Of a DNA stretch of 58,423 bases, positions 1-58,423 are shown piece after piece. Made by a program: the position numbers and the translations under genes. Every line of letters begins with the position of its first letter. The stretch's first letter is position 1. The notes beneath the pieces are model-generated. The model was not told the DNA's origin, did no database searches, and worked only from the letters and a program-made list of their open reading frames with translations. The stretch is from PVC group bacterium (GTDB lineage Bacteria > Auribacterota > Erginobacteria > Erginobacterales > PUNC01): the NCBI GenBank assembly GCA_003551625.1, contig PUNC01000113.1, forward strand, positions 1-58,423, given 5' to 3'.

Positions 1-1
1 C

Positions 2-1342
2 GAGGTGATCGCCGGGACGATCAACGGTTCGGGCTCCCTCCACGTCGAGGTCACCGGTACCGGCGACGAGACCAAGCTCTCGGGGATTATGCGGCTGGTC
101 TCCGAGGCGCAGGCCTCGAAGTCGCGCTCGCAGCACCTGGCCGACCGTGCCGCGCAGATCCTCACCGGCGTGGCCATTCTCGCCGCCGTCATCACGTTGA
201 TCGTTTGGCAACTCCTCGGCGCGCCGATCGACTTCTCGATCGTCCGCGTGGTGACAGTGCTCGTTATCGCCTGCCCGCACGCCCTCGGCCTGGCGGTGCC
301 TCTGGTGGTGGCGATCTCGACCACCCTCGGCGCCGGTAGCGGTCTGCTCGTGCGCGACCGCCGCGGTCTCGAGGAGGCGCGCAACCTTGAAACGGTCGTC
401 TTCGACAAGACCGGCACGCTCACCCTTGGGGAGCACCGGGTGGTGGGCCTGGCCGTGGCGGAGGGCGTCTCGGAGGAGGAAGCGCTTCGGATCGCCGCGG
501 GCGTCGAGGTTGAATCGGAGCACCCGATCGCCCGCGGCATCGTTCAGTCCGCGCGGGAACGGGGGATCGAGGTCCGGTCAGCCGAGGGCTTTCGCGCGCT
601 CCCCGGCCGAGGCGTCGCGGCGACCCTCGACGGTACCGAATACCGCGTGGGCGGCCCGGCGCTGCTCAAGACGGGAAACCCGCGCGTGCCGGACTATCTC
701 CGAAAGAAGGCCGAAGAAGCCGATCACCGCGGCCAGGCCGCCATCTACCTCCTCCGTAACCGCGAGGCGCTGGCCGTCTTCGCCGTGGCCGACGCCGTGC
801 GGCCCGAAAGCCGCCAGGCTGTCGACGCGCTCCACGCTCTCGGCATCGAGGTCGCCATGCTCACGGGGGACGCGCGAGCCGTGGCAGACGCCGTCGCCGC
901 CGAACTCGGTATCGATACCGTCTTTGCCGAGGTCCTGCCGGAGGACAAGGCCGCCAAGATCCAGGAGCTGCAGGCAGGGGGCAAACGCGTCGCTATGGTC
1001 GGCGATGGCGTCAACGACGCCCCCGCCCTCGCGACGGCCGAGATCGGCGTCGCCATCGGCGCCGGAACCGACGTGGCCGTCGAGGCCGGCCACATCGTGC
1101 TCGTTCGGTCCGATCCGCGCGACATCCCGCGGATCGTAACTCTGTCTCGCGCCACCTACCGGAAGATGCTCCAGAATCTCTGGTGGGCCGCCGGCTACAA
1201 CATCGCCGCCATCCCGCTGGCCGCCGGCGTCCTCGCCGCCTGGGGAATCCTCCTTACGCCGGCCCTCGGCGCGGCCCTTATGTCGGCCTCTACGGTAATC
1301 GTGGCGATCAACGCTCAACTCCTTAAGCGCGCGCGGCTATGA
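2..1342 (+). CDS. copB: Heavy-metal (copper) translocating P1B-type ATPase, CopB-like, 5' truncated by window
   Basis: CPH metal motif ([10 protein letters not shown]), DKTGTLT phosphorylation site, [18 protein letters not shown] and MSAST in last helices = P1B-3 signature. Confidence 0.9.
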
Positions 1343-1393
1343 AGGGAGTGCGCCTTCGTTTGAAGAAATTCGGCATAATGAATGAAAAAGCGG

Positions 1394-1425
1394 AATAAGT
1401 TAATAAGTAACCAACATCCCCTAAA
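1394..1425 (+). repeat. Repeat A copy 1 (AATAAGTTAATAAGTAACCAACATCCCCTAAA)
   Basis: Near-identical to 3347-3378, 4351-4382, 6314-6345. Confidence 0.9.
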
Positions 1426-1432
1426 AAGTAGC

Positions 1433-1460
1433 TTGCCTGGACCGGGATTTATCGTATTCT
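1433..1460 (+). promoter_or_regulatory. Putative sigma70 promoter for riboswitch/antiporter
   Basis: TTGCCT (1433-1438), 16-bp spacer, TATTCT (1455-1460), 7 nt before the riboswitch. Confidence 0.55.
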
Positions 1461-1467
1461 TTTCACC

Positions 1468-1520
1468 GGCGATGGGGTTCGCCCTGAACCGTCCCGCCGC
1501 GCGGGACTGATGACTCCTAC
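1468..1520 (+). ncRNA. Fluoride riboswitch (crcB motif)
   Basis: GGCGATGGGGTTCGCC...AACCG-TCCCGC/GCGGGA-CTGATGACTCCTAC matches the fluoride aptamer pattern GGCGAUGGnGUUCGCC...CURAUGACnCCUAC; located in the 5' UTR. Confidence 0.92.
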
Positions 1521-1582
1521 CGGTATTTTCCGCGCCGCCTTACCGAGCGGTTATTCAGCCAGAAGCCATTCCGGGAGGAGTT

Positions 1583-2830
1583 ATGGCCGTAAGCATCGCC
1601 GAGATCATCATCCTAAGCATTGTCGCTGACTGGGCCTTTCGCCAGATCCGCGTCCCCGGCCTGATCGGCATCCTCCTGGTCGGGATCCTTCTGGGGCCGC
1701 AGGTCCTCGGCCAGATCAGCCCCGACCTGCTGGCTATCGGCTCCGATCTGCGGATGATCGCCCTGATCGTCATCCTCCTGCGGGCCGGATTCGAGCTGAG
1801 CCGGAAGACCCTCCGCCGGGTAGGGGGGAAGTCCCTTCTCCTCGCCTTCGTCCCGGCCACCTGCGAGGGACTGGCGATCACCCTGATCGGACCCGCCCTG
1901 CTCGGCCTGACGTTTCTGGAGTCGGCGGTCCTCGGTTCGGTCCTGGCCGCCGTCTCTCCGGCGGTGGTGGTCCCCCGGATGATCGGCTTCATCAAGGAAC
2001 GAAGGGGGGCGAAGAAGGCCATCCCCTCGATGGTGCTGGCCGCCGCCTCGGTGGACGACGTTTACGTGATCGTGGTCCATACCGTCCTGGTCGGGCTCTA
2101 CGTTGGGAGGCGGATGAACCTGGCCTGGGAGATAACCGCCGTTCCCCTCTCCCTGGTTCTGGGCGCGGCGGCCGGGCTGGGGGTCGGCTGGCTACTCTAC
2201 CGGATCTTCGAGCGCTCGGATCTCTGGGCGACCAAGCAGGTGCTGATCGTAATCGCCTGCGCCATCTTTCTAGTCCGGCTCCAGTATTACCTGGCCGGGG
2301 TAGTTCCCTTCGCCGGCCTGGTGGCGGCGATGGCGATCGGTTTCGTCATCCTGGAACGGAGGGAGCGGATCGCCCACGCCATCTCCGCCCGGTTGGCCCG
2401 GGTTTGGATCTTCGCCGAGATTATCCTCTTCTCGATGGTCGGGGCCCAGGTGAACGTCGCGGTGGCCTGGCGGGCGGGGCTGGCGGGGATCGCCGTGATC
2501 CTGGTCGGCGTGGCCGCCCGCTCGTCCGGGGTGCTGGTCTGCCTGGCCGGGAGCGATCTGACGCGAAAGGAGCGGATATTCACGGCGGTGGCCTTTACGC
2601 CCAAGGCCACCGTCCAGGCGGCGATCGGGGCGAGCCCGCTGCTGGCGATGCGGGCGGCCGGGATGACGACCGGACCGGGGGAGGTCATCCTGGCCGTGGC
2701 GGTCCTGAGCATCCTCCTGACCGCTCCGGCCGGTTCCTGGGCGATCTCCGCCCTCGGCCGCCGCTGGCTTGCGGTGGAGCCGGAAGCCGGGGAGAACGCC
2801 TACCGGGCGGCGGTCGAAAGTTCGGGTTGA
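1583..2830 (+). CDS. Cation:proton antiporter (Na+/H+ exchanger family, NHA/SLC9B-like)
   Basis: ~12 hydrophobic segments; AVSPAVVVP, ASVDDV and PKATVQAAIG motifs; GGAGGAG RBS. Confidence 0.88.
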   Translation: MAVSIAEIIILSIVADWAFRQIRVPGLIGILLVGILLGPQVLGQISPDLLAIGSDLRMIALIVILLRAGFELSRKTLRRVGGKSLLLAFVPATCEGLAITLIGPALLGLTFLESAVLGSVLAAVSPAVVVPRMIGFIKERRGAKKAIPSMVLAAASVDDVYVIVVHTVLVGLYVGRRMNLAWEITAVPLSLVLGAAAGLGVGWLLYRIFERSDLWATKQVLIVIACAIFLVRLQYYLAGVVPFAGLVAAMAIGFVILERRERIAHAISARLARVWIFAEIILFSMVGAQVNVAVAWRAGLAGIAVILVGVAARSSGVLVCLAGSDLTRKERIFTAVAFTPKATVQAAIGASPLLAMRAAGMTTGPGEVILAVAVLSILLTAPAGSWAISALGRRWLAVEPEAGENAYRAAVESSG

Positions 2831-2852
2831 TATACAGAGACAAATCTTTCCA

Positions 2853-2888
2853 GGGTCACACCCCAAATAACAAGTTGGGGTGTGACCC
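2853..2888. repeat. Perfect 14-bp inverted repeat GGGTCACACCCCAA/TTGGGGTGTGACCC, 8-nt loop
   Basis: Read directly. Confidence 0.9.
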
Positions 2889-2996
2889 GGTTCTCAGTTC
2901 GGATCTCGAATTGGGTAAATGTCGGTGAATACTAAGAAAACGCCTGCTCAAAAAAATTGACCGGGAGGCCGGATTTCCAGAGGGGTAGGGGAAGGG

Positions 2997-3032
2997 AAGG
3001 GGCCGTCAAGCAGCGCCTGACGGCCCCTTTAA
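2997..3032 (+). terminator. Hairpin AAGGGGCCGTCA/TGACGGCCCCTT, possible intrinsic terminator
   Basis: 12-bp perfect arms followed by an AT-rich tail. Confidence 0.5.
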
Positions 3033-3346
3033 TATTTGTCGGAACATCGAGAAATAAGCTTGACTTTATCCGCCCGCAGCCGAAAACTTGAAAAAACCGG
3101 CGGCTGAACTGAAAGGTTTATGTCAAAGCGAACAATAATCTTTTTCAATAACGACCACCGTCCTCCCCCGAACGGACGGCATCGGCACATTCAAGGAACC
3201 TTCTCCACCCGCGCGAGATGAACTCCCCCGGGTTTTTTGGGGACCGGGTGAAAACGAGAGGATTCTCCTGGGATTCCCTTAAAACGATATCACAATCTGT
3301 GACATCCTCTTCCGGCCTGAAGTATTCTAAGTAGCAGGGGAGGAGG

Positions 3347-3378
3347 AATAAGTTAAAAAGCAAACAACGTCCCCTAAA
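3347..3378 (+). repeat. Repeat A copy 2
   Basis: AATAAGTTAAAAAGCAAACAACGTCCCCTAAA, identical to 4351-4382. Confidence 0.92.
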
Positions 3379-3505
3379 GTATGAAAAGTCCAGAAAGGGA
3401 TAAGGAGGGTGGCGAGCCTCTTCCTTGGTGGTCGTTTACTCAAGAAAGAAAGAAGCGGGAAGCTCGGCATAGGATGTGAAGTAGAACTAAATAAGGAGGA
3501 CTCGA

Positions 3506-3739
3506 ATGATGAGAGGAATAGGGGCGATTGAAATTGGGATCATTCTTGTCGTTATCCCTCTGGCGATCCTGTTGACGGTCCTGCCGTTCTGGAAAATTTG
3601 TAAGAAAGCGGGATTCCCGGGAGCGATATCGTTATTTATGCTTATTCCGATAGCCAACATTATCCTGCCGTTCTATCTCGCATTTGCGGAATGGCCGGTG
3701 CTGAAGCAGAAAGAACGAAAGGAAGAGATGCCGGCCTGA
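3506..3739 (+). CDS. Small membrane protein, hypothetical
   Basis: AAGGAGG RBS; two hydrophobic segments; PFWKICKKAGFPG...LIPIAN pattern. Confidence 0.8.
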   Translation: MMRGIGAIEIGIILVVIPLAILLTVLPFWKICKKAGFPGAISLFMLIPIANIILPFYLAFAEWPVLKQKERKEEMPA

Positions 3740-3878
3740 CTGGTTAAGTTGACTTTCGGAATGAGTGCCCTGAACATCAAAGAAGTCGGGCAATCACGCG
3801 GTAGAACCGTGAGAAAGCCGTGATAGACCGGATAGCCGAAAAGATACTTCTGGGCGGTATCGAGGGCTTCGTTTATTG

Positions 3879-3910
3879 ACCCGGGCGGGTTCAACCCGCC
3901 CGGGTTTTAT
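3879..3910 (+). terminator. 27-bp palindrome ACCCGGGCGGGTT-C-AACCCGCCCGGGT with T-rich tail
   Basis: Perfect 13-bp arms followed by TTTAT. Confidence 0.6.
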
Positions 3911-3955
3911 ATTTGCTCCGATGAAAGTTATGCTGCTCAATGGCTAGGAGGTCAG

Positions 3956-4342
3956 ATGAAAACGAACGTTAAAATAGCCTTAGACGCTACAGTCTGGTTT
4001 TTGTGCCTCTTCATAGCCGTCATTCTCAGACCGAGTATTTACAATTCGGAAACAGCTATTTCGTTTTCTATGGTGAGCGGAGCCCTGATGGTTGGATTTA
4101 TCTGGATTTTGCTCCGAGCGATTATTCACGACATAGCTAAAACATATCCGTATAAGTGGCTTTACGCGTTGCTGTCTATTGTAATCGTACCCATTGCCGC
4201 TATTCTTGGAATGCTCCCGTTTTTCATTCTTAGATCCCTACGAACCCCCAGGCTCATAACGGCTCTTCCTCTTTTATCAGCGGGTCTTATCTGGGGGATT
4301 GTTTCGTCTTTAATTTTCCCCATTGCTCGGCACGATGAATGA
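3956..4342 (+). CDS. Hypothetical 4-TM membrane protein
   Basis: AGGAGG RBS, hydrophobic, AT-rich. Confidence 0.75.
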   Translation: MKTNVKIALDATVWFLCLFIAVILRPSIYNSETAISFSMVSGALMVGFIWILLRAIIHDIAKTYPYKWLYALLSIVIVPIAAILGMLPFFILRSLRTPRLITALPLLSAGLIWGIVSSLIFPIARHDE

Positions 4343-4350
4343 AGAAGCGG

Positions 4351-4382
4351 AATAAGTTAAAAAGCAAACAACGTCCCCTAAA
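4351..4382 (+). repeat. Repeat A copy 3
   Basis: Identical to copy 2; starts 8 nt after the stop of 3956..4342. Confidence 0.92.
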
Positions 4383-4395
4383 TGGCCCGGTGGCT

Positions 4396-4428
4396 GGGCG
4401 TAAAGTCAAGAGTAAAGATTTGACCCCA
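4396..4428 (+). repeat. Repeat B copy 1 (GGGCGTAAAGTCAAGAGTAAAGATTTGACCCCA)
   Basis: 31/33 identical to 6367-6399. Confidence 0.92.
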
Positions 4429-4435
4429 ATAGGTT

Positions 4436-4882
4436 ATGGATACAAAGAGAGTCAATGAAATCAAGACCCACCTGGGGAAAAAAGAATCTCGGGAACTGCT
4501 TAAAATCTACAAAGAGAATAACAGGGACGAATACGTCGATGAAGCATTTGAGGCCGTCAGACAGTTGCTCGTAGAACGGAAACTGAGTATTCCGCGCCAA
4601 TCACCCTTTCCCCGTCCTACAAAACCCGAGCCGATAGCGAAGGCCGAGTATGTCGATCTTGTCACCGTATATCGAACCGGCAACCAGGCAGTCTTAACCG
4701 TAGCCAAATCATTGCTGGAGGAAGCCGGGATTCGATACCTGGCCAAAGGAGAAGGCTTGCAGGACATCATAGGCGGCGGGCGATTCGGGGCCGGCTTCAA
4801 TCTTGTCGCCGGCCCGGTAGAACTTCAAGTGCCCCGGGAATGCGCCGCGGAGGCCGGGAAGATTCTTTCAAAATTGCAATAA
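4436..4882 (+). CDS. DUF2007-like domain protein (putative signal-transducing)
   Basis: C-terminal LVTVY...AKSLLEEAGI...VELQVP...AxKIL pattern. Confidence 0.7.
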   Translation: MDTKRVNEIKTHLGKKESRELLKIYKENNRDEYVDEAFEAVRQLLVERKLSIPRQSPFPRPTKPEPIAKAEYVDLVTVYRTGNQAVLTVAKSLLEEAGIRYLAKGEGLQDIIGGGRFGAGFNLVAGPVELQVPRECAAEAGKILSKLQ

Positions 4883-4942
4883 ATATTCCTTGAAGAACGA
4901 ATTTAATTTTACGAATAGTTCGGCTTGAAAAGAGATTGAGGT

Positions 4943-5581
4943 ATGGGCGTATCCATACACTATCGAGGTCGAATCGACAGCGCGGCGCTGCTCCCGTCCC
5001 TTCGTGAGGAAGTCGCCGATATCGCCCACTCAATGGGTTGGCCCTCGACAACTCTGGACGATGACTGGTCAATTTCTCCCGACGCGAATCTGGCCACTGA
5101 CGGCAGGATTCAAGGCCACCTTGGACTCAAGGGTATCCAGATCACTCCGCATCCAGACTCGGAACCCCTCGTTCTGTTTTTCGACCGTGACGGATATATT
5201 CGATCTCCCGTAACTATGGCGCTGATCCTTGACGGCACCCTGCAGCCGAAGACGGCTTGGGTTTCGATGAAAACCCAGTTCGCCGCCCCCGATACCCACG
5301 TGTGGGTTATCGGCCTCCTCAAGTATCTGAAGAAACGCTACATCTCCAATCTTGAAGTGTCGGACGAGAGCGGATACTGGGATACCGGCGACAGGCGGAA
5401 ATTGGAGGAGAGTATGGCCTTTCTCAACAGCAAGCTTAATCAACTCTCTGCCAAAATCTCGTCTGGTCGCATAGGTGACCTGACGGGACTGACGGCGGAT
5501 CAGATCGCGTCACGGCTCGAGCATTTGTTCCTGAACGATGAGGAGCTAGGCGTCGAAAAACGCCCTGAACGCGACAAGTGA
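4943..5581 (+). CDS. Hypothetical protein
   Basis: 212 aa, GAGG RBS, MGVSIHYRG start, KTQFA and VSDESGYW motifs. Confidence 0.8.
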   Translation: MGVSIHYRGRIDSAALLPSLREEVADIAHSMGWPSTTLDDDWSISPDANLATDGRIQGHLGLKGIQITPHPDSEPLVLFFDRDGYIRSPVTMALILDGTLQPKTAWVSMKTQFAAPDTHVWVIGLLKYLKKRYISNLEVSDESGYWDTGDRRKLEESMAFLNSKLNQLSAKISSGRIGDLTGLTADQIASRLEHLFLNDEELGVEKRPERDK

Positions 5582-5620
5582 AAGCCGCGACGGAGCGCTG
5601 CTTCTCCTTGCGCGTTAGGT
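5564..5620 (+). other. attC-like imperfect hairpin
   Basis: CCTGAAC...GTTAGGT; AACGCG[A]CAAG[T]GAAAGC pairs with GCTTCTCCTTGCGCGTT; right end fits GTTRRRY. Confidence 0.5.
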
Positions 5621-5706
5621 GAAGCGGCAGCCCAGAAAGGATAATAAGCGAATGGCGGTGGCTTTGTTCCCTTGCGCATACACCGTTTGCCGGAAAAAAG
5701 AAGGGG

Positions 5707-5737
5707 AGTAACTTAACAACTTAACTCCGTCCCTAAC
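5707..5737 (+). repeat. Degenerate repeat A copy
   Basis: AGTAACTTAACAACTTAACTCCGTCCCTAAC aligns to repeat A with several substitutions. Confidence 0.65.
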
Positions 5738-5757
5738 GCTTTCCGGAGGTCGGAATT

Positions 5758-6318
5758 ATGCCTAAAACGGTAATACCGGCAGAGCGGATTCAGCGGATAA
5801 TCTATCTGGTTCGCGGCCAAAAGGTAATATTGGATCGGGATCTGGCGGGTTTGTATGGGGTTCCCACCAAGGCCTTAAAGCAGGCGGTTCGCCGGAACCC
5901 AAAACGCTTTCCTAAAGATTTTATGTTTGTGCTTAAACAGCAGGAATTTAAGAACTTGAGGTCACAATTTGTGACCTCAAGTTCTTGGGGCGGGAGCCGT
6001 TATCTGCCTATGGTATTTACCGAATAGGGCGTGGCAATGCTCTCCAGCGTTCTGAATAGTCCCCGAGCCATCCAGGTCAACATCGCGATAATGCGGACCT
6101 TCGTTCAGCTGCGTAAGCTTATGGCCACCCACGCCGGACTGGCTCAAAAGCTGGAAGAATTAGAGAAGAAATACGACGCCCAGTTTCAGATTGTCTTTGA
6201 AGCGATAAGGCGGCTTATAGTTGAGCCGGAACCGAAGCTTCCCCGCCGCAGGATCGGCTTCCACGTAAAGGAGAAGCGGGGGAAATACGGCCGCCGCGTC
6301 GCAGGAAGGGCGAAATAA
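5758..6318 (+). pseudogene. ORF6N/KilA-N-type DNA-binding protein interrupted by in-frame TAG at 6025-6027
   Basis: RGQKVILDRDLAGLYGV...RNPKRFPKDFMF...[14 protein letters not shown]; the family reads FTEQGVAM, so CAG>TAG is likely. Confidence 0.85.
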
Positions 6319-6345
6319 GTTAACAAGTAAACAACGTCCCCTAAA
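6314..6345 (+). repeat. Repeat A copy 4
   Basis: AATAAGTTAACAAGTAAACAACGTCCCCTAAA; supplies the TAA stop of the ORF6N gene. Confidence 0.92.
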
Positions 6346-6366
6346 GCTTGAGGCTCTGAACCGTCC

Positions 6367-6399
6367 GGGCGAAAAGTCAAGAGTAAAGACTTGACCCCA
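6367..6399 (+). repeat. Repeat B copy 2
   Basis: GGGCGAAAAGTCAAGAGTAAAGACTTGACCCCA. Confidence 0.92.
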
Positions 6400-6421
6400 T
6401 ATTACGATGGAGGAGGCAACA

Positions 6422-6829
6422 ATGGACAACAGCCAAGGTAAGCTCAAATCGTGGGGTTTATTCTTTGCCGGCCTGGGCATTCTTTTGATTGGCATCGCAG
6501 TTCTCATTAACGTATTGAAGCATCCTTCACGTCTCAAATTCGCGGATTTATTCGGACCACCCGGAACTGAAACAATAACCAGGACTGTGCGTTCATTTGA
6601 TTCTGCCCCTCCAAGTACGATTTCGCCTTTTCAGAAGATAATAACCGACGAAGAATTTAATGAATATTATGAGTCGCTTAAGGAAGCTTTATCTGAATGG
6701 GATTTCAAAGAAATTATCCTAGAAAAGATTGAAAGCGAGGAATTCAAAGAGAAATTGAGGCGAAAAATCGAAGAGTTGCCGGCTATAATGGAAATTAAGG
6801 CAACCAGAGTCGAGGAGATATACCAATGA
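6422..6829 (+). CDS. Hypothetical protein with N-terminal membrane anchor
   Basis: GGAGGAGG RBS before ATG 6422; one TM segment then a charged helical region. Confidence 0.7.
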   Translation: MDNSQGKLKSWGLFFAGLGILLIGIAVLINVLKHPSRLKFADLFGPPGTETITRTVRSFDSAPPSTISPFQKIITDEEFNEYYESLKEALSEWDFKEIILEKIESEEFKEKLRRKIEELPAIMEIKATRVEEIYQ

Positions 6830-6888
6830 GTCGCTTCAGCGGTTTGAGACCGCCTTTCGGCTTTAGCGGGTGTACCGGCGGTTAGAAA

Positions 6889-7251
6889 ATGAAAGAGAAG
6901 ATAATTAGATACATAATAGCCGGAATAATCTCGGGTATTTTCTTCTATCTTGCCTTTTGGACGGGTCAAATTCTGGTTTGCGTATGGGGGGTTATTTTCT
7001 TTCGTTTGATTATGAATCCGCAGATTCTTAAGGAAAATGTCGGTGTGCCCCGCCTGCCGGCTAAAGATATTCTATCTCTCACAGCATTTTTTCTCGTCAT
7101 TGCTGCTTTTGTAGTCTTCATACTCAAAATCAGAAATGTTGAGGCTTTCAAAATCGCATCTTCAAACTGGATAGTTCTTTTCTTGCTGTGGTTAGCCCTA
7201 ATGGTTGGCAACTTGAGGGCATTTAACCCTGAAGAAAGCGATTTAGCCTAA
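6889..7251 (+). CDS. Hypothetical membrane protein
   Basis: AT-rich ORF with ~4 hydrophobic segments. Confidence 0.7.
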   Translation: MKEKIIRYIIAGIISGIFFYLAFWTGQILVCVWGVIFFRLIMNPQILKENVGVPRLPAKDILSLTAFFLVIAAFVVFILKIRNVEAFKIASSNWIVLFLLWLALMVGNLRAFNPEESDLA

Positions 7252-7289
7252 CGAATCATCGCTTGTGATATGCCTAACGGAGCAAAGGG

Positions 7290-7766
7290 ATGATATATAT
7301 CGCCGGAATAATTCTCATTATTATCGGGTTTGTCTGGCCGTTCCTAACCGGCTGGAGTTTAACTTTAATTGTATTTCCGCTCGGTATTTTAGCCTTGTTG
7401 AGTCCCGGCAGATATATTCCAAAAACAGCAAATTGGAATAAATGGGCGCGGGCGGGATTACTTGGTTATTTATTGGTTGTGTTAATCCACTGGATCATTT
7501 CTTACTTGGCAGTCGCATCGCCCGTTTTCTGTAACACCTGGGGCGGTTGTTATCTTGCTATAGTATTTAGCTGGATCTCCGCGCCTGTTGATTTGCTGTT
7601 GTCTCGTATCTCTCCACTTGAAACCATTCAGCTTCCTGATGGAGGATGGCAAATTAGAATCAGTTATATTCGAGCCACGACATCCAATTTTATGAGTATT
7701 ATCGTTTACCTGCTCGCTGGAATTCTGATCGGAAAATGGCTTCAGGTACGGAGGAGTAAGTGTTGA
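7290..7766 (+). CDS. Hypothetical membrane protein
   Basis: AT-rich, multiple hydrophobic segments. Confidence 0.7.
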   Translation: MIYIAGIILIIIGFVWPFLTGWSLTLIVFPLGILALLSPGRYIPKTANWNKWARAGLLGYLLVVLIHWIISYLAVASPVFCNTWGGCYLAIVFSWISAPVDLLLSRISPLETIQLPDGGWQIRISYIRATTSNFMSIIVYLLAGILIGKWLQVRRSKC

Positions 7767-7859
7767 CCTCAGGCTGCTCAAATAATCAGTTCCCCCTCAA
7801 ATTCCCTTGAAAAACAGAAGTTAACCTGACCACCAGCGCTAAATTAAAGAGAATTATAA

Positions 7860-8273
7860 ATGAGAAAATGTCCAGCTTGTGGCGAATGGAATTCCGATGA
7901 TTCAACCACCTGCAAATCGTGCGCCACTCCGCTATCGGTTAACACGACTGAATCCCCCAAGCAACCTTTGACAAAACGGGCTCTGTTTATAGTCGGCTTA
8001 AGGCTGATTGGCATTTATCTGATGATATTTGGTTTCCTTGGTGCCCTGCATAAAATGGGTACCAATTATGTAATGCTACGGCTTGTTGCTCGGACTATAA
8101 ATCTTGGATTAGATGAATTTGCGGGAGCTTTTATAGAGAGCATGCAATATTTAAGCATAACCACTGGGGTAATCTGGGATCTGATACGAATTGTTGTAGG
8201 TCTTTATTTATGCAGAGGAGGGAAACTTATTATTAAATTTGTTGGGATGAAAGACGAAGTTCCTATCGGATAA
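7860..8273 (+). CDS. Zinc-ribbon membrane protein
   Basis: CPACG...CKSCA at the N-terminus, then two TM segments. Confidence 0.75.
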   Translation: MRKCPACGEWNSDDSTTCKSCATPLSVNTTESPKQPLTKRALFIVGLRLIGIYLMIFGFLGALHKMGTNYVMLRLVARTINLGLDEFAGAFIESMQYLSITTGVIWDLIRIVVGLYLCRGGKLIIKFVGMKDEVPIG

Positions 8274-8299
8274 TAATCCAAAAGCCGGAAGACAGAGGG

Positions 8300-8554
8300 A
8301 TGATAGTAGAGATCATATTCCTTAGCGTATTTGGGTTAATCTCGCTGCTGTGCGCGATTCACCTCTGGAGGCGGCGCGACGCGACCTTGCTGATGAAGAT
8401 TCGCTGGACCATAGTCATCTTCATTCCCCTGGCGGGCCCGATTTTCTATGGAGGATTCTTCAAGGCTCCTGACCGATCCGGTTACCGGAAACACTGGCCG
8501 GAAGACCGCGGCGGTCTCCCGCCCGGAGGGGAATTTACCGGCCGATGGCGATAA
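8300..8554 (+). CDS. Small membrane protein, PLDc_N-like hairpin
   Basis: KIRWTIVIFIPLAGPIFY pattern after a TM segment. Confidence 0.6.
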   Translation: MIVEIIFLSVFGLISLLCAIHLWRRRDATLLMKIRWTIVIFIPLAGPIFYGGFFKAPDRSGYRKHWPEDRGGLPPGGEFTGRWR

Positions 8555-8560
8555 AAAACC

Positions 8561-8651
8561 TGGGGTCAAACCTTAGCAATGATACCTTTTCTTCGATGAT
8601 CAGTGATCCGCAAAAGACGGCAAAGACAGGGTCAGTCCGTGCATATATGCA
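8561..8651 (-). repeat. Two inverted repeat-B-like motifs (TGGGGTCAAACC at 8561; AGGGTCAGTCCGTGCATATATGCA at 8628)
   Basis: TGGGGTCAAA is the reverse complement of the TTTGACCCCA end of repeat B. Confidence 0.55.
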
Positions 8652-8790
8652 AAATGACCGAAAGACCGGATTTTGAAGTGCAAAACGAATAGAAGGGGTG
8701 TGGAGACGGTTTGAAGAGCTGGTCTCAATTCGCGACCAGCTCAAAGATTTAGAGGAGACCGTTTGGGACGGTCAGTGAGGGTGGGTGGCG

Positions 8791-9178
8791 GAGATTGCTT
8801 CGTCGGCCCGAAGGTTTTCGGGCCTCCTCGCAATGACGGTTCATACGGAAGGATGTGGAGATTGCTTCGTCGTCCCCCACCGGGATCGGTGGGGGACTTC
8901 TCGCAATGACGGCGAGTGAAGGCGCCCGCCGGAGATTGCTTCGTCCCCCTCGCTCCGCTCGGGGTCCTCGCAATGACGGTGAGAGTGGATGCTTGATGGG
9001 GGTTTTCTTGCTTTTTGGTTTCGGTTTCGGCGGCGGCTGCGGTAGCATATCGTCAGCTTCTTCAGGTTATGTGGGTAGATGCAATTGATCATCGCTGGGC
9101 CGGGGGTCTAATCCTGTTCTGAGGAATCGAAGGAATGACTCTTCGGTTGAGATTGCTTCGCTTCGCTCGCAATGACGG
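8791..9178. repeat. Cluster of four REP-like units GAGATTGCTTCG-[hairpin]-CTCGCAATGACGG
   Basis: Copies at 8791-8839, 8858-8912, 8932-8979, 9149-9178. Confidence 0.9.
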
Positions 9179-9253
9179 TCAATGGAGTCTTCCGGGGTTT
9201 TCCGCGATGACGATTTGGTTTTGTCGGGCGGCCTCTAAAAGCTTGCGTTATAT

Positions 9254-10120
9254 ATGGCGGCATACTACCTGATTCTTCTGCTGGGATGGCTGGTGCGGGC
9301 GCTGCCGGCGCCGTTCGCCCGCCGGCTCGGACGGTCGGCGGGCCGCCTGTTTTACCATCTGGACCGCCGGCACCGGCGGATCGCCCTGGACAACCTGCGG
9401 GCGGTCTTTCCGGAAAAGACCGAAGAATGGCGACGCCGGACCGCGCGGGAATCTTTCGGCTGGATGGGTTTCAACCTGACCGAATTTCTCAGAATCCCCC
9501 TGGTGGCCCGGGCCGGGCCGGAAGCCGTCTTCCGGCCGCGGGGGCTGGAGAAGGTGAACGCCGCCCGCGCCCGGGGGAAGGGTATAGTCTTCGTCACCTT
9601 TCATTACGGAAACTGGGAATACCTGGGTTTCTCCCCCCGTTTCCTGGGATTTCCGGTGGCCGTGGTGGCCCAGGAGATCAAGAACCCCGCCGTGGACGGA
9701 TTGATCAACGATATCCGGGAGCTGACCGGGGTTGAAGTCCTGCCCAAGAACGAAAGCTCGGCCGTTCTGTTGAGCCTGCTCCGGCGCAACTCGGCGGTGG
9801 CGATCGTGGCCGACCAGAGAGCGCGGAAGATGGGGGTGAAGATCGACTTCCTCGGCCGCCCCGCTTCGGCGACCGCCGCCCCGGCGGTCCTGGCCCTCCG
9901 TTCCGGCGCGGCGGTGATACCGGTTTTTATTGATTTTGACGGTGAAGGCGGTTATGAGGTGGTCTTCGGCGATGAGATCGCCCCCGCCGCCGGCCTCCCC
10001 CCGACCGACGCCGTCCGGGAGCTGACCGGGAGGATAAACCGGGCGCTGGCCGATAGGTTGCGGGCCGCTCCCGAACCCTGGATGTGGGGCCATCGCCGCT
10101 GGCTGGACGCCGCGAGATGA
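9254..10120 (+). CDS. lpxL: Lipid A late acyltransferase (LpxL/HtrB family)
   Basis: HYGNWE H-x4-E motif, VADQ, PEPWMWGHRRW. Confidence 0.85.
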   Translation: MAAYYLILLLGWLVRALPAPFARRLGRSAGRLFYHLDRRHRRIALDNLRAVFPEKTEEWRRRTARESFGWMGFNLTEFLRIPLVARAGPEAVFRPRGLEKVNAARARGKGIVFVTFHYGNWEYLGFSPRFLGFPVAVVAQEIKNPAVDGLINDIRELTGVEVLPKNESSAVLLSLLRRNSAVAIVADQRARKMGVKIDFLGRPASATAAPAVLALRSGAAVIPVFIDFDGEGGYEVVFGDEIAPAAGLPPTDAVRELTGRINRALADRLRAAPEPWMWGHRRWLDAAR

Positions 10121-11139
10121 GAGAGATCTCCAAGATTTTGATCAAGGCCCCCAACTGGCTGGGAGACTGCGTCTTCGCCGCTCCCGCGGCGGGGAAGCTG
10201 AAGGCCGACCATCCCGCCGCCCGGATCTCGGTTCTGGCCAAAGATTCCCTGGCGCCGTTCTGGGAGCTGGTCCCCGGGGTGGACGCGGTCATCGGATACG
10301 AGAAGCGGCGGGGATGGGCGGGGCTGCGGGCGGCGGCGGCTACGGTGGCGGGACTGAGGCGGGAGAGGTATGACCTGGCGGTAATCTTCCCGCGCTCGTT
10401 CTCCTCGGCCCTGTGGTGTTTCACGGCCGGAATCGCCGAGCGGCGGGGATACGCCGCCGAAGGCCGCCGGCTGTTGCTCAACCGGGTGGTCGAGCCGAAG
10501 ACTGATTACCGGCAAACCCCCCGGGTGGACTACTACTACGCCCTGGTCGGCGATCCCGGAAAGGACCGGCCCCGGCCCCGGCTGGAGATACCGGAACGGG
10601 AGATCGAGGAGGCCCGGGACCAACTCCGGCGGCTTGTCGGCTCCGACCGGATCGAAAACCCGGTGGGCCTCCATCCGGGGGGGTATTACGGTTCGGCCAA
10701 GCGCTGGCCGGTAGAACATTTCAGCCGCCTGGCCCGGCGACTGGCCCGTTCCGGCCGGACGGTGCTGGTTTTCGGAGGTCAAGGCGACCGGGAGACCGCC
10801 GGGAAGATCGTTTCCGGGGCCCCGTCCGGGGTGTGGAGCCTCGCCGGCGAGACGGGATTGAAACGGCTGGCGGCTTTGCTTAAACTCTGCCGGGTCGTGG
10901 TGGCCAACGACAGCGGTCCCCTTCATCTCGCCGCCGCCGTGGAGACGGCGGTGGTCGGGCTGTTCGGATCGACGAATCCCGTCGCCACCGGTCCCCGGGG
11001 AAAGGCGGTCAGGGTCATCTATCGCGGTCTCCCCTGTAGCCCCTGCCTGCTCCGGACCTGCCCGAAGGGCCTGGAATGTATGGTTTCGATCGGCGTTGAA
11101 GAAGTGATGGCCGCGGTGGAGGAGCTCTGGAATAGTTAA
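10117..11139 (+). CDS. waaF: LPS heptosyltransferase II (GT9)
   Basis: APNWLGD, GSAKRWP, NDSGPLHLAAA; ATGA overlap with the upstream stop. Confidence 0.85.
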   Translation: MREISKILIKAPNWLGDCVFAAPAAGKLKADHPAARISVLAKDSLAPFWELVPGVDAVIGYEKRRGWAGLRAAAATVAGLRRERYDLAVIFPRSFSSALWCFTAGIAERRGYAAEGRRLLLNRVVEPKTDYRQTPRVDYYYALVGDPGKDRPRPRLEIPEREIEEARDQLRRLVGSDRIENPVGLHPGGYYGSAKRWPVEHFSRLARRLARSGRTVLVFGGQGDRETAGKIVSGAPSGVWSLAGETGLKRLAALLKLCRVVVANDSGPLHLAAAVETAVVGLFGSTNPVATGPRGKAVRVIYRGLPCSPCLLRTCPKGLECMVSIGVEEVMAAVEELWNS

Positions 11140-11145
11140 GGAATT

Positions 11146-12204
11146 ATGAAAGCGAATCTCCAGTTCAAGCCGCGGAGCGTCCTGATAGTTAAACTGGGCT
11201 CGATCGGCGACGTGGTCAATTCCCTGCCGCTGGCCAACGCCCTCAAGGACTCCCGGCCCGATCTCCGGCTGGGCTGGCTGGTGGAGCCCAAATCCCTGCC
11301 GGTGATCGAGGACCACGACGCCGTGGACGAGGTTATCGTCTTCCGCCGGGAACTCGGCCTCTCCGGTGTCGGGCGGGCGTTGCGGGAGATCAGGCTCTTC
11401 CGGCCGGACCTGGTCGTGGATCTTCAGCGGATCCTGCGCAGCGGCTTCTTCACCTTCTTTTCCGGTTGCCGCTACCGGCTCGGTTTCAACCGCGGCCGCT
11501 GCAAGGAGATGTCCTGGCTCTTCTACAACCGGAGAATCCCCGCCGCCGATTCCGGCGAGCATATGGTGACCCAGTACCTGGAATTCGCCTCTTACCTGGG
11601 CCTGCCGGAAACGGAGGCGGTCTTCAAGCTTCCGATCGGGGAGAGCGAACGCGCCCGCGCCACCCGGCTCCTGCCGCCGGCGGCCTTGAAGGGCGAAATC
11701 ATCTGTCTCAATCTCGGCGCCACCAAGCCGGCCAACCGCTGGCCGGACGGCCACTGGGCCCGGCTGGCGGATCTGCTGGCCTCCCGCGACGACACCACGG
11801 TCGTCCTGACCGGCGGGGAAGGGGACGTCGCCGCCGCCCGCTCGGTGCTGGCGGAATCGCGGTCCGCCGAGGCGCTGGTGGACCTGGCCGGCCGGACGAC
11901 GCTGAAGGAGCTGGGCGGTCTTTACGATCTGGCCGCGGCCGTGGTCTCTTCCGACAGCGGTCCGATGCACATCGCCTCGGCCCTGGGGACCAGGACGATC
12001 GGCCTGTTCGGGCCCTCCTCCCCCCGCCGCACCGGCCCCTGGAACCATCTCCAGCTTGTCGTCCGAAGCGGGGAGGAATGCTCTCCCTGCGGGAAGAGAC
12101 GCTGCCGGCGGGATGACTGTATGAGCGCGATCCCGCCGGAGGAGGTCTTCCGGCGGCTCACCGCGCCGGAAGAGGAGGGCGGCGGTGACCGGAAGGATGG
12201 CTGA
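11146..12204 (+). CDS. GT9 heptosyltransferase (WaaC/WaaF-like)
   Basis: KLGSIGDVV, DSGPMHIA, LFGPS. Confidence 0.88.
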   Translation: MKANLQFKPRSVLIVKLGSIGDVVNSLPLANALKDSRPDLRLGWLVEPKSLPVIEDHDAVDEVIVFRRELGLSGVGRALREIRLFRPDLVVDLQRILRSGFFTFFSGCRYRLGFNRGRCKEMSWLFYNRRIPAADSGEHMVTQYLEFASYLGLPETEAVFKLPIGESERARATRLLPPAALKGEIICLNLGATKPANRWPDGHWARLADLLASRDDTTVVLTGGEGDVAAARSVLAESRSAEALVDLAGRTTLKELGGLYDLAAAVVSSDSGPMHIASALGTRTIGLFGPSSPRRTGPWNHLQLVVRSGEECSPCGKRRCRRDDCMSAIPPEEVFRRLTAPEEEGGGDRKDG

Positions 12205-13087
12205 AAAGCTCCAGCCCGCCCCTCCCGAAGGTTTCGCGGTCAGCTCGCGGCCGGGAATCGTTTTCGTGTTCCGGGAAACCTGGCGGGACGAAATCATATC
12301 GCAGGGCGAGGCGATCCGGGCCGGCGAGGTCGGGACCGTCTTCCTGGAAGGAAGGGGCCGGAACCCGGTCCTCGGCCGCGGGGACCGGATGGTGGTCTGG
12401 AGACATTGCCGCCACGGCGGGATGCTCCGGAGCGTCACCTCCGACCGTTTTTTCCATCCCCGCCGGTTCTTAAACGAACTCCGGCTTCAGGCGGAGGCCC
12501 TCCGGGCGGGAGTGCCCACCGCCGAGCCGCTCGGGCTGATGATCGAGCGGGCCGGCCTTCTCTTCGTCCGCTGCCGGCTGGCCACCCGTTACCTTGCCGG
12601 GAGCCGGGACTGGCTGTCTTTTTACCGGCAACCGCCCCCGGCGGGGGAGATAAAGGACGAGGCTGAACAGAGACGGCTGGCCCGGGGCTTCGGAAAGGCG
12701 GTCTCCCGGCTGCACGAGGCCGGTTTCGACCATCACGATCTGCAGTTGAAAAACCTGCTCTTCTCCGGAAGCGGGAATTCGGGGGGATTCTTCGTAATCG
12801 ATTTCGACCGCGCGCGCCGCCGAAAGCCTCTCGGCCGCCGCCGGAGGGCGGGGAATCTGTTGCGCCTTCACCGATCTTACCTCAAGATGTGTTTTTCCAC
12901 GGGACGGCCCCCCGGTTCCGCGCCGGCTCGTTTTCTCCGGGCATACGCGCCCGGCGACCGGTCCTTAAGAAGATACGTTTTCGAAAGGGCCCGGAAGGCG
13001 CGATGGAGCAACCGGGCGCATCGCTGTCTCTGGGGGGCGTCCGTGAAGCTCAAAGGCGGCTGTTACGCGCGTTCGGCCGGAAGATGA
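12197..13087 (+). CDS. Kdo/LPS kinase family protein (KdkA/InaA-like)
   Basis: RHCRHGG, HHDLQLKNLL, IDFDRA. Confidence 0.78.
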   Translation: MAEKLQPAPPEGFAVSSRPGIVFVFRETWRDEIISQGEAIRAGEVGTVFLEGRGRNPVLGRGDRMVVWRHCRHGGMLRSVTSDRFFHPRRFLNELRLQAEALRAGVPTAEPLGLMIERAGLLFVRCRLATRYLAGSRDWLSFYRQPPPAGEIKDEAEQRRLARGFGKAVSRLHEAGFDHHDLQLKNLLFSGSGNSGGFFVIDFDRARRRKPLGRRRRAGNLLRLHRSYLKMCFSTGRPPGSAPARFLRAYAPGDRSLRRYVFERARKARWSNRAHRCLWGASVKLKGGCYARSAGR

Positions 13088-14247
13088 AGATCGCTTTTTG
13101 CCTGGAACAATTCAACCCCGAGCGGGGAGGGGCGGAGGTTTACGTGGCCGATCTTGCCCGCCTGATGTGCGCCCGCGGCCATCAGGTATCCGTCCTCACC
13201 ACCACCAGCTCCGTCCTTCCGGCCGAAAACCTTCAAATCCGGCTGATTTCCACGCCGCGCCGTCCCCGCTTTCTCCACGCCCTCGCCTACGCCTTTCGGA
13301 CCCGCCGAGCGGTGCGGGCCGAAAAATTCGACGTGGTCCACGCCTTCGAGAGGTCTCTGGGTATGAATATCGTGCAGCCTCTGGGAGGCTCATACGCGGC
13401 CAGCCTGGAAGGCAACCTGCGATCGCTCCGCGGACGGTGGGGCCGGGCGGCCAAGAAACTCAGCTACCTTCTGAGCCCGCGCCGGTGGGCCTATTTCGCG
13501 GTGGAGAAACGGCAGTTGCGGGAGGCCGGGCTGGTGATCGCCATCTCGGCGATGGTGAAGAGCGACCTGGTCCGTTTCAACCGGGTCGACCCCCGCCGGA
13601 TCCGGATCGTCCGCAACGGGGTCGACCTGAACAAATTCAATCCCGCCAACCGCGACCGGTTCCGCGCTAAAGTCCGGAAAGAGATCGGGGTGGGGCCGGA
13701 CGATTTCGTCCTACTTTTCGTCGCCCACAATTTCCGTCTCAAGGGGCTTTCCCCGCTGATCCGGTTGATGAAGCTGCTCAAGGAGCAAAAACCCGACACC
13801 CGGTTCCGGCTGGCGGTCCTGGGAAACGGGAGGCGGACGAAGTTCGCCGCCTGCGCCCGCCGGCACGGGGTTGAATCCGAGGTCTTGTTTCTGGGCGGCC
13901 GCCCGTTCACCGAAGCCTATTACGCGGCGGCCGATATCTGCGTGCATCCCAGCTATTACGACCCTTCCGCGCTGGTGGTGCTGGAAGCGATGGCCAGCGG
14001 GCTGCCGGTGATAACCACCGTCTTCTGCGGAGCCTCGGAGGCGATCGAGCACGGCGTCAGCGGTTTCGTGATCGACAACCCCGATGACGAAGAGAAGCTG
14101 GCGGGACCGGTGCTGGAGCTGCTGGATCCGCAGCTCCGGGAGCGGATCGGGACGGCCGCCCGCGCTTGCGCCGAGTCCTACCCCTACGCCCGGAACCAGA
14201 TGGAGATTCTGGAAATCTATAATGAATATCTTGGCTCTCACGCCTGA
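13084..14247 (+). CDS. GT4 glycosyltransferase (WaaG-like)
   Basis: GGAE, NFRLKGL, YDPSALVVLEAMASGLP. Confidence 0.88.
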   Translation: MKIAFCLEQFNPERGGAEVYVADLARLMCARGHQVSVLTTTSSVLPAENLQIRLISTPRRPRFLHALAYAFRTRRAVRAEKFDVVHAFERSLGMNIVQPLGGSYAASLEGNLRSLRGRWGRAAKKLSYLLSPRRWAYFAVEKRQLREAGLVIAISAMVKSDLVRFNRVDPRRIRIVRNGVDLNKFNPANRDRFRAKVRKEIGVGPDDFVLLFVAHNFRLKGLSPLIRLMKLLKEQKPDTRFRLAVLGNGRRTKFAACARRHGVESEVLFLGGRPFTEAYYAAADICVHPSYYDPSALVVLEAMASGLPVITTVFCGASEAIEHGVSGFVIDNPDDEEKLAGPVLELLDPQLRERIGTAARACAESYPYARNQMEILEIYNEYLGSHA

Positions 14248-15205
14248 TCTCTCCCTGGCCAGCAGCCGTCTTCGGCTGTCCCAGTATATTCCCATCCTGG
14301 ACGCGGCGGGGATCAAGCTCGAGGTCGGGGAATACCGGGGCGGCGCCCGGACGCGGCTGGAGCTTCTGCGCTCGGCCCGGGAATACCAGGCGGTGCTGCT
14401 TCACCGAAAGCTGATAAACCCGCTGGAGCTGAAGATACTCCGTTCCCGCGCCCGCCGGCTCGTCTTCGACTTCGATGACGCGGTGATGTTCCGGGATTCC
14501 AACTCCGCGCGTCAGGATTCCGCCGCCCGCCGCCGGCGTTTCGCGGCCCTGACCGCCGCGGCCGACCTGGTGATCGCCGGCAATGACTATCTGGCCGGCT
14601 GGGCCCGGCGCCGGGCCGGCCGGGTGGCGGTAATCCCCACGCCGGTCGATCTTACGAAATTTCCCGCCGACCCGCCGCCGCCCGACGGGTCGACCGTGGG
14701 CTGGATCGGGAGCGCCCCCAACCTGCTCTATCTCGATCAGGCCGCGCCCGCCCTGACCCTGCTTGCCCGGCGGGGGGTGGATTTCGTCTTCAAGATCATC
14801 AGCGACGGATTTGTCGATATCGAAGGGGTGCGGACCGTTAAAAAGCGCTGGTCCGAAGCCGAGGAGGCTTCGGAGCTCGCGAGTCTCTCGGTGGGGATCG
14901 CCCCGCTTCGTTCCGACCCCTGGGCGGAGGGGAAATGCGGCTTCAAGGTTCTCCAGTATTTCGCCGCCGCCCGGCCCGCGGTCTGCTCTCCGGTCGGGGC
15001 CAACCGTTCGATAGTCCGCCCCGGAATCAACGGTTTCTGGGCCGACTCCGTATCGGAGTGGGCTGAAGCGCTCAAAAAACTGCTGGATTCGCCTCGCCTG
15101 CGGGAAGAGTCGGGTCGAAACGGCCGGAAGCTGGTGGAGCAGGAGTTCAGTCTCCGCGCGGTCGCCCCCCGCCTGGCGGCGGCCCTGCGGAGCCTGGAAC
15201 GGTGA
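14222..15205 (+). CDS. GT4 glycosyltransferase
   Basis: FDFDDA, GWIGS, GKCGFKVLQY. Confidence 0.88.
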   Translation: MNILALTPDLSLASSRLRLSQYIPILDAAGIKLEVGEYRGGARTRLELLRSAREYQAVLLHRKLINPLELKILRSRARRLVFDFDDAVMFRDSNSARQDSAARRRRFAALTAAADLVIAGNDYLAGWARRRAGRVAVIPTPVDLTKFPADPPPPDGSTVGWIGSAPNLLYLDQAAPALTLLARRGVDFVFKIISDGFVDIEGVRTVKKRWSEAEEASELASLSVGIAPLRSDPWAEGKCGFKVLQYFAAARPAVCSPVGANRSIVRPGINGFWADSVSEWAEALKKLLDSPRLREESGRNGRKLVEQEFSLRAVAPRLAAALRSLER

Positions 15206-16200
15206 TTATGGAAGATGCTCGAACCGACAGGGTATCGCTTTCGGTCTGCGTGGCGAGTTGGAACGTCCGGGAACACCTGGAGCGCTGCCTTCGTTCCGTG
15301 GCCGAAAACTCGGGAGAAGAGGCGGAGACGATCGTGGTGGACAACGCCTCCCGGGACGGCAGCGCGGAAATGGTCGCCGAACTCTTCCCCGGAGTCCGCC
15401 TTATCGCCAACCGCCGCAACCGGGGATTCGCGGCCGCCGTCAACCAGGCCCTGGCCGTCGCCCGGGGGCGTTGTCTTCTCCTCCTCAATCCCGACACCGT
15501 CGTCCGGCCCGGTGCTTTCCGGGAGATGACGGACTTCTTCGCCCGCCGGCCCGGGGCGGGCGCGGCCGGCTGCCGGCTCCTGGAGCCGGACGGAAGGGTC
15601 CAGCCGTCGGTGCGGTCTTTCCCCACCTTCGCCTCCGCCCTGGAACGGTTCACCATCCTCGGCCGGCTGCGCCTGCTGCCCGGGGTTCGCCGCCGCTATC
15701 TGCGGGAGGATTTCGATTATCGCTCCCCGGCGGAGGTGGACCAGGTAATGGGGGCGGCGCTCTTCCTGCGCCGGGAGGCGCTGGAGGAGGTCGGGTTTCT
15801 GGATGAGCGCTTCTTTCTTTACTTCGAGGAAGTCGATCTCTGCCGCCGCCTCAAATCGGCGGGCTGGGAGATATGGTATAATCCCCGGGCCGCCGTGGTT
15901 CATTACGGCGGGGCCAGCTTCGAGCAGGCCGCGGGCCGATCCCGGCTCTGGCTGCTCGAAAGCCAGCTTAAATACTTCCGGAAACACCGGCGTCCCCTCC
16001 CGGCCGCCGTTTTCACGGCTCTCTTTAAACCGCTGGTCCTGCTGGGGGAGGGCTGGGGGTTGGCGACGGCCGGAGGCGAGCTGCTGGCCTCCCGCCTGCG
16101 GCCGGGGTCCCGGGAGCGGATGATGGAGAAGGAAAAACGTTGGCGCCGAAAACTCGACTTCTTCCGCTTCTTTCTGCCCCGGTTCATCCTCCGGGGATGA
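15202..16200 (+). CDS. GT2 glycosyltransferase (WbbL-like)
   Basis: VVDNASRDGS, LLLNPD, DERFFLYFEEVD. Confidence 0.9.
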   Translation: MIMEDARTDRVSLSVCVASWNVREHLERCLRSVAENSGEEAETIVVDNASRDGSAEMVAELFPGVRLIANRRNRGFAAAVNQALAVARGRCLLLLNPDTVVRPGAFREMTDFFARRPGAGAAGCRLLEPDGRVQPSVRSFPTFASALERFTILGRLRLLPGVRRRYLREDFDYRSPAEVDQVMGAALFLRREALEEVGFLDERFFLYFEEVDLCRRLKSAGWEIWYNPRAAVVHYGGASFEQAAGRSRLWLLESQLKYFRKHRRPLPAAVFTALFKPLVLLGEGWGLATAGGELLASRLRPGSRERMMEKEKRWRRKLDFFRFFLPRFILRG

Positions 16201-16246
16201 TCCGGTCCGGCGCCGGGAGCCGGGATCTCGGAAGATCGCGAGACCG

Positions 16247-17380
16247 ATGAAAAAGATCGCCCTCATCTCTCACGCCGCCACGCTCAACGGCGGCCCGATC
16301 AGCCTGGCCGAACTATACGGGGGGTTGACCGCCGGGGATTTTCCCGCCGAAGTCCACTTCGGTCTGCCCGCCCCGGGGCCGCTTTTGGAACGCTGCCGGT
16401 TCGCTCCCGAAAGGCTCTTCTTTTACGGGCGGGGACGGATGGGGAGGAAGCTGTCGCCGGCCGGAGGCCGGATCCGGCGGAGTCTCCGGCGCCACTTCCG
16501 CGACCGGGGAATCGGGGGGGTGACCGCGAACACCCTGGAGTCTTTCCCGGCGGTTCTGGCCGCCGCCGAGTCCGGGCTGCCCTCTCTCTGGATGATCCGG
16601 GAGATGGCCGACTCCTACCTGAAGAGGAAGGAGCTTCCCGAGATCAGAGAAGCCGCCCGGGCCGCCGATCTTCTGCTCTTTAATTCCCGGACCTCCCGGG
16701 AGCAGCTTTCGCTGCTGGGCGGGGAATTGGAGCGGAAGGCCGCCTTCGTCCACAACGGAGTCCGCATTCCCGAGGATTCCGAACTGGCGGCCGATTACCG
16801 CTCCCAACTGGGTTTCAATCCCGGAGATCTCATCCTGGGCAGCGTCGGGGACGTGGCCCCCTCCAAGGGCTACGACACCCTGCTCCGGGCGTTCGCTTCC
16901 GTAAACCGGCTTTTCCCGGCCGCCCGGCTGGCGATCGTCGGGCGGCAGCCGAGGCGTTTCGAGCGCTATTTCCGGGATCTCAAGCGGCTGGGAAAGAGCC
17001 TGGGCGTCTCCGACCGCTTGATTTTCGCCGGTGAACAGGAGAAAATTCATCCCTGGTTCTGTTGTTTTGATATGCTGGTTCATCCCTCCCGGAAGGAATC
17101 GTTCGGCCGGGCGGTGGTCGAGGCCCTGGCCCGGGCGAAACCGGTGGTCGCCACCCGTTCGGGCGGGGTGGAGGAGATCGACGGCGGGGAAGGGGTGATA
17201 TCGCTGGTGGCCGTCGACGATTCCGACGGCCTGGCCGGCGCGATTTGTCGTTTGATCGAGGATCCGGAAGAACGGGCCCGTCTCGGCCGTCGCGGCCGGC
17301 GCTGGGCGGCCGAAAAATACTCGTTCGCCGCTTCTTTACGCTCGATCGGGGAGAAGATGGCCGGGGTCTTCGCCCTTTAG
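16247..17380 (+). CDS. GT4 glycosyltransferase
   Basis: KGYD, ESFGRAVVEA. Confidence 0.88.
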   Translation: MKKIALISHAATLNGGPISLAELYGGLTAGDFPAEVHFGLPAPGPLLERCRFAPERLFFYGRGRMGRKLSPAGGRIRRSLRRHFRDRGIGGVTANTLESFPAVLAAAESGLPSLWMIREMADSYLKRKELPEIREAARAADLLLFNSRTSREQLSLLGGELERKAAFVHNGVRIPEDSELAADYRSQLGFNPGDLILGSVGDVAPSKGYDTLLRAFASVNRLFPAARLAIVGRQPRRFERYFRDLKRLGKSLGVSDRLIFAGEQEKIHPWFCCFDMLVHPSRKESFGRAVVEALARAKPVVATRSGGVEEIDGGEGVISLVAVDDSDGLAGAICRLIEDPEERARLGRRGRRWAAEKYSFAASLRSIGEKMAGVFAL

Positions 17381-17417
17381 GATAATCTGGTTTATTCACG
17401 ATTCCAGTCGATTACAG

Positions 17418-18731
17418 ATGACTTCGTTTAAAATACATTATCGGAGGCTGTTGCTGGCTCTGGTTCTGGTGGCGGTCTTTTTCACCGTTCTGGGCCGAAT
17501 TTCCGTCAACCGCCCCTCGGGGATCACCGACGCGGCGCTGCCGATTCTCCAGCTCGAGATCGCGGGCGCCGGCCGCCTCGCGTTCAGTATCGGCGGGACG
17601 ATCGACAACCTGATTCTTCTCGCCCTGGCCGCCTGGCTGCTGGGCTGCGCCTGGGACCGGAGTTTACGGCCGTCCCGGTCGGGAATGGAGCCCGCCGTGC
17701 TGGCCTACCTGGGGGTGTCCGCCCTCTCCTTCCTCTTTTCCCCCCATCGGGCCTTAAGCTGGGAGACCGGTTTCCGCACCCTGGTCGTTCAGGTCGCCTG
17801 GTTCTTTCTGATCCTGTCGTTTTTGCGGGACGAGGGCCGCCAGAAAGCCGTTCTGGCGACTCTCTTCTTCGCTCTCAGTTTGACGGTGGCGGCGGGACTG
17901 GTGATGTACGGGCGGGGGGAGTTCTTTCCCCGGACCCCGCAGCGGATCTGGCTCTCCTTCGGACACCCCAACAGCGCCGGCGCGGCGCTGGTGCTCTTGA
18001 TCCCCGGCGCGCTGGCGCCCCTGCTCTTCAAGCCCCCGCTCCGGGTAAAGCTCTTTTCCGGTCTGGCGGCCCTGCTGCTGCTGCCGGCCGCGTTCCTGAC
18101 CTTCTCCCGGACCGCCTGGATCAGCCTTCTGATCGGCCTGGGCATCCTGGCCGCGCGCCACCGGGTAAAGTATCTCGGCGCCGGTATTCTTCTGGTCGCC
18201 CTGGCCTTGCTGCTGGTCTTCAACCTGGACACGGATTCGCGGCCCTTCTGGTTCCAGCGGGTGGAGAGCTTCGCCGACTGGCGCACGGATCAGAATATCC
18301 TGGACCGCCTGGCTTTCTGGGAGCAAGGCTTCCAGATGATAAGGGAACGCCCCCTGCTCGGCCACGGCCCCGGGTACGGCCTTTTCGTCGACGAGCCCGA
18401 TTCGGCGACGCCGATGGTCAGTTCGGCCGCTCCCCATAACTTTTACATCTCCCAGGCGGTCAGCGCGGGAGCCCTCGGTTTGGGGGTTTTTCTGTGGCTG
18501 GTCTTCGTCATCTTCCGCTCGGCCCGCCGGGAACTGATCCGCGGCGACGGCTGGTTCGGAAAGAGCGTAAGCTTCGGGTTGATCGCCGGGCTTACGGGTT
18601 TTCTGATCGGCTGCCTGGCCGACGATCCGCTGCTCAACGAAAGAATTTCGTTCCTATTCTGGCTTCTGGCGGGTATTCTCGCCGCCAGACTGGCGGAACG
18701 GCGATCGCCGGCGGCAATGGAGAACGGGTAG
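17418..18731 (+). CDS. O-antigen ligase family membrane protein
   Basis: FGHPN, TFSRTAW, PLLGHGPG, PHNFY; polytopic. Confidence 0.85.
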   Translation: MTSFKIHYRRLLLALVLVAVFFTVLGRISVNRPSGITDAALPILQLEIAGAGRLAFSIGGTIDNLILLALAAWLLGCAWDRSLRPSRSGMEPAVLAYLGVSALSFLFSPHRALSWETGFRTLVVQVAWFFLILSFLRDEGRQKAVLATLFFALSLTVAAGLVMYGRGEFFPRTPQRIWLSFGHPNSAGAALVLLIPGALAPLLFKPPLRVKLFSGLAALLLLPAAFLTFSRTAWISLLIGLGILAARHRVKYLGAGILLVALALLLVFNLDTDSRPFWFQRVESFADWRTDQNILDRLAFWEQGFQMIRERPLLGHGPGYGLFVDEPDSATPMVSSAAPHNFYISQAVSAGALGLGVFLWLVFVIFRSARRELIRGDGWFGKSVSFGLIAGLTGFLIGCLADDPLLNERISFLFWLLAGILAARLAERRSPAAMENG

Positions 18732-18736
18732 GGGAA

Positions 18737-19741
18737 ATGAAGAAGGGAATGATAGTGGTCACCGGCGGCGCCGGCTTTATCGGAAGCGCCCTCATTCGGG
18801 AGTTGAACCGGTCGGGCCGGGAGGAGATAGTCGTCGTGGATTCTCTCGGGTCGGGGGATAAGTGGAGGAATCTCAATGGGTTGAGGTTCGCCGATTACCT
18901 GGACAAGGAGGATTTCCTCCAGCAGGTCCGGGCCGGTAATTTCGGCCCGCCCCCGGAAGCGATCTTCCATCTCGGGGCCTGCTCTTCCACCACCGAGCTC
19001 GACGTCGGCTATTTGATGAGAAACAACTTCGAATACAGCAAATCCCTGGCCCGTTACTGCCTGAACAGTTCGGTTCGTCTGATCTACGCTTCCTCGGCCG
19101 CCACTTACGGCGACGGGGGGATCGGCTTTAAAGATTCCGAAGACGATCTTCCGCGGCTGCGGCCCCTCAACCCCTACGGTTTTTCCAAGCAGCTTTTCGA
19201 TCTCTGGGCCTGGCGAGCCGGCGCGCTGGGAAAAATCGTCGGCCTGAAGTATTTCAATGTCTTCGGCCCCAACGAATATCACAAGGGTGAGATGCGCAGT
19301 ATGGTCTGCAAGGGCTACGAACAGATCCGTTCCGCCGGCCGGCTCAAACTCTTCAAATCCGAGCGGCCGGAATTCGGCGACGGGGAGCAGGAGAGGGACT
19401 TCCTTTACGTCAAGGACGCGGCGCGGATGACACTTTTCTTCCTCTCGCGCCCGGAAGCCCGCGGGATATTCAATATCGGCAGCGGCGAGGTCCACACCTG
19501 GAATCAGCTGGCCGGCGCCCTCTTCCGGGCCGCGGGGCTTCCCCCCGCGATCGAATACATTCCCCTGCCGGACCGGCTGCGGGACCGTTATCAATATCAT
19601 ACGCGGGCCGAAATCGCGAAACTCCGGTCGGCCGGATACTCCGCTCCGCCGACGCCGCTGGCCGAGGCGGTGGAAGACTACGTCCGCAATTATCTCGACG
19701 GCCGGCGCCACCTGGGTGAGGTTGCCAATGAAGAAGGATGA
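18737..19741 (+). CDS. hldD: ADP-L-glycero-D-manno-heptose 6-epimerase
   Basis: VTGGAGFIGS, GACSSTTE, YASSAATYG, YGFSK, EYHKGEMRS. Confidence 0.95.
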   Translation: MKKGMIVVTGGAGFIGSALIRELNRSGREEIVVVDSLGSGDKWRNLNGLRFADYLDKEDFLQQVRAGNFGPPPEAIFHLGACSSTTELDVGYLMRNNFEYSKSLARYCLNSSVRLIYASSAATYGDGGIGFKDSEDDLPRLRPLNPYGFSKQLFDLWAWRAGALGKIVGLKYFNVFGPNEYHKGEMRSMVCKGYEQIRSAGRLKLFKSERPEFGDGEQERDFLYVKDAARMTLFFLSRPEARGIFNIGSGEVHTWNQLAGALFRAAGLPPAIEYIPLPDRLRDRYQYHTRAEIAKLRSAGYSAPPTPLAEAVEDYVRNYLDGRRHLGEVANEEG

Positions 19742-20699
19742 ACGTCGGATCATCGCCGATTGGGCCGGCAAGCGGGTGCTGGTGGTGGGGGATGTAATGC
19801 TCGACGAGTATATCTGGGGGGAGGTGGAGCGGATATCCCCGGAAGCCCCGGTTCCGGTGGTGAGGGTGAAGGGCCGGAGCTGGACGGCCGGGGGGGCCGC
19901 CAACGTGGCCCACAATGTGGCGGCGCTGGGAGGTTCGGTGGAACTGGTCGGCCTGATCGGCCGGGATCAGCAGGGCAAGCTGCTCAAGAGGGTTATGGAA
20001 CGGGCGGGGATCGGTACCGGAGGGCTGATCGTCTCCTCTTCGCGGCCGACGGTGACCAAATCGCGGATTCTGGCGGGCCATCAGCAGGTGGTCAGGATCG
20101 ACACCGAGCAGCCCGGCCGGATCGCCGCCCCGGAGCGCCGCGAAGCGATTATGAGGGCGAAAGCGCTGGCGGGTTCCGTCGACGCGGTGATCATCGAAGA
20201 CTACTCCAAGGGGCTGCTGGACCAGGAGATGATCGACCGGCTGATCGGGTTGTCGCTGGCCCGCGACTGTCCGGTGGTGGCCGACCCCAACGAAAACCAA
20301 CGTTACCGCTATCGCGGGGCCACCCTGGTCACTCCCAACCGGAAAGAGGCCCTGGTGGTCTCCGGCCTTCCCCGCGAGACTCCGACCGCCGAACTCGGCC
20401 GCCATCTGCTCCGGCGCTGGGGGCCGCGGGCCCTTCTGATCACGCTCGGCGAGGACGGGATGTGCCTCTTCGAGCGCCGGAAGAAGCCCTTCTTCATCCC
20501 CACCGTGGCCCGAGAGGTATTCGACGTTTCCGGCGCCGGCGACACGGTGGTGGGCACGCTGGCGCTGGCCCTGGCCGCCGGAGCCGATTTTTCGTCCGCG
20601 GCCGAACTCGCCAATCGCGCCGCCGGGATTGTGGTGGGCAAGCTGGGCACCGCGACCGCGAGCGCGTCGGAACTGCTGGAAGCCGTGGCGGAGCGATGA
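19728..20699 (+). CDS. rfaE1: D-glycero-D-manno-heptose-7-phosphate kinase (RfaE domain I)
   Basis: VGDVMLDEY, RISPEAPVPV, DVSGAGDTV. Confidence 0.93.
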   Translation: MKKDERRIIADWAGKRVLVVGDVMLDEYIWGEVERISPEAPVPVVRVKGRSWTAGGAANVAHNVAALGGSVELVGLIGRDQQGKLLKRVMERAGIGTGGLIVSSSRPTVTKSRILAGHQQVVRIDTEQPGRIAAPERREAIMRAKALAGSVDAVIIEDYSKGLLDQEMIDRLIGLSLARDCPVVADPNENQRYRYRGATLVTPNRKEALVVSGLPRETPTAELGRHLLRRWGPRALLITLGEDGMCLFERRKKPFFIPTVAREVFDVSGAGDTVVGTLALALAAGADFSSAAELANRAAGIVVGKLGTATASASELLEAVAER

Positions 20700-21268
20700 A
20701 ACGGCCGGCCGTCTTCCTGGATCGGGACGGGACCATAAACTATGATCCCGGTTACCTGGATTCGCCCGACAAACTGGTAGTCCTCCCCCCCGCCCGCCGG
20801 GGGCTGAAGCTGCTGTCGGAGCTGGGGTATCCCCTGTTTATCGTGACCAACCAGTCGGGGATCGGGAGAGGGTATCTCAGCGTCGAAACCCTTCAGGCGA
20901 TTCACCGGAGACTCGAAGAGGAGCTCGCCCCCGCCGGGGTCAAGTTTGAAGAGATAGCTTTCTGTCCCCACCACCCGGAAGAGGGCTGCTCCTGCCGCAA
21001 GCCCAGCCCGAAGATGGTGCTGGATCTGGCCGCGGCGCACGATATCGACCTCGCGGCTTCCTACCTGGTCGGCGACAGCCCTTCCGACATCGAGACCGGC
21101 CGCCGGGCGGGATGCCGGACCGTTCTTCTCTCCGGCCCCGACCCCGCCGGGCGGGCGGGAGCGGCCGGGGGGCGGGTCGAGCCCGAATATTCGGCCGCCG
21201 ACCTTTGGGAGGCGGCCCGCCTGATCCGCGAGCTTGCCGCATCCGACCGGGAGGGGCGGCCGAGGTGA
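20696..21268 (+). CDS. gmhB: Heptose-1,7-bisphosphate phosphatase
   Basis: FLDRDGT, TNQSGIGRG, CPHHP...CSCRKP. Confidence 0.92.
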   Translation: MKRPAVFLDRDGTINYDPGYLDSPDKLVVLPPARRGLKLLSELGYPLFIVTNQSGIGRGYLSVETLQAIHRRLEEELAPAGVKFEEIAFCPHHPEEGCSCRKPSPKMVLDLAAAHDIDLAASYLVGDSPSDIETGRRAGCRTVLLSGPDPAGRAGAAGGRVEPEYSAADLWEAARLIRELAASDREGRPR

Positions 21269-22020
21269 CCGGGAAGGAGAACTATCCCGCGGCGGCGATC
21301 ATCCCCGCCCGCTTCGCCTCCACCCGGTTCCCGGGCAAAATCCTGGCTTCGCTGGGCGGCCGGACGGTGATCGAATGGGTCTGGCGGGCGGCGGCCGCTT
21401 CCCGGGTCCGGCGCGCGCTGGTGGCGACCGACGACCGCCGGATCGAGGAGGAGGTGAAAAGGTTCGGGGGAGAGGTGGTTCTGACTTCGGCTTCCCACCG
21501 GACGGGCAGCGAAAGAGTGGCCGAGGCCGCCGGGCGGCTGGGCCCGGAAGTGGAGGTCGTGATCAACGTCCAGGGCGACGAGCCCTTTCTGCGTCCGGAG
21601 ATGATAGACCGGGTGGCGGGAGAACTCGTTTCCGATCCTTCCCTGGAGGCGGTCACCCTGATCAAGCGGATCGATTCTCCGGAAGAGTTCAATGATCCGG
21701 GGACGGTTAAGGCGGTGGTCGACGAGGACGGCTTTGCTCTTTATTTCTCCCGCTCCCCGATTCCTTACCGCGGATTCTCGACCTCCTTCCGCCCCTTCAA
21801 ACATATCGGGATCTACGGTTTCCGGAAGGATTTTCTCCTCCGTTTCGTTCAATTGCCGCCGGGACGGCTGGAGAGCCGGGAAAGGCTGGAGCAGTTGCGG
21901 ATACTTGAAAGCGGGTATAGAATAAAGACCCTGTTAACGGACCGGGAGACCATCGGCATCGATACGCCAGAGGATCTCAAACGGGCCGAAGCATTCTTGA
22001 GAGAACGGGGCAATGATTGA
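21265..22020 (+). CDS. kdsB: CMP-Kdo synthetase
   Basis: IPARFASTRFPGK, NVQGDEP, ERLEQLR; GTGA overlap. Confidence 0.95.
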   Translation: MTGKENYPAAAIIPARFASTRFPGKILASLGGRTVIEWVWRAAAASRVRRALVATDDRRIEEEVKRFGGEVVLTSASHRTGSERVAEAAGRLGPEVEVVINVQGDEPFLRPEMIDRVAGELVSDPSLEAVTLIKRIDSPEEFNDPGTVKAVVDEDGFALYFSRSPIPYRGFSTSFRPFKHIGIYGFRKDFLLRFVQLPPGRLESRERLEQLRILESGYRIKTLLTDRETIGIDTPEDLKRAEAFLRERGND

Positions 22021-22861
22021 GAAAGTCAAAGAATTTTCCATCGGCGAAATCAGGGTGGGGGGGAGGTCCCCCTTCTTCCTGATCGCCGGGGTCTGCGTGA
22101 TCGAGGACGCCGATTGGACCCGGCGGATCGCCGAAGCGCTCAAAACCGCCGCCGCCGCCCGCGGCGTCGGGCTGGTCTTCAAAGCCTCTTACGACAAGGC
22201 CAACCGGACTTCCTTGAACTCGTTCCGCGGGCCGGGGTTGGAAACGGGGCTGAAGATCCTGAAGAAGATCAAGGACGAACTGGAGCTTCCCCTGCTGGTG
22301 GATTTCCACCGCGCCGAGGACGCGGCGACGGTGGCGGAGGTGGCCGATGTCGTTCAGGTGCCGGCTTTTCTTTGCCGGCAGACCGACATCGTCGCCGCCG
22401 CCGCCCGCACCGGCCGGGCGGTCAACGTCAAGAAGGGCCAGTTTCTCGCCCCCGAAGACGCGGCGGCGATAATCGAGAAGATCCGGTCCGCCGGCAACGA
22501 ACGGATCCTGATCACGGAAAGGGGGACCAGCTTCGGCTACCATTACCTGGTCAGCGACTTCAAGGGGATGGTCCGGACGCGGAAGCTGGGCTTCCCGGTG
22601 GTCTATGACGCCACTCACAGCACCCAGCTCCCGGGCGGCGGCGGAGGCTTCACGGAGGGGGAGAGGGAGATGATCGAACCCCTGGCCCGGAGCGCGCTGG
22701 CGGCCGGTTGCGACGCGGTCTTCCTGGAGGTGCACGATCGGCCGGAAGAAGCCCTCTCCGACGGACCCAGCCTTCTCCCCCTGGAGAGGCTGCCGGCCCT
22801 GCTGGGCGAACTGAAGGCGATTGACCGGATCGTGAAGACCGGGAGGGCCCGAGATGGCTGA
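22013..22861 (+). CDS. kdsA: Kdo-8-phosphate synthase
   Basis: FKASYDKANRTS, KKGQFL, DATHS. Confidence 0.96.
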   Translation: MIEKVKEFSIGEIRVGGRSPFFLIAGVCVIEDADWTRRIAEALKTAAAARGVGLVFKASYDKANRTSLNSFRGPGLETGLKILKKIKDELELPLLVDFHRAEDAATVAEVADVVQVPAFLCRQTDIVAAAARTGRAVNVKKGQFLAPEDAAAIIEKIRSAGNERILITERGTSFGYHYLVSDFKGMVRTRKLGFPVVYDATHSTQLPGGGGGFTEGEREMIEPLARSALAAGCDAVFLEVHDRPEEALSDGPSLLPLERLPALLGELKAIDRIVKTGRARDG

Positions 22862-23825
22862 AAAAGATATCCTCGCCGTCGCGCGCCGGGTTATCGAGAC
22901 CGAAGCCGAGGCCGTGGCGAGCCTGATCCCCCGGCTCGGCGAAGATTTCTCCCGGGCGGTGGAGATTCTCTTCAACTGCCGGGGAAGGATCATCGTGACC
23001 GGGATGGGCAAGACCGGCCTGATCGGGCGGAAGATCTCGGCCACCCTCGCCTCTACCGGCTCGCCCTCCTTGAGCCTTCATCCCGCCGAGGCGCTGCACG
23101 GGGACCTGGGGATGGTGGGGCGGGAGGACGTCGTCCTGGCGGTATCCCAGAGCGGCGACTCTTACGAGATCAAGGCCCTGCTGCCGTTCATCAAGCAGAT
23201 GGGGATCAAGCTGATCGCGCTTACCGGCCGGCCGGACTCCCCGCTGGCCCGCTACAGCGACGTGGTGCTTGACACCGCGGTGGACCGGGAAGCCTGCCCC
23301 CACAACCTGGTGCCCACCGCCTCCACCACCGCCGCCCTGGCCCTGGGCGACGCTCTCGCCGTCGCCCTGTTGGAGAAGCGGGGGTTCGAGAAGGCGGATT
23401 TCGCCCGGCTTCATCCGGGCGGGGCCATCGGGAAGAGATTGCTCCTGAAGGTCTCCGACCTGATGCGGACCGGCCCGGCCAACCCGCTGGTGGACAGCGG
23501 GGTGAGCGTGAAAGAGACCCTCTTCCGGATCACCGCCGCCCGGGCGGGCGCCGCCGGCGTGATCGACGGCGCCGGGCGGCTGGCGGGCATATTCACCGAC
23601 GGCGACCTGCGCCGGGCGATCGAGAAGGATCCGGGGATTCTCGACCGGGCGGTCGGGGAAGCGATGACGGCATCGCCACTGACCGTAGCGCCGGATCAGC
23701 TGGCGACCGAGGCCCTGCGGATGTTGAGCGAGCGCAAGATCGACGAACTGCCGGTCGTCGACGCCGAGGGAAAGCCGGTCGGAATGCTCGATATCCAGGA
23801 TCTGCTCAACGCGGGGCTGACCTGA
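22854..23825 (+). CDS. kdsD: Arabinose-5-phosphate isomerase (KpsF/GutQ, SIS+CBS)
   Basis: GMGKTG, HPAEALHGDLG, HPGG, CBS pair. Confidence 0.95.
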   Translation: MAEKDILAVARRVIETEAEAVASLIPRLGEDFSRAVEILFNCRGRIIVTGMGKTGLIGRKISATLASTGSPSLSLHPAEALHGDLGMVGREDVVLAVSQSGDSYEIKALLPFIKQMGIKLIALTGRPDSPLARYSDVVLDTAVDREACPHNLVPTASTTAALALGDALAVALLEKRGFEKADFARLHPGGAIGKRLLLKVSDLMRTGPANPLVDSGVSVKETLFRITAARAGAAGVIDGAGRLAGIFTDGDLRRAIEKDPGILDRAVGEAMTASPLTVAPDQLATEALRMLSERKIDELPVVDAEGKPVGMLDIQDLLNAGLT

Positions 23826-23880
23826 CCGGCCGCCGCGCCGGTGGGGTTAATCCGGATTATTCATAAAAGAGGAACCGGAG

Positions 23881-24390
23881 ATGAAGCGACCGATCGACCG
23901 GGACCGGCTGAAAAATATCCGGTTGCTGGCCCTGGATGTTGACGGGGTTCTCACCGACGGCACGATCCGCCTGGACGGCGCCGGCGGCGAATCGAAGGTC
24001 TTCTCCGTTCAGGACGGCTCCGCCCTGAAACGGGCGTCGGCGGCGGGGGTGGAGATTGTTTGGATCAGCGGCCGGACCTCGCCCGCGGTCGCGGCCCGGG
24101 CCAAAGAGCTGGGGGTGACGGCGGTCTATCAGGGCGTCGAAGAGAAGACCGGGGTCCTGGACAAGATCCTCGCCGGGAAGGGGTTGAGCTGGAAGCAGGC
24201 GGCCGCGGTCGGCGACGATCTCAACGATCTCGCCGTGATGAGAAAGTGCGGGTGGTCGGCGGCGCCGTCCCAGGCCCATCCCGCGGTCGCCGCCGCCGCC
24301 GATTACGTCACCGGAACGCCCGGAGGAGGGGGAGCGGTCCGGGAGGTGGTGGACCTGATCCTGGAGGCCCGGGGGAGGGCGTTATCCTGA
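23881..24390 (+). CDS. kdsC: Kdo-8-phosphate phosphatase
   Basis: DVDGVLTDG, GDDLND, GGAVRE. Confidence 0.93.
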   Translation: MKRPIDRDRLKNIRLLALDVDGVLTDGTIRLDGAGGESKVFSVQDGSALKRASAAGVEIVWISGRTSPAVAARAKELGVTAVYQGVEEKTGVLDKILAGKGLSWKQAAAVGDDLNDLAVMRKCGWSAAPSQAHPAVAAAADYVTGTPGGGGAVREVVDLILEARGRALS

Positions 24391-24458
24391 AGACGATCCC
24401 CGGCCGGGGCCGGGGTCTTGCTCCGCAGGTTTTCAGCTCTTTTCCGAAGTAAGACGAA

Positions 24459-24929
24459 ATGATCAGAACCGATAAAATCAAAACGACTCCGCTTCTGGCG
24501 GCGATACTGCTGGCGGCGCTGGTCGTTGGAGCCGCCGTCGAGGCGGGAGGGGATCCCACGCCCGCCCCCCGCCGCCGGGAGATCAGCGGCTTCACCCGGT
24601 ATATTCCCGGCCGGGACGGCGAGATCGAGTGGGAGATCAACGGGGAGACCGCCCGCTTTTTGTCCGCCAACCTGGTGGAGATGGAAGGGTTCGTCGCCCG
24701 GGCCGGGGGCGAGCTCGCCCCCCTGACCCTGAGCACCCGCCGGTTGGTATTCGATCTCAACAGCAATACCGGCTGGGCGGTGGAAGAGTGGGGCGAATTT
24801 CGAAGCGACAATATCTTCCTGCGGGGGCGGGGAGTGGTCTGGGATACCCGCAACCAGATGATCCGGTTTGTCGAGGACGTGAGGTTCGTTATCGACGAGA
24901 CGGAGGGCGGGGGGCTCTTCCCGTTATGA
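24459..24929 (+). CDS. lptC: LptC-like LPS export protein
   Basis: N-terminal TM segment, beta-rich, position between kdsC and lptA. Confidence 0.6.
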   Translation: MIRTDKIKTTPLLAAILLAALVVGAAVEAGGDPTPAPRRREISGFTRYIPGRDGEIEWEINGETARFLSANLVEMEGFVARAGGELAPLTLSTRRLVFDLNSNTGWAVEEWGEFRSDNIFLRGRGVVWDTRNQMIRFVEDVRFVIDETEGGGLFPL

Positions 24930-25414
24930 GAACCGCGACGATCTTGAAGCTGGCGCCGCTTCTGCTTCTCCTTTTTCCGTCGGTCCCGGGTCGTCCCGGC
25001 GCCGACGAGATTGGGCAAGAAGACTGGACGGTGATCACCTGCGACGGCAACCTCCTGATGGAGCGCGGCGCCCAAAAGGCGACCTTCTCCCGCAACGTCC
25101 GGGTGGTCAATCCCCGGGGGAGCATATCCGCCGACCGCCTGGTGATCTTCTTCTGCCGGGAAGGGGAGACCGTCGACCGGCTCGAGGCTTTCGGTTCCGT
25201 GGAGATCGATCTGGCCGGCCGGGCCGGCGGCGCCGACACCCTCGCCTACCATCCGCGGGAGCGGCGGCTGGTTCTGCTGGCCAACGCCCGGGTCAGGATC
25301 GGCGCGGACACGGTGCGGGGGGAGAAGATAACCTTTTACCTGGACCGGGACGAGATGGAGGTGGAAGCCGCCACCGATATGAGGATTGTGCCGCCCCGGG
25401 AATGGAGGGAGTAA
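24926..25414 (+). CDS. lptA: LptA/OstA-like periplasmic protein
   Basis: Signal peptide, ATFSRNVRV, ADRL, VRGEKITF; upstream of lptB. Confidence 0.75.
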   Translation: MRTATILKLAPLLLLLFPSVPGRPGADEIGQEDWTVITCDGNLLMERGAQKATFSRNVRVVNPRGSISADRLVIFFCREGETVDRLEAFGSVEIDLAGRAGGADTLAYHPRERRLVLLANARVRIGADTVRGEKITFYLDRDEMEVEAATDMRIVPPREWRE

Positions 25415-25417
25415 GGC

Positions 25418-26140
25418 TTGACCCTTTTGAGGACCGAAAACCTGGTCAAGGCCTACCGCCGCCGCCGCGTGGTCGATCGGGTCAGCCTCACCGTCAACCC
25501 GGGGGAGATCGTCGGCCTGCTCGGCCCCAACGGCGCCGGGAAGACCACGACCTTCTATATGGTGGTGGGTTTGATCAGTCCCACCGAAGGCAGGGTACTC
25601 TTCGACCGGGAGGATATCACCCGGCTGCCGATGTCGCGCCGGGCGCGGCTGGGGATATCCTATCTTTCCCAGGAGCCGTCGGTCTTCCGGAACCTGACGG
25701 TGGAAGAGAATATCCTGGCCATCCTGGAGACCGTGGATTCCGACCGCCGCCGCCGCCGGGCGAGAATGCGCGACCTCCTCCAGGAGCTGGGTATCGCCCA
25801 CCTGGCCGGGAACAAGGCCTACACCCTCTCCGGGGGGGAGAGGAGAAGACTGGAGATCGCCCGCGCCCTGGTGATCTCTCCCCGGTTCATCCTGCTCGAC
25901 GAGCCTTTCTCCGGCGTCGATCCCATCGCGGTGGCCGATGTCCAGAACATCATCCAGGATTTGCGAAACCGGGGTATGGGCATCCTGCTCACCGACCATA
26001 ATGTCCGGGAAACCCTTTCCATCACCGATCGATCCTATATAATGTTCGAGGGGAAGATCCTCTTTTCGGGGACTTCCACCGACCTGGTCAACAATCCCCA
26101 GGCCCGGGAAGTCTATCTGGGCGAAAAATTTAGAATGTGA
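25418..26140 (+). CDS. lptB: LPS export ABC ATPase
   Basis: [41 protein letters not shown]. Confidence 0.97.
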
Positions 26141-26213
26141 AACGTCCGCCGATCTCCGCCCGGAGGCCCGGGACGCCCGGAGGAGCGGACACTTAAACTT
26201 TCAGGAGGACAAA

Positions 26214-26729
26214 GTGCAGGTAACGATCACCAGTCGCCACGCCGAGATCAGTGAACAGACGCGGGACTACGGAAGGAAGAAGATCGAGCATTTTTCCCAG
26301 ATCGTATCGGAGATCACCGAAGTCCACCTTGTGATCGAGAAGGAAAAAAGAGGGTTTCTGGCCGAGGTCAACCTGCTGGTTCCCCGCCATCCGATCAACG
26401 TCCGGGCCCGCGCGCCCGAAGCGGCGCCGGCTATCGACGCCGTCGCCAAGAAGGCCGAGCGGCGGCTGCGGAAGCTTAAAACCCGGATCGAGAAGAGCCG
26501 GAAGCAGGCGCCCCTCCCGGAACCTTCCCCGGAGGCCATCGAGGAGGTCCCCAAGCTGATTCGGGAGGAGGGTTTCCTGGTCAAGACTTTGACCGAGCGG
26601 GAGGCTTCGCTGCGGATGCGGGGTTCGAACCTTAATTTTTTGATCTACCGCGAACCGGGCGACCGGCGGTTGAAGGTAATCTACCGCCGGCGGGACGGAA
26701 ACCTGGGCTTGATCGAACTGGAAGACTGA
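26214..26729 (+). CDS. hpf: Ribosome hibernation promoting factor, long form
   Basis: MQVTITSRH N-terminus; IYRRRDGNLGLIE C-terminus. Confidence 0.85.
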   Translation: MQVTITSRHAEISEQTRDYGRKKIEHFSQIVSEITEVHLVIEKEKRGFLAEVNLLVPRHPINVRARAPEAAPAIDAVAKKAERRLRKLKTRIEKSRKQAPLPEPSPEAIEEVPKLIREEGFLVKTLTEREASLRMRGSNLNFLIYREPGDRRLKVIYRRRDGNLGLIELED

Positions 26730-26745
26730 TCGAAAAGGCAGCGAA

Positions 26746-27702
26746 ATGAAGATCAAGGGCCTTACAATCAACGACTTTTACGAGGGGATGAAGGAGAAGC
26801 TCCGTCTGCGGCTGGTCGCCGGCGCCCCGGGCCTGCGCAACCGGATTCCCTTTTCGGAACTGGCCCAGCCGGGGTTGATCTTCTGCGGTTACAGCCGCCA
26901 TTTCGCGTCCGGCCGGGGCCAGGTGATGGGGAAAAACGCGATCGGTTATCTCCGGGGACTGGATCCGAAGCTGCGAAGGGAACGGATCCGTCTTCTGCTC
27001 GAGCAGAAGGTGCCGTTCTGCGTGGTGACCGGAAATATTCTCCCTCCCCCGGAATTACTGGAAGAGGCCGACCGGATTGAGATTCCCGTCTTTCGCTCCT
27101 CCCTGGCCAGCGGACAGATCATCGACCTGGGCGCGGCCTTTCTGGAAGGGATGTGCTCCCCCCAGGTGACCTACAACGCCAACCTGATGGAGGTTTTCGG
27201 GGTGGGGGTCCTGATCCAGGGCAAGAGCGGGGTGGGCAAAAGCGAATGCGCGCTCAACCTGGTGGCCCGCGGCCACCGCCTGGTGAGCGACGATATCGTT
27301 TACATCCGCAAGTTCCGGGGAGGATATCTCCAGGGCGAGGCTCCGGAACTGGGCCGCTTTCATATGGAGATCCGGGGGCTGGGGATAATCAACGTGCAGA
27401 ACCTGTTCGGCGCGGGTTGTGTCCGGCAGCGCAAGCGGATCGATATGGCGGTGACCCTGGAAGCCTGGGCATCCGACAAGGAATACGAGCGGCTGGGATT
27501 GGATGAAAGCCGGACCGAGCTTTTGAAGGTCAAGATCCCCCATCTCCTGATTCCGGTCCGTCCCGGGCGCAACCTGGATCTTTTGATCGAGACCGCCGCC
27601 CTAAACTACCGGATAAAGATGATGGGCTTGAATCCCGCCCAGGAGTTCGACCGGATCGTTCGCGAAAAGATCCAGTCCAAGTCCGGATCGAGTTTTCGCT
27701 GA
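26746..27702 (+). CDS. hprK: HPr kinase/phosphorylase
   Basis: GKSGVGKSE, GHRLVSDD, EIRGLGII, PVRPGRN. Confidence 0.96.
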   Translation: MKIKGLTINDFYEGMKEKLRLRLVAGAPGLRNRIPFSELAQPGLIFCGYSRHFASGRGQVMGKNAIGYLRGLDPKLRRERIRLLLEQKVPFCVVTGNILPPPELLEEADRIEIPVFRSSLASGQIIDLGAAFLEGMCSPQVTYNANLMEVFGVGVLIQGKSGVGKSECALNLVARGHRLVSDDIVYIRKFRGGYLQGEAPELGRFHMEIRGLGIINVQNLFGAGCVRQRKRIDMAVTLEAWASDKEYERLGLDESRTELLKVKIPHLLIPVRPGRNLDLLIETAALNYRIKMMGLNPAQEFDRIVREKIQSKSGSSFR

Positions 27703-27753
27703 GCGGCCGCGCCTGCCGCTGTTTCCGGGAGTTGTTTTAAGGATCGGACGACT

Positions 27754-28026
27754 ATGAAGGAACTGACCAGGGAAGTCGAGATCAAGAACAAGCTCGGGCT
27801 GCACGCCCGGCCTGCCGCCCGCCTGGTCCAGGTGGCCAACCGTTTCTCCTCCGATATTATGGTCAAGAGCGGCGACGACGAGGTCAACGCCAAGAGCATT
27901 ATGGGGATATTGATGCTGGCCGCCGCCCAGGGCTCCCGGCTCAAGGTCCGGGTCCGCGGGCAGGATGCCGAACCGGCCCTGGACGCCATCGTCAGCCTGG
28001 TCGAAAACAAATTCGAGGAGGAGTGA
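27754..28026 (+). CDS. ptsH: Phosphocarrier HPr
   Basis: GLHARPAA, NAKSIMG. Confidence 0.96.
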   Translation: MKELTREVEIKNKLGLHARPAARLVQVANRFSSDIMVKSGDDEVNAKSIMGILMLAAAQGSRLKVRVRGQDAEPALDAIVSLVENKFEEE

Positions 28027-29792
28027 AGAAGGAGAAGACAGTTCAGGGGATCGGCGTCTCGGCCGGGGTGATCCGGGGCAAGGCCTATCTCTTCGATCCG
28101 GAGGAGGCCCGGGTCAAACCCCGCCGCCTGCCGAAGGCGTCGTTGTCCGCGGAGGTGGAGCGTTTTCAGCAGGCGTTGATCGCGGCCCGGAAAGAACTGC
28201 TGGAGATGCAGCGGGATATCGCCCAGCGGCTCGGCCGAAGCGAATCCGATCTTTTCGAGGCCCATCTTCTGGTGGTGGAAGACCGCACCCTGATCGAGGA
28301 GGTGATCCGCGGCGTCGAGGAGAAGGGGCTGAATGTCGAGTATGTTTTCCAGCAGGCGATAAAGAAGTACGAGCGGGTCTTCTCCCAGATCGAGAACGAC
28401 TACATCCGGGAGCGTCTAAGCGACATCAAGGACGTGGCCAAGCGGGTTATGCGCCACCTGACCGGGAAAACCCGCCGGGATCTCTCCTCGCTCACCGAAG
28501 AAGTGATCGTAATCTCCCGCGACATATCCCCCTCCGATACCGTTCTGATGCACAAGGAGAACGTTATCGGCTTTGCCACCGATATCGGCGGTCGGACTTC
28601 CCATACCGCGATTATGGCCCGCTCCCTGGGCATTCCGGCCGTGGTCGGCCTGGGCAAGATCAGTTCGCTGGTGGCTACCGGAGACGAGCTGGTGGTGGAC
28701 GGTGGCCGGGGACTGGTGGTCATCAACCCCTCCCGGAACACCCTGAAGAAACTGGAGGCGGAGAAGCGCTCCATCGCCCTCTTCGAAAAACGCCTTCGGC
28801 TGCTCAAGGACCTGCCGGCCGAAACCCGGGACGGTTTCCGCGTCATCCTGGCGGCCAATATCGAGATGCCCGAGGATCTGCCTTCCGTGCTTTCCCACGG
28901 AGCGGAGGGAATCGGCCTCTATCGGACCGAGTTCCTCTACCTTAACCGCGACGATCTTCCCTCCGAAGAGGAGCAGTTCCAGGCCTACCGGGGAGTGGCG
29001 GAGAAGGCGGGCCCGCATTCGGTCATCATCCGGACCCTCGATCTGGGGGGCGACAAGTTTCTCTCGCCCCTCGGCGTTCCCGGGGAACTGAACCCGTTTT
29101 TAGGCTGGCGGGGCATCAGGTTCTGCCTGGAGCGGAGAGACATCTTCCGCGCCCAGCTGCGGGCGATCCTGCGGGCGAGCGCGAACCGGAAGGTCAAGGT
29201 AATGTTCCCGATGGTCTGCGCCGCGGGCGAGCTGCGGGCGGCGCGGGCGATCTTGAAGAAAGTGATGGGAGAACTGGAGCGGGAGAAAATCCCCTTCAAC
29301 CCCGCTATCGAGGTGGGGGTGATGATCGAGGTGCCCTCGGCCGCCCTGACCGCCGACATTATGGCTCCCGAGGTCGACTTCTTCAGCATCGGAACCAACG
29401 ACTTGATCCAGTACGCTCTCGCCGTCGACCGGGTCAACGAGAAGATCGCCCACCTTTATCAACCCCTTCACCCGGCGGTATTGAGGCTGATCGAGGAGAC
29501 CGTTTCCGCCGCTCACCGGCGGCATATCTGGGTGGGAATGTGCGGGGAGATGGCGGGAGACCTTCTGTCGGTCCCCATTCTCCTGGGAATGGGCATCGAC
29601 GAGCTGAGCGTCAGCCCGATGCTGGTCCCGGAGGTGAAGAAACTTATCCGGTCCCTGGATCTGACCGAGGCCAGGAGGCTGACGGAGAGGGCGCTCCGGT
29701 TCAGTTCCGCCCGCCGGATCGAAAACGAGTCCCGCCGCCTGATCAAGAAAGCGGCGCCGATGCTGCTGCGCCGCGAGTCTATCCGGCTTTAA
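28023..29792 (+). CDS. ptsI: PTS enzyme I
   Basis: GGRTSHTAI, GIGLYRTEF, SIGTNDL, GMCGE. Confidence 0.96.
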   Translation: MKKEKTVQGIGVSAGVIRGKAYLFDPEEARVKPRRLPKASLSAEVERFQQALIAARKELLEMQRDIAQRLGRSESDLFEAHLLVVEDRTLIEEVIRGVEEKGLNVEYVFQQAIKKYERVFSQIENDYIRERLSDIKDVAKRVMRHLTGKTRRDLSSLTEEVIVISRDISPSDTVLMHKENVIGFATDIGGRTSHTAIMARSLGIPAVVGLGKISSLVATGDELVVDGGRGLVVINPSRNTLKKLEAEKRSIALFEKRLRLLKDLPAETRDGFRVILAANIEMPEDLPSVLSHGAEGIGLYRTEFLYLNRDDLPSEEEQFQAYRGVAEKAGPHSVIIRTLDLGGDKFLSPLGVPGELNPFLGWRGIRFCLERRDIFRAQLRAILRASANRKVKVMFPMVCAAGELRAARAILKKVMGELEREKIPFNPAIEVGVMIEVPSAALTADIMAPEVDFFSIGTNDLIQYALAVDRVNEKIAHLYQPLHPAVLRLIEETVSAAHRRHIWVGMCGEMAGDLLSVPILLGMGIDELSVSPMLVPEVKKLIRSLDLTEARRLTERALRFSSARRIENESRRLIKKAAPMLLRRESIRL

Positions 29793-29867
29793 TATCTCTT
29801 GTCACGCCGCGACCGATAAGGTATTTTACCTGCTTGTTTTGAAAAACCTACCCGGAAGGAGGAGTTG

Positions 29868-31049
<1,182 letters not shown>

Positions 31050-31052
31050 GTG

Positions 31053-32306
31053 ATGAAGCACGACGTGAAAGATATCCGGCTGGCCGCGGACGGCAAGAGG
31101 CGGATCGAATGGGCGGACCGGAATATGCCGGTGGTGACCTCGATCCGGGAAAGCTGGGAGAAGAGCAAGCCCCTGGCCGGGGTGCGGATCGCCGCCTGCC
31201 TGCACGTGACCAGCGAGACCGCCAACCTGATGCGGACCTTAAAGGCCGGCGGCGCCGGGGTGGCCCTCTGCGCCTCCAATCCGCTGTCCACCCAGGACGA
31301 AGTCGCCGCCGCCCTGGTGAAGCATTACGGAGTGGCGGTCTTCGCCGTCAACGGCGAGGACAACAAGCGTTATTACCGGCATATCGCGGCCACGCTTGAT
31401 TTAAAGCCGCAGATAACGATGGACGACGGCGCCGACCTGGTCAGCGTCATCCATTCCGAGCGAAAAGGCCTGATCCCCGGGATCTGGGGCGGCACCGAGG
31501 AGACGACCACCGGGGTCATCCGGCTGCGTTCGATGGCGCGGCAGGGGGTTCTGGGCTATCCGATCATCGCCGTCAACGATGCCAAGACCAAGCACCTTTT
31601 CGACAATCGCTATGGAACCGGCCAGAGCACCATCGACGGCATCATCCGGGCCACCAACCATCTTTTGGCCGGCTCGGTTGTCGTGGTCGCGGGTTACGGA
31701 TGGTGCGGACGCGGGGTCGCCCAGAAAGCCAGAGGGCTGGGAGCCCAGGTGGTGGTCTGCGAGATCGACCCCCTCAAGGGGCTGGAGGCGCGGATGGACG
31801 GGTTCCAGGTGATGACGATGGCGGAAGCCGCCCGGATCGGCGAGGTCTTCGTCACCGCCACCGGGAATATCAGCGTGATCCGTCCCGAGCACGCCTTGAA
31901 GATGAAGGACGGGGCGGTGATCGCCAATACCGGCCACTTCAATGTCGAGATCGACGTGGAAGGGTTGAAAAGAGTCTCCCGGAGCCGGCGCCGGGCCCGC
32001 CCCTTCGTGGAAGAATACCTGCTCAAGAACGGCCGCCGGGTCTGCCTGCTGGCGGAGGGGCGGCTGATCAATCTTTCCGCGGCCGAGGGACATCCCGCGC
32101 AGGTGATGGATATGAGTTTCGCCAACCAGGCCCTCTGCGTCCGGCATCTCTGCCGCCGCCCCGCGCTCGACAACACCGTTTACGCGGTTCCCGAAGCGAT
32201 CGACGCCCGCGTGGCCCGTCTCAAGCTCAAGGCGATGGGGATCAAGATCGACCGCCTCACGCCGGAGCAGAAGCGGTATTTGAGTTCCTGGGATATGGGG
32301 ACCTGA
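31053..32306 (+). CDS. ahcY: Adenosylhomocysteinase
   Basis: ASNPLSTQD, EETTTG, FDNRYGTGQS, EGHP. Confidence 0.98.
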   Translation: MKHDVKDIRLAADGKRRIEWADRNMPVVTSIRESWEKSKPLAGVRIAACLHVTSETANLMRTLKAGGAGVALCASNPLSTQDEVAAALVKHYGVAVFAVNGEDNKRYYRHIAATLDLKPQITMDDGADLVSVIHSERKGLIPGIWGGTEETTTGVIRLRSMARQGVLGYPIIAVNDAKTKHLFDNRYGTGQSTIDGIIRATNHLLAGSVVVVAGYGWCGRGVAQKARGLGAQVVVCEIDPLKGLEARMDGFQVMTMAEAARIGEVFVTATGNISVIRPEHALKMKDGAVIANTGHFNVEIDVEGLKRVSRSRRRARPFVEEYLLKNGRRVCLLAEGRLINLSAAEGHPAQVMDMSFANQALCVRHLCRRPALDNTVYAVPEAIDARVARLKLKAMGIKIDRLTPEQKRYLSSWDMGT

Positions 32307-32310
32307 AAAG

Positions 32311-32331
32311 CGCTCCCCGCTCAGGGGAGCG
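32311..32331. terminator. Hairpin between convergent ahcY and lptG
   Basis: CGCTCCCC/GGGGAGCG arms. Confidence 0.5.
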
Positions 32332-32337
32332 GGCTTC

Positions 32338-33417
32338 TCAACTCCGGCGGGCCATAATGACGATGCCCGCGGTTCCGAAGGCGAGGTTGACCGCCCAGAC
32401 CGAGAGCCAGGGGGGAAGCATTCCCTGCCTTCCCAGCGCCGTCAGGAAAGAGTAGAGGACATAGTAGAGGAACCCCAGGGCCAGGCTGATCCCCATTCCC
32501 GCCAGCATCCCGGCCCTTCCCAGCTTCAGGCCGAAGGCGACCCCGATCAGCCCCATAATCACGCAGGCCATCGGAAGGGCGAAGCGCTGGTGGATCTCGA
32601 CCCGGAGCGGCCGCAGCGCCGCGTCCGGGAAATCCTGGCGGGTCCTCAACTGCCGCCGCAACTCCCCCAGGCCGATGCCGGCCAGCTCCTGGTGCCCGGT
32701 TCTGAGATCCGGCGGTCTTATTCCCAGCTCGACGGTCCGGCTTTCCGTCCGGGAAACGGTCGGGAGCCGGTCGGGATGGAACTCCTGGACGCGGACGTTT
32801 TCCAGCCGCCAGTCTTTCCCGGTCCAGGCCGCCGTCTCGGCGGTGATCTTCTTCGCCAGCCGCCCGCTTTCGTCCGTCTGGTAGATATTAACCCCCTGGA
32901 TGGTCTCGTCGCGGAGATCGAAGGACTCGAAGTAATAGCTGCGGTTGGTCGGGGGATGGGGCAGGGCGATGTCCCGGAGATGTCTTCTCAGGTGGTGCTC
33001 GCCCCGCAGCTGATAATTCCTCAAAAGCTCCATCTCTTCAGTGGCCCGGGGGACAATGATCTCGTTGGAGCCGAAGACGAGCAGGGACAGAACCAGGCTG
33101 GCGGCCAGCACCGGGGAGGCGATCCGGCCGAAGCTCACCCCGCCCGCCATCATCGCCGTGATCTCGTTGTGCCGCTGCATCTGCCCGAGGCTGTAGAGCA
33201 GGGCGAGCAGGACGGCGAAAGCCGTGATCATCGTCAGGACGGTGGGAATCAGGAGAATGTAGTATTTGACCGCCACCGCCCCCCAGCGAGGAATCCCCAG
33301 GAAGGTGTCGAGGTTCTCGAAAAGGTCCCCGATCACGAACAACAGCGAGAAGGCGGCCAGGCAATAGAGAAAGGGGGAGAGGAACCGCCGGATCAGATAC
33401 CGTTCGATTATTCTCAT
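32338..33417 (-). CDS. lptG: LPS export permease LptG-like
   Basis: MRIIERYL, NEITAMMAGG, periplasmic beta domain; paired with lptF. Confidence 0.85.
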   Translation of the reverse strand: MRIIERYLIRRFLSPFLYCLAAFSLLFVIGDLFENLDTFLGIPRWGAVAVKYYILLIPTVLTMITAFAVLLALLYSLGQMQRHNEITAMMAGGVSFGRIASPVLAASLVLSLLVFGSNEIIVPRATEEMELLRNYQLRGEHHLRRHLRDIALPHPPTNRSYYFESFDLRDETIQGVNIYQTDESGRLAKKITAETAAWTGKDWRLENVRVQEFHPDRLPTVSRTESRTVELGIRPPDLRTGHQELAGIGLGELRRQLRTRQDFPDAALRPLRVEIHQRFALPMACVIMGLIGVAFGLKLGRAGMLAGMGISLALGFLYYVLYSFLTALGRQGMLPPWLSVWAVNLAFGTAGIVIMARRS

Positions 33418-33425
33418 TTCCAGCC

Positions 33426-34526
33426 TTAGACCCGGGTGAATTTTACCATCCAGACAATGCCGCCGGCCGCGAAAAGAAGGTTGGGGATCCAGACCACCAG
33501 ATGCGGGTAGTAGCCGGGGGAGTCCTCCAGCGCCTGGGAGACCAGGATAAACCCGTAAAAGATCGAGATCAGGACCAGGCTTAAGCTCATGGCGATCGAT
33601 TTTTCGGAACGCTGGGCCTTCAGCGCCAGCGGGATCGAAATCAGGACGATCGAGACGCAAGCCAGCGCCAGGGAGAGGCGGGTATGGATCTCGGTCGTGA
33701 TCCGGGAGAGCAGGGAAGCGGTCGCGGCGGGCTGGGCCAGCAGTTCCCGCCGGTAGGAGACCAGTTCGTTCCGGGTCATCTCGTTGGCCCGCTTGGGTGC
33801 CTGCTCGTTCCGGTCGGTACCCTCCCCGATTTCGATCGGGTAGCGGAGTTTCTCGAACATAGTCTGGGCCGGCGCCGGAGAGGAAGGATCGTGGTCCTCC
33901 ATCGTGCCGTCGTAGAGGATCAGCGTGAAACCGCCTTCGGTATCGTCCGGGTCGATCTCGGCGCGGGCCGCCATCACCACGTTCACCAGCTCGCCCTGGA
34001 GATAACGGTACACCCAGAGATTCTTCAGGAGATCACCCTCCCTCTTCTGGACGCTGATCGCGTAGCCGGGAAGCCGGACGAACCTTCCCGGTTCCAGCAA
34101 TATACGTGGATCGATCGCCGCCAGTTCCTGCTGCGATCTCCGGGCGGCAAAGCGGGAATCGGGGATGGCGTCGTTGTTGAGATAGACGCTGGCCGCCGTC
34201 AGGATCACGGCGGCCAGGATCACCGGCGAGCTGATCGAGGCCAGGCCGATGCCTCCGGCCCGCATCGCCGTGATCTCGTTGTCGGCCGCCAGTCTTCCGT
34301 AGGTCAGCAGGGTGGCGGTGACCAGGGCCATGGGAATGGCGTACTGGAGCAGCCGGACGTTGAGAAAGAAGATGAACTTGAGCAGCAGCCCGGCGTCGAC
34401 TCCCCGGATTATCAGGTCGGCGATTCGTATCAGGTTGCCCAGGCAGAGTACGCCCAGCATCACGAAGAGGACGGCCAGAAAGGCCAGGGCGAAATTGGTG
34501 GCGATGTAACGGTGAAGAATCCGCAT
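33426..34526 (-). CDS. lptF: LPS export permease LptF-like
   Basis: MRILHRYI, GRLAADNEITAMRAGG. Confidence 0.85.
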   Translation of the reverse strand: MRILHRYIATNFALAFLAVLFVMLGVLCLGNLIRIADLIIRGVDAGLLLKFIFFLNVRLLQYAIPMALVTATLLTYGRLAADNEITAMRAGGIGLASISSPVILAAVILTAASVYLNNDAIPDSRFAARRSQQELAAIDPRILLEPGRFVRLPGYAISVQKREGDLLKNLWVYRYLQGELVNVVMAARAEIDPDDTEGGFTLILYDGTMEDHDPSSPAPAQTMFEKLRYPIEIGEGTDRNEQAPKRANEMTRNELVSYRRELLAQPAATASLLSRITTEIHTRLSLALACVSIVLISIPLALKAQRSEKSIAMSLSLVLISIFYGFILVSQALEDSPGYYPHLVVWIPNLLFAAGGIVWMVKFTRV

Positions 34527-34660
34527 CGGTTTCAATCCCGGATTAATTTGCTCTTGAAGAGGTGTCCGGCGCAATATACACTGATTTTTTTTTGCTTGCC
34601 CATTAAAACCACCCGGATTATTCATATTCCGGACCGACCTTCAAACCGAAAAGGATCTTT

Positions 34661-36382
34661 ATGAAACGGCGCGCCGCCCGGATCAAGATCAAGAATATCT
34701 ACCCCGAAATCGAGGGGGGGAGATACCCGGTCAAAACCGAATTCGACCGCCTCTTCCGGGTCAGCGCCGATATTCACCGCGGCCGGAAGATCAGGGTTTC
34801 GCTGAAATACCGGAGGAAATACGGGCCTTCGGCGCGGTGGCGCGGCGTCGGAATGCTCCCGCGCGAATATCCCCGGTGGGAAGGCGAGATCAACTTCCCA
34901 TCCGCCGCCGTCTACCTGATGAAGATTGAAGTCTTCTCCCTTTCCGGTTCCGGGGAGAAGCTCGCCTCCAGCCGCGAGTCGGAAGTAATGGTTGAATCGC
35001 CCCGGGCCCGATACGCCGCCTGGTACGAGATGTTCCACCGTTCCCAGGGTAAAATACCCGGAAAGAGCGCCACTTTCAAGGATATGCGCGCCCGCCTGAG
35101 CGATATCGCGAAGATGGGATTCGACGTCATCTACCTGCCCCCGATTCACCCGATCGGCCGGACCAACCGCAAGGGCCCCAACAACAGCCTGAAAGCCGCG
35201 CCCGGCGATCCCGGCAGCCCCTGGTCGGTCGGCAACGAGTTCGGCGGCCATAAGGCCGTTCATCCCGACCTGGGCACGATTGACGATTTTCGGAAATTCG
35301 TCGCCGCCGCCGGGAAGAAGGGAATGGACGTGGTTCTCGATTTCACCAGCAACTGTTCTCCCGACCATCCCTGGATCAAGGAGCATCCCGACTGGTTCTT
35401 CCGCAACCCCGACGGCACCATCCGCTACGCCGAGAATCCCCCGAAAAAATACGAGGATGTCTGCCCCCTTAACCTGGAACCGGAAGACCGCGAAGAGCAG
35501 TGGAACGAACTCAAGAGCATCTTCACCTTCTGGATCGAAAACGGGGTTAAGGGTTTCCGGATCGACAACCCCCACACCAAACCGACCGGGTTCTGGGAAT
35601 GGCTGATCCGGGAGATCAAGGCCGACCATCCGGAGGTCTATATGCTCTCCGAGGCTTTCACCAACTACGACAAGCTGGAAGAGCTCGCCCGGGTGGGTTT
35701 CTCCCAGTCCTACTCCTACTTCACCTGGCGGGACGGGAAGAACGAACTTTTGGAGTATTTTCTCAAGCTGACCGGGAGCTACCTCAAGGAGTTCCTCCGG
35801 GCCAACCTGTTCACCAACACCCCCGATATCCTTCCGGTTATCATCCAAAAGGGCGGGAAACCCGCCTTCCAGCTTCGGATCGTCCTGGCCGCGACCCTCT
35901 CCTCGGTTTACGGGATGTATAACGGCTACGAGTTGCTGGAGAATGAAGTCCTGCCCGGCAAGAAGGAGGATTACCTCGACAGCGAGAAGTACGAGTACAA
36001 GGTTCGCGACTGGAACAAACCCGGAAACATCAAGGATTACATCTCCCGGCTCAACCGGATCCGGCGGGAGAATCCGGCCCTTCACTATTACGACAACCTG
36101 CGTTTCTACAATTCCACCGACGACAACATCCTCTTCTACGGCAAGAAATCCCCCGACGGGGAGAATGTCATCCTGATCGCGGTCAATCTCGACCCCTTCG
36201 CCTCGCACACCGGGCGGGTTACGGTTCCGGTGGAGGAGTTCGGCCTGGACTCGGACGAGGAGTATCGGGTCCGCGAGCTGCTTACCGGGACGGTCTGGAA
36301 CTGGCAGGGTAGGGAAAACTATATCACCCTGGCCCCGGCCCGCAACCCGGCCGCAGTTATGAGGCTGGAAAAGAAGGAGTAG
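34661..36382 (+). CDS. glgE: Alpha-1,4-glucan:maltose-1-phosphate maltosyltransferase
   Basis: LPPIHPIG, YAENPPKKYED, FRIDNPHTKP, SEAFT, NTPDIL. Confidence 0.95.
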   Translation: MKRRAARIKIKNIYPEIEGGRYPVKTEFDRLFRVSADIHRGRKIRVSLKYRRKYGPSARWRGVGMLPREYPRWEGEINFPSAAVYLMKIEVFSLSGSGEKLASSRESEVMVESPRARYAAWYEMFHRSQGKIPGKSATFKDMRARLSDIAKMGFDVIYLPPIHPIGRTNRKGPNNSLKAAPGDPGSPWSVGNEFGGHKAVHPDLGTIDDFRKFVAAAGKKGMDVVLDFTSNCSPDHPWIKEHPDWFFRNPDGTIRYAENPPKKYEDVCPLNLEPEDREEQWNELKSIFTFWIENGVKGFRIDNPHTKPTGFWEWLIREIKADHPEVYMLSEAFTNYDKLEELARVGFSQSYSYFTWRDGKNELLEYFLKLTGSYLKEFLRANLFTNTPDILPVIIQKGGKPAFQLRIVLAATLSSVYGMYNGYELLENEVLPGKKEDYLDSEKYEYKVRDWNKPGNIKDYISRLNRIRRENPALHYYDNLRFYNSTDDNILFYGKKSPDGENVILIAVNLDPFASHTGRVTVPVEEFGLDSDEEYRVRELLTGTVWNWQGRENYITLAPARNPAAVMRLEKKE

Positions 36383-36385
36383 ATG

Positions 36386-37528
36386 ATGAAAGTCGCCATC
36401 TTAGCTCGAGAATACCCGCCCCACGTGTACGGCGGGGCGGGAGTGCACGTCCGGGAGCTCTCCCGCTGCCTGGCCAAGTTGATCTCGGTGGAGGTGCGCT
36501 GTTTCGGAGAGCAGAGCCTGCGGTCGGACGGTCTGGAGGTGAAAGGCTACCGGGCGGAACCCGGATACCACTGCGCGGCCGAACCGAAATTCGATTCGGT
36601 CTTCAACACCCTCGGCGTCAATCTCAATATGCTCTGCGACGGCCTCGACGCCGACGTGGTCCATACCCATACCTGGTACGCTCACTGGGCGGGCCTGCTG
36701 GCGAAAATGCTCTACCGGATTCCCTTCGTGGCCACCTGCCACAGCCTGGAGCCGCTTCGGCCCTGGAAGGAGGACCAACTGGCCCGGGCCTACCACGTCA
36801 GCACCTGGATGGAGAAGGTCGGGATCGAAGGGGCCGACCGGGTGGTTGCCGTCTCCAATCTGATGAAGAAGGATATCCTGGACCATTTCCAGATTCCCGA
36901 GGAGCGGGTGGCGGTGATCCATAACGGGGTCGATCTCGAGACCTGGAAGCCTAAACCGCTCTCGGCCGAGCTGAAAGAGCGGTTCGGCATCGCCGACGAC
37001 TACATCCTTTTCGTCGGACGGCCCACCCCCCAGAAGGGGATGGAGTACCTGATCGACGCCGCCGACGAGATCCCGGTCCAGGTGGTGGTGGAGGCGATGG
37101 GGGCGGATACCAAGGATTACGAGAACCGGATGATGAAGAAGGTGAAGGGGAAGAAGAACATCGTCTGGATTCACGAGAACCTGGGCGACGCCAGAAACGT
37201 CGAACTCTATACTTCCGCCCGGGTCTTCGTCTGCCCCTCGATCTACGAGCCGTTCGGGATCATCAATCTCGAGGCGATGGCCTGCGAGACCCCGGTGGTG
37301 GCCAGCCGGGTCGGCGGAATCACCGAAGTGGTGGTTCCGGGGGAGACCGGGATCCTGGTCGAACCCGGCCGCCCCGACGAGATCGCCAGCGCCGTCAACT
37401 CGCTGCTCCGCAACCGGGACCTGGCCGAGGGGATGGGGAAGAAGGGCCGGCGAAGGGTGGAGAAATACTTCAGCTGGAACTCGATCGCGGCCCAGACCCG
37501 GGATCTCTACCAATCGCTCCGGGACTGA
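36386..37528 (+). CDS. glgM: Maltose-1-phosphate synthase GlgM (actinobacterial-type GlgA, GT4)
   Basis: REYPPHVYGGAGVHV, HTHTWY, HSLEPLRPWK, YEPFGIINLEA. Confidence 0.88.
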   Translation: MKVAILAREYPPHVYGGAGVHVRELSRCLAKLISVEVRCFGEQSLRSDGLEVKGYRAEPGYHCAAEPKFDSVFNTLGVNLNMLCDGLDADVVHTHTWYAHWAGLLAKMLYRIPFVATCHSLEPLRPWKEDQLARAYHVSTWMEKVGIEGADRVVAVSNLMKKDILDHFQIPEERVAVIHNGVDLETWKPKPLSAELKERFGIADDYILFVGRPTPQKGMEYLIDAADEIPVQVVVEAMGADTKDYENRMMKKVKGKKNIVWIHENLGDARNVELYTSARVFVCPSIYEPFGIINLEAMACETPVVASRVGGITEVVVPGETGILVEPGRPDEIASAVNSLLRNRDLAEGMGKKGRRRVEKYFSWNSIAAQTRDLYQSLRD

Positions 37529-37577
37529 TTCGGCCCGGCTTGACGGCGCCGGGTCCCGGAAATACCCGCTCGTGGCC

Positions 37578-37635
37578 AGGCCCGAAGACTTTTAGGCCGA
37601 GGCAATCTCGTCTTTCGCCAAGGTAGTGAGATCGC
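37578..37635. repeat. Degenerate inverted pair of the 8791-type REP-like unit
   Basis: AGGCCCGAAGACTTTAGGCCGAGGCAATCTC...GAGATCGC. Confidence 0.5.
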
Positions 37636-37690
37636 GCCGTTACTTCGTTCCCCGCCCCGGCGTAATCATTCATATTATTCGCGATCCGGG

Positions 37691-38896
37691 TTAACGCAGC
37701 CAGTGGGGGGCGAAGAGCATAATCGCTCCCAGGCCGGCCAGGATCGCCCCGCCCACCAGCTTGCAGACTCTTGCGTATCTTTCCCCCAGACTGCTTCCGA
37801 TGGCGAAGGCGGCCAGGCTGAAGATGACGATCTGGTCGAGCATAAAGAAGAAGGTGTAAAGCCCGATGTAGAAGTAGTGCTGGAAAGACGTCAGGCCGCT
37901 GATCGCCAACACCTGGGTGAAGACCGCCGGGATCGCCGCCGAGCAGACGAACTCCACGGAGTTGACGACGAAAGCCAGGCCGATTATCGAGAGCAGAATC
38001 GCCGGGGAAAGGGGCTGGGAGATGATCCGCTCGATCCGGCCCATCGTCCGGGCGGCCGATTCCTCGTCGCCGATCCGGCAGACCAGTCCCCTCCGGGAGG
38101 CAAAGTATTCCCTGATGTTGAGCGCTCCCCCGGCGACGGCCACCATTCCGATGGCGATGGTGAGAATCCGGACGTATCCCAGCAACAGGAAGACGTTGAT
38201 CCAGGCGGTCATAAAGAGAAAGTAGAGAACCCCCGAGGCCAGCACGAAGCTGCCGGCCACGGTCCAGATCTTCTTCCGGTCGTTGATCCCGATCAACAGG
38301 CTGATCATATAGACCAGCACCCACATCGCGCAGGGGTTGAAGCCGTCGACCAATCCCAGCACCACCGCCAGCGCCGGCAGCGACAGCCCGGTCAGGTCGG
38401 TCCGGCCGAGAAGGGGCAGGTCGAACTCGGCCGGCCCGCCGCGCTCCCTTGCGGCGGGGGAGGGCGCCGCTTCACCGCGGTCGCGATATTCCCGCCATTG
38501 GCCGATGGCGCGGGAGATCTCCTCGCGAGTGTGAACCCCGGGAAGCGCCCAGTCCCCGACCACGATAACCGGGACCTGCAGTTCGGATTCGTCCAGGCCG
38601 GCCCTTCCGGCCACGCGGCGGAATACGGCGGACCCGTTCAGCGAAGAAGCGTCGTATTCCCGGAAATCGAGTTCGGGATAATCCTGTTTTACCGAGCGGT
38701 AGATCGGGGCCTGTTCCACGCAGTCGGGACATCCCGGCGCGTAAAAAAAGTAAACCGTAGCTTCTTCCGCGGGTTCTTCGCGGGCGTTCTCGCCGACCAG
38801 GAAGAAGGCCGTCGTTCCCAGTCCGAGCACTACGACCAAGAGCGCCCGGTTGAAGGGGGAGCGGAAAAAATGCCGGAGACCGGAAAAGATCTTCAC
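37691..38896 (-). CDS. Glutaredoxin/thioredoxin domain fused to a CcdA-like membrane domain
   Basis: CPDC, GLVDGFNPCAMW, EFVC. Confidence 0.8.
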   Translation of the reverse strand: MKIFSGLRHFFRSPFNRALLVVVLGLGTTAFFLVGENAREEPAEEATVYFFYAPGCPDCVEQAPIYRSVKQDYPELDFREYDASSLNGSAVFRRVAGRAGLDESELQVPVIVVGDWALPGVHTREEISRAIGQWREYRDRGEAAPSPAARERGGPAEFDLPLLGRTDLTGLSLPALAVVLGLVDGFNPCAMWVLVYMISLLIGINDRKKIWTVAGSFVLASGVLYFLFMTAWINVFLLLGYVRILTIAIGMVAVAGGALNIREYFASRRGLVCRIGDEESAARTMGRIERIISQPLSPAILLSIIGLAFVVNSVEFVCSAAIPAVFTQVLAISGLTSFQHYFYIGLYTFFFMLDQIVIFSLAAFAIGSSLGERYARVCKLVGGAILAGLGAIMLFAPHWLR

Positions 38897-39156
38897 CGCG
38901 CGCGCAGGGCCTCCCGGAGTTTGGCGATGCTGAAACCGACCACCGCGGTTCCCTCGATATCCACGACCGGAACGCCGGTCTGGCCGCTTATCTTCTCCAG
39001 CTCGGCTCTGGCGGCCCGGTCTTTGGAGACGTCAACCTCCCGGTATTCCACGGCGTTGGCGTCGAGATACCTTTTCACCAGCAGGCAATACGGACAGGCC
39101 GGGCCGGTGTAGAGAGTGACGGGAAGCTTCTTCTGGCGCGGTCCGACGGCCGTCAT
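38893..39156 (-). CDS. Glutaredoxin-like protein (NrdH/YruB type)
   Basis: CPYC, GQTGVPV. Confidence 0.9.
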   Translation of the reverse strand: MTAVGPRQKKLPVTLYTGPACPYCLLVKRYLDANAVEYREVDVSKDRAARAELEKISGQTGVPVVDIEGTAVVGFSIAKLREALRAR

Positions 39157-40169
39157 CTTTCCCCGGCGCTGCGCAGAGGGACCCGGACCGAGGATTGGAG
39201 AGGATGATCGGTCCGGATTATTATCTCGCCGGCGCGGCGGGCGGGGTCCGTACCCGGAGAGGAGGTGACGGATATTTCGAACTCTTCTCCCTCCCGCAGG
39301 ACCCTCGCCTCGGCCCGGAACTGGGGAAGGTCGCTCTCGACATTCAGGATTGTCACCGGCCGGTCCCCCCGGTTGACCAGACGGACGCCCTTGACCGTTT
39401 CCCGCCGCTGCTCCTCCTCGCTGAAAAAGACAACGGGAGGGGAAAAATTCAGCGGTCCTTCGACCACGGCGTGGAGACGGGCGAAGACCTCGCTCACCTC
39501 GGGATGGTCGATGCGGACGGTCAACGATCCCCGGTGCCGGCCGACCGGCGCCTCCTCCGAAAGGGCGACCTCGAAACGAATCGGCTCCGCCGCTTCGTCT
39601 CCCGTTCCGGATTCGTCCCGGCCGACGATCCGGGCCTGAAAAAAGGCGGGGTGAGTGGATATCCCGAGGATCGAGGTCTCCCGGTCGTCGAAGACCAGGT
39701 TCAACTCCCCGGCCGCGCTCTTGCCGTGTGGAACGGCTCCGAAATTAAGGTTCCGGGGCGTGAAGGTCGCGGGATTTTGAACCGTGGCTTCCAGCCGGAG
39801 GCGGTAGACCGGGTTTCGCGGATCGTTGGAAGATACGAATACGGGCATCGATCTCCGGCCCCGGTAGCCGCGGGTGTTGAAAGTGGCCCGAAGTTTGCCG
39901 GTCTCTCCGGGCGCTATTTTCTCTTCGGAGAGAATGCCGGCCGTGCAACCGCAGGTGGTCCGAATCCCGGTAATCTCGAGCTCTTCGTTCCCGGCATTGG
40001 TGAAGACGAAGGTATGGGAGACGACTTCCCCTTCCCAGACCTCCCCGGCGTCGTGGACGGTCTCCGCGAATGAAATCTCCGGTCCCGGAGAGCCTCCCGC
40101 CGGGGCGGCGGCCGCGAATACCGCCGCGGTCAGGAATATCGCCGCCGTTATGGAGTCCGCCATCTTCAT
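39153..40169 (-). CDS. DUF1573 Ig-like domain exported protein
   Basis: Signal peptide, HTFVFTNAG...TTCGCT, SNDP. Confidence 0.8.
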   Translation of the reverse strand: MKMADSITAAIFLTAAVFAAAAPAGGSPGPEISFAETVHDAGEVWEGEVVSHTFVFTNAGNEELEITGIRTTCGCTAGILSEEKIAPGETGKLRATFNTRGYRGRRSMPVFVSSNDPRNPVYRLRLEATVQNPATFTPRNLNFGAVPHGKSAAGELNLVFDDRETSILGISTHPAFFQARIVGRDESGTGDEAAEPIRFEVALSEEAPVGRHRGSLTVRIDHPEVSEVFARLHAVVEGPLNFSPPVVFFSEEEQRRETVKGVRLVNRGDRPVTILNVESDLPQFRAEARVLREGEEFEISVTSSPGTDPARRAGEIIIRTDHPLQSSVRVPLRSAGER

Positions 40170-40179
40170 CGAGACAAGC

Positions 40180-41136
40180 TCAGCTCCGCCCTTTCACGAA
40201 AGCCCGGGCCTCTTCCAGCCGGCCGGCGCTCCCCAGTACCCGGTTCTTGTGGGCGATATACTTGGCGTATTCGGCCATGAAGATCTTTCCCGGGGGGCGC
40301 AGGTCGAAGTTTTCGGGATCGTCGCGGAAGCTTTCGCGGTGAACCCGGCACCAGACCAGCCGGCCGTCGGTGTCGATATTGACCTTGCAGACGCCCATCC
40401 GGGCCGCTTTGCTGATCTCATCCTCGCTCACTCCCTTGGCCCCCTTGAGCTTTCCCCCCGCGGCGTTGATTCGCTTGACCTCGTCCTGGGGGACCGAACT
40501 GGAACCGTGCATCACCAGCGGAAAGCGCGGCAGTTTTTCCTGGATGGCGGTGATGATCTCGAAGTGCAGCCCCTGGGTTCCGGAGAACTTGTAGGCTCCG
40601 TGGCTGGTGCCGATGGCGCAGGCCAGGCTGTCGCAGCCGGTCAGCTCGATGAACTTCACCGCTTCTTCAGGGTCGGTCAGGTGGGCTTTTTCTTCGGCGA
40701 CGGTAACGTGTTCCTCAACCCCGCCCAGCTGCCCCAGTTCCGCCTCCACCGAGATCCCCCGGGCGTGGGCGGCCTCGACCACGCGGCGGGTGATGGCCAC
40801 GTTTTCGTCGAAGGGTTCGGCGCTGGCGTCGATCATCACCGAGGTGTAAAAACCGCTCTCGATGCAGTCGAGACAGGTTTTCTCGTCGCCGTGGTCGAGA
40901 TGGACGGCGAAGACGGCGTCGGGAAAGATCTCGTCGCCCGCCCGGATCATCGCTTCCAGCAGCCGTTTGTCGGTGTAGGAGCGGGCGCCCTTGGAGATCT
41001 GGAGGATGAAGGGCGCGGAACTCTCGAGATTTCCCCGGAAGAGCCCCATCACCTGCTCGGCGTTGTTGATGTTGTAGGCCCCCACGGCGTATTTGCCGTA
41101 GGAATGCTCGAAGAGGGGTTTGGTCGGCACTATCAT
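40180..41136 (-). CDS. fba: Class II fructose-bisphosphate aldolase
   Basis: HLDHG, EAELG, GTSHGAYKF, HGSS, NIDTD. Confidence 0.95.
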   Translation of the reverse strand: MIVPTKPLFEHSYGKYAVGAYNINNAEQVMGLFRGNLESSAPFILQISKGARSYTDKRLLEAMIRAGDEIFPDAVFAVHLDHGDEKTCLDCIESGFYTSVMIDASAEPFDENVAITRRVVEAAHARGISVEAELGQLGGVEEHVTVAEEKAHLTDPEEAVKFIELTGCDSLACAIGTSHGAYKFSGTQGLHFEIITAIQEKLPRFPLVMHGSSSVPQDEVKRINAAGGKLKGAKGVSEDEISKAARMGVCKVNIDTDGRLVWCRVHRESFRDDPENFDLRPPGKIFMAEYAKYIAHKNRVLGSAGRLEEARAFVKGRS

Positions 41137-41300
41137 CGGCGTTTCCTTTCGCTGGGTTTGCGGTTGACCGGCAACTCTGGGTAATATTAACCGGATCGGG
41201 GGCCGAATTCAACGTTTGCCGCGCCCGGTTCCGGTTCGGCCGGCCCGGAGGGACAGGAAATTGTTTTCCGCTTAAACGATTCCGGGGTATAATACCGGGT

Positions 41301-41648
41301 ATGAAAGTGAAGAAGAAGTCCAACTTGAAGGAAGCGGAGGTGGAAGCCGCCGGCGCCGCCCGGGCCTTCAAATCGGTTCTGCTGGGTCCGGACGAGGGTT
41401 CGAAAGAGATCACGATGCGGCGTTTCCGGATTCTTCCCGGGGGTAACACCCCGCTTCACCGCCACGAATGGGACCACCTGATCCTGGTCGAACGGGGTGG
41501 AGGAGTGGTCTTTTCGGAGTCGGACGGGAAGTTCAAGGTCGAGCCGGGTGACTCCGTTTTTCTGCCCGCCGGCGAGGAACACCAGCTTCTCAACCCCTTC
41601 GCCGAAGAGTTGGAGTTCATCTGCGTCGTCCCTTCCCGGGGAGCCTGA
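41301..41648 (+). CDS. Cupin domain protein
   Basis: TPLHRHEWDH, PAGEEHQ. Confidence 0.88.
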   Translation: MKVKKKSNLKEAEVEAAGAARAFKSVLLGPDEGSKEITMRRFRILPGGNTPLHRHEWDHLILVERGGGVVFSESDGKFKVEPGDSVFLPAGEEHQLLNPFAEELEFICVVPSRGA

Positions 41649-41672
41649 CCCCCCGCGCTCTCCGCCCGTTTT

Positions 41673-41906
41673 CTATTCGATCTTTTCCGGCCGGCAGAGA
41701 TGCTCGGGCCGCACGGCGGTCCGCCCGCAACTGTTGCAGATGTAAGCCAGTCGCTTGACTTTATTCGCGCACAGATGCCTCTGATCGGGTATCACCGCCC
41801 CGCACCACTCGCAGGGTTCTCCCTCCAGGTGCCCGGGCGAACACAGATGTCCCTCCGGCCCGGCCGGCTTTCCGCAGGTAGCGCAGGTTCTGGTTTGTTC
41901 GGCCAT
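41673..41906 (-). CDS. 77-aa Cys/His-rich putative triple zinc-binding protein
   Basis: Three CxxCG-x7-HLC units; AAGGAGAG RBS. Confidence 0.75.
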   Translation of the reverse strand: MAEQTRTCATCGKPAGPEGHLCSPGHLEGEPCEWCGAVIPDQRHLCANKVKRLAYICNSCGRTAVRPEHLCRPEKIE

Positions 41907-41932
41907 ACTTTCTCTCCTTTTTGGTCCTTGAT

Positions 41933-42340
41933 TCAGCGTTCCAGCGGCCGCCGCGCGGCCTGCCAGGAGCGCAATCCGCCGGCCAGATGGAAGACCCGCC
42001 GGAAACCCAGCTCCCGCATTGTTCCGAGCACCGGCCGGCTGCGGGCGCCGACGGCGCAATAGACCAGGTAGATCGCCTCCCGGTCCAGCGTTTCCAGGCG
42101 GGCCCGGAATTCGGGGGCTTGAGACGGAATATTGACCGCGCCGTGAATCCTTCCCCCGGCGAATTCCCGGGGCGTGCGCGCATCGATGATCGTCAGGCCG
42201 CCGGTCTCCCGATATTCCGCGATCAGGGCCGCCGCCCGTTCGTCGTTGATGTCCTCGAATACCGCCTCTTCCCCGGCGCCGGCCGGGGCCGGGTGCAACA
42301 GGAAGGCCAGGAGGAGGCCGGTTAGACTGATCAGCTTCAT
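41933..42340 (-). CDS. Exported rhodanese-like protein
   Basis: Signal peptide, IDARTPREF, YCAVGARS, LAGGLRSW. Confidence 0.88.
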   Translation of the reverse strand: MKLISLTGLLLAFLLHPAPAGAGEEAVFEDINDERAAALIAEYRETGGLTIIDARTPREFAGGRIHGAVNIPSQAPEFRARLETLDREAIYLVYCAVGARSRPVLGTMRELGFRRVFHLAGGLRSWQAARRPLER

Positions 42341-42447
42341 CTCGGCGACAACGGTTCAGGGGTTGAGAGGTTTAAAGGCTTAAGAAACGCTAAACATAAT
42401 TTTAGCACTTTTTGTGCTTTAAAGCTTCGTAACGAAACAAACAATTT

Positions 42448-42531
42448 TGGAGTGCGGAGGCATGTCCGGCAACGTCTGACGGAGAAAGCTCCGCCTCAAA
42501 AGCTTGGGCCAAGCTTTCGCTTGGCACTCCA
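42448..42531. repeat. REP/MITE-like element with TGGAGTGC/GCACTCCA termini
   Basis: Terminal 8-bp inverted repeat; internal GCGGAG/CTCCGC and AAAGCTTGG/CCAAGCTTT stems. Confidence 0.55.
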
Positions 42532-42617
42532 GTATCATAACGGGCAGAAATTCGAAGCGTAGAGCAATCAACCCCAAGAAAGCTTGAGCCTGCGATCGTA
42601 TAGCTTATGGTTCCGGT

Positions 42618-43406
42618 TTACTTTCTTACGGGGATGCCGCGTTGCGCGAGGTAGCCCTTCATCTCCCGGATGGTGAAGGTTCCGAAATGGGCGATCGAGG
42701 CCACCAGGACGGCGTCGGCGCGTCCGATCTCTATCGCCTCATAAAGGTGCTCAAGCGTCCCCGCCCCGCCGGAAGCGATTACGGGCACCTCCACCGCCTC
42801 GGCCACGGCCCTGGTCATCGGGAGGTCGTAACCCGCCCGGGTGCCGTCGGCGTCCATACTGGTGGGCAGGATCGTGCCCGCGCCTCTTCCGGCCGCCTCC
42901 CGGGCCCATTCGACGGCGTCCCGGCCGGTCGGTTTGGTGCCGCCGGCGGCCATCACTTCGAACCCGGAGGGCAGCTCCCGGTTTTTCCTGGTGTCGATGG
43001 CGACAACTATCCGTTCCCGTCCGAAAACGCCTGCCGCCTCCTGGAGCAGGGCGGGTCGGTTAAGGGCGGCGGTGTTGATCGAGACCCGGCTCGCTCCGGC
43101 GGCCAGCAGCTTTTCGATATCGGAGTTCTCCCTCACTCCTCCGCCCACCGTCAGGGGGATGGAGACCCGCTCCGCGGTCAGCCTTACCGTCTCCAGCGTG
43201 GTCTTGCGGCCTTCAACCGTCGCCGTGATGTCGAGGAAGACCAGCTCGTCGGCCCCCGCCCCGCTGTAAGCGGCCGCGGTCTCGGCGGGGTCGCCGAGAT
43301 CGCGCAGGCGGACGAAATTCACTCCCTTCACCAGGCGGCCGTCTTTGACGTCCAGGCAGGGTATGATTCTCCGGTAACGGTATTGGGAGGGCAATTCTTC
43401 CTTCAT
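42618..43406 (-). CDS. hisF: Imidazole glycerol phosphate synthase cyclase subunit
   Basis: [31 protein letters not shown]. Confidence 0.95.
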
Positions 43407-43546
43407 ATCGCCGGCGATTATCTCATACAATGAAGAATATCCGAAAAGCTTTCTCGCATCCGGTAAAAGTTTTAAACTATAATATACCATAGTCCATGAG
43501 CGTAAGATTCGCCGGACGAATTTTAGCCTGAAGCACGGAGAAACGG

Positions 43547-44785
43547 ATGAATAACGACGCGCCGCTGAAATGGATGATCAACGAGCCGGCCGCGACCGCG
43601 GACCGCTCGGAAATAATAGATCGCCTCATCCCCCTGGACGCCACGCGCCGGGCCCGGACCTTTCATCGGCAGATCCCGGGTTATCGGATCAGCCCGCTGC
43701 TTGGATTGGACAACCTGGCTTCGATGCTTGGTCTGGGAGGGATCTGGGTGAAGGACGAATCCCAGCGTCTGGCCCTTAACTCCTTCAAGGTTCTGGGAGG
43801 ATCTTTCGCGGTTTACCGGTATTTGACCGGCCGCTTGGGGCGGGAGGAGGCGACCTTCGCCGAGCTGATCGCGCCCGACGTGAAAAAGACTATCGGGGAG
43901 GTGACTTTCGCAACCGCCACCGACGGCAATCACGGGCGCGGCGTGGCCTGGGCGGCGGCCAAACTGGGCCACGCTTCGGTGGTTTATGTCCACGAACATA
44001 CCGTTCCGGCCCGGATTAAGGCGATTGAAAGTTACGGCGCCCGGGTCGAGATCGTTCCCGGAACCTACGACGACGCCGTCCGGAAGGTCCGCGCCGACGC
44101 GGAGAAATTCGGCTGGCAGGTGATCTCGGACACCTCCTGGGAGGGATACGAGGAGATCCCGACCTGGGTTCTTCAGGGCTACACCACTATGTTCTCCGAG
44201 GCCCAGGAGCAGTTGTCGGGGCAGGGCTTGGTCAAGCCGACCCACGTCTTCATCCAGGCCGGCGTGGGAGCGCTGGCGTCGGCCGTCACCGCCTTTTACC
44301 ACAACCTGTTCGGCGCCGACGCCCCCCTGATCGTCGTGGCGGAACCGGCCCTGGCCGCCTGTCTTTACGAGTCGGCCCGGATCGGCGACGGCCGGCCGCA
44401 TTCTTTCCCCGGCCGGCTCGACACCATTATGGCCGGACTGGCCTGCGGCGACCCCAGCCCGCTGGCCTGGGAGATTCTCTGGAACTGCGCCGACGTTTTC
44501 CTGGCCTGCCAGGATTACGTGGCCGCGCTGGGGATGAGGATATACGGCGGGCCGCTCAAGGACGATCCTTACATTGTTTCCGGCGAGTCGGGAGCGGTCA
44601 CCCTGGGGGCGCTTCCGTTCATCACCCGCAATTCCGAATGCGCGCCCCTGCGCGAGGCCCTGCGGCTGGACGGCGATTCGCAGGTTCTTCTCCTCAATAC
44701 CGAGGGGAATACGGATCCGCTTTACTTCCGCCAGGTGGTATGGAAAGGCGACCACCCCGTTCCCGACCGCCACTGGCCCTTTTAG
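43547..44785 (+). CDS. dpaL: Diaminopropionate ammonia-lyase
   Basis: KDES...[39 protein letters not shown]. Confidence 0.92.
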
Positions 44786-44864
44786 GCGGCCCGCGGACTC
44801 TGCGATTCGGTCGCGAGTGATCCGCGGCCGCTTTTCGCTTCAAGGTTAATAAAAGGAGGCTGAA

Positions 44865-45410
44865 ATGGACTTTTTGGATCTCGCGCGAGCGCGACGGAGC
44901 GTCCGGAAGTATTCCGACCGGCCGGTGCCGAGGGACGCGATCGAGCGCTGTCTCCGGGCGGTCCGACTCGCGCCCTCGGCCTGCAACGCCCAGCCCTGGA
45001 GGTTCGTGGTGGTGGACGACCCGGAGCGCAGGCGGCAGTTGGCCCGGGCCGCTTTCGGCCCTCTGGCCGGCTTCAACCATTTCGCCCGCCAGGCTCCGGT
45101 TCTGGTGACGGTGGTGATGGAGAGGGCAAGTTTCGCCTCGGCCGCGGGAAGCCTGCTCAGCGGGAAGAGATTCAGCCTTATCGACATCGGGATCGCCGCC
45201 GCCCACTTCTGCCTTCAGGCGGCCGAGCTGGGGCTCGGCACCTGTATGCTGGGCTGGTTCAATCAGCGGAAGGTGAAAAGGTTTTTAAGCGTTCCCGCCG
45301 CGCTCAAGGCGCCGCTTATGATCAGCCTTGGCTGGCCCGTTCCGGATACGGAAACGGGGCCGAGCTCGAGAAAGACGATCGAGCGGGTCCGTGGATACGG
45401 CGGGTATTAG
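44865..45410 (+). CDS. Nitroreductase family protein
   Basis: RRSVRKY, APSACNAQPW, GLGTC. Confidence 0.92.
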   Translation: MDFLDLARARRSVRKYSDRPVPRDAIERCLRAVRLAPSACNAQPWRFVVVDDPERRRQLARAAFGPLAGFNHFARQAPVLVTVVMERASFASAAGSLLSGKRFSLIDIGIAAAHFCLQAAELGLGTCMLGWFNQRKVKRFLSVPAALKAPLMISLGWPVPDTETGPSSRKTIERVRGYGGY

Positions 45411-45477
45411 CTCTGATTATTCATAATCCGGGTTAAACTTTTTGCCCGAATCCCCGTTAAATTAATGAGGGAAGATA

Positions 45478-46080
45478 ATGGGAAGGGGGAGGGAAGAGGA
45501 ACTGGTCCGCGAGTTTCAGGCGGGCAAGACCGATGTCTTCGACCGGTTGATGAGTGAACTCCAGGGCCGGGCGTTCTCCCTGGCCTATTACTGGACCGGT
45601 TCCCGGGAAGACGCTCTGGACCTGGTTCAGGAGGCTTTTGTGCGGTTGTGGAAGACGCTTCCCTCCTGGAAGCCCCGCGCCGGGCTGTATACCTGGCTTT
45701 ACCGGGTTATCATCAATCTGGCCAAGGACCGATTCCGGGAGGCCGGGAGGAGAGGGGAGGTCCCGATTCGGGAGGGGGCGTTGGGGGTGTCCTCCCCCGG
45801 TCCCGGACCCGCTGCCGAAGCGGCCGCCCGGGAGACGGGGGAGATGATCGTGAAAGCCGTGGCGGCGCTGCCGCCCCGCCAGAAAGAGGTGTTTATACTG
45901 AGGCATTACCAGAATCTTTCGATCAAGGAAATAGCCCGGGTTCAGGGAACCACCCCGGGCGCGGCCAAGGCCAATCTTTTTCAGGCCCTGGTCAAGTTGA
46001 GAGAGCTTTTAAAGCCGCGGCTGGAGGGCGGCGGGCCGATCGGTTCGGCCGGGAAAACCCCGGGAGAAGAAAAACGATGA
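45478..46080 (+). CDS. ECF sigma factor
   Basis: DALDLVQEAF, WLYRVIIN, LPPRQKEVFILR. Confidence 0.92.
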   Translation: MGRGREEELVREFQAGKTDVFDRLMSELQGRAFSLAYYWTGSREDALDLVQEAFVRLWKTLPSWKPRAGLYTWLYRVIINLAKDRFREAGRRGEVPIREGALGVSSPGPGPAAEAAARETGEMIVKAVAALPPRQKEVFILRHYQNLSIKEIARVQGTTPGAAKANLFQALVKLRELLKPRLEGGGPIGSAGKTPGEEKR

Positions 46081-46622
46081 GAAAGAATGGAGACTGCCGG
46101 TTTTTTAACCGTAATCTTCCCGGTTACCTTTACGGTGAAGCTCCCGTCGCCGTCAGGCGGGCGATGGCCCGGCACGCCGAACGATGCGCCGAATGCGGCC
46201 GGCTTCTTCGGGAGATGGAGAGGACCGTTGCCACGCTCAAGAGCTTTCAACCGGCCGGAATCACCCCGGCGGAGATGAAAGAGCTGCGCGAGCGGGTCCG
46301 GGAAAGGATCGGCGCGGCCGAACCCCTTGCCGGCCGGCCGGAGCGATTCTGGCCCGTATTCTCCTATCGTTTGGTACCGTTGGCCGCCGCCGCCGTGATT
46401 ATCCTGGTCGTCACCCTGATGCTGGCCGTCTGGCCGATCGCCGATCGCCGGGAGGAACTGACCGAGGCGGCTTACGTGGCGGCTTTGAGCGAAACGATCG
46501 AACGAGAGTTTATGGAGATGGGCGAGTTGTGGAGGGAACTGGATGAGTTGGAGATTATTCTGGGGGCGGAGAGGGGGGATGAGCTGGAGGCGGACGCGGG
46601 AGGAGAACCCCGGCCGGTTTGA
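46077..46622 (+). CDS. Zinc-finger (HxxxCxxC) membrane anti-sigma factor
   Basis: HAERCAEC plus one TM segment; ATGA-coupled to the sigma gene. Confidence 0.82.
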   Translation: MRKNGDCRFFNRNLPGYLYGEAPVAVRRAMARHAERCAECGRLLREMERTVATLKSFQPAGITPAEMKELRERVRERIGAAEPLAGRPERFWPVFSYRLVPLAAAAVIILVVTLMLAVWPIADRREELTEAAYVAALSETIEREFMEMGELWRELDELEIILGAERGDELEADAGGEPRPV

Positions 46623-46642
46623 AAAAAACAAGGAGAAACAGG

Positions 46643-47134
46643 ATGAAGCTTATCGCCTTAACGGTGCTGGTTACGCTTTCGGCCGCTCTGTCGCCGGGGG
46701 CCGGCTTCCCGGCCGAAGAGGAGACGCGTTCCCCGCGCCGGCGGGTGGAGCGCGGGGAGGTCTTTGAGCGGCGTCGCCACCGTCCGGAGGACGTGGAATT
46801 CAAGGAGTTCCGGGAGCAGATCGGCCGCCTGGGGCGTCTGATCCGGCGCAACCGCCGCCGGATGGAAGCGCTGGAGGAAGAATTGGCGGCCGCGCCCGAG
46901 GCCGAACGGGCCGCGATTCAGAGCCGGCTCGACGACGCTCTCCGCGAACGGGCGGTTCTCAAGTTCCTGCTGGCCCGGCACCGGCTGCGGTTGACCGAGC
47001 GGGCTCTGGAGATGGCCCAAAGCCGCCACCAGGAGGCCGTGTCGAGACTGGAGGAGAGCAGAGAGTCAATCCTGGAACAATGGCCGGATATCGACCTCGA
47101 CGACCTCCCGGAGATAGTTCCTCTCGAGGAATGA
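46643..47134 (+). CDS. Exported coiled-coil protein
   Basis: AAGGAG RBS, signal peptide, helical and charged. Confidence 0.7.
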   Translation: MKLIALTVLVTLSAALSPGAGFPAEEETRSPRRRVERGEVFERRRHRPEDVEFKEFREQIGRLGRLIRRNRRRMEALEEELAAAPEAERAAIQSRLDDALRERAVLKFLLARHRLRLTERALEMAQSRHQEAVSRLEESRESILEQWPDIDLDDLPEIVPLEE

Positions 47135-47333
47135 ATCGCTCCGCCGGGACCACCGCCCGGTCGATCTTCGCTCTTTTCTTAAATCTTCCCCGCCCGGAAA
47201 CCGTCCCGGTTTCCGGCCCGGACGTGACTCTGTTATCCGGCCGATGATTAGGCTATAATAGCGTATCGCGGGAGCGACGTACCGCGTCCTATCCGTGGCC
47301 GCGGGGATTAACCGCGATTTCGGAAGATACGCT

Positions 47334-49406
47334 ATGAACGGCAGGAACAAGAAACCGGGCAAGGCCGATTCCCCGCCCCGTCCTCCCGGAGAGAAAGGAC
47401 GGCGAAGACCCGTCCGCCGGCAAGTGAGGCGGAGATCCCCCCCGCCCGCCGGCCGTCACCGCTCCACTTCCGCCGCCGCGCGCGCTCCGGCCGGAGACGC
47501 TCCCCGGCAGAGAGAGAGCCGGTACCGTTTCCTGGCCGAGAAGATGAATGACATCCTCTGGACGATGGACCTGGCTCTGAAGATCACCTATGTCAACCCC
47601 TCGATCGAGAAGGTCCTCGGTTTAACCCGCGCGCAGAGCCTCAAGCTTTCTCTGGAAGAGATGCTGACCCCCGAATCCCTGCGGATAGCGCGGGCCCGGC
47701 TCGAGAAAGAGCTGGCCGATGACCGGGAGGAGGTGCGGGCCGGTGCAATCGATCCCGACTATTCGATCATCCTCGTTCTCGACTTCCTCCACCGGGACGG
47801 GTCGGTCCGCGTCCTGGAATCCAACCTCTCCTTCATCCGCGACCGGCAAGGCCGCCCGGTTGAAATCTTCGGTCTCTCCCGGGACATCACCGAGCGCAAG
47901 AAGACGGAGGAAAACCGGAGCTTCCTGGCGCAGGTTCTCAGATGCGTGGACGAATCGGTGGTGGTCACGGATCTCGACAGCCGGATCCTATACTGGGGGC
48001 CGGGGGCGGAAAGATTGTACGGGTATAGGCAGGAAGAAGTCCTTGGGCGGCCCTACCGGCAGTTCGCCGGATCGATCTACCACCGGGATGAGGACTCCTT
48101 CAGAGAGGAGATCCTCTCGCGCGGCGTCTGGCGGGGCGAGCACCCCCAGCGCCGGCGCGACGGGAGCGTCTTCTGGACATTGGTCGAGATATCGGTGCTG
48201 CGGGACGGGTCCGGCCGCCCCACCGGTTTCATCGGCGTCGATATCGACATCACCGCCCGCAAGCGGGCGGAGGAAGAACTGGCCGCCGCCGCCGAAAAGA
48301 GCCTGCGCGAAAGCGAAGCGTGGGTGGCGCTGACCGCGGATTCGGCCGGCGCCGGGCTTTGGTCGTGGAACTGCGCCGACGGCGAGATCTGGGCCTCTGA
48401 GAAAACCCGCGCTCTTTACGGTTTTGCGCCGGACGAAACCATCACCATCGGCAAGTTCTACGGCTTGCTGCATCCCGGCGATCTCGCGCGGGTGAAAGAC
48501 ACTTTAGACCGTGTACTGCGCGAGAAGAAGGGCGGACAAATCGAGTATCGCGTCGTGCTGTCGGACAAAAGCGTCAGATGGTTGGCGGTCCGGGCGCAGG
48601 CGTATTCCAAGCCCTCCGGCGAGCCGGAGTGTTTGAGAGGCGTCTCCCGTGACATCACCGATCTTCGGAGAGACGAAGAAGATCGGGTTCAGTTGATTGA
48701 CGGGCTGGCGCATCTCTCGCGGGTGCTGGCGATGAACGAACTCTCCACTTCCCTGGCCCACGAGATCAACCAGCCGCTGGGCGCGATTCTCAACAACGCC
48801 TCGACCGCCCGGCTTCTGATGGCCCGGGGCAGGGATACGCGGGAGGATCTCGGAGAGATCCTGGAGGATATCGAGAACGACGTCAAACGTGCGGGCGAGG
48901 TTGTGAAAAAGATCCGGAGAATGGTGAAGAAGCGGGGCATGAGATACGACCCCCTGTCCGTAAGCGCGCTGGTCAAAGCCGCCGTCGGTCTGATAAGCAG
49001 CCGCCTCAGTATCGAGAATGTCGCGCTCCGCTTGGATCTGTCGCCGGGTTCGGGAAGAATCAAGGGCGACCGTGTTCAGCTGCAGCAAGTGCTTTTGAAC
49101 CTGATGACGAACGCCCTGGAGGCGATGAATGATACCGCCACGCGGGTTCTGACGATCAGCGCCGCCACCCTGTCGCCCGACACGGTGCGGGTGAGCGTGG
49201 GCGACTCGGGCCCGGGCATCGCGGTGGAGGCCGCGGAGAGGTTGTTCGAGCCTTTTTTCACCACCAGGGAGGAAGGGTTGGGGATCGGGCTGCCGATCTG
49301 CAAGCTGATAATCGAGGAGCACGGCGGGCGGATCTGGGGGGAGAGCGGTCCCGGCGGCGCGACCTTCTCGTTCACGCTCAAGACCTGCGTAGATAACGAA
49401 ATATGA
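47334..49406 (+). CDS. Cytoplasmic triple-PAS sensor histidine kinase (FixL-like core)
   Basis: Three PAS/PAC units ending in DIT, SLAHEINQPL, QQVLLNL, DSGPG, GLGIGL; start uncertain. Confidence 0.9.
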   Translation: MNGRNKKPGKADSPPRPPGEKGRRRPVRRQVRRRSPPPAGRHRSTSAAARAPAGDAPRQRESRYRFLAEKMNDILWTMDLALKITYVNPSIEKVLGLTRAQSLKLSLEEMLTPESLRIARARLEKELADDREEVRAGAIDPDYSIILVLDFLHRDGSVRVLESNLSFIRDRQGRPVEIFGLSRDITERKKTEENRSFLAQVLRCVDESVVVTDLDSRILYWGPGAERLYGYRQEEVLGRPYRQFAGSIYHRDEDSFREEILSRGVWRGEHPQRRRDGSVFWTLVEISVLRDGSGRPTGFIGVDIDITARKRAEEELAAAAEKSLRESEAWVALTADSAGAGLWSWNCADGEIWASEKTRALYGFAPDETITIGKFYGLLHPGDLARVKDTLDRVLREKKGGQIEYRVVLSDKSVRWLAVRAQAYSKPSGEPECLRGVSRDITDLRRDEEDRVQLIDGLAHLSRVLAMNELSTSLAHEINQPLGAILNNASTARLLMARGRDTREDLGEILEDIENDVKRAGEVVKKIRRMVKKRGMRYDPLSVSALVKAAVGLISSRLSIENVALRLDLSPGSGRIKGDRVQLQQVLLNLMTNALEAMNDTATRVLTISAATLSPDTVRVSVGDSGPGIAVEAAERLFEPFFTTREEGLGIGLPICKLIIEEHGGRIWGESGPGGATFSFTLKTCVDNEI

Positions 49407-49437
49407 GCGCGCACCCGGTTCAAATGCCACGTATAAC

Positions 49438-50577
49438 GTGAAAGATATCGATGTGGAAAGACTGGTCGGGAGCTTCCGGGAACTGCTCGGTATCGACGGG
49501 CCGACCTACCGGGAACGGCCGGTAGCCGATTACCTGATCAGGGAGTTTTCCCTCCTGGGGATCGAGGGCGAGGAGGACGCCGCCGGCGCCGTATTCGGCG
49601 GAAACTGCGGAAACCTTCTCTTCCGGCTTCCGGGCGAAAAAGCCCGCCGTCCGCGGCTGCTCTTCTCTTCCCACCTTGACACCATCACCTCCACGGCGGG
49701 GATTGAAGTGGTCGAGGAGAACGGGGTTTTCCGGGCGGCGGGGGAGAGCATTCTGGGAGCGGACAACCGCTGCGGCGTGGCGGTGATGCTGGAGCTGGCG
49801 CGGGTCCTGATCCAAAGCGGCGGCAGTCCGGTACCGGTCAGCCTGCTGTTCACGGTCGCCGAGGAGACCGGCCTTTCGGGAGCGAAGAATCTGCGCCCGG
49901 AATGGGCGGAAGGGGAGATCGGGTTTGTCCTGGATTCATCCGGCCCGATCGGGACCGTGATCAACCGCGCCCCCTCGGCGGTCAAGATCCGCGCGGTGAT
50001 CAAGGGCCGGGCGGCCCACTCCGGGATCGAACCCGAGGCCGGAATCAACGCGGTGGCGATCGCCGCGCGGGCCATCGCGGAGATGAAGCTGGGAAGGGTG
50101 GACCGGGAGACCACCGCCAATATCGGGATCATCCGCGGCGGCGAGGCGATAAATATCGTGCCCGCCCGGGTCGAGCTGCGGGGGGAGGTCAGGAGTCTGG
50201 AAGAGAGAAAGCTTAAAAGTCAGGTTCTGGCGATGGAGAAGCTGTTGCGCGACCGGGCGGCGGAGGCCGGGGGCGGGGTGGAATTTTCCTCTCAATCCGA
50301 TTACCGGGGATACGCGATACCGGAGAAAAGCCGGGAGATAACCCTGGTCCGCCGCGCCGTCCGGAGTCTTGCGCTGCCTTTCTCGCTGGCGGCCTCCGGA
50401 GGAGCCAGCGACGCCAATATTTTCAACCAGATGGGGCTGCCCGCGCTCAACCTGGGCACCGGGATGTCGGGCGCTCACGGCCCGGGGGAGCATATCGCCC
50501 GGCGGGACCTGGTTGACCTGGCCCGGCTGCTCCTGGCGATAGTGGTGGAAGCGGGAAGGGGGGGTAATAATCCGTGA
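49438..50577 (+). CDS. M20 family peptidase (peptidase T-like)
   Basis: SHLDT, LGADN, AEETG, AAHSG, GASDAN. Confidence 0.88.
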   Translation: MKDIDVERLVGSFRELLGIDGPTYRERPVADYLIREFSLLGIEGEEDAAGAVFGGNCGNLLFRLPGEKARRPRLLFSSHLDTITSTAGIEVVEENGVFRAAGESILGADNRCGVAVMLELARVLIQSGGSPVPVSLLFTVAEETGLSGAKNLRPEWAEGEIGFVLDSSGPIGTVINRAPSAVKIRAVIKGRAAHSGIEPEAGINAVAIAARAIAEMKLGRVDRETTANIGIIRGGEAINIVPARVELRGEVRSLEERKLKSQVLAMEKLLRDRAAEAGGGVEFSSQSDYRGYAIPEKSREITLVRRAVRSLALPFSLAASGGASDANIFNQMGLPALNLGTGMSGAHGPGEHIARRDLVDLARLLLAIVVEAGRGGNNP

Positions 50578-50655
50578 TTCCGTACTCTTACACGTACTCT
50601 TAAACGTACTCTTACACATACTCTTACCCGTACTCCAAGCCGTTCATTAGACGAA
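50576..50655 (+). repeat. 12-bp tandem repeat (CRTACTCTTACA, ~5 units) plus CGTTCATTAGA tail
   Basis: Read directly; second copy at 56750-56822. Confidence 0.9.
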
Positions 50656-50728
50656 AAGAGGGTGGAGCGGGGACATTCTGGATTCTGAGGTTAATCTTGA
50701 ACCTTAAGCTTTTAAACCGGCTCAACCG

Positions 50729-51814
50729 ATGAAACTGGGAATAGTAGGACTGCCCAACGCCGGCAAATCCACGGTCTTCAACGCCCTGGCCCGGGCCCGG
50801 GTGGAGGTGAAGAAACATCCTTTCACCACCATTGAACCGAACGTGGGAATGGCCGCCGTGCCGGACGAGCGTCTGGACCGGCTGGCCGCGATCTTTCAGC
50901 CCGAGAAGACCGTCCCGGCGATGGTCAAGTTCGTGGACGTGGCCGGCCTGGTTGAAGGCGCCAGCCGGGGGCAGGGGCTGGGCAACCAGTTTCTGGCCGC
51001 CCTGAGGGAGACCGACGCCCTGGTCCACGTGGTGGCCTGTTTTCGGGCCGAGGATATCGCCCACGTGCTGGGGGAAATCGATCCGGCCCGCGACGTCCGG
51101 GTAATCCGGCAGGAACTGATCCTGGCCGATCTGGAGGTCTGCGAGCGGGCCCTCCAGAAGCTCAAAAAAGGCCGGCGGGTCCTGACCGGGGAGGAGGAAG
51201 AGAGGGTGGGCCTGCTGGCCGCGGCCGCGGAGGCTCTGGCTTCGGGAGCGAGCCTCGGGGGGACCGAGGCGGAAAGCCGTCTCGCCGCCGCCGCGCCGGA
51301 ATTGAACCTTCTGACCTTAAAGCCGGTCATTTACGCGGCCAATATCGGGGAAGAGGACCTGGGGGAGCAGGCGGAACGGGCCGCGGCGCCGGTTCGCCAG
51401 GCGGCCGGCCGGGACGCGGAAGTCGTTGTCCTCTGCGGCCGGCTGGAGGAGGAAGTCGGCAGCCTTCCCCAAGCCGACCAACCCCTGTTTCGCCAGGAGA
51501 TGGGGTTGGGCTCGTCGGGACTGGAGCTTCTGCTCGCCGCCGCGGTGCGGGCGCTCGACCTGGTAACCTTCTTTACCAAGGAGGGAGTGGAGGTTCGGGC
51601 CTGGCACATCCGCCGCGGCGCCCCCGCCGAGGCGGCCGCCGGGATGATCCACTCCGATATGGCCCGGGGTTTCATCAAGGCCGAGGTGGTGCCTTTCGCC
51701 GACCTCGACCGGGACGGCTCTCCGGCGGCCGCCCGGTCCCGCGGGGTGCTGCGCTTCGAGGGCCGGGACTATCCGGTCGCGGAAGGGGACGTGATCAGAT
51801 TTCACTTTCAGTGA
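50729..51814 (+). CDS. ychF: Ribosome-associated ATPase YchF
   Basis: GIVGLPNAGKST, PFTTIEPN, DVAGL, GLGNQFL, AGMIHSD. Confidence 0.95.
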   Translation: MKLGIVGLPNAGKSTVFNALARARVEVKKHPFTTIEPNVGMAAVPDERLDRLAAIFQPEKTVPAMVKFVDVAGLVEGASRGQGLGNQFLAALRETDALVHVVACFRAEDIAHVLGEIDPARDVRVIRQELILADLEVCERALQKLKKGRRVLTGEEEERVGLLAAAAEALASGASLGGTEAESRLAAAAPELNLLTLKPVIYAANIGEEDLGEQAERAAAPVRQAAGRDAEVVVLCGRLEEEVGSLPQADQPLFRQEMGLGSSGLELLLAAAVRALDLVTFFTKEGVEVRAWHIRRGAPAEAAAGMIHSDMARGFIKAEVVPFADLDRDGSPAAARSRGVLRFEGRDYPVAEGDVIRFHFQ

Positions 51815-51816
51815 GT

Positions 51817-52803
51817 ATGGGCAGAAGACCGAAAGCGCTGGCGCTGATCTCCGGCGGGCTGGACAGTATTCTGGCCGCCCGCCTGGTGGCCGACCAGGGG
51901 GTCGGTGTCGTTGGAGTTGGTTTCCGCAGCCATTTCTTCTCCGACGCGGCGGGGCGGCGGGCGGCCCGTTCCGCCGGCATACCGTTCACCAGCGTGGATA
52001 TCGGCCCGGAGATGATCGCGCTGCTGGATGAGCCGAAGTACGGTTTCGGCAAGCATCTCAACCCCTGTGTGGACTGTCACCGCCTGATGGTCGGCAAGGC
52101 CTTCGAGTTGTTGGAGGAACTGGAAGCCGATTTCGTCGTCACCGGCGAGGTTTTGGGCCAGCGTCCGAAATCCCAGCACCGGGCCGCCCTGAACGCCGTG
52201 GCCAAGGCGGGGGAGAAGGGCCTGCTGCTCCGTCCGCTCTCGGCGAAACTGCTTGCGGAGACGATCCCGGAAAAGCGGGGCTGGATCGATCGCGATCGCC
52301 TGCTGGGCATTTCGGGACGGGGGCGGAAGAAACAGCTCGAGCTGGCCGCGGCCTGGGGGATCACCGGGTTCGCCACCCCGGCGGGGGGTTGCCTGCTGAC
52401 CGATCCGGAATTCTGCCGCCGTTTGAAGGATTTAAGCGCCCGGGAGGGGTTGGAAGGTGATATGATAGAGCTTTTGAAAGTCGGCCGTCATTTCCGTTCT
52501 CCGGGGGGGGCGAGGATCGTTTCCGGGCGCGATGAAGGCGAAAATATCCGGCTGCTCAAACTCGCTTCCGCCGGGGATCTTCTCTTCCAGGCGGCGCGGC
52601 CGGCCAGCCTGATCCTGCTTCGAGCGGCGGGCGAGCCGTCGCGCGGGGATATCCTGCTGGCGGCTTCCGTCTGCGCCCGTTACAGCAAGGGGAAGGGCGG
52701 AGCGGTCAAGATCAGAACCTGGAAAAAAGGTCGCCGGGACGAGGGAGAAACCCTGGCGGCCGAACCGATGAACGGGGATAAACTTGAGAGGTTGAGAATA
52801 TGA
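51817..52803 (+). CDS. ThiI/MnmA-like PP-loop tRNA thiolation protein with DUF814-like tail
   Basis: SGGLDS, NPCVDC, GEVLGQRP, PAGGCLLTD, GRHFR. Confidence 0.82.
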   Translation: MGRRPKALALISGGLDSILAARLVADQGVGVVGVGFRSHFFSDAAGRRAARSAGIPFTSVDIGPEMIALLDEPKYGFGKHLNPCVDCHRLMVGKAFELLEELEADFVVTGEVLGQRPKSQHRAALNAVAKAGEKGLLLRPLSAKLLAETIPEKRGWIDRDRLLGISGRGRKKQLELAAAWGITGFATPAGGCLLTDPEFCRRLKDLSAREGLEGDMIELLKVGRHFRSPGGARIVSGRDEGENIRLLKLASAGDLLFQAARPASLILLRAAGEPSRGDILLAASVCARYSKGKGGAVKIRTWKKGRRDEGETLAAEPMNGDKLERLRI

Positions 52804-54125
52804 TCAGGATTTTCATCGCGGCGATATTGTTTATTATGGCGTTGCCGGCCGCCGGCCGCTCGGAACCGGATCCGCGCCAAAGGCTGGCTTCCGACGATCC
52901 CGCCGTTCGTTCCGAAGCCTGCCTGGTCCTGGCGGAAGAAGGAGAGACGGCCGTCGATCTCCTGATTCCTCTGCTCCGGGACCGTTCGATGCTGGTCCGC
53001 CACAGCGCCGCCCTCGCCCTGGCGCGGATCGGCGGCGAAAAGGTCAGGGCGGTCTTCAAGGATAACCTCGATTCGTCCAGTTACGACCTGCGCCGTTCCG
53101 CCGCCCTGGGTCTGGCCCTGACGGGGGAAGAAGAGACTTTCGCTCTTATCTCACCCCTGCTGGATGACGACAGTTGGGAGGTTCGCTGGGCGGCCGCTTT
53201 CGCTCTCGGAGAGATCCGGGACCGTCGGGCGCTGGCCCTGTTGGGACCGCTGGCCGAGTCGGACCCCCACTACGACGCGAACCGGGGAGAGCATCCGGTC
53301 CGGGAGGCCGCCCGCCGCTCGATGCGGAAGATTGAGGGTTCGGTGGGATGGCGCAAGGACTACGGGAAAGCCCGGGAGGCCTCGGCCGGAGACGGCCGCC
53401 CGCTTTTCCTTTACTTCCGGAAGACGGGGAGCCCGGCTGCATCGCGTTTCGAGGCGGCGGTCTTCGGCGAAGAAATGGTGGTGGACACGGCCCAGCGTTT
53501 CCGCGCGGTCTGGCTGGATCACGGCCGCTCTCCGGAGGCATTCGAGAAGTACCGGGTCGGGAAGGTTCCCGCGGTGCTATTTTTAACCCCGGAAGGAGAG
53601 GTCCGGGGAAGAATCGAGGGGGCGCTGGGGCCGAGGGAACTCCGGGAGGAGATGCTGAAACGGCTGGAGGGGGAGAAGAACGTTCGGCGGCTTACCGCCC
53701 GCCGGCGGGATGACCCGTCCGACCTGGAAGCGGCCTGGCAGTTGGCCGAGATCTATATGGAGCGCGGGCAATGGCCGCGGGCGCTGCCTCTGCTCGACGC
53801 GATCGTGGAGGCCGATCCCTATAACGTTTCGAGCTTAGTTGATAACGCCCGTTTCGCCCGGGGATACATCAGGGGGATGATGGGCGACTACCGGGAATCT
53901 TACCGGCTACTCGACCGCCTTCTCCGGGATTTTCCCGAGTTCGGGAACCGGGCCCAGGCTCTATACTGTCTGGGCTTGAGCGCGTTGAGGATCGGGCGGG
54001 CTGAAGAGGGGTCGGACATACTGCGCCGGTTGATCGAGGAGTATCCCTCCGGCGAGCCCGCCGCCGCCGCCGGAGTCATTCTCGACCAGATCGAGCGCAG
54101 GATGGATTCGGCGGATTCGGGATGA
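52800..54125 (+). CDS. Exported HEAT-repeat + thioredoxin-like + TPR protein
   Basis: Signal peptide; VR..AA.ALG repeats; thioredoxin-fold segment; ALYCLG TPR-like helices. Confidence 0.75.
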   Translation: MIRIFIAAILFIMALPAAGRSEPDPRQRLASDDPAVRSEACLVLAEEGETAVDLLIPLLRDRSMLVRHSAALALARIGGEKVRAVFKDNLDSSSYDLRRSAALGLALTGEEETFALISPLLDDDSWEVRWAAAFALGEIRDRRALALLGPLAESDPHYDANRGEHPVREAARRSMRKIEGSVGWRKDYGKAREASAGDGRPLFLYFRKTGSPAASRFEAAVFGEEMVVDTAQRFRAVWLDHGRSPEAFEKYRVGKVPAVLFLTPEGEVRGRIEGALGPRELREEMLKRLEGEKNVRRLTARRRDDPSDLEAAWQLAEIYMERGQWPRALPLLDAIVEADPYNVSSLVDNARFARGYIRGMMGDYRESYRLLDRLLRDFPEFGNRAQALYCLGLSALRIGRAEEGSDILRRLIEEYPSGEPAAAAGVILDQIERRMDSADSG

Positions 54126-54215
54126 ACGACGAAAAAAAGATCCCTTTGTATAGCGGCGGGAGTCTGTTAAGTTATATGAGTAATCCGGGCTAAAAACTTA
54201 ACAAGGAAAAGAACT

Positions 54216-54371
54216 ATGTCTCAACATCCAAGTTTTGGCGGAAAGGGCAAGATCAAGCCCAAGCGCAACGTGCTGAAACGGCACGAGCGAATCCGGCGCC
54301 TTCAGGAGTCGGGCAAGTGGGAAGAGGAGAAGAAGGTCTTCAAGCTTCCCAAGACCCCTATTCAGAAATGA
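54216..54371 (+). CDS. PVC-type small basic protein (51 aa; not in the ORF track)
   Basis: MSQHPSF...KRNVLKRHERI..L...GKW....VFKLPK; AAGGA RBS. Confidence 0.88.
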   Translation: MSQHPSFGGKGKIKPKRNVLKRHERIRRLQESGKWEEEKKVFKLPKTPIQK

Positions 54372-54375
54372 CCGA

Positions 54376-55347
54376 ATGAGAAGGATCGCGCTTCTTATAT
54401 TTCTGGCGGCGGTCTTTCCCCGGGCGGCTCGCCCGGGTTATGTTACCGGCGTGGTGACGGGCGACAACGTTAACCTGCGGGCCGGCCCCAGTTTGAGGGC
54501 CGAGATCGTGGGCCAGGCCCGCCGCGGCGACCGGGTCGAGGTGCTGTTGCAGGACGGCGACTGGTGCGCCATATATCCTCCGCCGGGTTCCACCGGTTGG
54601 GTATCGGCCGATTTCGTGGGGCCGGACGGCGCGATCGTCTCCACGGTGAATGTCCGGGCCGGACCCAGCGTGGCCCACGCCCGCCTGACCCGCCTTGAGC
54701 CGGGAGAGGTACCCGAGATTATCGAACGGGACGGAGACTGGTTGAGAATCAGTCTGCCCCGGGAAACGCGGCTGTGGATCAGCGCCCGGTACGTCGAGCT
54801 GGCTCGGGAGGTGGAACAGGTCCGTCCCCGGCCGACGGCGCCTCCGGTCCGGCCCGACCGGCCTGTTACTCCCGAGCCGGATCCCGTCCCGCCGGCCGCT
54901 CCCCCCGTGATCGCGACGCCGGTGCCGGCGCCACCGCCACCGACCGTTGTCCCCGTCCCGGTTGAGCTTCCGCCCCCGCCCTCTCCCGCGGTGGTTGACG
55001 TTCCCCCTTCTCCGTCTCCCGCGGTGGTTGATATTCCGACGCCCCCGGCGCCGCCGCTTCCGGAAGGGACTCCTCTCCCCACGCCTTTCGCGCCCCCGGT
55101 GGAAGCTTCGGTGCTGACCGGGACGGTAGTGAGACTGCCCCGGCCTTATCGGGAAGCGGGCCGGGAGGTGACCCATATTCTGGTTCGCGACGGGGTCCGG
55201 GCGGCGACGATCGCGCGCCTGGCCGATCCCGACTCCGAACTCGATCGTTTTCACCGCCGCCGCGCGCGGGTCTGGGGCGCGGAAATCGGGCGGGACGCCG
55301 AAGGCGTGCCGCTGATCGAGGTTAAAGGGGTCCAGCCGGCCTGGTAA
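54376..55347 (+). CDS. Exported SH3b-domain protein with Pro-rich linker
   Basis: VNLRAGPS and VNVRAGPS...W SH3 domains. Confidence 0.82.
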   Translation: MRRIALLIFLAAVFPRAARPGYVTGVVTGDNVNLRAGPSLRAEIVGQARRGDRVEVLLQDGDWCAIYPPPGSTGWVSADFVGPDGAIVSTVNVRAGPSVAHARLTRLEPGEVPEIIERDGDWLRISLPRETRLWISARYVELAREVEQVRPRPTAPPVRPDRPVTPEPDPVPPAAPPVIATPVPAPPPPTVVPVPVELPPPPSPAVVDVPPSPSPAVVDIPTPPAPPLPEGTPLPTPFAPPVEASVLTGTVVRLPRPYREAGREVTHILVRDGVRAATIARLADPDSELDRFHRRRARVWGAEIGRDAEGVPLIEVKGVQPAW

Positions 55348-55415
55348 CGCGGCTTCCGCGAATGAGCCGGGTTCGTTTGGCGCCCCCTTTTTTTGTGCAA
55401 ATCAGGTCAGGAAGC

Positions 55416-56714
55416 GTGAAAACAAGGTCATTCCAGGGCGGGATCCGGATCGATGACTTCAAGCGCTTCACGGAGCGCAAACCGATCGAAACCCTGCCCC
55501 CGCCTCCCAAGGCCTATCTCCCCCTGAAACAGAACGCCGGCTCGCCTCCCCGTCCGGTCGTTGAAATCGGCGCCGAGGTATCCGCCGGGGAGGTGATCGC
55601 CGCCCCCTCGGGAGCCGTCTCTTCCACCCTTCACGCGTCCGTGTTCGGCAAGGTCTCCGCCATCGCCGATCACCCCCATCCTTCCGGGGCGGATTCCCCG
55701 GCGATCGTGATCGAGACCGCCGCCGCCGGGAACGGGTTTTCGGGGATGGAGCCAATGGTCGATTGGGAGGGCGCCGCCCCGGAAGATATCCGCGCCCGGG
55801 TATTGGAAGCCGGAATCGTGGGGATGGGCGGGGCCGGCTTCCCCGCCCAGGTAAAGCTCGAACCGCCGCCCGGGAAAAAGATCGAGACCGCGGTCATCAA
55901 CGCCGCCGAGTGCGAGCCGTTCCTGACCGTGGACCACCGGCTCCTGCTGGAGGAGACCGAAAAGGTCGTAGCCGGGCTGAAGATCATAATGAGGGCCGCC
56001 GGGGCGGCGCGGGGAGTGGTGGCCGTAGAATCCAACAAGGCCGACGCCCTGGACAGGCTGGAACGAGCCCTGGAAAAGGAAGAGAACATCTTCACGGTTC
56101 TCCTGACGGTAAAATATCCCCAGGGCGCCGAGAAGCAGCTTCTCAAGACGGTCGCGGACCGGGAGGTGCCTTCCGGCGGTCTTCCCGCGGACGTGGGCTG
56201 CTTGGTGCACAACGTCCACACCGCGACCGCCATCGCCGACGCGGTTCTTCACGGCCGCCCCCTGATCGAGCGGGTGGTTACGGTATCCGGCTTCGGCCTG
56301 GACCGCCCGGGCAATTTCCGGGTCCGGCTCGGCACCCCGTTCAGCCGGCTGCTTGAAGCCGCCGGCGGGCCGCCGGACGGTGAACTCCGGCTGATCGCGG
56401 GCGGTCCGATGACGGGCGTCGCCCAGCGGGATCTTGGGACCCCGGTGATCAAGTCGACCTCCGGGCTGGTGGTCCTGCCTCCGCTTCCCCGGGCCCGTAA
56501 CCTGCCCTGCCTGCGTTGCGGGAAGTGCCTTACCGTCTGCCCGATGGGGCTGGTCCCCTGCGATCTGGCCCGGGCGGCGGAGAAGGGCCGCAGGGAGGAT
56601 TTCGCCGGTCTGAGCGGGGCCGACTGTATGGAATGCGGGTGCTGCGCTTATGTCTGCCCCGCCGCGAGAGACCTGGTCCAGTTCATTCAATTGGGCAAGG
56701 CCCTGGAGGAGTGA
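55416..56714 (+). CDS. rnfC: Rnf complex subunit C
   Basis: GMGGAGFP, AECEPFLT, YPQGAEKQL, GGPMTG, two CxxCxxCxxxCP. Confidence 0.95.
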   Translation: MKTRSFQGGIRIDDFKRFTERKPIETLPPPPKAYLPLKQNAGSPPRPVVEIGAEVSAGEVIAAPSGAVSSTLHASVFGKVSAIADHPHPSGADSPAIVIETAAAGNGFSGMEPMVDWEGAAPEDIRARVLEAGIVGMGGAGFPAQVKLEPPPGKKIETAVINAAECEPFLTVDHRLLLEETEKVVAGLKIIMRAAGAARGVVAVESNKADALDRLERALEKEENIFTVLLTVKYPQGAEKQLLKTVADREVPSGGLPADVGCLVHNVHTATAIADAVLHGRPLIERVVTVSGFGLDRPGNFRVRLGTPFSRLLEAAGGPPDGELRLIAGGPMTGVAQRDLGTPVIKSTSGLVVLPPLPRARNLPCLRCGKCLTVCPMGLVPCDLARAAEKGRREDFAGLSGADCMECGCCAYVCPAARDLVQFIQLGKALEE

Positions 56715-56749
56715 ACCGCGGAAAGACGGACAGGAGATTCCGGATTGCG

Positions 56750-56822
56750 GATTCTTACACGTACTCTAACACATACTCTTACACGTACTCTTACACATAC
56801 TCTAAGACGTTCATTAGATGAA
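56750..56822 (+). repeat. 12-bp tandem repeat element, second copy
   Basis: CRTACTCTWACA units plus CGTTCATTAGA tail overlapping the rnfD start. Confidence 0.9.
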
Positions 56823-57822
56823 GGGTTCTCTTCCAACTAAAAAGAAATTCACCGTCTCTCCCGCCCCGCACTTCTTTTCCGGCCGGACTATCCCGAAGGT
56901 GATGTGGACGGTGGCGGCGGCCCTGCTTCCGGCCCTGGCCGCGAGCGTGATATTTTTCGGTTGGCGGGCGGTCCGCCTTCAGGCGGCCGCGGTCGCGGCC
57001 GCGGTCGTCACCGAGGCCGTGATCTCGCGTCTTCGCCGCCGACCGCTCACCATCGGCGACGGGAGCGCGGTCGTGACCGGCCTCCTGCTCGCCTTCAACC
57101 TTCCGCCCGACGTCCCGGCCTGGCTGGCCGCCGCCGGAGCGGTCTTCGCGATCGCCGTCGTCAAACAGGCCTTCGGCGGCCTGGGGTTCAATATCTTCAA
57201 CCCGGCGCTGGGCGGCCGGCTTTTCGTGGCCCATTCCTGGCTTTCGCGGATGACCACCTTTACCCCGCCGCTTACCGCGGAGACGGCCGGCCTGGACGCG
57301 ATGACTTACGCCACCCCGCTGGGAGCGGCCCGGGAGGCGCTGGTCGAGCGGATCCCGTCCCTGTGGAATATGTTTATCGGCAACACGGGAGGCTGTATCG
57401 GGGAGACTTCGGCGCTGGCGATACTCCTGGGAGGGATGGTCCTGCTTTCGATGGGTTATATTTCCTGGCGGATTCCCGCGGCTTACCTGGGATCGGTGGC
57501 GCTGCTGACCTGGCTGCTCCCGGTAGGGGAGGGGGCCGTCGCCCTTTCCCCGCTGGAGCATCTATTCAGCGGAGGGCTGATGCTGGGAGCGGTCTTTATG
57601 GCCACCGATATGGTCACCACTCCGGTCAGCGGCAAAGGAATGCTGGCATTCGGTTTGGGCTGCGGGACGATCACCGCCGTCTTCAGGCTCTACGGCGGCA
57701 ATCCGGAAGGGGTCTCCTACTCGATCCTGATTATGAACGCCTTCACCCCCCTGATCGACCGGTTCACCCGTCCGCGGGTCTTCGGAACTTTGAAAAAAGG
57801 TTTATGGCCGCGAAAAGCATAA
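56818..57822 (+). CDS. rnfD: Rnf complex subunit D
   Basis: DGSAVVTG, GGLGFNIFNPA, TYATPL, GCIGETS, FMATDMVT, PEGV. Confidence 0.96.
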   Translation: MKGSLPTKKKFTVSPAPHFFSGRTIPKVMWTVAAALLPALAASVIFFGWRAVRLQAAAVAAAVVTEAVISRLRRRPLTIGDGSAVVTGLLLAFNLPPDVPAWLAAAGAVFAIAVVKQAFGGLGFNIFNPALGGRLFVAHSWLSRMTTFTPPLTAETAGLDAMTYATPLGAAREALVERIPSLWNMFIGNTGGCIGETSALAILLGGMVLLSMGYISWRIPAAYLGSVALLTWLLPVGEGAVALSPLEHLFSGGLMLGAVFMATDMVTTPVSGKGMLAFGLGCGTITAVFRLYGGNPEGVSYSILIMNAFTPLIDRFTRPRVFGTLKKGLWPRKA

Positions 57823-57869
57823 CCTCGCTTGAACTCTGAGCCGTTAAACCCAGGGCCCTGTGCCTTTTG

Positions 57870-57917
57870 GCTTAATCACTTATCAACTTATAAGCTTATA
57901 AACTTATCAACTTAAAT
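57870..57917 (+). repeat. 8-bp tandem repeat (~RCTTATMA x6)
   Basis: GCTTAATC ACTTATCA ACTTATAA GCTTATAA ACTTATCA ACTTAAAT. Confidence 0.8.
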
Positions 57918-57918
57918 A

Positions 57919-58423
57919 ATGCTCAAGCCCGCGTTGATACTAACCTTGATCTGCGCCCTGGCCGCGGCCGCCTTGGGCTTCGCCTTCATTCTGACCGGAC
58001 CCCGGATTGAAGAGCAGAGGGAAGCGAGAGAGTCCGAAGCGTTGGGCACCGTCCTGCCGGAGGCGGTTGAGTTCTCCTTCACGACCGGCGATCGGGTCGA
58101 CTATTACACCGGCCGGGACCGGGACGGGGAAGTGGCGGGTTGGGCGCTTGAGGGTCGGGCGCGCGGATACAGCAGCCTGATCCGGGTGATGGTGGGGGTC
58201 GATCCGGAAGGAGTGATCACCGGGATCAAGATTCTGGAGCAGGCGGAGACGCCGGGGTTGGGGGACCAGGCGGTCAAGGTTCCCAGCCCCCGGTCTTTCT
58301 GGGATCTTCTCCTCGGACGCCGCCCGGAAGAGGAGCCCGCCCGGCCGCCGTTTCAGGAGCAGTTCGCCGGCAAAGCCCTGGAAGATCTGGAGGTGGTGGT
58401 CGGGCCGATGCCGGCTCCCCCCC
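57919..58423 (+). CDS. rnfG: Rnf complex subunit G, 3' truncated by window (not in the ORF track)
   Basis: MLKPALILTLIC...GYSSLIRVMVGV...ETPGLG. Confidence 0.92.
   Translation, partial: MLKPALILTLICALAAAALGFAFILTGPRIEEQREARESEALGTVLPEAVEFSFTTGDRVDYYTGRDRDGEVAGWALEGRARGYSSLIRVMVGVDPEGVITGIKILEQAETPGLGDQAVKVPSPRSFWDLLLGRRPEEEPARPPFQEQFAGKALEDLEVVVGPMPAPP

Follow-up and report, generated by a model that had tools for sequence, protein, structure and literature searches.

Repeats matching the ends of Y1 transposase units in a strain-variable gene island of a PVC group bacterium

The window analyzed here comprises 58,423 nucleotides of contig PUNC01000113.1 from a PVC group bacterium (assembly GCA_003551625.1). 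Near its start lies a run of 11–12 ORFs, all on the + strand, and the GC content is 0.41–0.56 across positions 2830–8650 compared with 0.63–0.72 outside, in agreement with the roughly 11 small, AT-richer + strand genes of a preliminary description. A fluoride riboswitch was identified at 1459..1526 on the + strand with Rfam model RF01734, which scored 56.5 bits (gathering score 34; E = 8e-14), and is followed by a Na+/H+ exchanger gene (1583..2830, +; PF00999, 139.4 bits) with 84% DNA identity to genome G009. The exchanger had been counted with the AT-richer array, but its GC content of 0.68 is at the backbone level and it has its own riboswitch, which is likewise backbone and lies outside the repeat system.

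The remaining ORFs, all on the + strand, begin with o77 (77 aa, 3506..3739) and o128 (128 aa, 3956..4342), the last codons of which fall within an extended copy of a repeat described below as A. These are followed by a 148-aa ORF with a DUF2007 domain (4436..4882; PF09413, 33.9 bits) and by o212 (212 aa, 4943..5581), homologs of which are present in 7 of the 78 further genomes compared from this phylum. An ORF6N-domain gene (5758..6318; PF10543, 124.1 bits when read through; PADLOC PDC-S05, 190.8 bits) is interrupted by an in-frame TAG at 6028–6030, where a fragment on contig C21 has CAG. The right part of the locus comprises o140 (140 aa, 6407..6829), o120 (120 aa, 6889..7251), o158 (158 aa, 7290..7766), Znr137 (137 aa, 7860..8273; an N-terminal zinc ribbon plus membrane helices, PF13248 at 24.7 bits, below its cut-off) and o84, an 84-aa ORF with a PLDc_N domain (8300..8554; PF13396, 25.5 bits). 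No family was found for o77, o128, o212, o140 or o158. Spacers are long in the left half, with terminator-like hairpins, and measure 26–93 nt between 6829 and 8300.

Two short repeats, A and B, recur between these genes. Here, the strand listed for a repeat is the one that reads its GGGG head first, and copies are termed solo TIR copies by reference to the inverted repeats (TIRs) that flank Y1 transposase genes on other contigs. Family A copies lie on the − strand at 1394..1425, 3347..3378, 4351..4382 and 6314..6345. The 32-mer of A gave three matches at ≤3 mismatches against none expected from 100 shuffles, and the fourth copy has 4 mismatches. The copy at 1394 differs by 4 mismatches from the TIR of the Y1 gene on contig C87 and is 88% alike to 4327–4382 over 56 nt; the copy at 6314, which contains the stop codon of the ORF6N gene, occurs as a tandem A-A form in sequencing runs X2 and X3. 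A degenerate A copy (5705..5735, −; two substitutions and one deletion), missed by substitution-only motif scans, was likened by direct reading to the A variant of the relative G011. The copies at 3347 and 4351 are identical over 34 nt, and folding gave the window A copies no hairpin of the kind present in the canonical A TIR (0.0 kcal/mol for the copy at 3347); this combination suggests recent duplication or gene conversion more than old decay, a point against the explanation favored below.

Family B was found on the − strand at 4396..4428, with no mismatch to the TIRs of the unit on contig C93 and with a tandem B-B form in X2 and X3, and at 6367..6399, where an extended unit starts at about 6348. 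The two copies are 94% alike. The preliminary description had thus placed A and B correctly, including the degenerate copy near 5707. A is followed by B twice in the same order and orientation (4351/4396 and 6314/6367), a doubling that is unexpected under passive insertion. All window copies of A and B point the same way and are located at the ends of genes, every motif in the window lies between ORFs or across stop codons, and no Rfam family matched the repeats. As the basis of a repeat-delimited array, however, A and B are real but delimit the left half only: one or other is present at about 5 of 12 gene boundaries, and at none of the four between 6829 and 8300.

Three further families are represented by single sites. 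A palindrome noticed near 2853 proved to be a family D TIR of 27 nt with a 13-nt inverted partial copy (2851..2890), which has no mismatch to the TIR of the unit on contig C77 and folds as a hairpin of −18.1 kcal/mol with DNA parameters. Two motifs near 8561 and 8628, previously read as inverted B-like sequences, both start with GGGGTCA and belong instead to families C (8562..8585, +) and E (8628..8654, +), with no mismatches to the TIRs of the units on contigs C64 and C97, respectively. Family C has three copies genome-wide, that at 8562 being the only one outside its own unit, whereas family E has 12 and takes a tandem form in runs X2–X4.

Searches of the genome for Y1_Tnp gave 14 matches at 13 loci, 13 of them above the Pfam cut-off. 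Six genes of ∼340 aa each lie between inverted copies of their own motif, defining families A–F (contigs C87, C93, C64, C77, C97 and C187, in that order); in the family A unit, the TIRs occupy 19208–19236 and 20287–20315. The units measure ∼1.07–1.12 kb, their inverted TIRs are ∼25–35 nt long, and the window copies match the unit TIRs with 0–4 mismatches. The TIRs carry a GGGG(T/A)C(A/G) box at their outer tip, and in some families a small hairpin comes next; a GGGGWSAS box is exact in one of the six families (F), and A–E are off by one or two letters. The paralogous proteins are 22–50% identical and retain both the HUH motif and the YIHLNP tyrosine. The C87 protein scored 34.7 bits for Y1_Tnp and 23.6 bits, under the cut-off, for Bac_DnaA_C; a C-terminal HTH was seen in one of five proteins scanned, below cut-off. 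The earlier suspicion of a trans-acting HUH Y1 transposase (RAYT/IS200-like) is supported: every family in the window is found in inverted orientation around a Y1_Tnp gene of its own, located on a different contig. On the contig of the window itself, scans for Y1 transposases and integron integrases, the two families searched, gave no match.

Across the genome, families A–G amount to 47 solo and 13 unit-flanking copies (3–20 per family), with nine of the solo copies in this 7.3 kb. A neighbor within 3 kb was present for 28 of the 47 solo copies, compared with a random mean of 3.8 and maximum of 12 in 1000 trials, although low copy numbers and an assembly fragmented into 243 contigs may distort these clustering figures. 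Local GC around solo copies has a median of 0.555 compared with 0.619 (p = 1.5e-7), a shift that persists when this contig is left out (p = 2.8e-5, n = 38). Solo copies are concentrated in low-GC accessory islands. Contigs C21 and C96 bear comparable motif-gene-motif runs, with the motifs on C96 in the opposite orientation relative to the genes. Among 13 other genomes of the order, motif B was found in four and motif A in two.

Contigs from another study (runs X2 and X3) hold the same genes in a different order, a difference that supports the earlier interpretation in this respect. The island, at about 2830–8650, is a strain-variable accessory region. Of four clear inter-gene joints, one is inside A: 4903–5727, carrying o212 and the degenerate A, is joined to 3368–3403, within the A copy at 3347, with six shared letters. 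At another, B plus 3 nt is joined to 3774, where the window has no B. The remaining two, 4890→7278 (spanning a difference of 2387 nt) and a break at position 4903, coincide with none of the A–E motifs. Tandem A, B and E copies are present in X2 and X3, and the stretch 7278–8552 is 99.8% identical there.

Links to integrons were also detected. An IntI gene, scoring 378.8 bits where the cut-off is 265, lies on contig C17 with two cassettes, so "integrase-free" applies to the window and its contig but not to the genome. Two genes of an array on contig C7 of the relative G013, one of them the first cassette next to intI, share 57% identity with the o120 protein over 118 aa, and DNA homology to the G013 cassette begins at 6881, at a GTTAGAA core. 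Znr137 is 66% identical to a gene placed after a strong attC on G013 contig C33; the homologs of both o120 and Znr137 sit in attC-bounded G013 cassettes. With two attC models (R1 and R2) derived from one relative's array, the two best matches in the window both fell at ORF ends within the island. One, at the 3′ end of o212 (5551..5630, +), was the best match for R2 (19 bits, E = 0.0013) and second best for R1 (10.5 bits); the other (6820..6889, +) ends in GTTAGAA and was the best for R1 (13.5 bits, E = 0.11), with 10 of its 24 pairs non-standard. This attC evidence, at 13.5–19 bits with many broken pairs, is weak. Even so, o120 appears from its sequence to be of integron-cassette descent, and the right part of the island, o120 at least, probably derives from integron gene cassettes whose attC sites have decayed. 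With the IntI gene on C17, this reverses the earlier dismissal of integrons.

The explanation that we favor, with a probability of about 0.72, is that the window motifs are solo TIRs of five TIRtrons, carried as passengers in a partly integron-derived variable island. An alternative is that the directly repeated A and B are working recombination sites whose GGGG tips are where a trans-acting Y1 enzyme cleaves single-stranded DNA and joins it anew, thereby excising, inserting and shuffling the single genes between the repeats in an integron-like manner without an integrase. The presence of cognate Y1 genes, the common orientation of A and B at gene ends, the two identical A copies and the runs on C21 and C96 are in its favor. 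Since IS200/IS605 enzymes use two same-strand hairpins, direct repeats would be a workable geometry, and the joints inside A and 3 nt past B are compatible with site-specific exchange too. These joints come, however, from short metagenome contigs and may stem from other loci or organisms, and the other two fall at no motif. Moreover, the five genes across 6407–8554 have no motif between them, the window A copies lack the canonical hairpin and the C96 motifs are reversed. On contig C117 of G002, an ORF6N homolog directly follows an o212 homolog with no A copy between, which we count in favor of TIRtron passengers, an A copy having inserted into a pre-existing gene pair. We therefore regard such recombination as unlikely; the earlier proposal of A and B as capture sites is not upheld, cassette capture by the repeats being improbable.

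It is also rather unlikely that the whole array is a CALIN-like cluster of decaying, IntI-built cassettes in which A–E occupy spacers and otherwise have no part in the variability. The genomic IntI, the cassette relatives of o120 and Znr137, the two attC relics, and the small, co-oriented ORFs with short right-hand spacers would agree with such an origin. Against it, neither attC model matched at the other nine window boundaries, the R2 scan of the whole genome returned a single match (C21:4654–4712, 15.5 bits) and the surroundings of o212 homologs at nine loci yielded no attC. The X2/X3 joints are not at + strand G|TT cores, and the long left-half spacers with their hairpins are unlike those of cassette arrays. 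Less probable still is that A and B are regulatory DNA (promoter, operator or terminator), for example, A an ECF-sigma-type GGAAT-N18/19-CGTC promoter and B a 5′ leader hairpin. A does lie upstream of + strand genes, with its tip 0–7 nt from a start codon on C27 and C63, window B ends 8–22 nt ahead of start codons, and three window A copies start with GGAAT. But six of the nine A copies listed lack GGAAT, the entire "spacer" is conserved, as it would not be in a promoter, and both orientations relative to genes occur. The motifs flank Y1 genes as inverted pairs and match no Rfam family, and direct reading places a sigma-70-like TTGCCT-N16-TATTCT already between A and the riboswitch.

If the motifs are TIRtron-derived, each Y1 enzyme would act in trans on its own repeat family, by a route that may involve single-stranded DNA, by analogy with REP/RAYT and IS200/IS605. 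Repeats would be copied to insertion-tolerant sites, namely intergenic spacers and gene 3′ ends in AT-richer accessory islands, and would accumulate there, often adjacent or in tandem. They might at most serve as extra recombination hot spots, not as sites of gene capture.

IS200/IS605 elements move by "peel and paste," in which a Y1 HUH enzyme recognizes short DNA hairpins beside a conserved cleavage sequence and produces no target duplication. The enzyme type is shared here, and background on IS200/IS605 is given in PMC6006769. The ends of the present units, however, are inverted repeats rather than direct subterminal hairpins, the unit flanks inspected showed no tnpB, and the units are apparently single-copy with multi-copy repeats. 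CALINs are clusters of attC sites without an integrase. The island resembles them and integron arrays in its small, unrelated, co-oriented genes, its AT-richer composition, an integrase in the same genome, the G|TTAGAA boundary that o120 has in common with its cassette homologs and two attC-like relics. It differs in that integrase and attI are missing from the locus, most attC sites are absent or have decayed, left-half spacers are long, and A and B, which match no attC model and in the case of the window A copies form no hairpin, are not attC.

The likeness to REP/RAYT systems (REPtrons and REPINs), as far as these are described in PMC3116915 and PMC3333891, extends to short non-coding repeats, each family having one single-copy Y1 gene with inverted flanks, and to clustered, intergenic positions frequently downstream of genes; the family D hairpin at 2851–2890 resembles a REP doublet. 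Compared with those descriptions, a GTAG tag is missing from most families here, there are tiny stems or none in place of GC-rich palindromes, copies number tens rather than hundreds, and the protein scores of 58 and 72 miss the cut-off of 80 for NCBIfam REP_Tyr_transpos.

The closest counterparts are TIRtrons, in which TIRs with a GGGGWSAS box accompany TIRYTs, TIR-associated tyrosine transposases related to RAYTs (Di Nocera, De Gregorio and Rocco, 2013; PMC3733652). Quentin et al. (2018; PMC6006769) classed TIRYTs as subclass 2.1, with a Bac_DnaA_C/HTH C terminus; the main-text accounts in the two papers contain no demonstration of TIRYT activity. As these accounts show, the element kind is already known, and the locus represents neither an undescribed system nor a novel capture system. 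Shared features are a Y1 HUH gene longer than classical RAYTs, flanking inverted repeats with an exact or near match to GGGGWSAS at the tip, a 3′ repeat overlapping the gene end, moderately abundant solo, dimeric and clustered copies, and several paralogous units per genome, each with its own repeat. The strain-level evidence for tandem gain of the repeats has no counterpart in the TIRtron passages of these two papers. The present case further differs in that the box is exact in one family and the C-terminal HTH is barely detectable with Pfam, and in having between six and nine paralogous units within a single 2.8 Mb genome and five families together in one 7 kb island.

The region considered here lies between the gene for a P-type ATPase, which ends at 1342, and that for a lipid A acyltransferase (lpxL, 9254-10120; PF03279, 193.6 bits), in an assembly of 2.80 Mb, 243 contigs and a GC content of 0.60. 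A fluoride riboswitch (1459-1526, 56.5 bits) was the only element returned by an Rfam scan of positions 1-10000, and the Na+/H+ exchanger gene within the region has a GC content at backbone level. The island at ~2830-8650 has a GC content of 0.41-0.56, compared with 0.63-0.72 outside it, and carries ten small ORFs (designated below by length in amino acids, as in o120), all on the + strand. The preliminary description had taken two direct repeats in this region, A and B, for undescribed integrase-free gene-capture sites and had suspected a Y1 enzyme. Both repeats are genuine: a 32-mer of A gave 3 matches at ≤3 mismatches against 0 expected from 100 shuffles, with a fourth copy at 1394 and a degenerate fifth, read from the sequence, at ~5705, and the two window copies of B are 94% alike. 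The palindrome (2851-2890) and the motifs at 8562 and 8628 were likewise recovered. Location at gene boundaries was observed for A or B at ~5 of 12 boundaries and fails for the rest; the five ORFs across 6407-8554 have no A or B between them. An interpretation of A as an ECF-type promoter (GGAAT-N18/19-CGTC) was rejected, GGAAT being present in just three of nine copies.

Other features of the locus were observed alongside these repeats. A long hairpin repeat (GAGATTGCTTCG...CTCGCAATGACGG) is present four or five times in the stretch 8790-9190. Its halves number 76 and 88 in this genome, spread over ~50 contigs, and are found too in many order- and phylum-level relatives; depth at 8790-9190 is very high in three public metagenome runs (X2-X4). 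The gene with an ORF6N domain contains an in-frame TAG at 6028-6030. Given that a 93% identical fragment on contig C21 has CAG at this codon, the window copy looks nonsense-mutated; readthrough of the TAG gives a product with a match to PDC-S05, a PADLOC candidate family (190.8 bits). The ORF6N coding sequence also includes an 18-nt inverted repeat without mismatches (5950-5986), which is 88-97% conserved in the ORF6N genes of two relatives (G012 and G036).

Both A and B were found on further contigs of the same genome, in which a search for the Y1_Tnp domain gave 14 matches at 13 loci, 13 of the 14 being over the cut-off; the five proteins scanned scored 34.7-49.2 bits (cut-off 23). Inspection of the flanks of every Y1 gene revealed six, encoding 335-341 aa, that each lie between inverted copies of one motif with the outer tip GGGG(T/A)C.... 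The units are 1073-1116 bp long, their terminal inverted repeats (TIRs) differ within a pair by 0-2 mismatches, and the 3' TIR overlaps the end of the gene. There is one such unit for each of families A (contig C87; TIRs at 19208-19236 and 20287-20315, gene at 19271-20296), B (C93; 53309-53336 and 54354-54381), C (C64; 8136-8159 and 9228-9251), D (C77; 1546-1572 and 2609-2635), E (C97; 13012-13038 and 14065-14091) and F (C187; 10131-10158 and 11180-11207). In the window, the motifs at 2851 (family D), 4400 (B), 8562 (C) and 8628 (E) match the corresponding unit TIR with 0 mismatches and that at 6371 (B) with 2, and four A copies differ from theirs at 3-4 of 29 positions; the reversed-pattern control gave 0 matches, both in this comparison and in the A and B scans of relatives. 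Thus, five repeat families are represented in the region, and for each there is a separate enzyme gene in trans. The guess that a trans-acting Y1 enzyme was involved was therefore right, each motif family pairing with a Y1 gene on another contig. The canonical A TIR has a 6-bp AT-rich stem (-2.8 kcal/mol), and the window A copies have no fold or stem.

Eight of nine aligned paralogs have the NH(A/F/Y/V/I)H and Y(I/V)HLNP motifs, the protein from C74 reading YIDLN; by analogy to RAYTs, the Tyr of Y(I/V)HLNP is presumed to be catalytic. The Y1 proteins, which are 22-50% identical to one another and can be aligned over the C-terminal ~200 aa, are old paralogs. A C-terminal match to Bac_DnaA_C was observed in the C87 protein (23.6 bits, below the cut-off of 31.5), and the other four proteins scanned had no C-terminal helix-turn-helix (HTH) match. 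A PDB sequence search with the C87 protein gave 0 matches at E≤0.01. Also observed, at C111 (1262-1429 and 8524-8691) and on C180 and C230, were composite elements of ~170 nt in which a B repeat and an inverted G-family repeat form the two ends of a common internal sequence; from their sequence, these resemble miniature inverted-repeat elements whose ends are hybrid.

A genome scan allowing up to 22% mismatches gave 60 copies of families A-G, 13 flanking their own genes and 47 solo. Nine of the 47 solo copies fall within these 7.3 kb, or 0.26% of the assembly, and 28 have another copy ≤3 kb away, compared with a random mean of 3.8 and a maximum of 12 in 1000 trials. Their surroundings have a median GC content of 0.555 versus 0.619 (p 1.5e-7, or 2.8e-5 when the window contig was left out), an effect that may be partly trivial given that the random control consisted of whole-genome positions rather than intergenic ones. 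Two further contigs show repeats between small accessory genes as in the window: on C21, an A, four B and two F copies surround an AbiEi/AbiEii-like pair (named from sequence by eye), and on C96 there are two B and three E copies in the opposite orientation relative to the genes. Tandem B copies occur within this genome itself, on C21 and C189.

Among 13 other genomes of the order, motif B was found in four, with 12 copies in G010, and motif A in two, with 11 copies in G011 of a variant resembling the window copy at 5705. The exact 18-nt form of A occurs as 22 stretches in the species-level genome collection, including seven in the G011 MAG and four in a MAG labelled Thermodesulfobacteriota; since ~35 chance matches would be expected by our own estimate, only multi-copy genomes are informative here. 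At two of four loci viewed by eye (L088, G002:C69; L091, G005:C67), an A-like tip (GGGACGGTGTCAACTTGTCAACT or a similar form) lies just past the end of an o212 homolog, after its stop codon and in reversed orientation with respect to the window, and there may be a recurrent link between the o212 family and A-type repeats.

An integron integrase gene is present in the genome on a different contig from the island (C17:2769-3722; TIGR02249, 378.8 bits against a cut-off of 265), and 14 of 14 control genomes were under the cut-off in the same scan. The protein has Phage_integrase and SAM_4 domains, and the two genes downstream are each followed by an attC-like hairpin; C17 4415-7544 holds two large cassettes encoding 662 aa and 351 aa. 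Two island genes, o120 and a zinc-ribbon ORF (Znr137, 7860-8273), have DNA-level relatives in genome G013, and typical attC-like sites adjoin those relatives. On G013:C7, an o120 homolog lies 620 nt beyond intI (233078-234010) and a second copy 19 kb further on, the two being 57% identical to o120 over 118 aa. Znr137 is 66% identical to a gene on G013:C33 downstream of a strong attC, itself a seed of the covariance model. This model (R1; four G013 sites, 24 pairs, 7 with compensatory changes) found ~45 sites in the G013 array, and a broader one (R2) was built from 48 matches, in which three reverse-strand echoes were left; both models derive from this one relative's array. When applied to the 58 kb window with filters off, R1 and R2 had the same top two matches, both weak, on the + strand and at ORF ends in the island: 6820-6889 (R1, 13.5 bits, E 0.11, with 10 of 24 pairs broken) and 5551-5630 (R2, 19 bits, E 0.0013). 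The former ends in GTTAGAA directly before the o120 start codon. Integron crossover occurs at G|TT. Given that DNA homology to both G013 copies of o120 starts at 6881, coinciding with this GTTAGAA end, 6881 is at the position expected of a cassette boundary. A regular-expression and pairing scan for attC was too noisy for use.

From this evidence, at least o120 is of integron-cassette origin and Znr137 is probably so; the attC sites in the island appear to have decayed. Extending such an origin to the whole island is argued against by several results. The attC models gave no match at the other island boundaries, and R2 returned a single weak match (C21) in the whole genome, although it is a narrow model, given that the attC sites on C17 escaped it. 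Among the 78 other genomes of the phylum, 7 have o212 homologs, and R2 gave 0 matches near such homologs in nine loci. Homologs bounded by attC were found for 2 of the 11 genes, o120 and Znr137; o212 apart, the remaining genes had no homolog in the loci searched. Nor did any attC-model match fall over A or B at E≤10; with window A being stemless, the earlier statement that these repeats are not attC sites is upheld. In relatives, attC sites were seen to be interrupted by other short palindromes, including a CGCTTCG...CGCGATGAC type (L050, G013:C33, ~5820-6050; L061, G011:C364, 6400-8594), which points to insertion of REP-like elements into attC loops.

No genome from the same genus or family was among those compared, and the ATPase and lpxL of order-level relatives lie on separate contigs; a metagenome contig scan with LpxL gave nothing but relatives at ≤38% identity. 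Four public metagenome runs hold parts of the window, with fractions of window words of 0.94 in X1, which is probably the source run, 0.32 in X2 and X3, both from another study, and 0.08 in X4. The runs were compared over 1-12000 using contigs only, of at most 2.3 kb; bins 6401-7200 were without cover in X2-X4, which reflects lacking coverage and is no proof of absence. Pieces from X2/X3 are 97.4-98.4% identical to the window in the backbone and 92-95.5% in the island, save for 7278-8552 (o158-Znr137-o84), which is 99.8% identical (3 differences in 1275); such a block suggests recent exchange between lineages, or a different, closer strain. The A copy at 1394-1425 carries five substitutions within 18 nt and small insertions in X2/X3, far more than its flanks, and may be another A subtype placed at the same site by gene conversion or replacement.

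Joints in the X2/X3 contigs indicate that gene order differs between the populations. One contig has 7278 immediately after ~4859-4890 (2387 nt of difference) and departs from the window after 8552; another runs from 4903-5727 to 3368-3403, followed by an insertion at 3403/3404, its joint (5727/3368) lying inside motif A with 6 letters shared. At a third joint, B (to 4431) and TTCAC lead to 3774. Tandem forms of A (6345 to 6304, with 10 letters between), B (4429 to 4398, with ATA) and E (8672 to 8620) show that repeats also change in number between populations. The expectation that breakpoints map to the motifs was borne out in part, with one join inside A and one beside B, but not at 4890/4903 and 7278, which have no A-E motif; joints at repeats in metagenome contigs may also stem from other loci or organisms. 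Among the pieces listed, the tie to backbone is at the left edge only (2791-3373 and 1345-1638), and island contigs in the runs have about half of the backbone depth. Three positions at or beside xxxxAAC boxes, 3773|3774, 4890|4891 and 7277|7278, were considered as minus-strand G|TT cores and set aside, only the last fitting.

The repeats would have been inserted into an already existing island. Four observations favor this order of events. The window order of o212 and then ORF6N is kept by their homologs in a relative (G002:C117), where no A copy separates the two, although the spacers align poorly. A overlaps the 3' ends of genes: ORF6N and the C87 enzyme gene have their stop codons within A, and o128 has its last codons in an extended A unit 88% alike to 1370-1425, as expected from insertion at gene 3' ends. 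Window A copies have lost the canonical 6-bp stem, and half of the array is free of repeats. That the repeats instead serve as gene-capture sites is improbable; in favor of capture are the identity of two A copies over 34 nt, the occurrence of A then B twice in the same order, and the one joint inside A. Slightly less probable still is a scheme in which the Y1 enzymes would cut and join single strands at directly repeated solo TIRs, lifting out and re-inserting the genes between, such that an HUH-driven, integrase-independent system of cassette shuffling would have taken over an old integron array, with five enzyme lineages active at a single hot spot. What could be tested gave no support to a new integrase-free capture system, the repeats being of the known TIRtron kind, in which a Y1 HUH transposase (TIRYT) gene lies between inverted TIRs.

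The overall result is one of annotation, not a new system, and the island is a strain-variable accessory region partly of integron-cassette descent. The genome provides a compact natural case, with at least six paralogous units, each having its own repeat, and with repeats concentrated in accessory islands; in a second population, tandem repeat number differs and one junction lies inside a repeat. Given these units, the clustering in islands and the second population, TIRYT activity and target choice are testable here, as is whether such repeats speed the reshuffling of accessory genes or old integron arrays. Although they bear names, TIRYT/TIRtron elements have received hardly any study: full-text searches gave only two papers with these terms and none connecting REP-associated tyrosine transposases with attC and integrons.

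Comparison with published classes places the units as follows. Di Nocera et al. (2013; PMC3733652) gave the name TIRtrons to RAYT-like genes between long inverted repeats, with TIRYT for the enzymes, and described GGGGWSAS as common to many TIRtron repeats; the box is given as GGGG[AT][CG]A[CG] by Quentin et al. (2018; PMC6006769), who placed 20 of 26 TIRYTs in subclass 2.1, with a C-terminal Bac_DnaA_C/HTH domain (Bac_DnaA_C, HTH_23 or HTH_28). The combination of features that marks classical REP/RAYT systems is absent. Their GT[AG]G tag is present only in canonical A (GTAG, before the AT-rich stem) and is missing from B-F, and in place of a GC-rich palindrome in hundreds of copies there are 3-20 copies per family in this genome; the change in repeat copy number between populations is REP-like behavior. 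NCBIfam REP_Tyr_transpos (NF047646) scored 58 and 72.2 bits, under the cut-off of 80. The repeat tips (B and C, GGGGTCAA; D, AGGGTCAC; E, AGGGTCAG; A, GGGGACGT) are one or two letters off GGGGWSAS in A-E and exact in F only, and the C-terminal HTH is sub-threshold in one of five proteins scanned. By contrast, the Y1_Tnp gene, the conserved HUH and Tyr motifs, the inverted flanking TIRs and the TIR copies in the window are shared with TIRtrons. The units fit the TIRtron/TIRYT class, with reservations on the box, the HTH and the NCBIfam score, and the window repeats are, as judged from these likenesses, solo TIRs of TIRtrons, a kind previously known and little studied.
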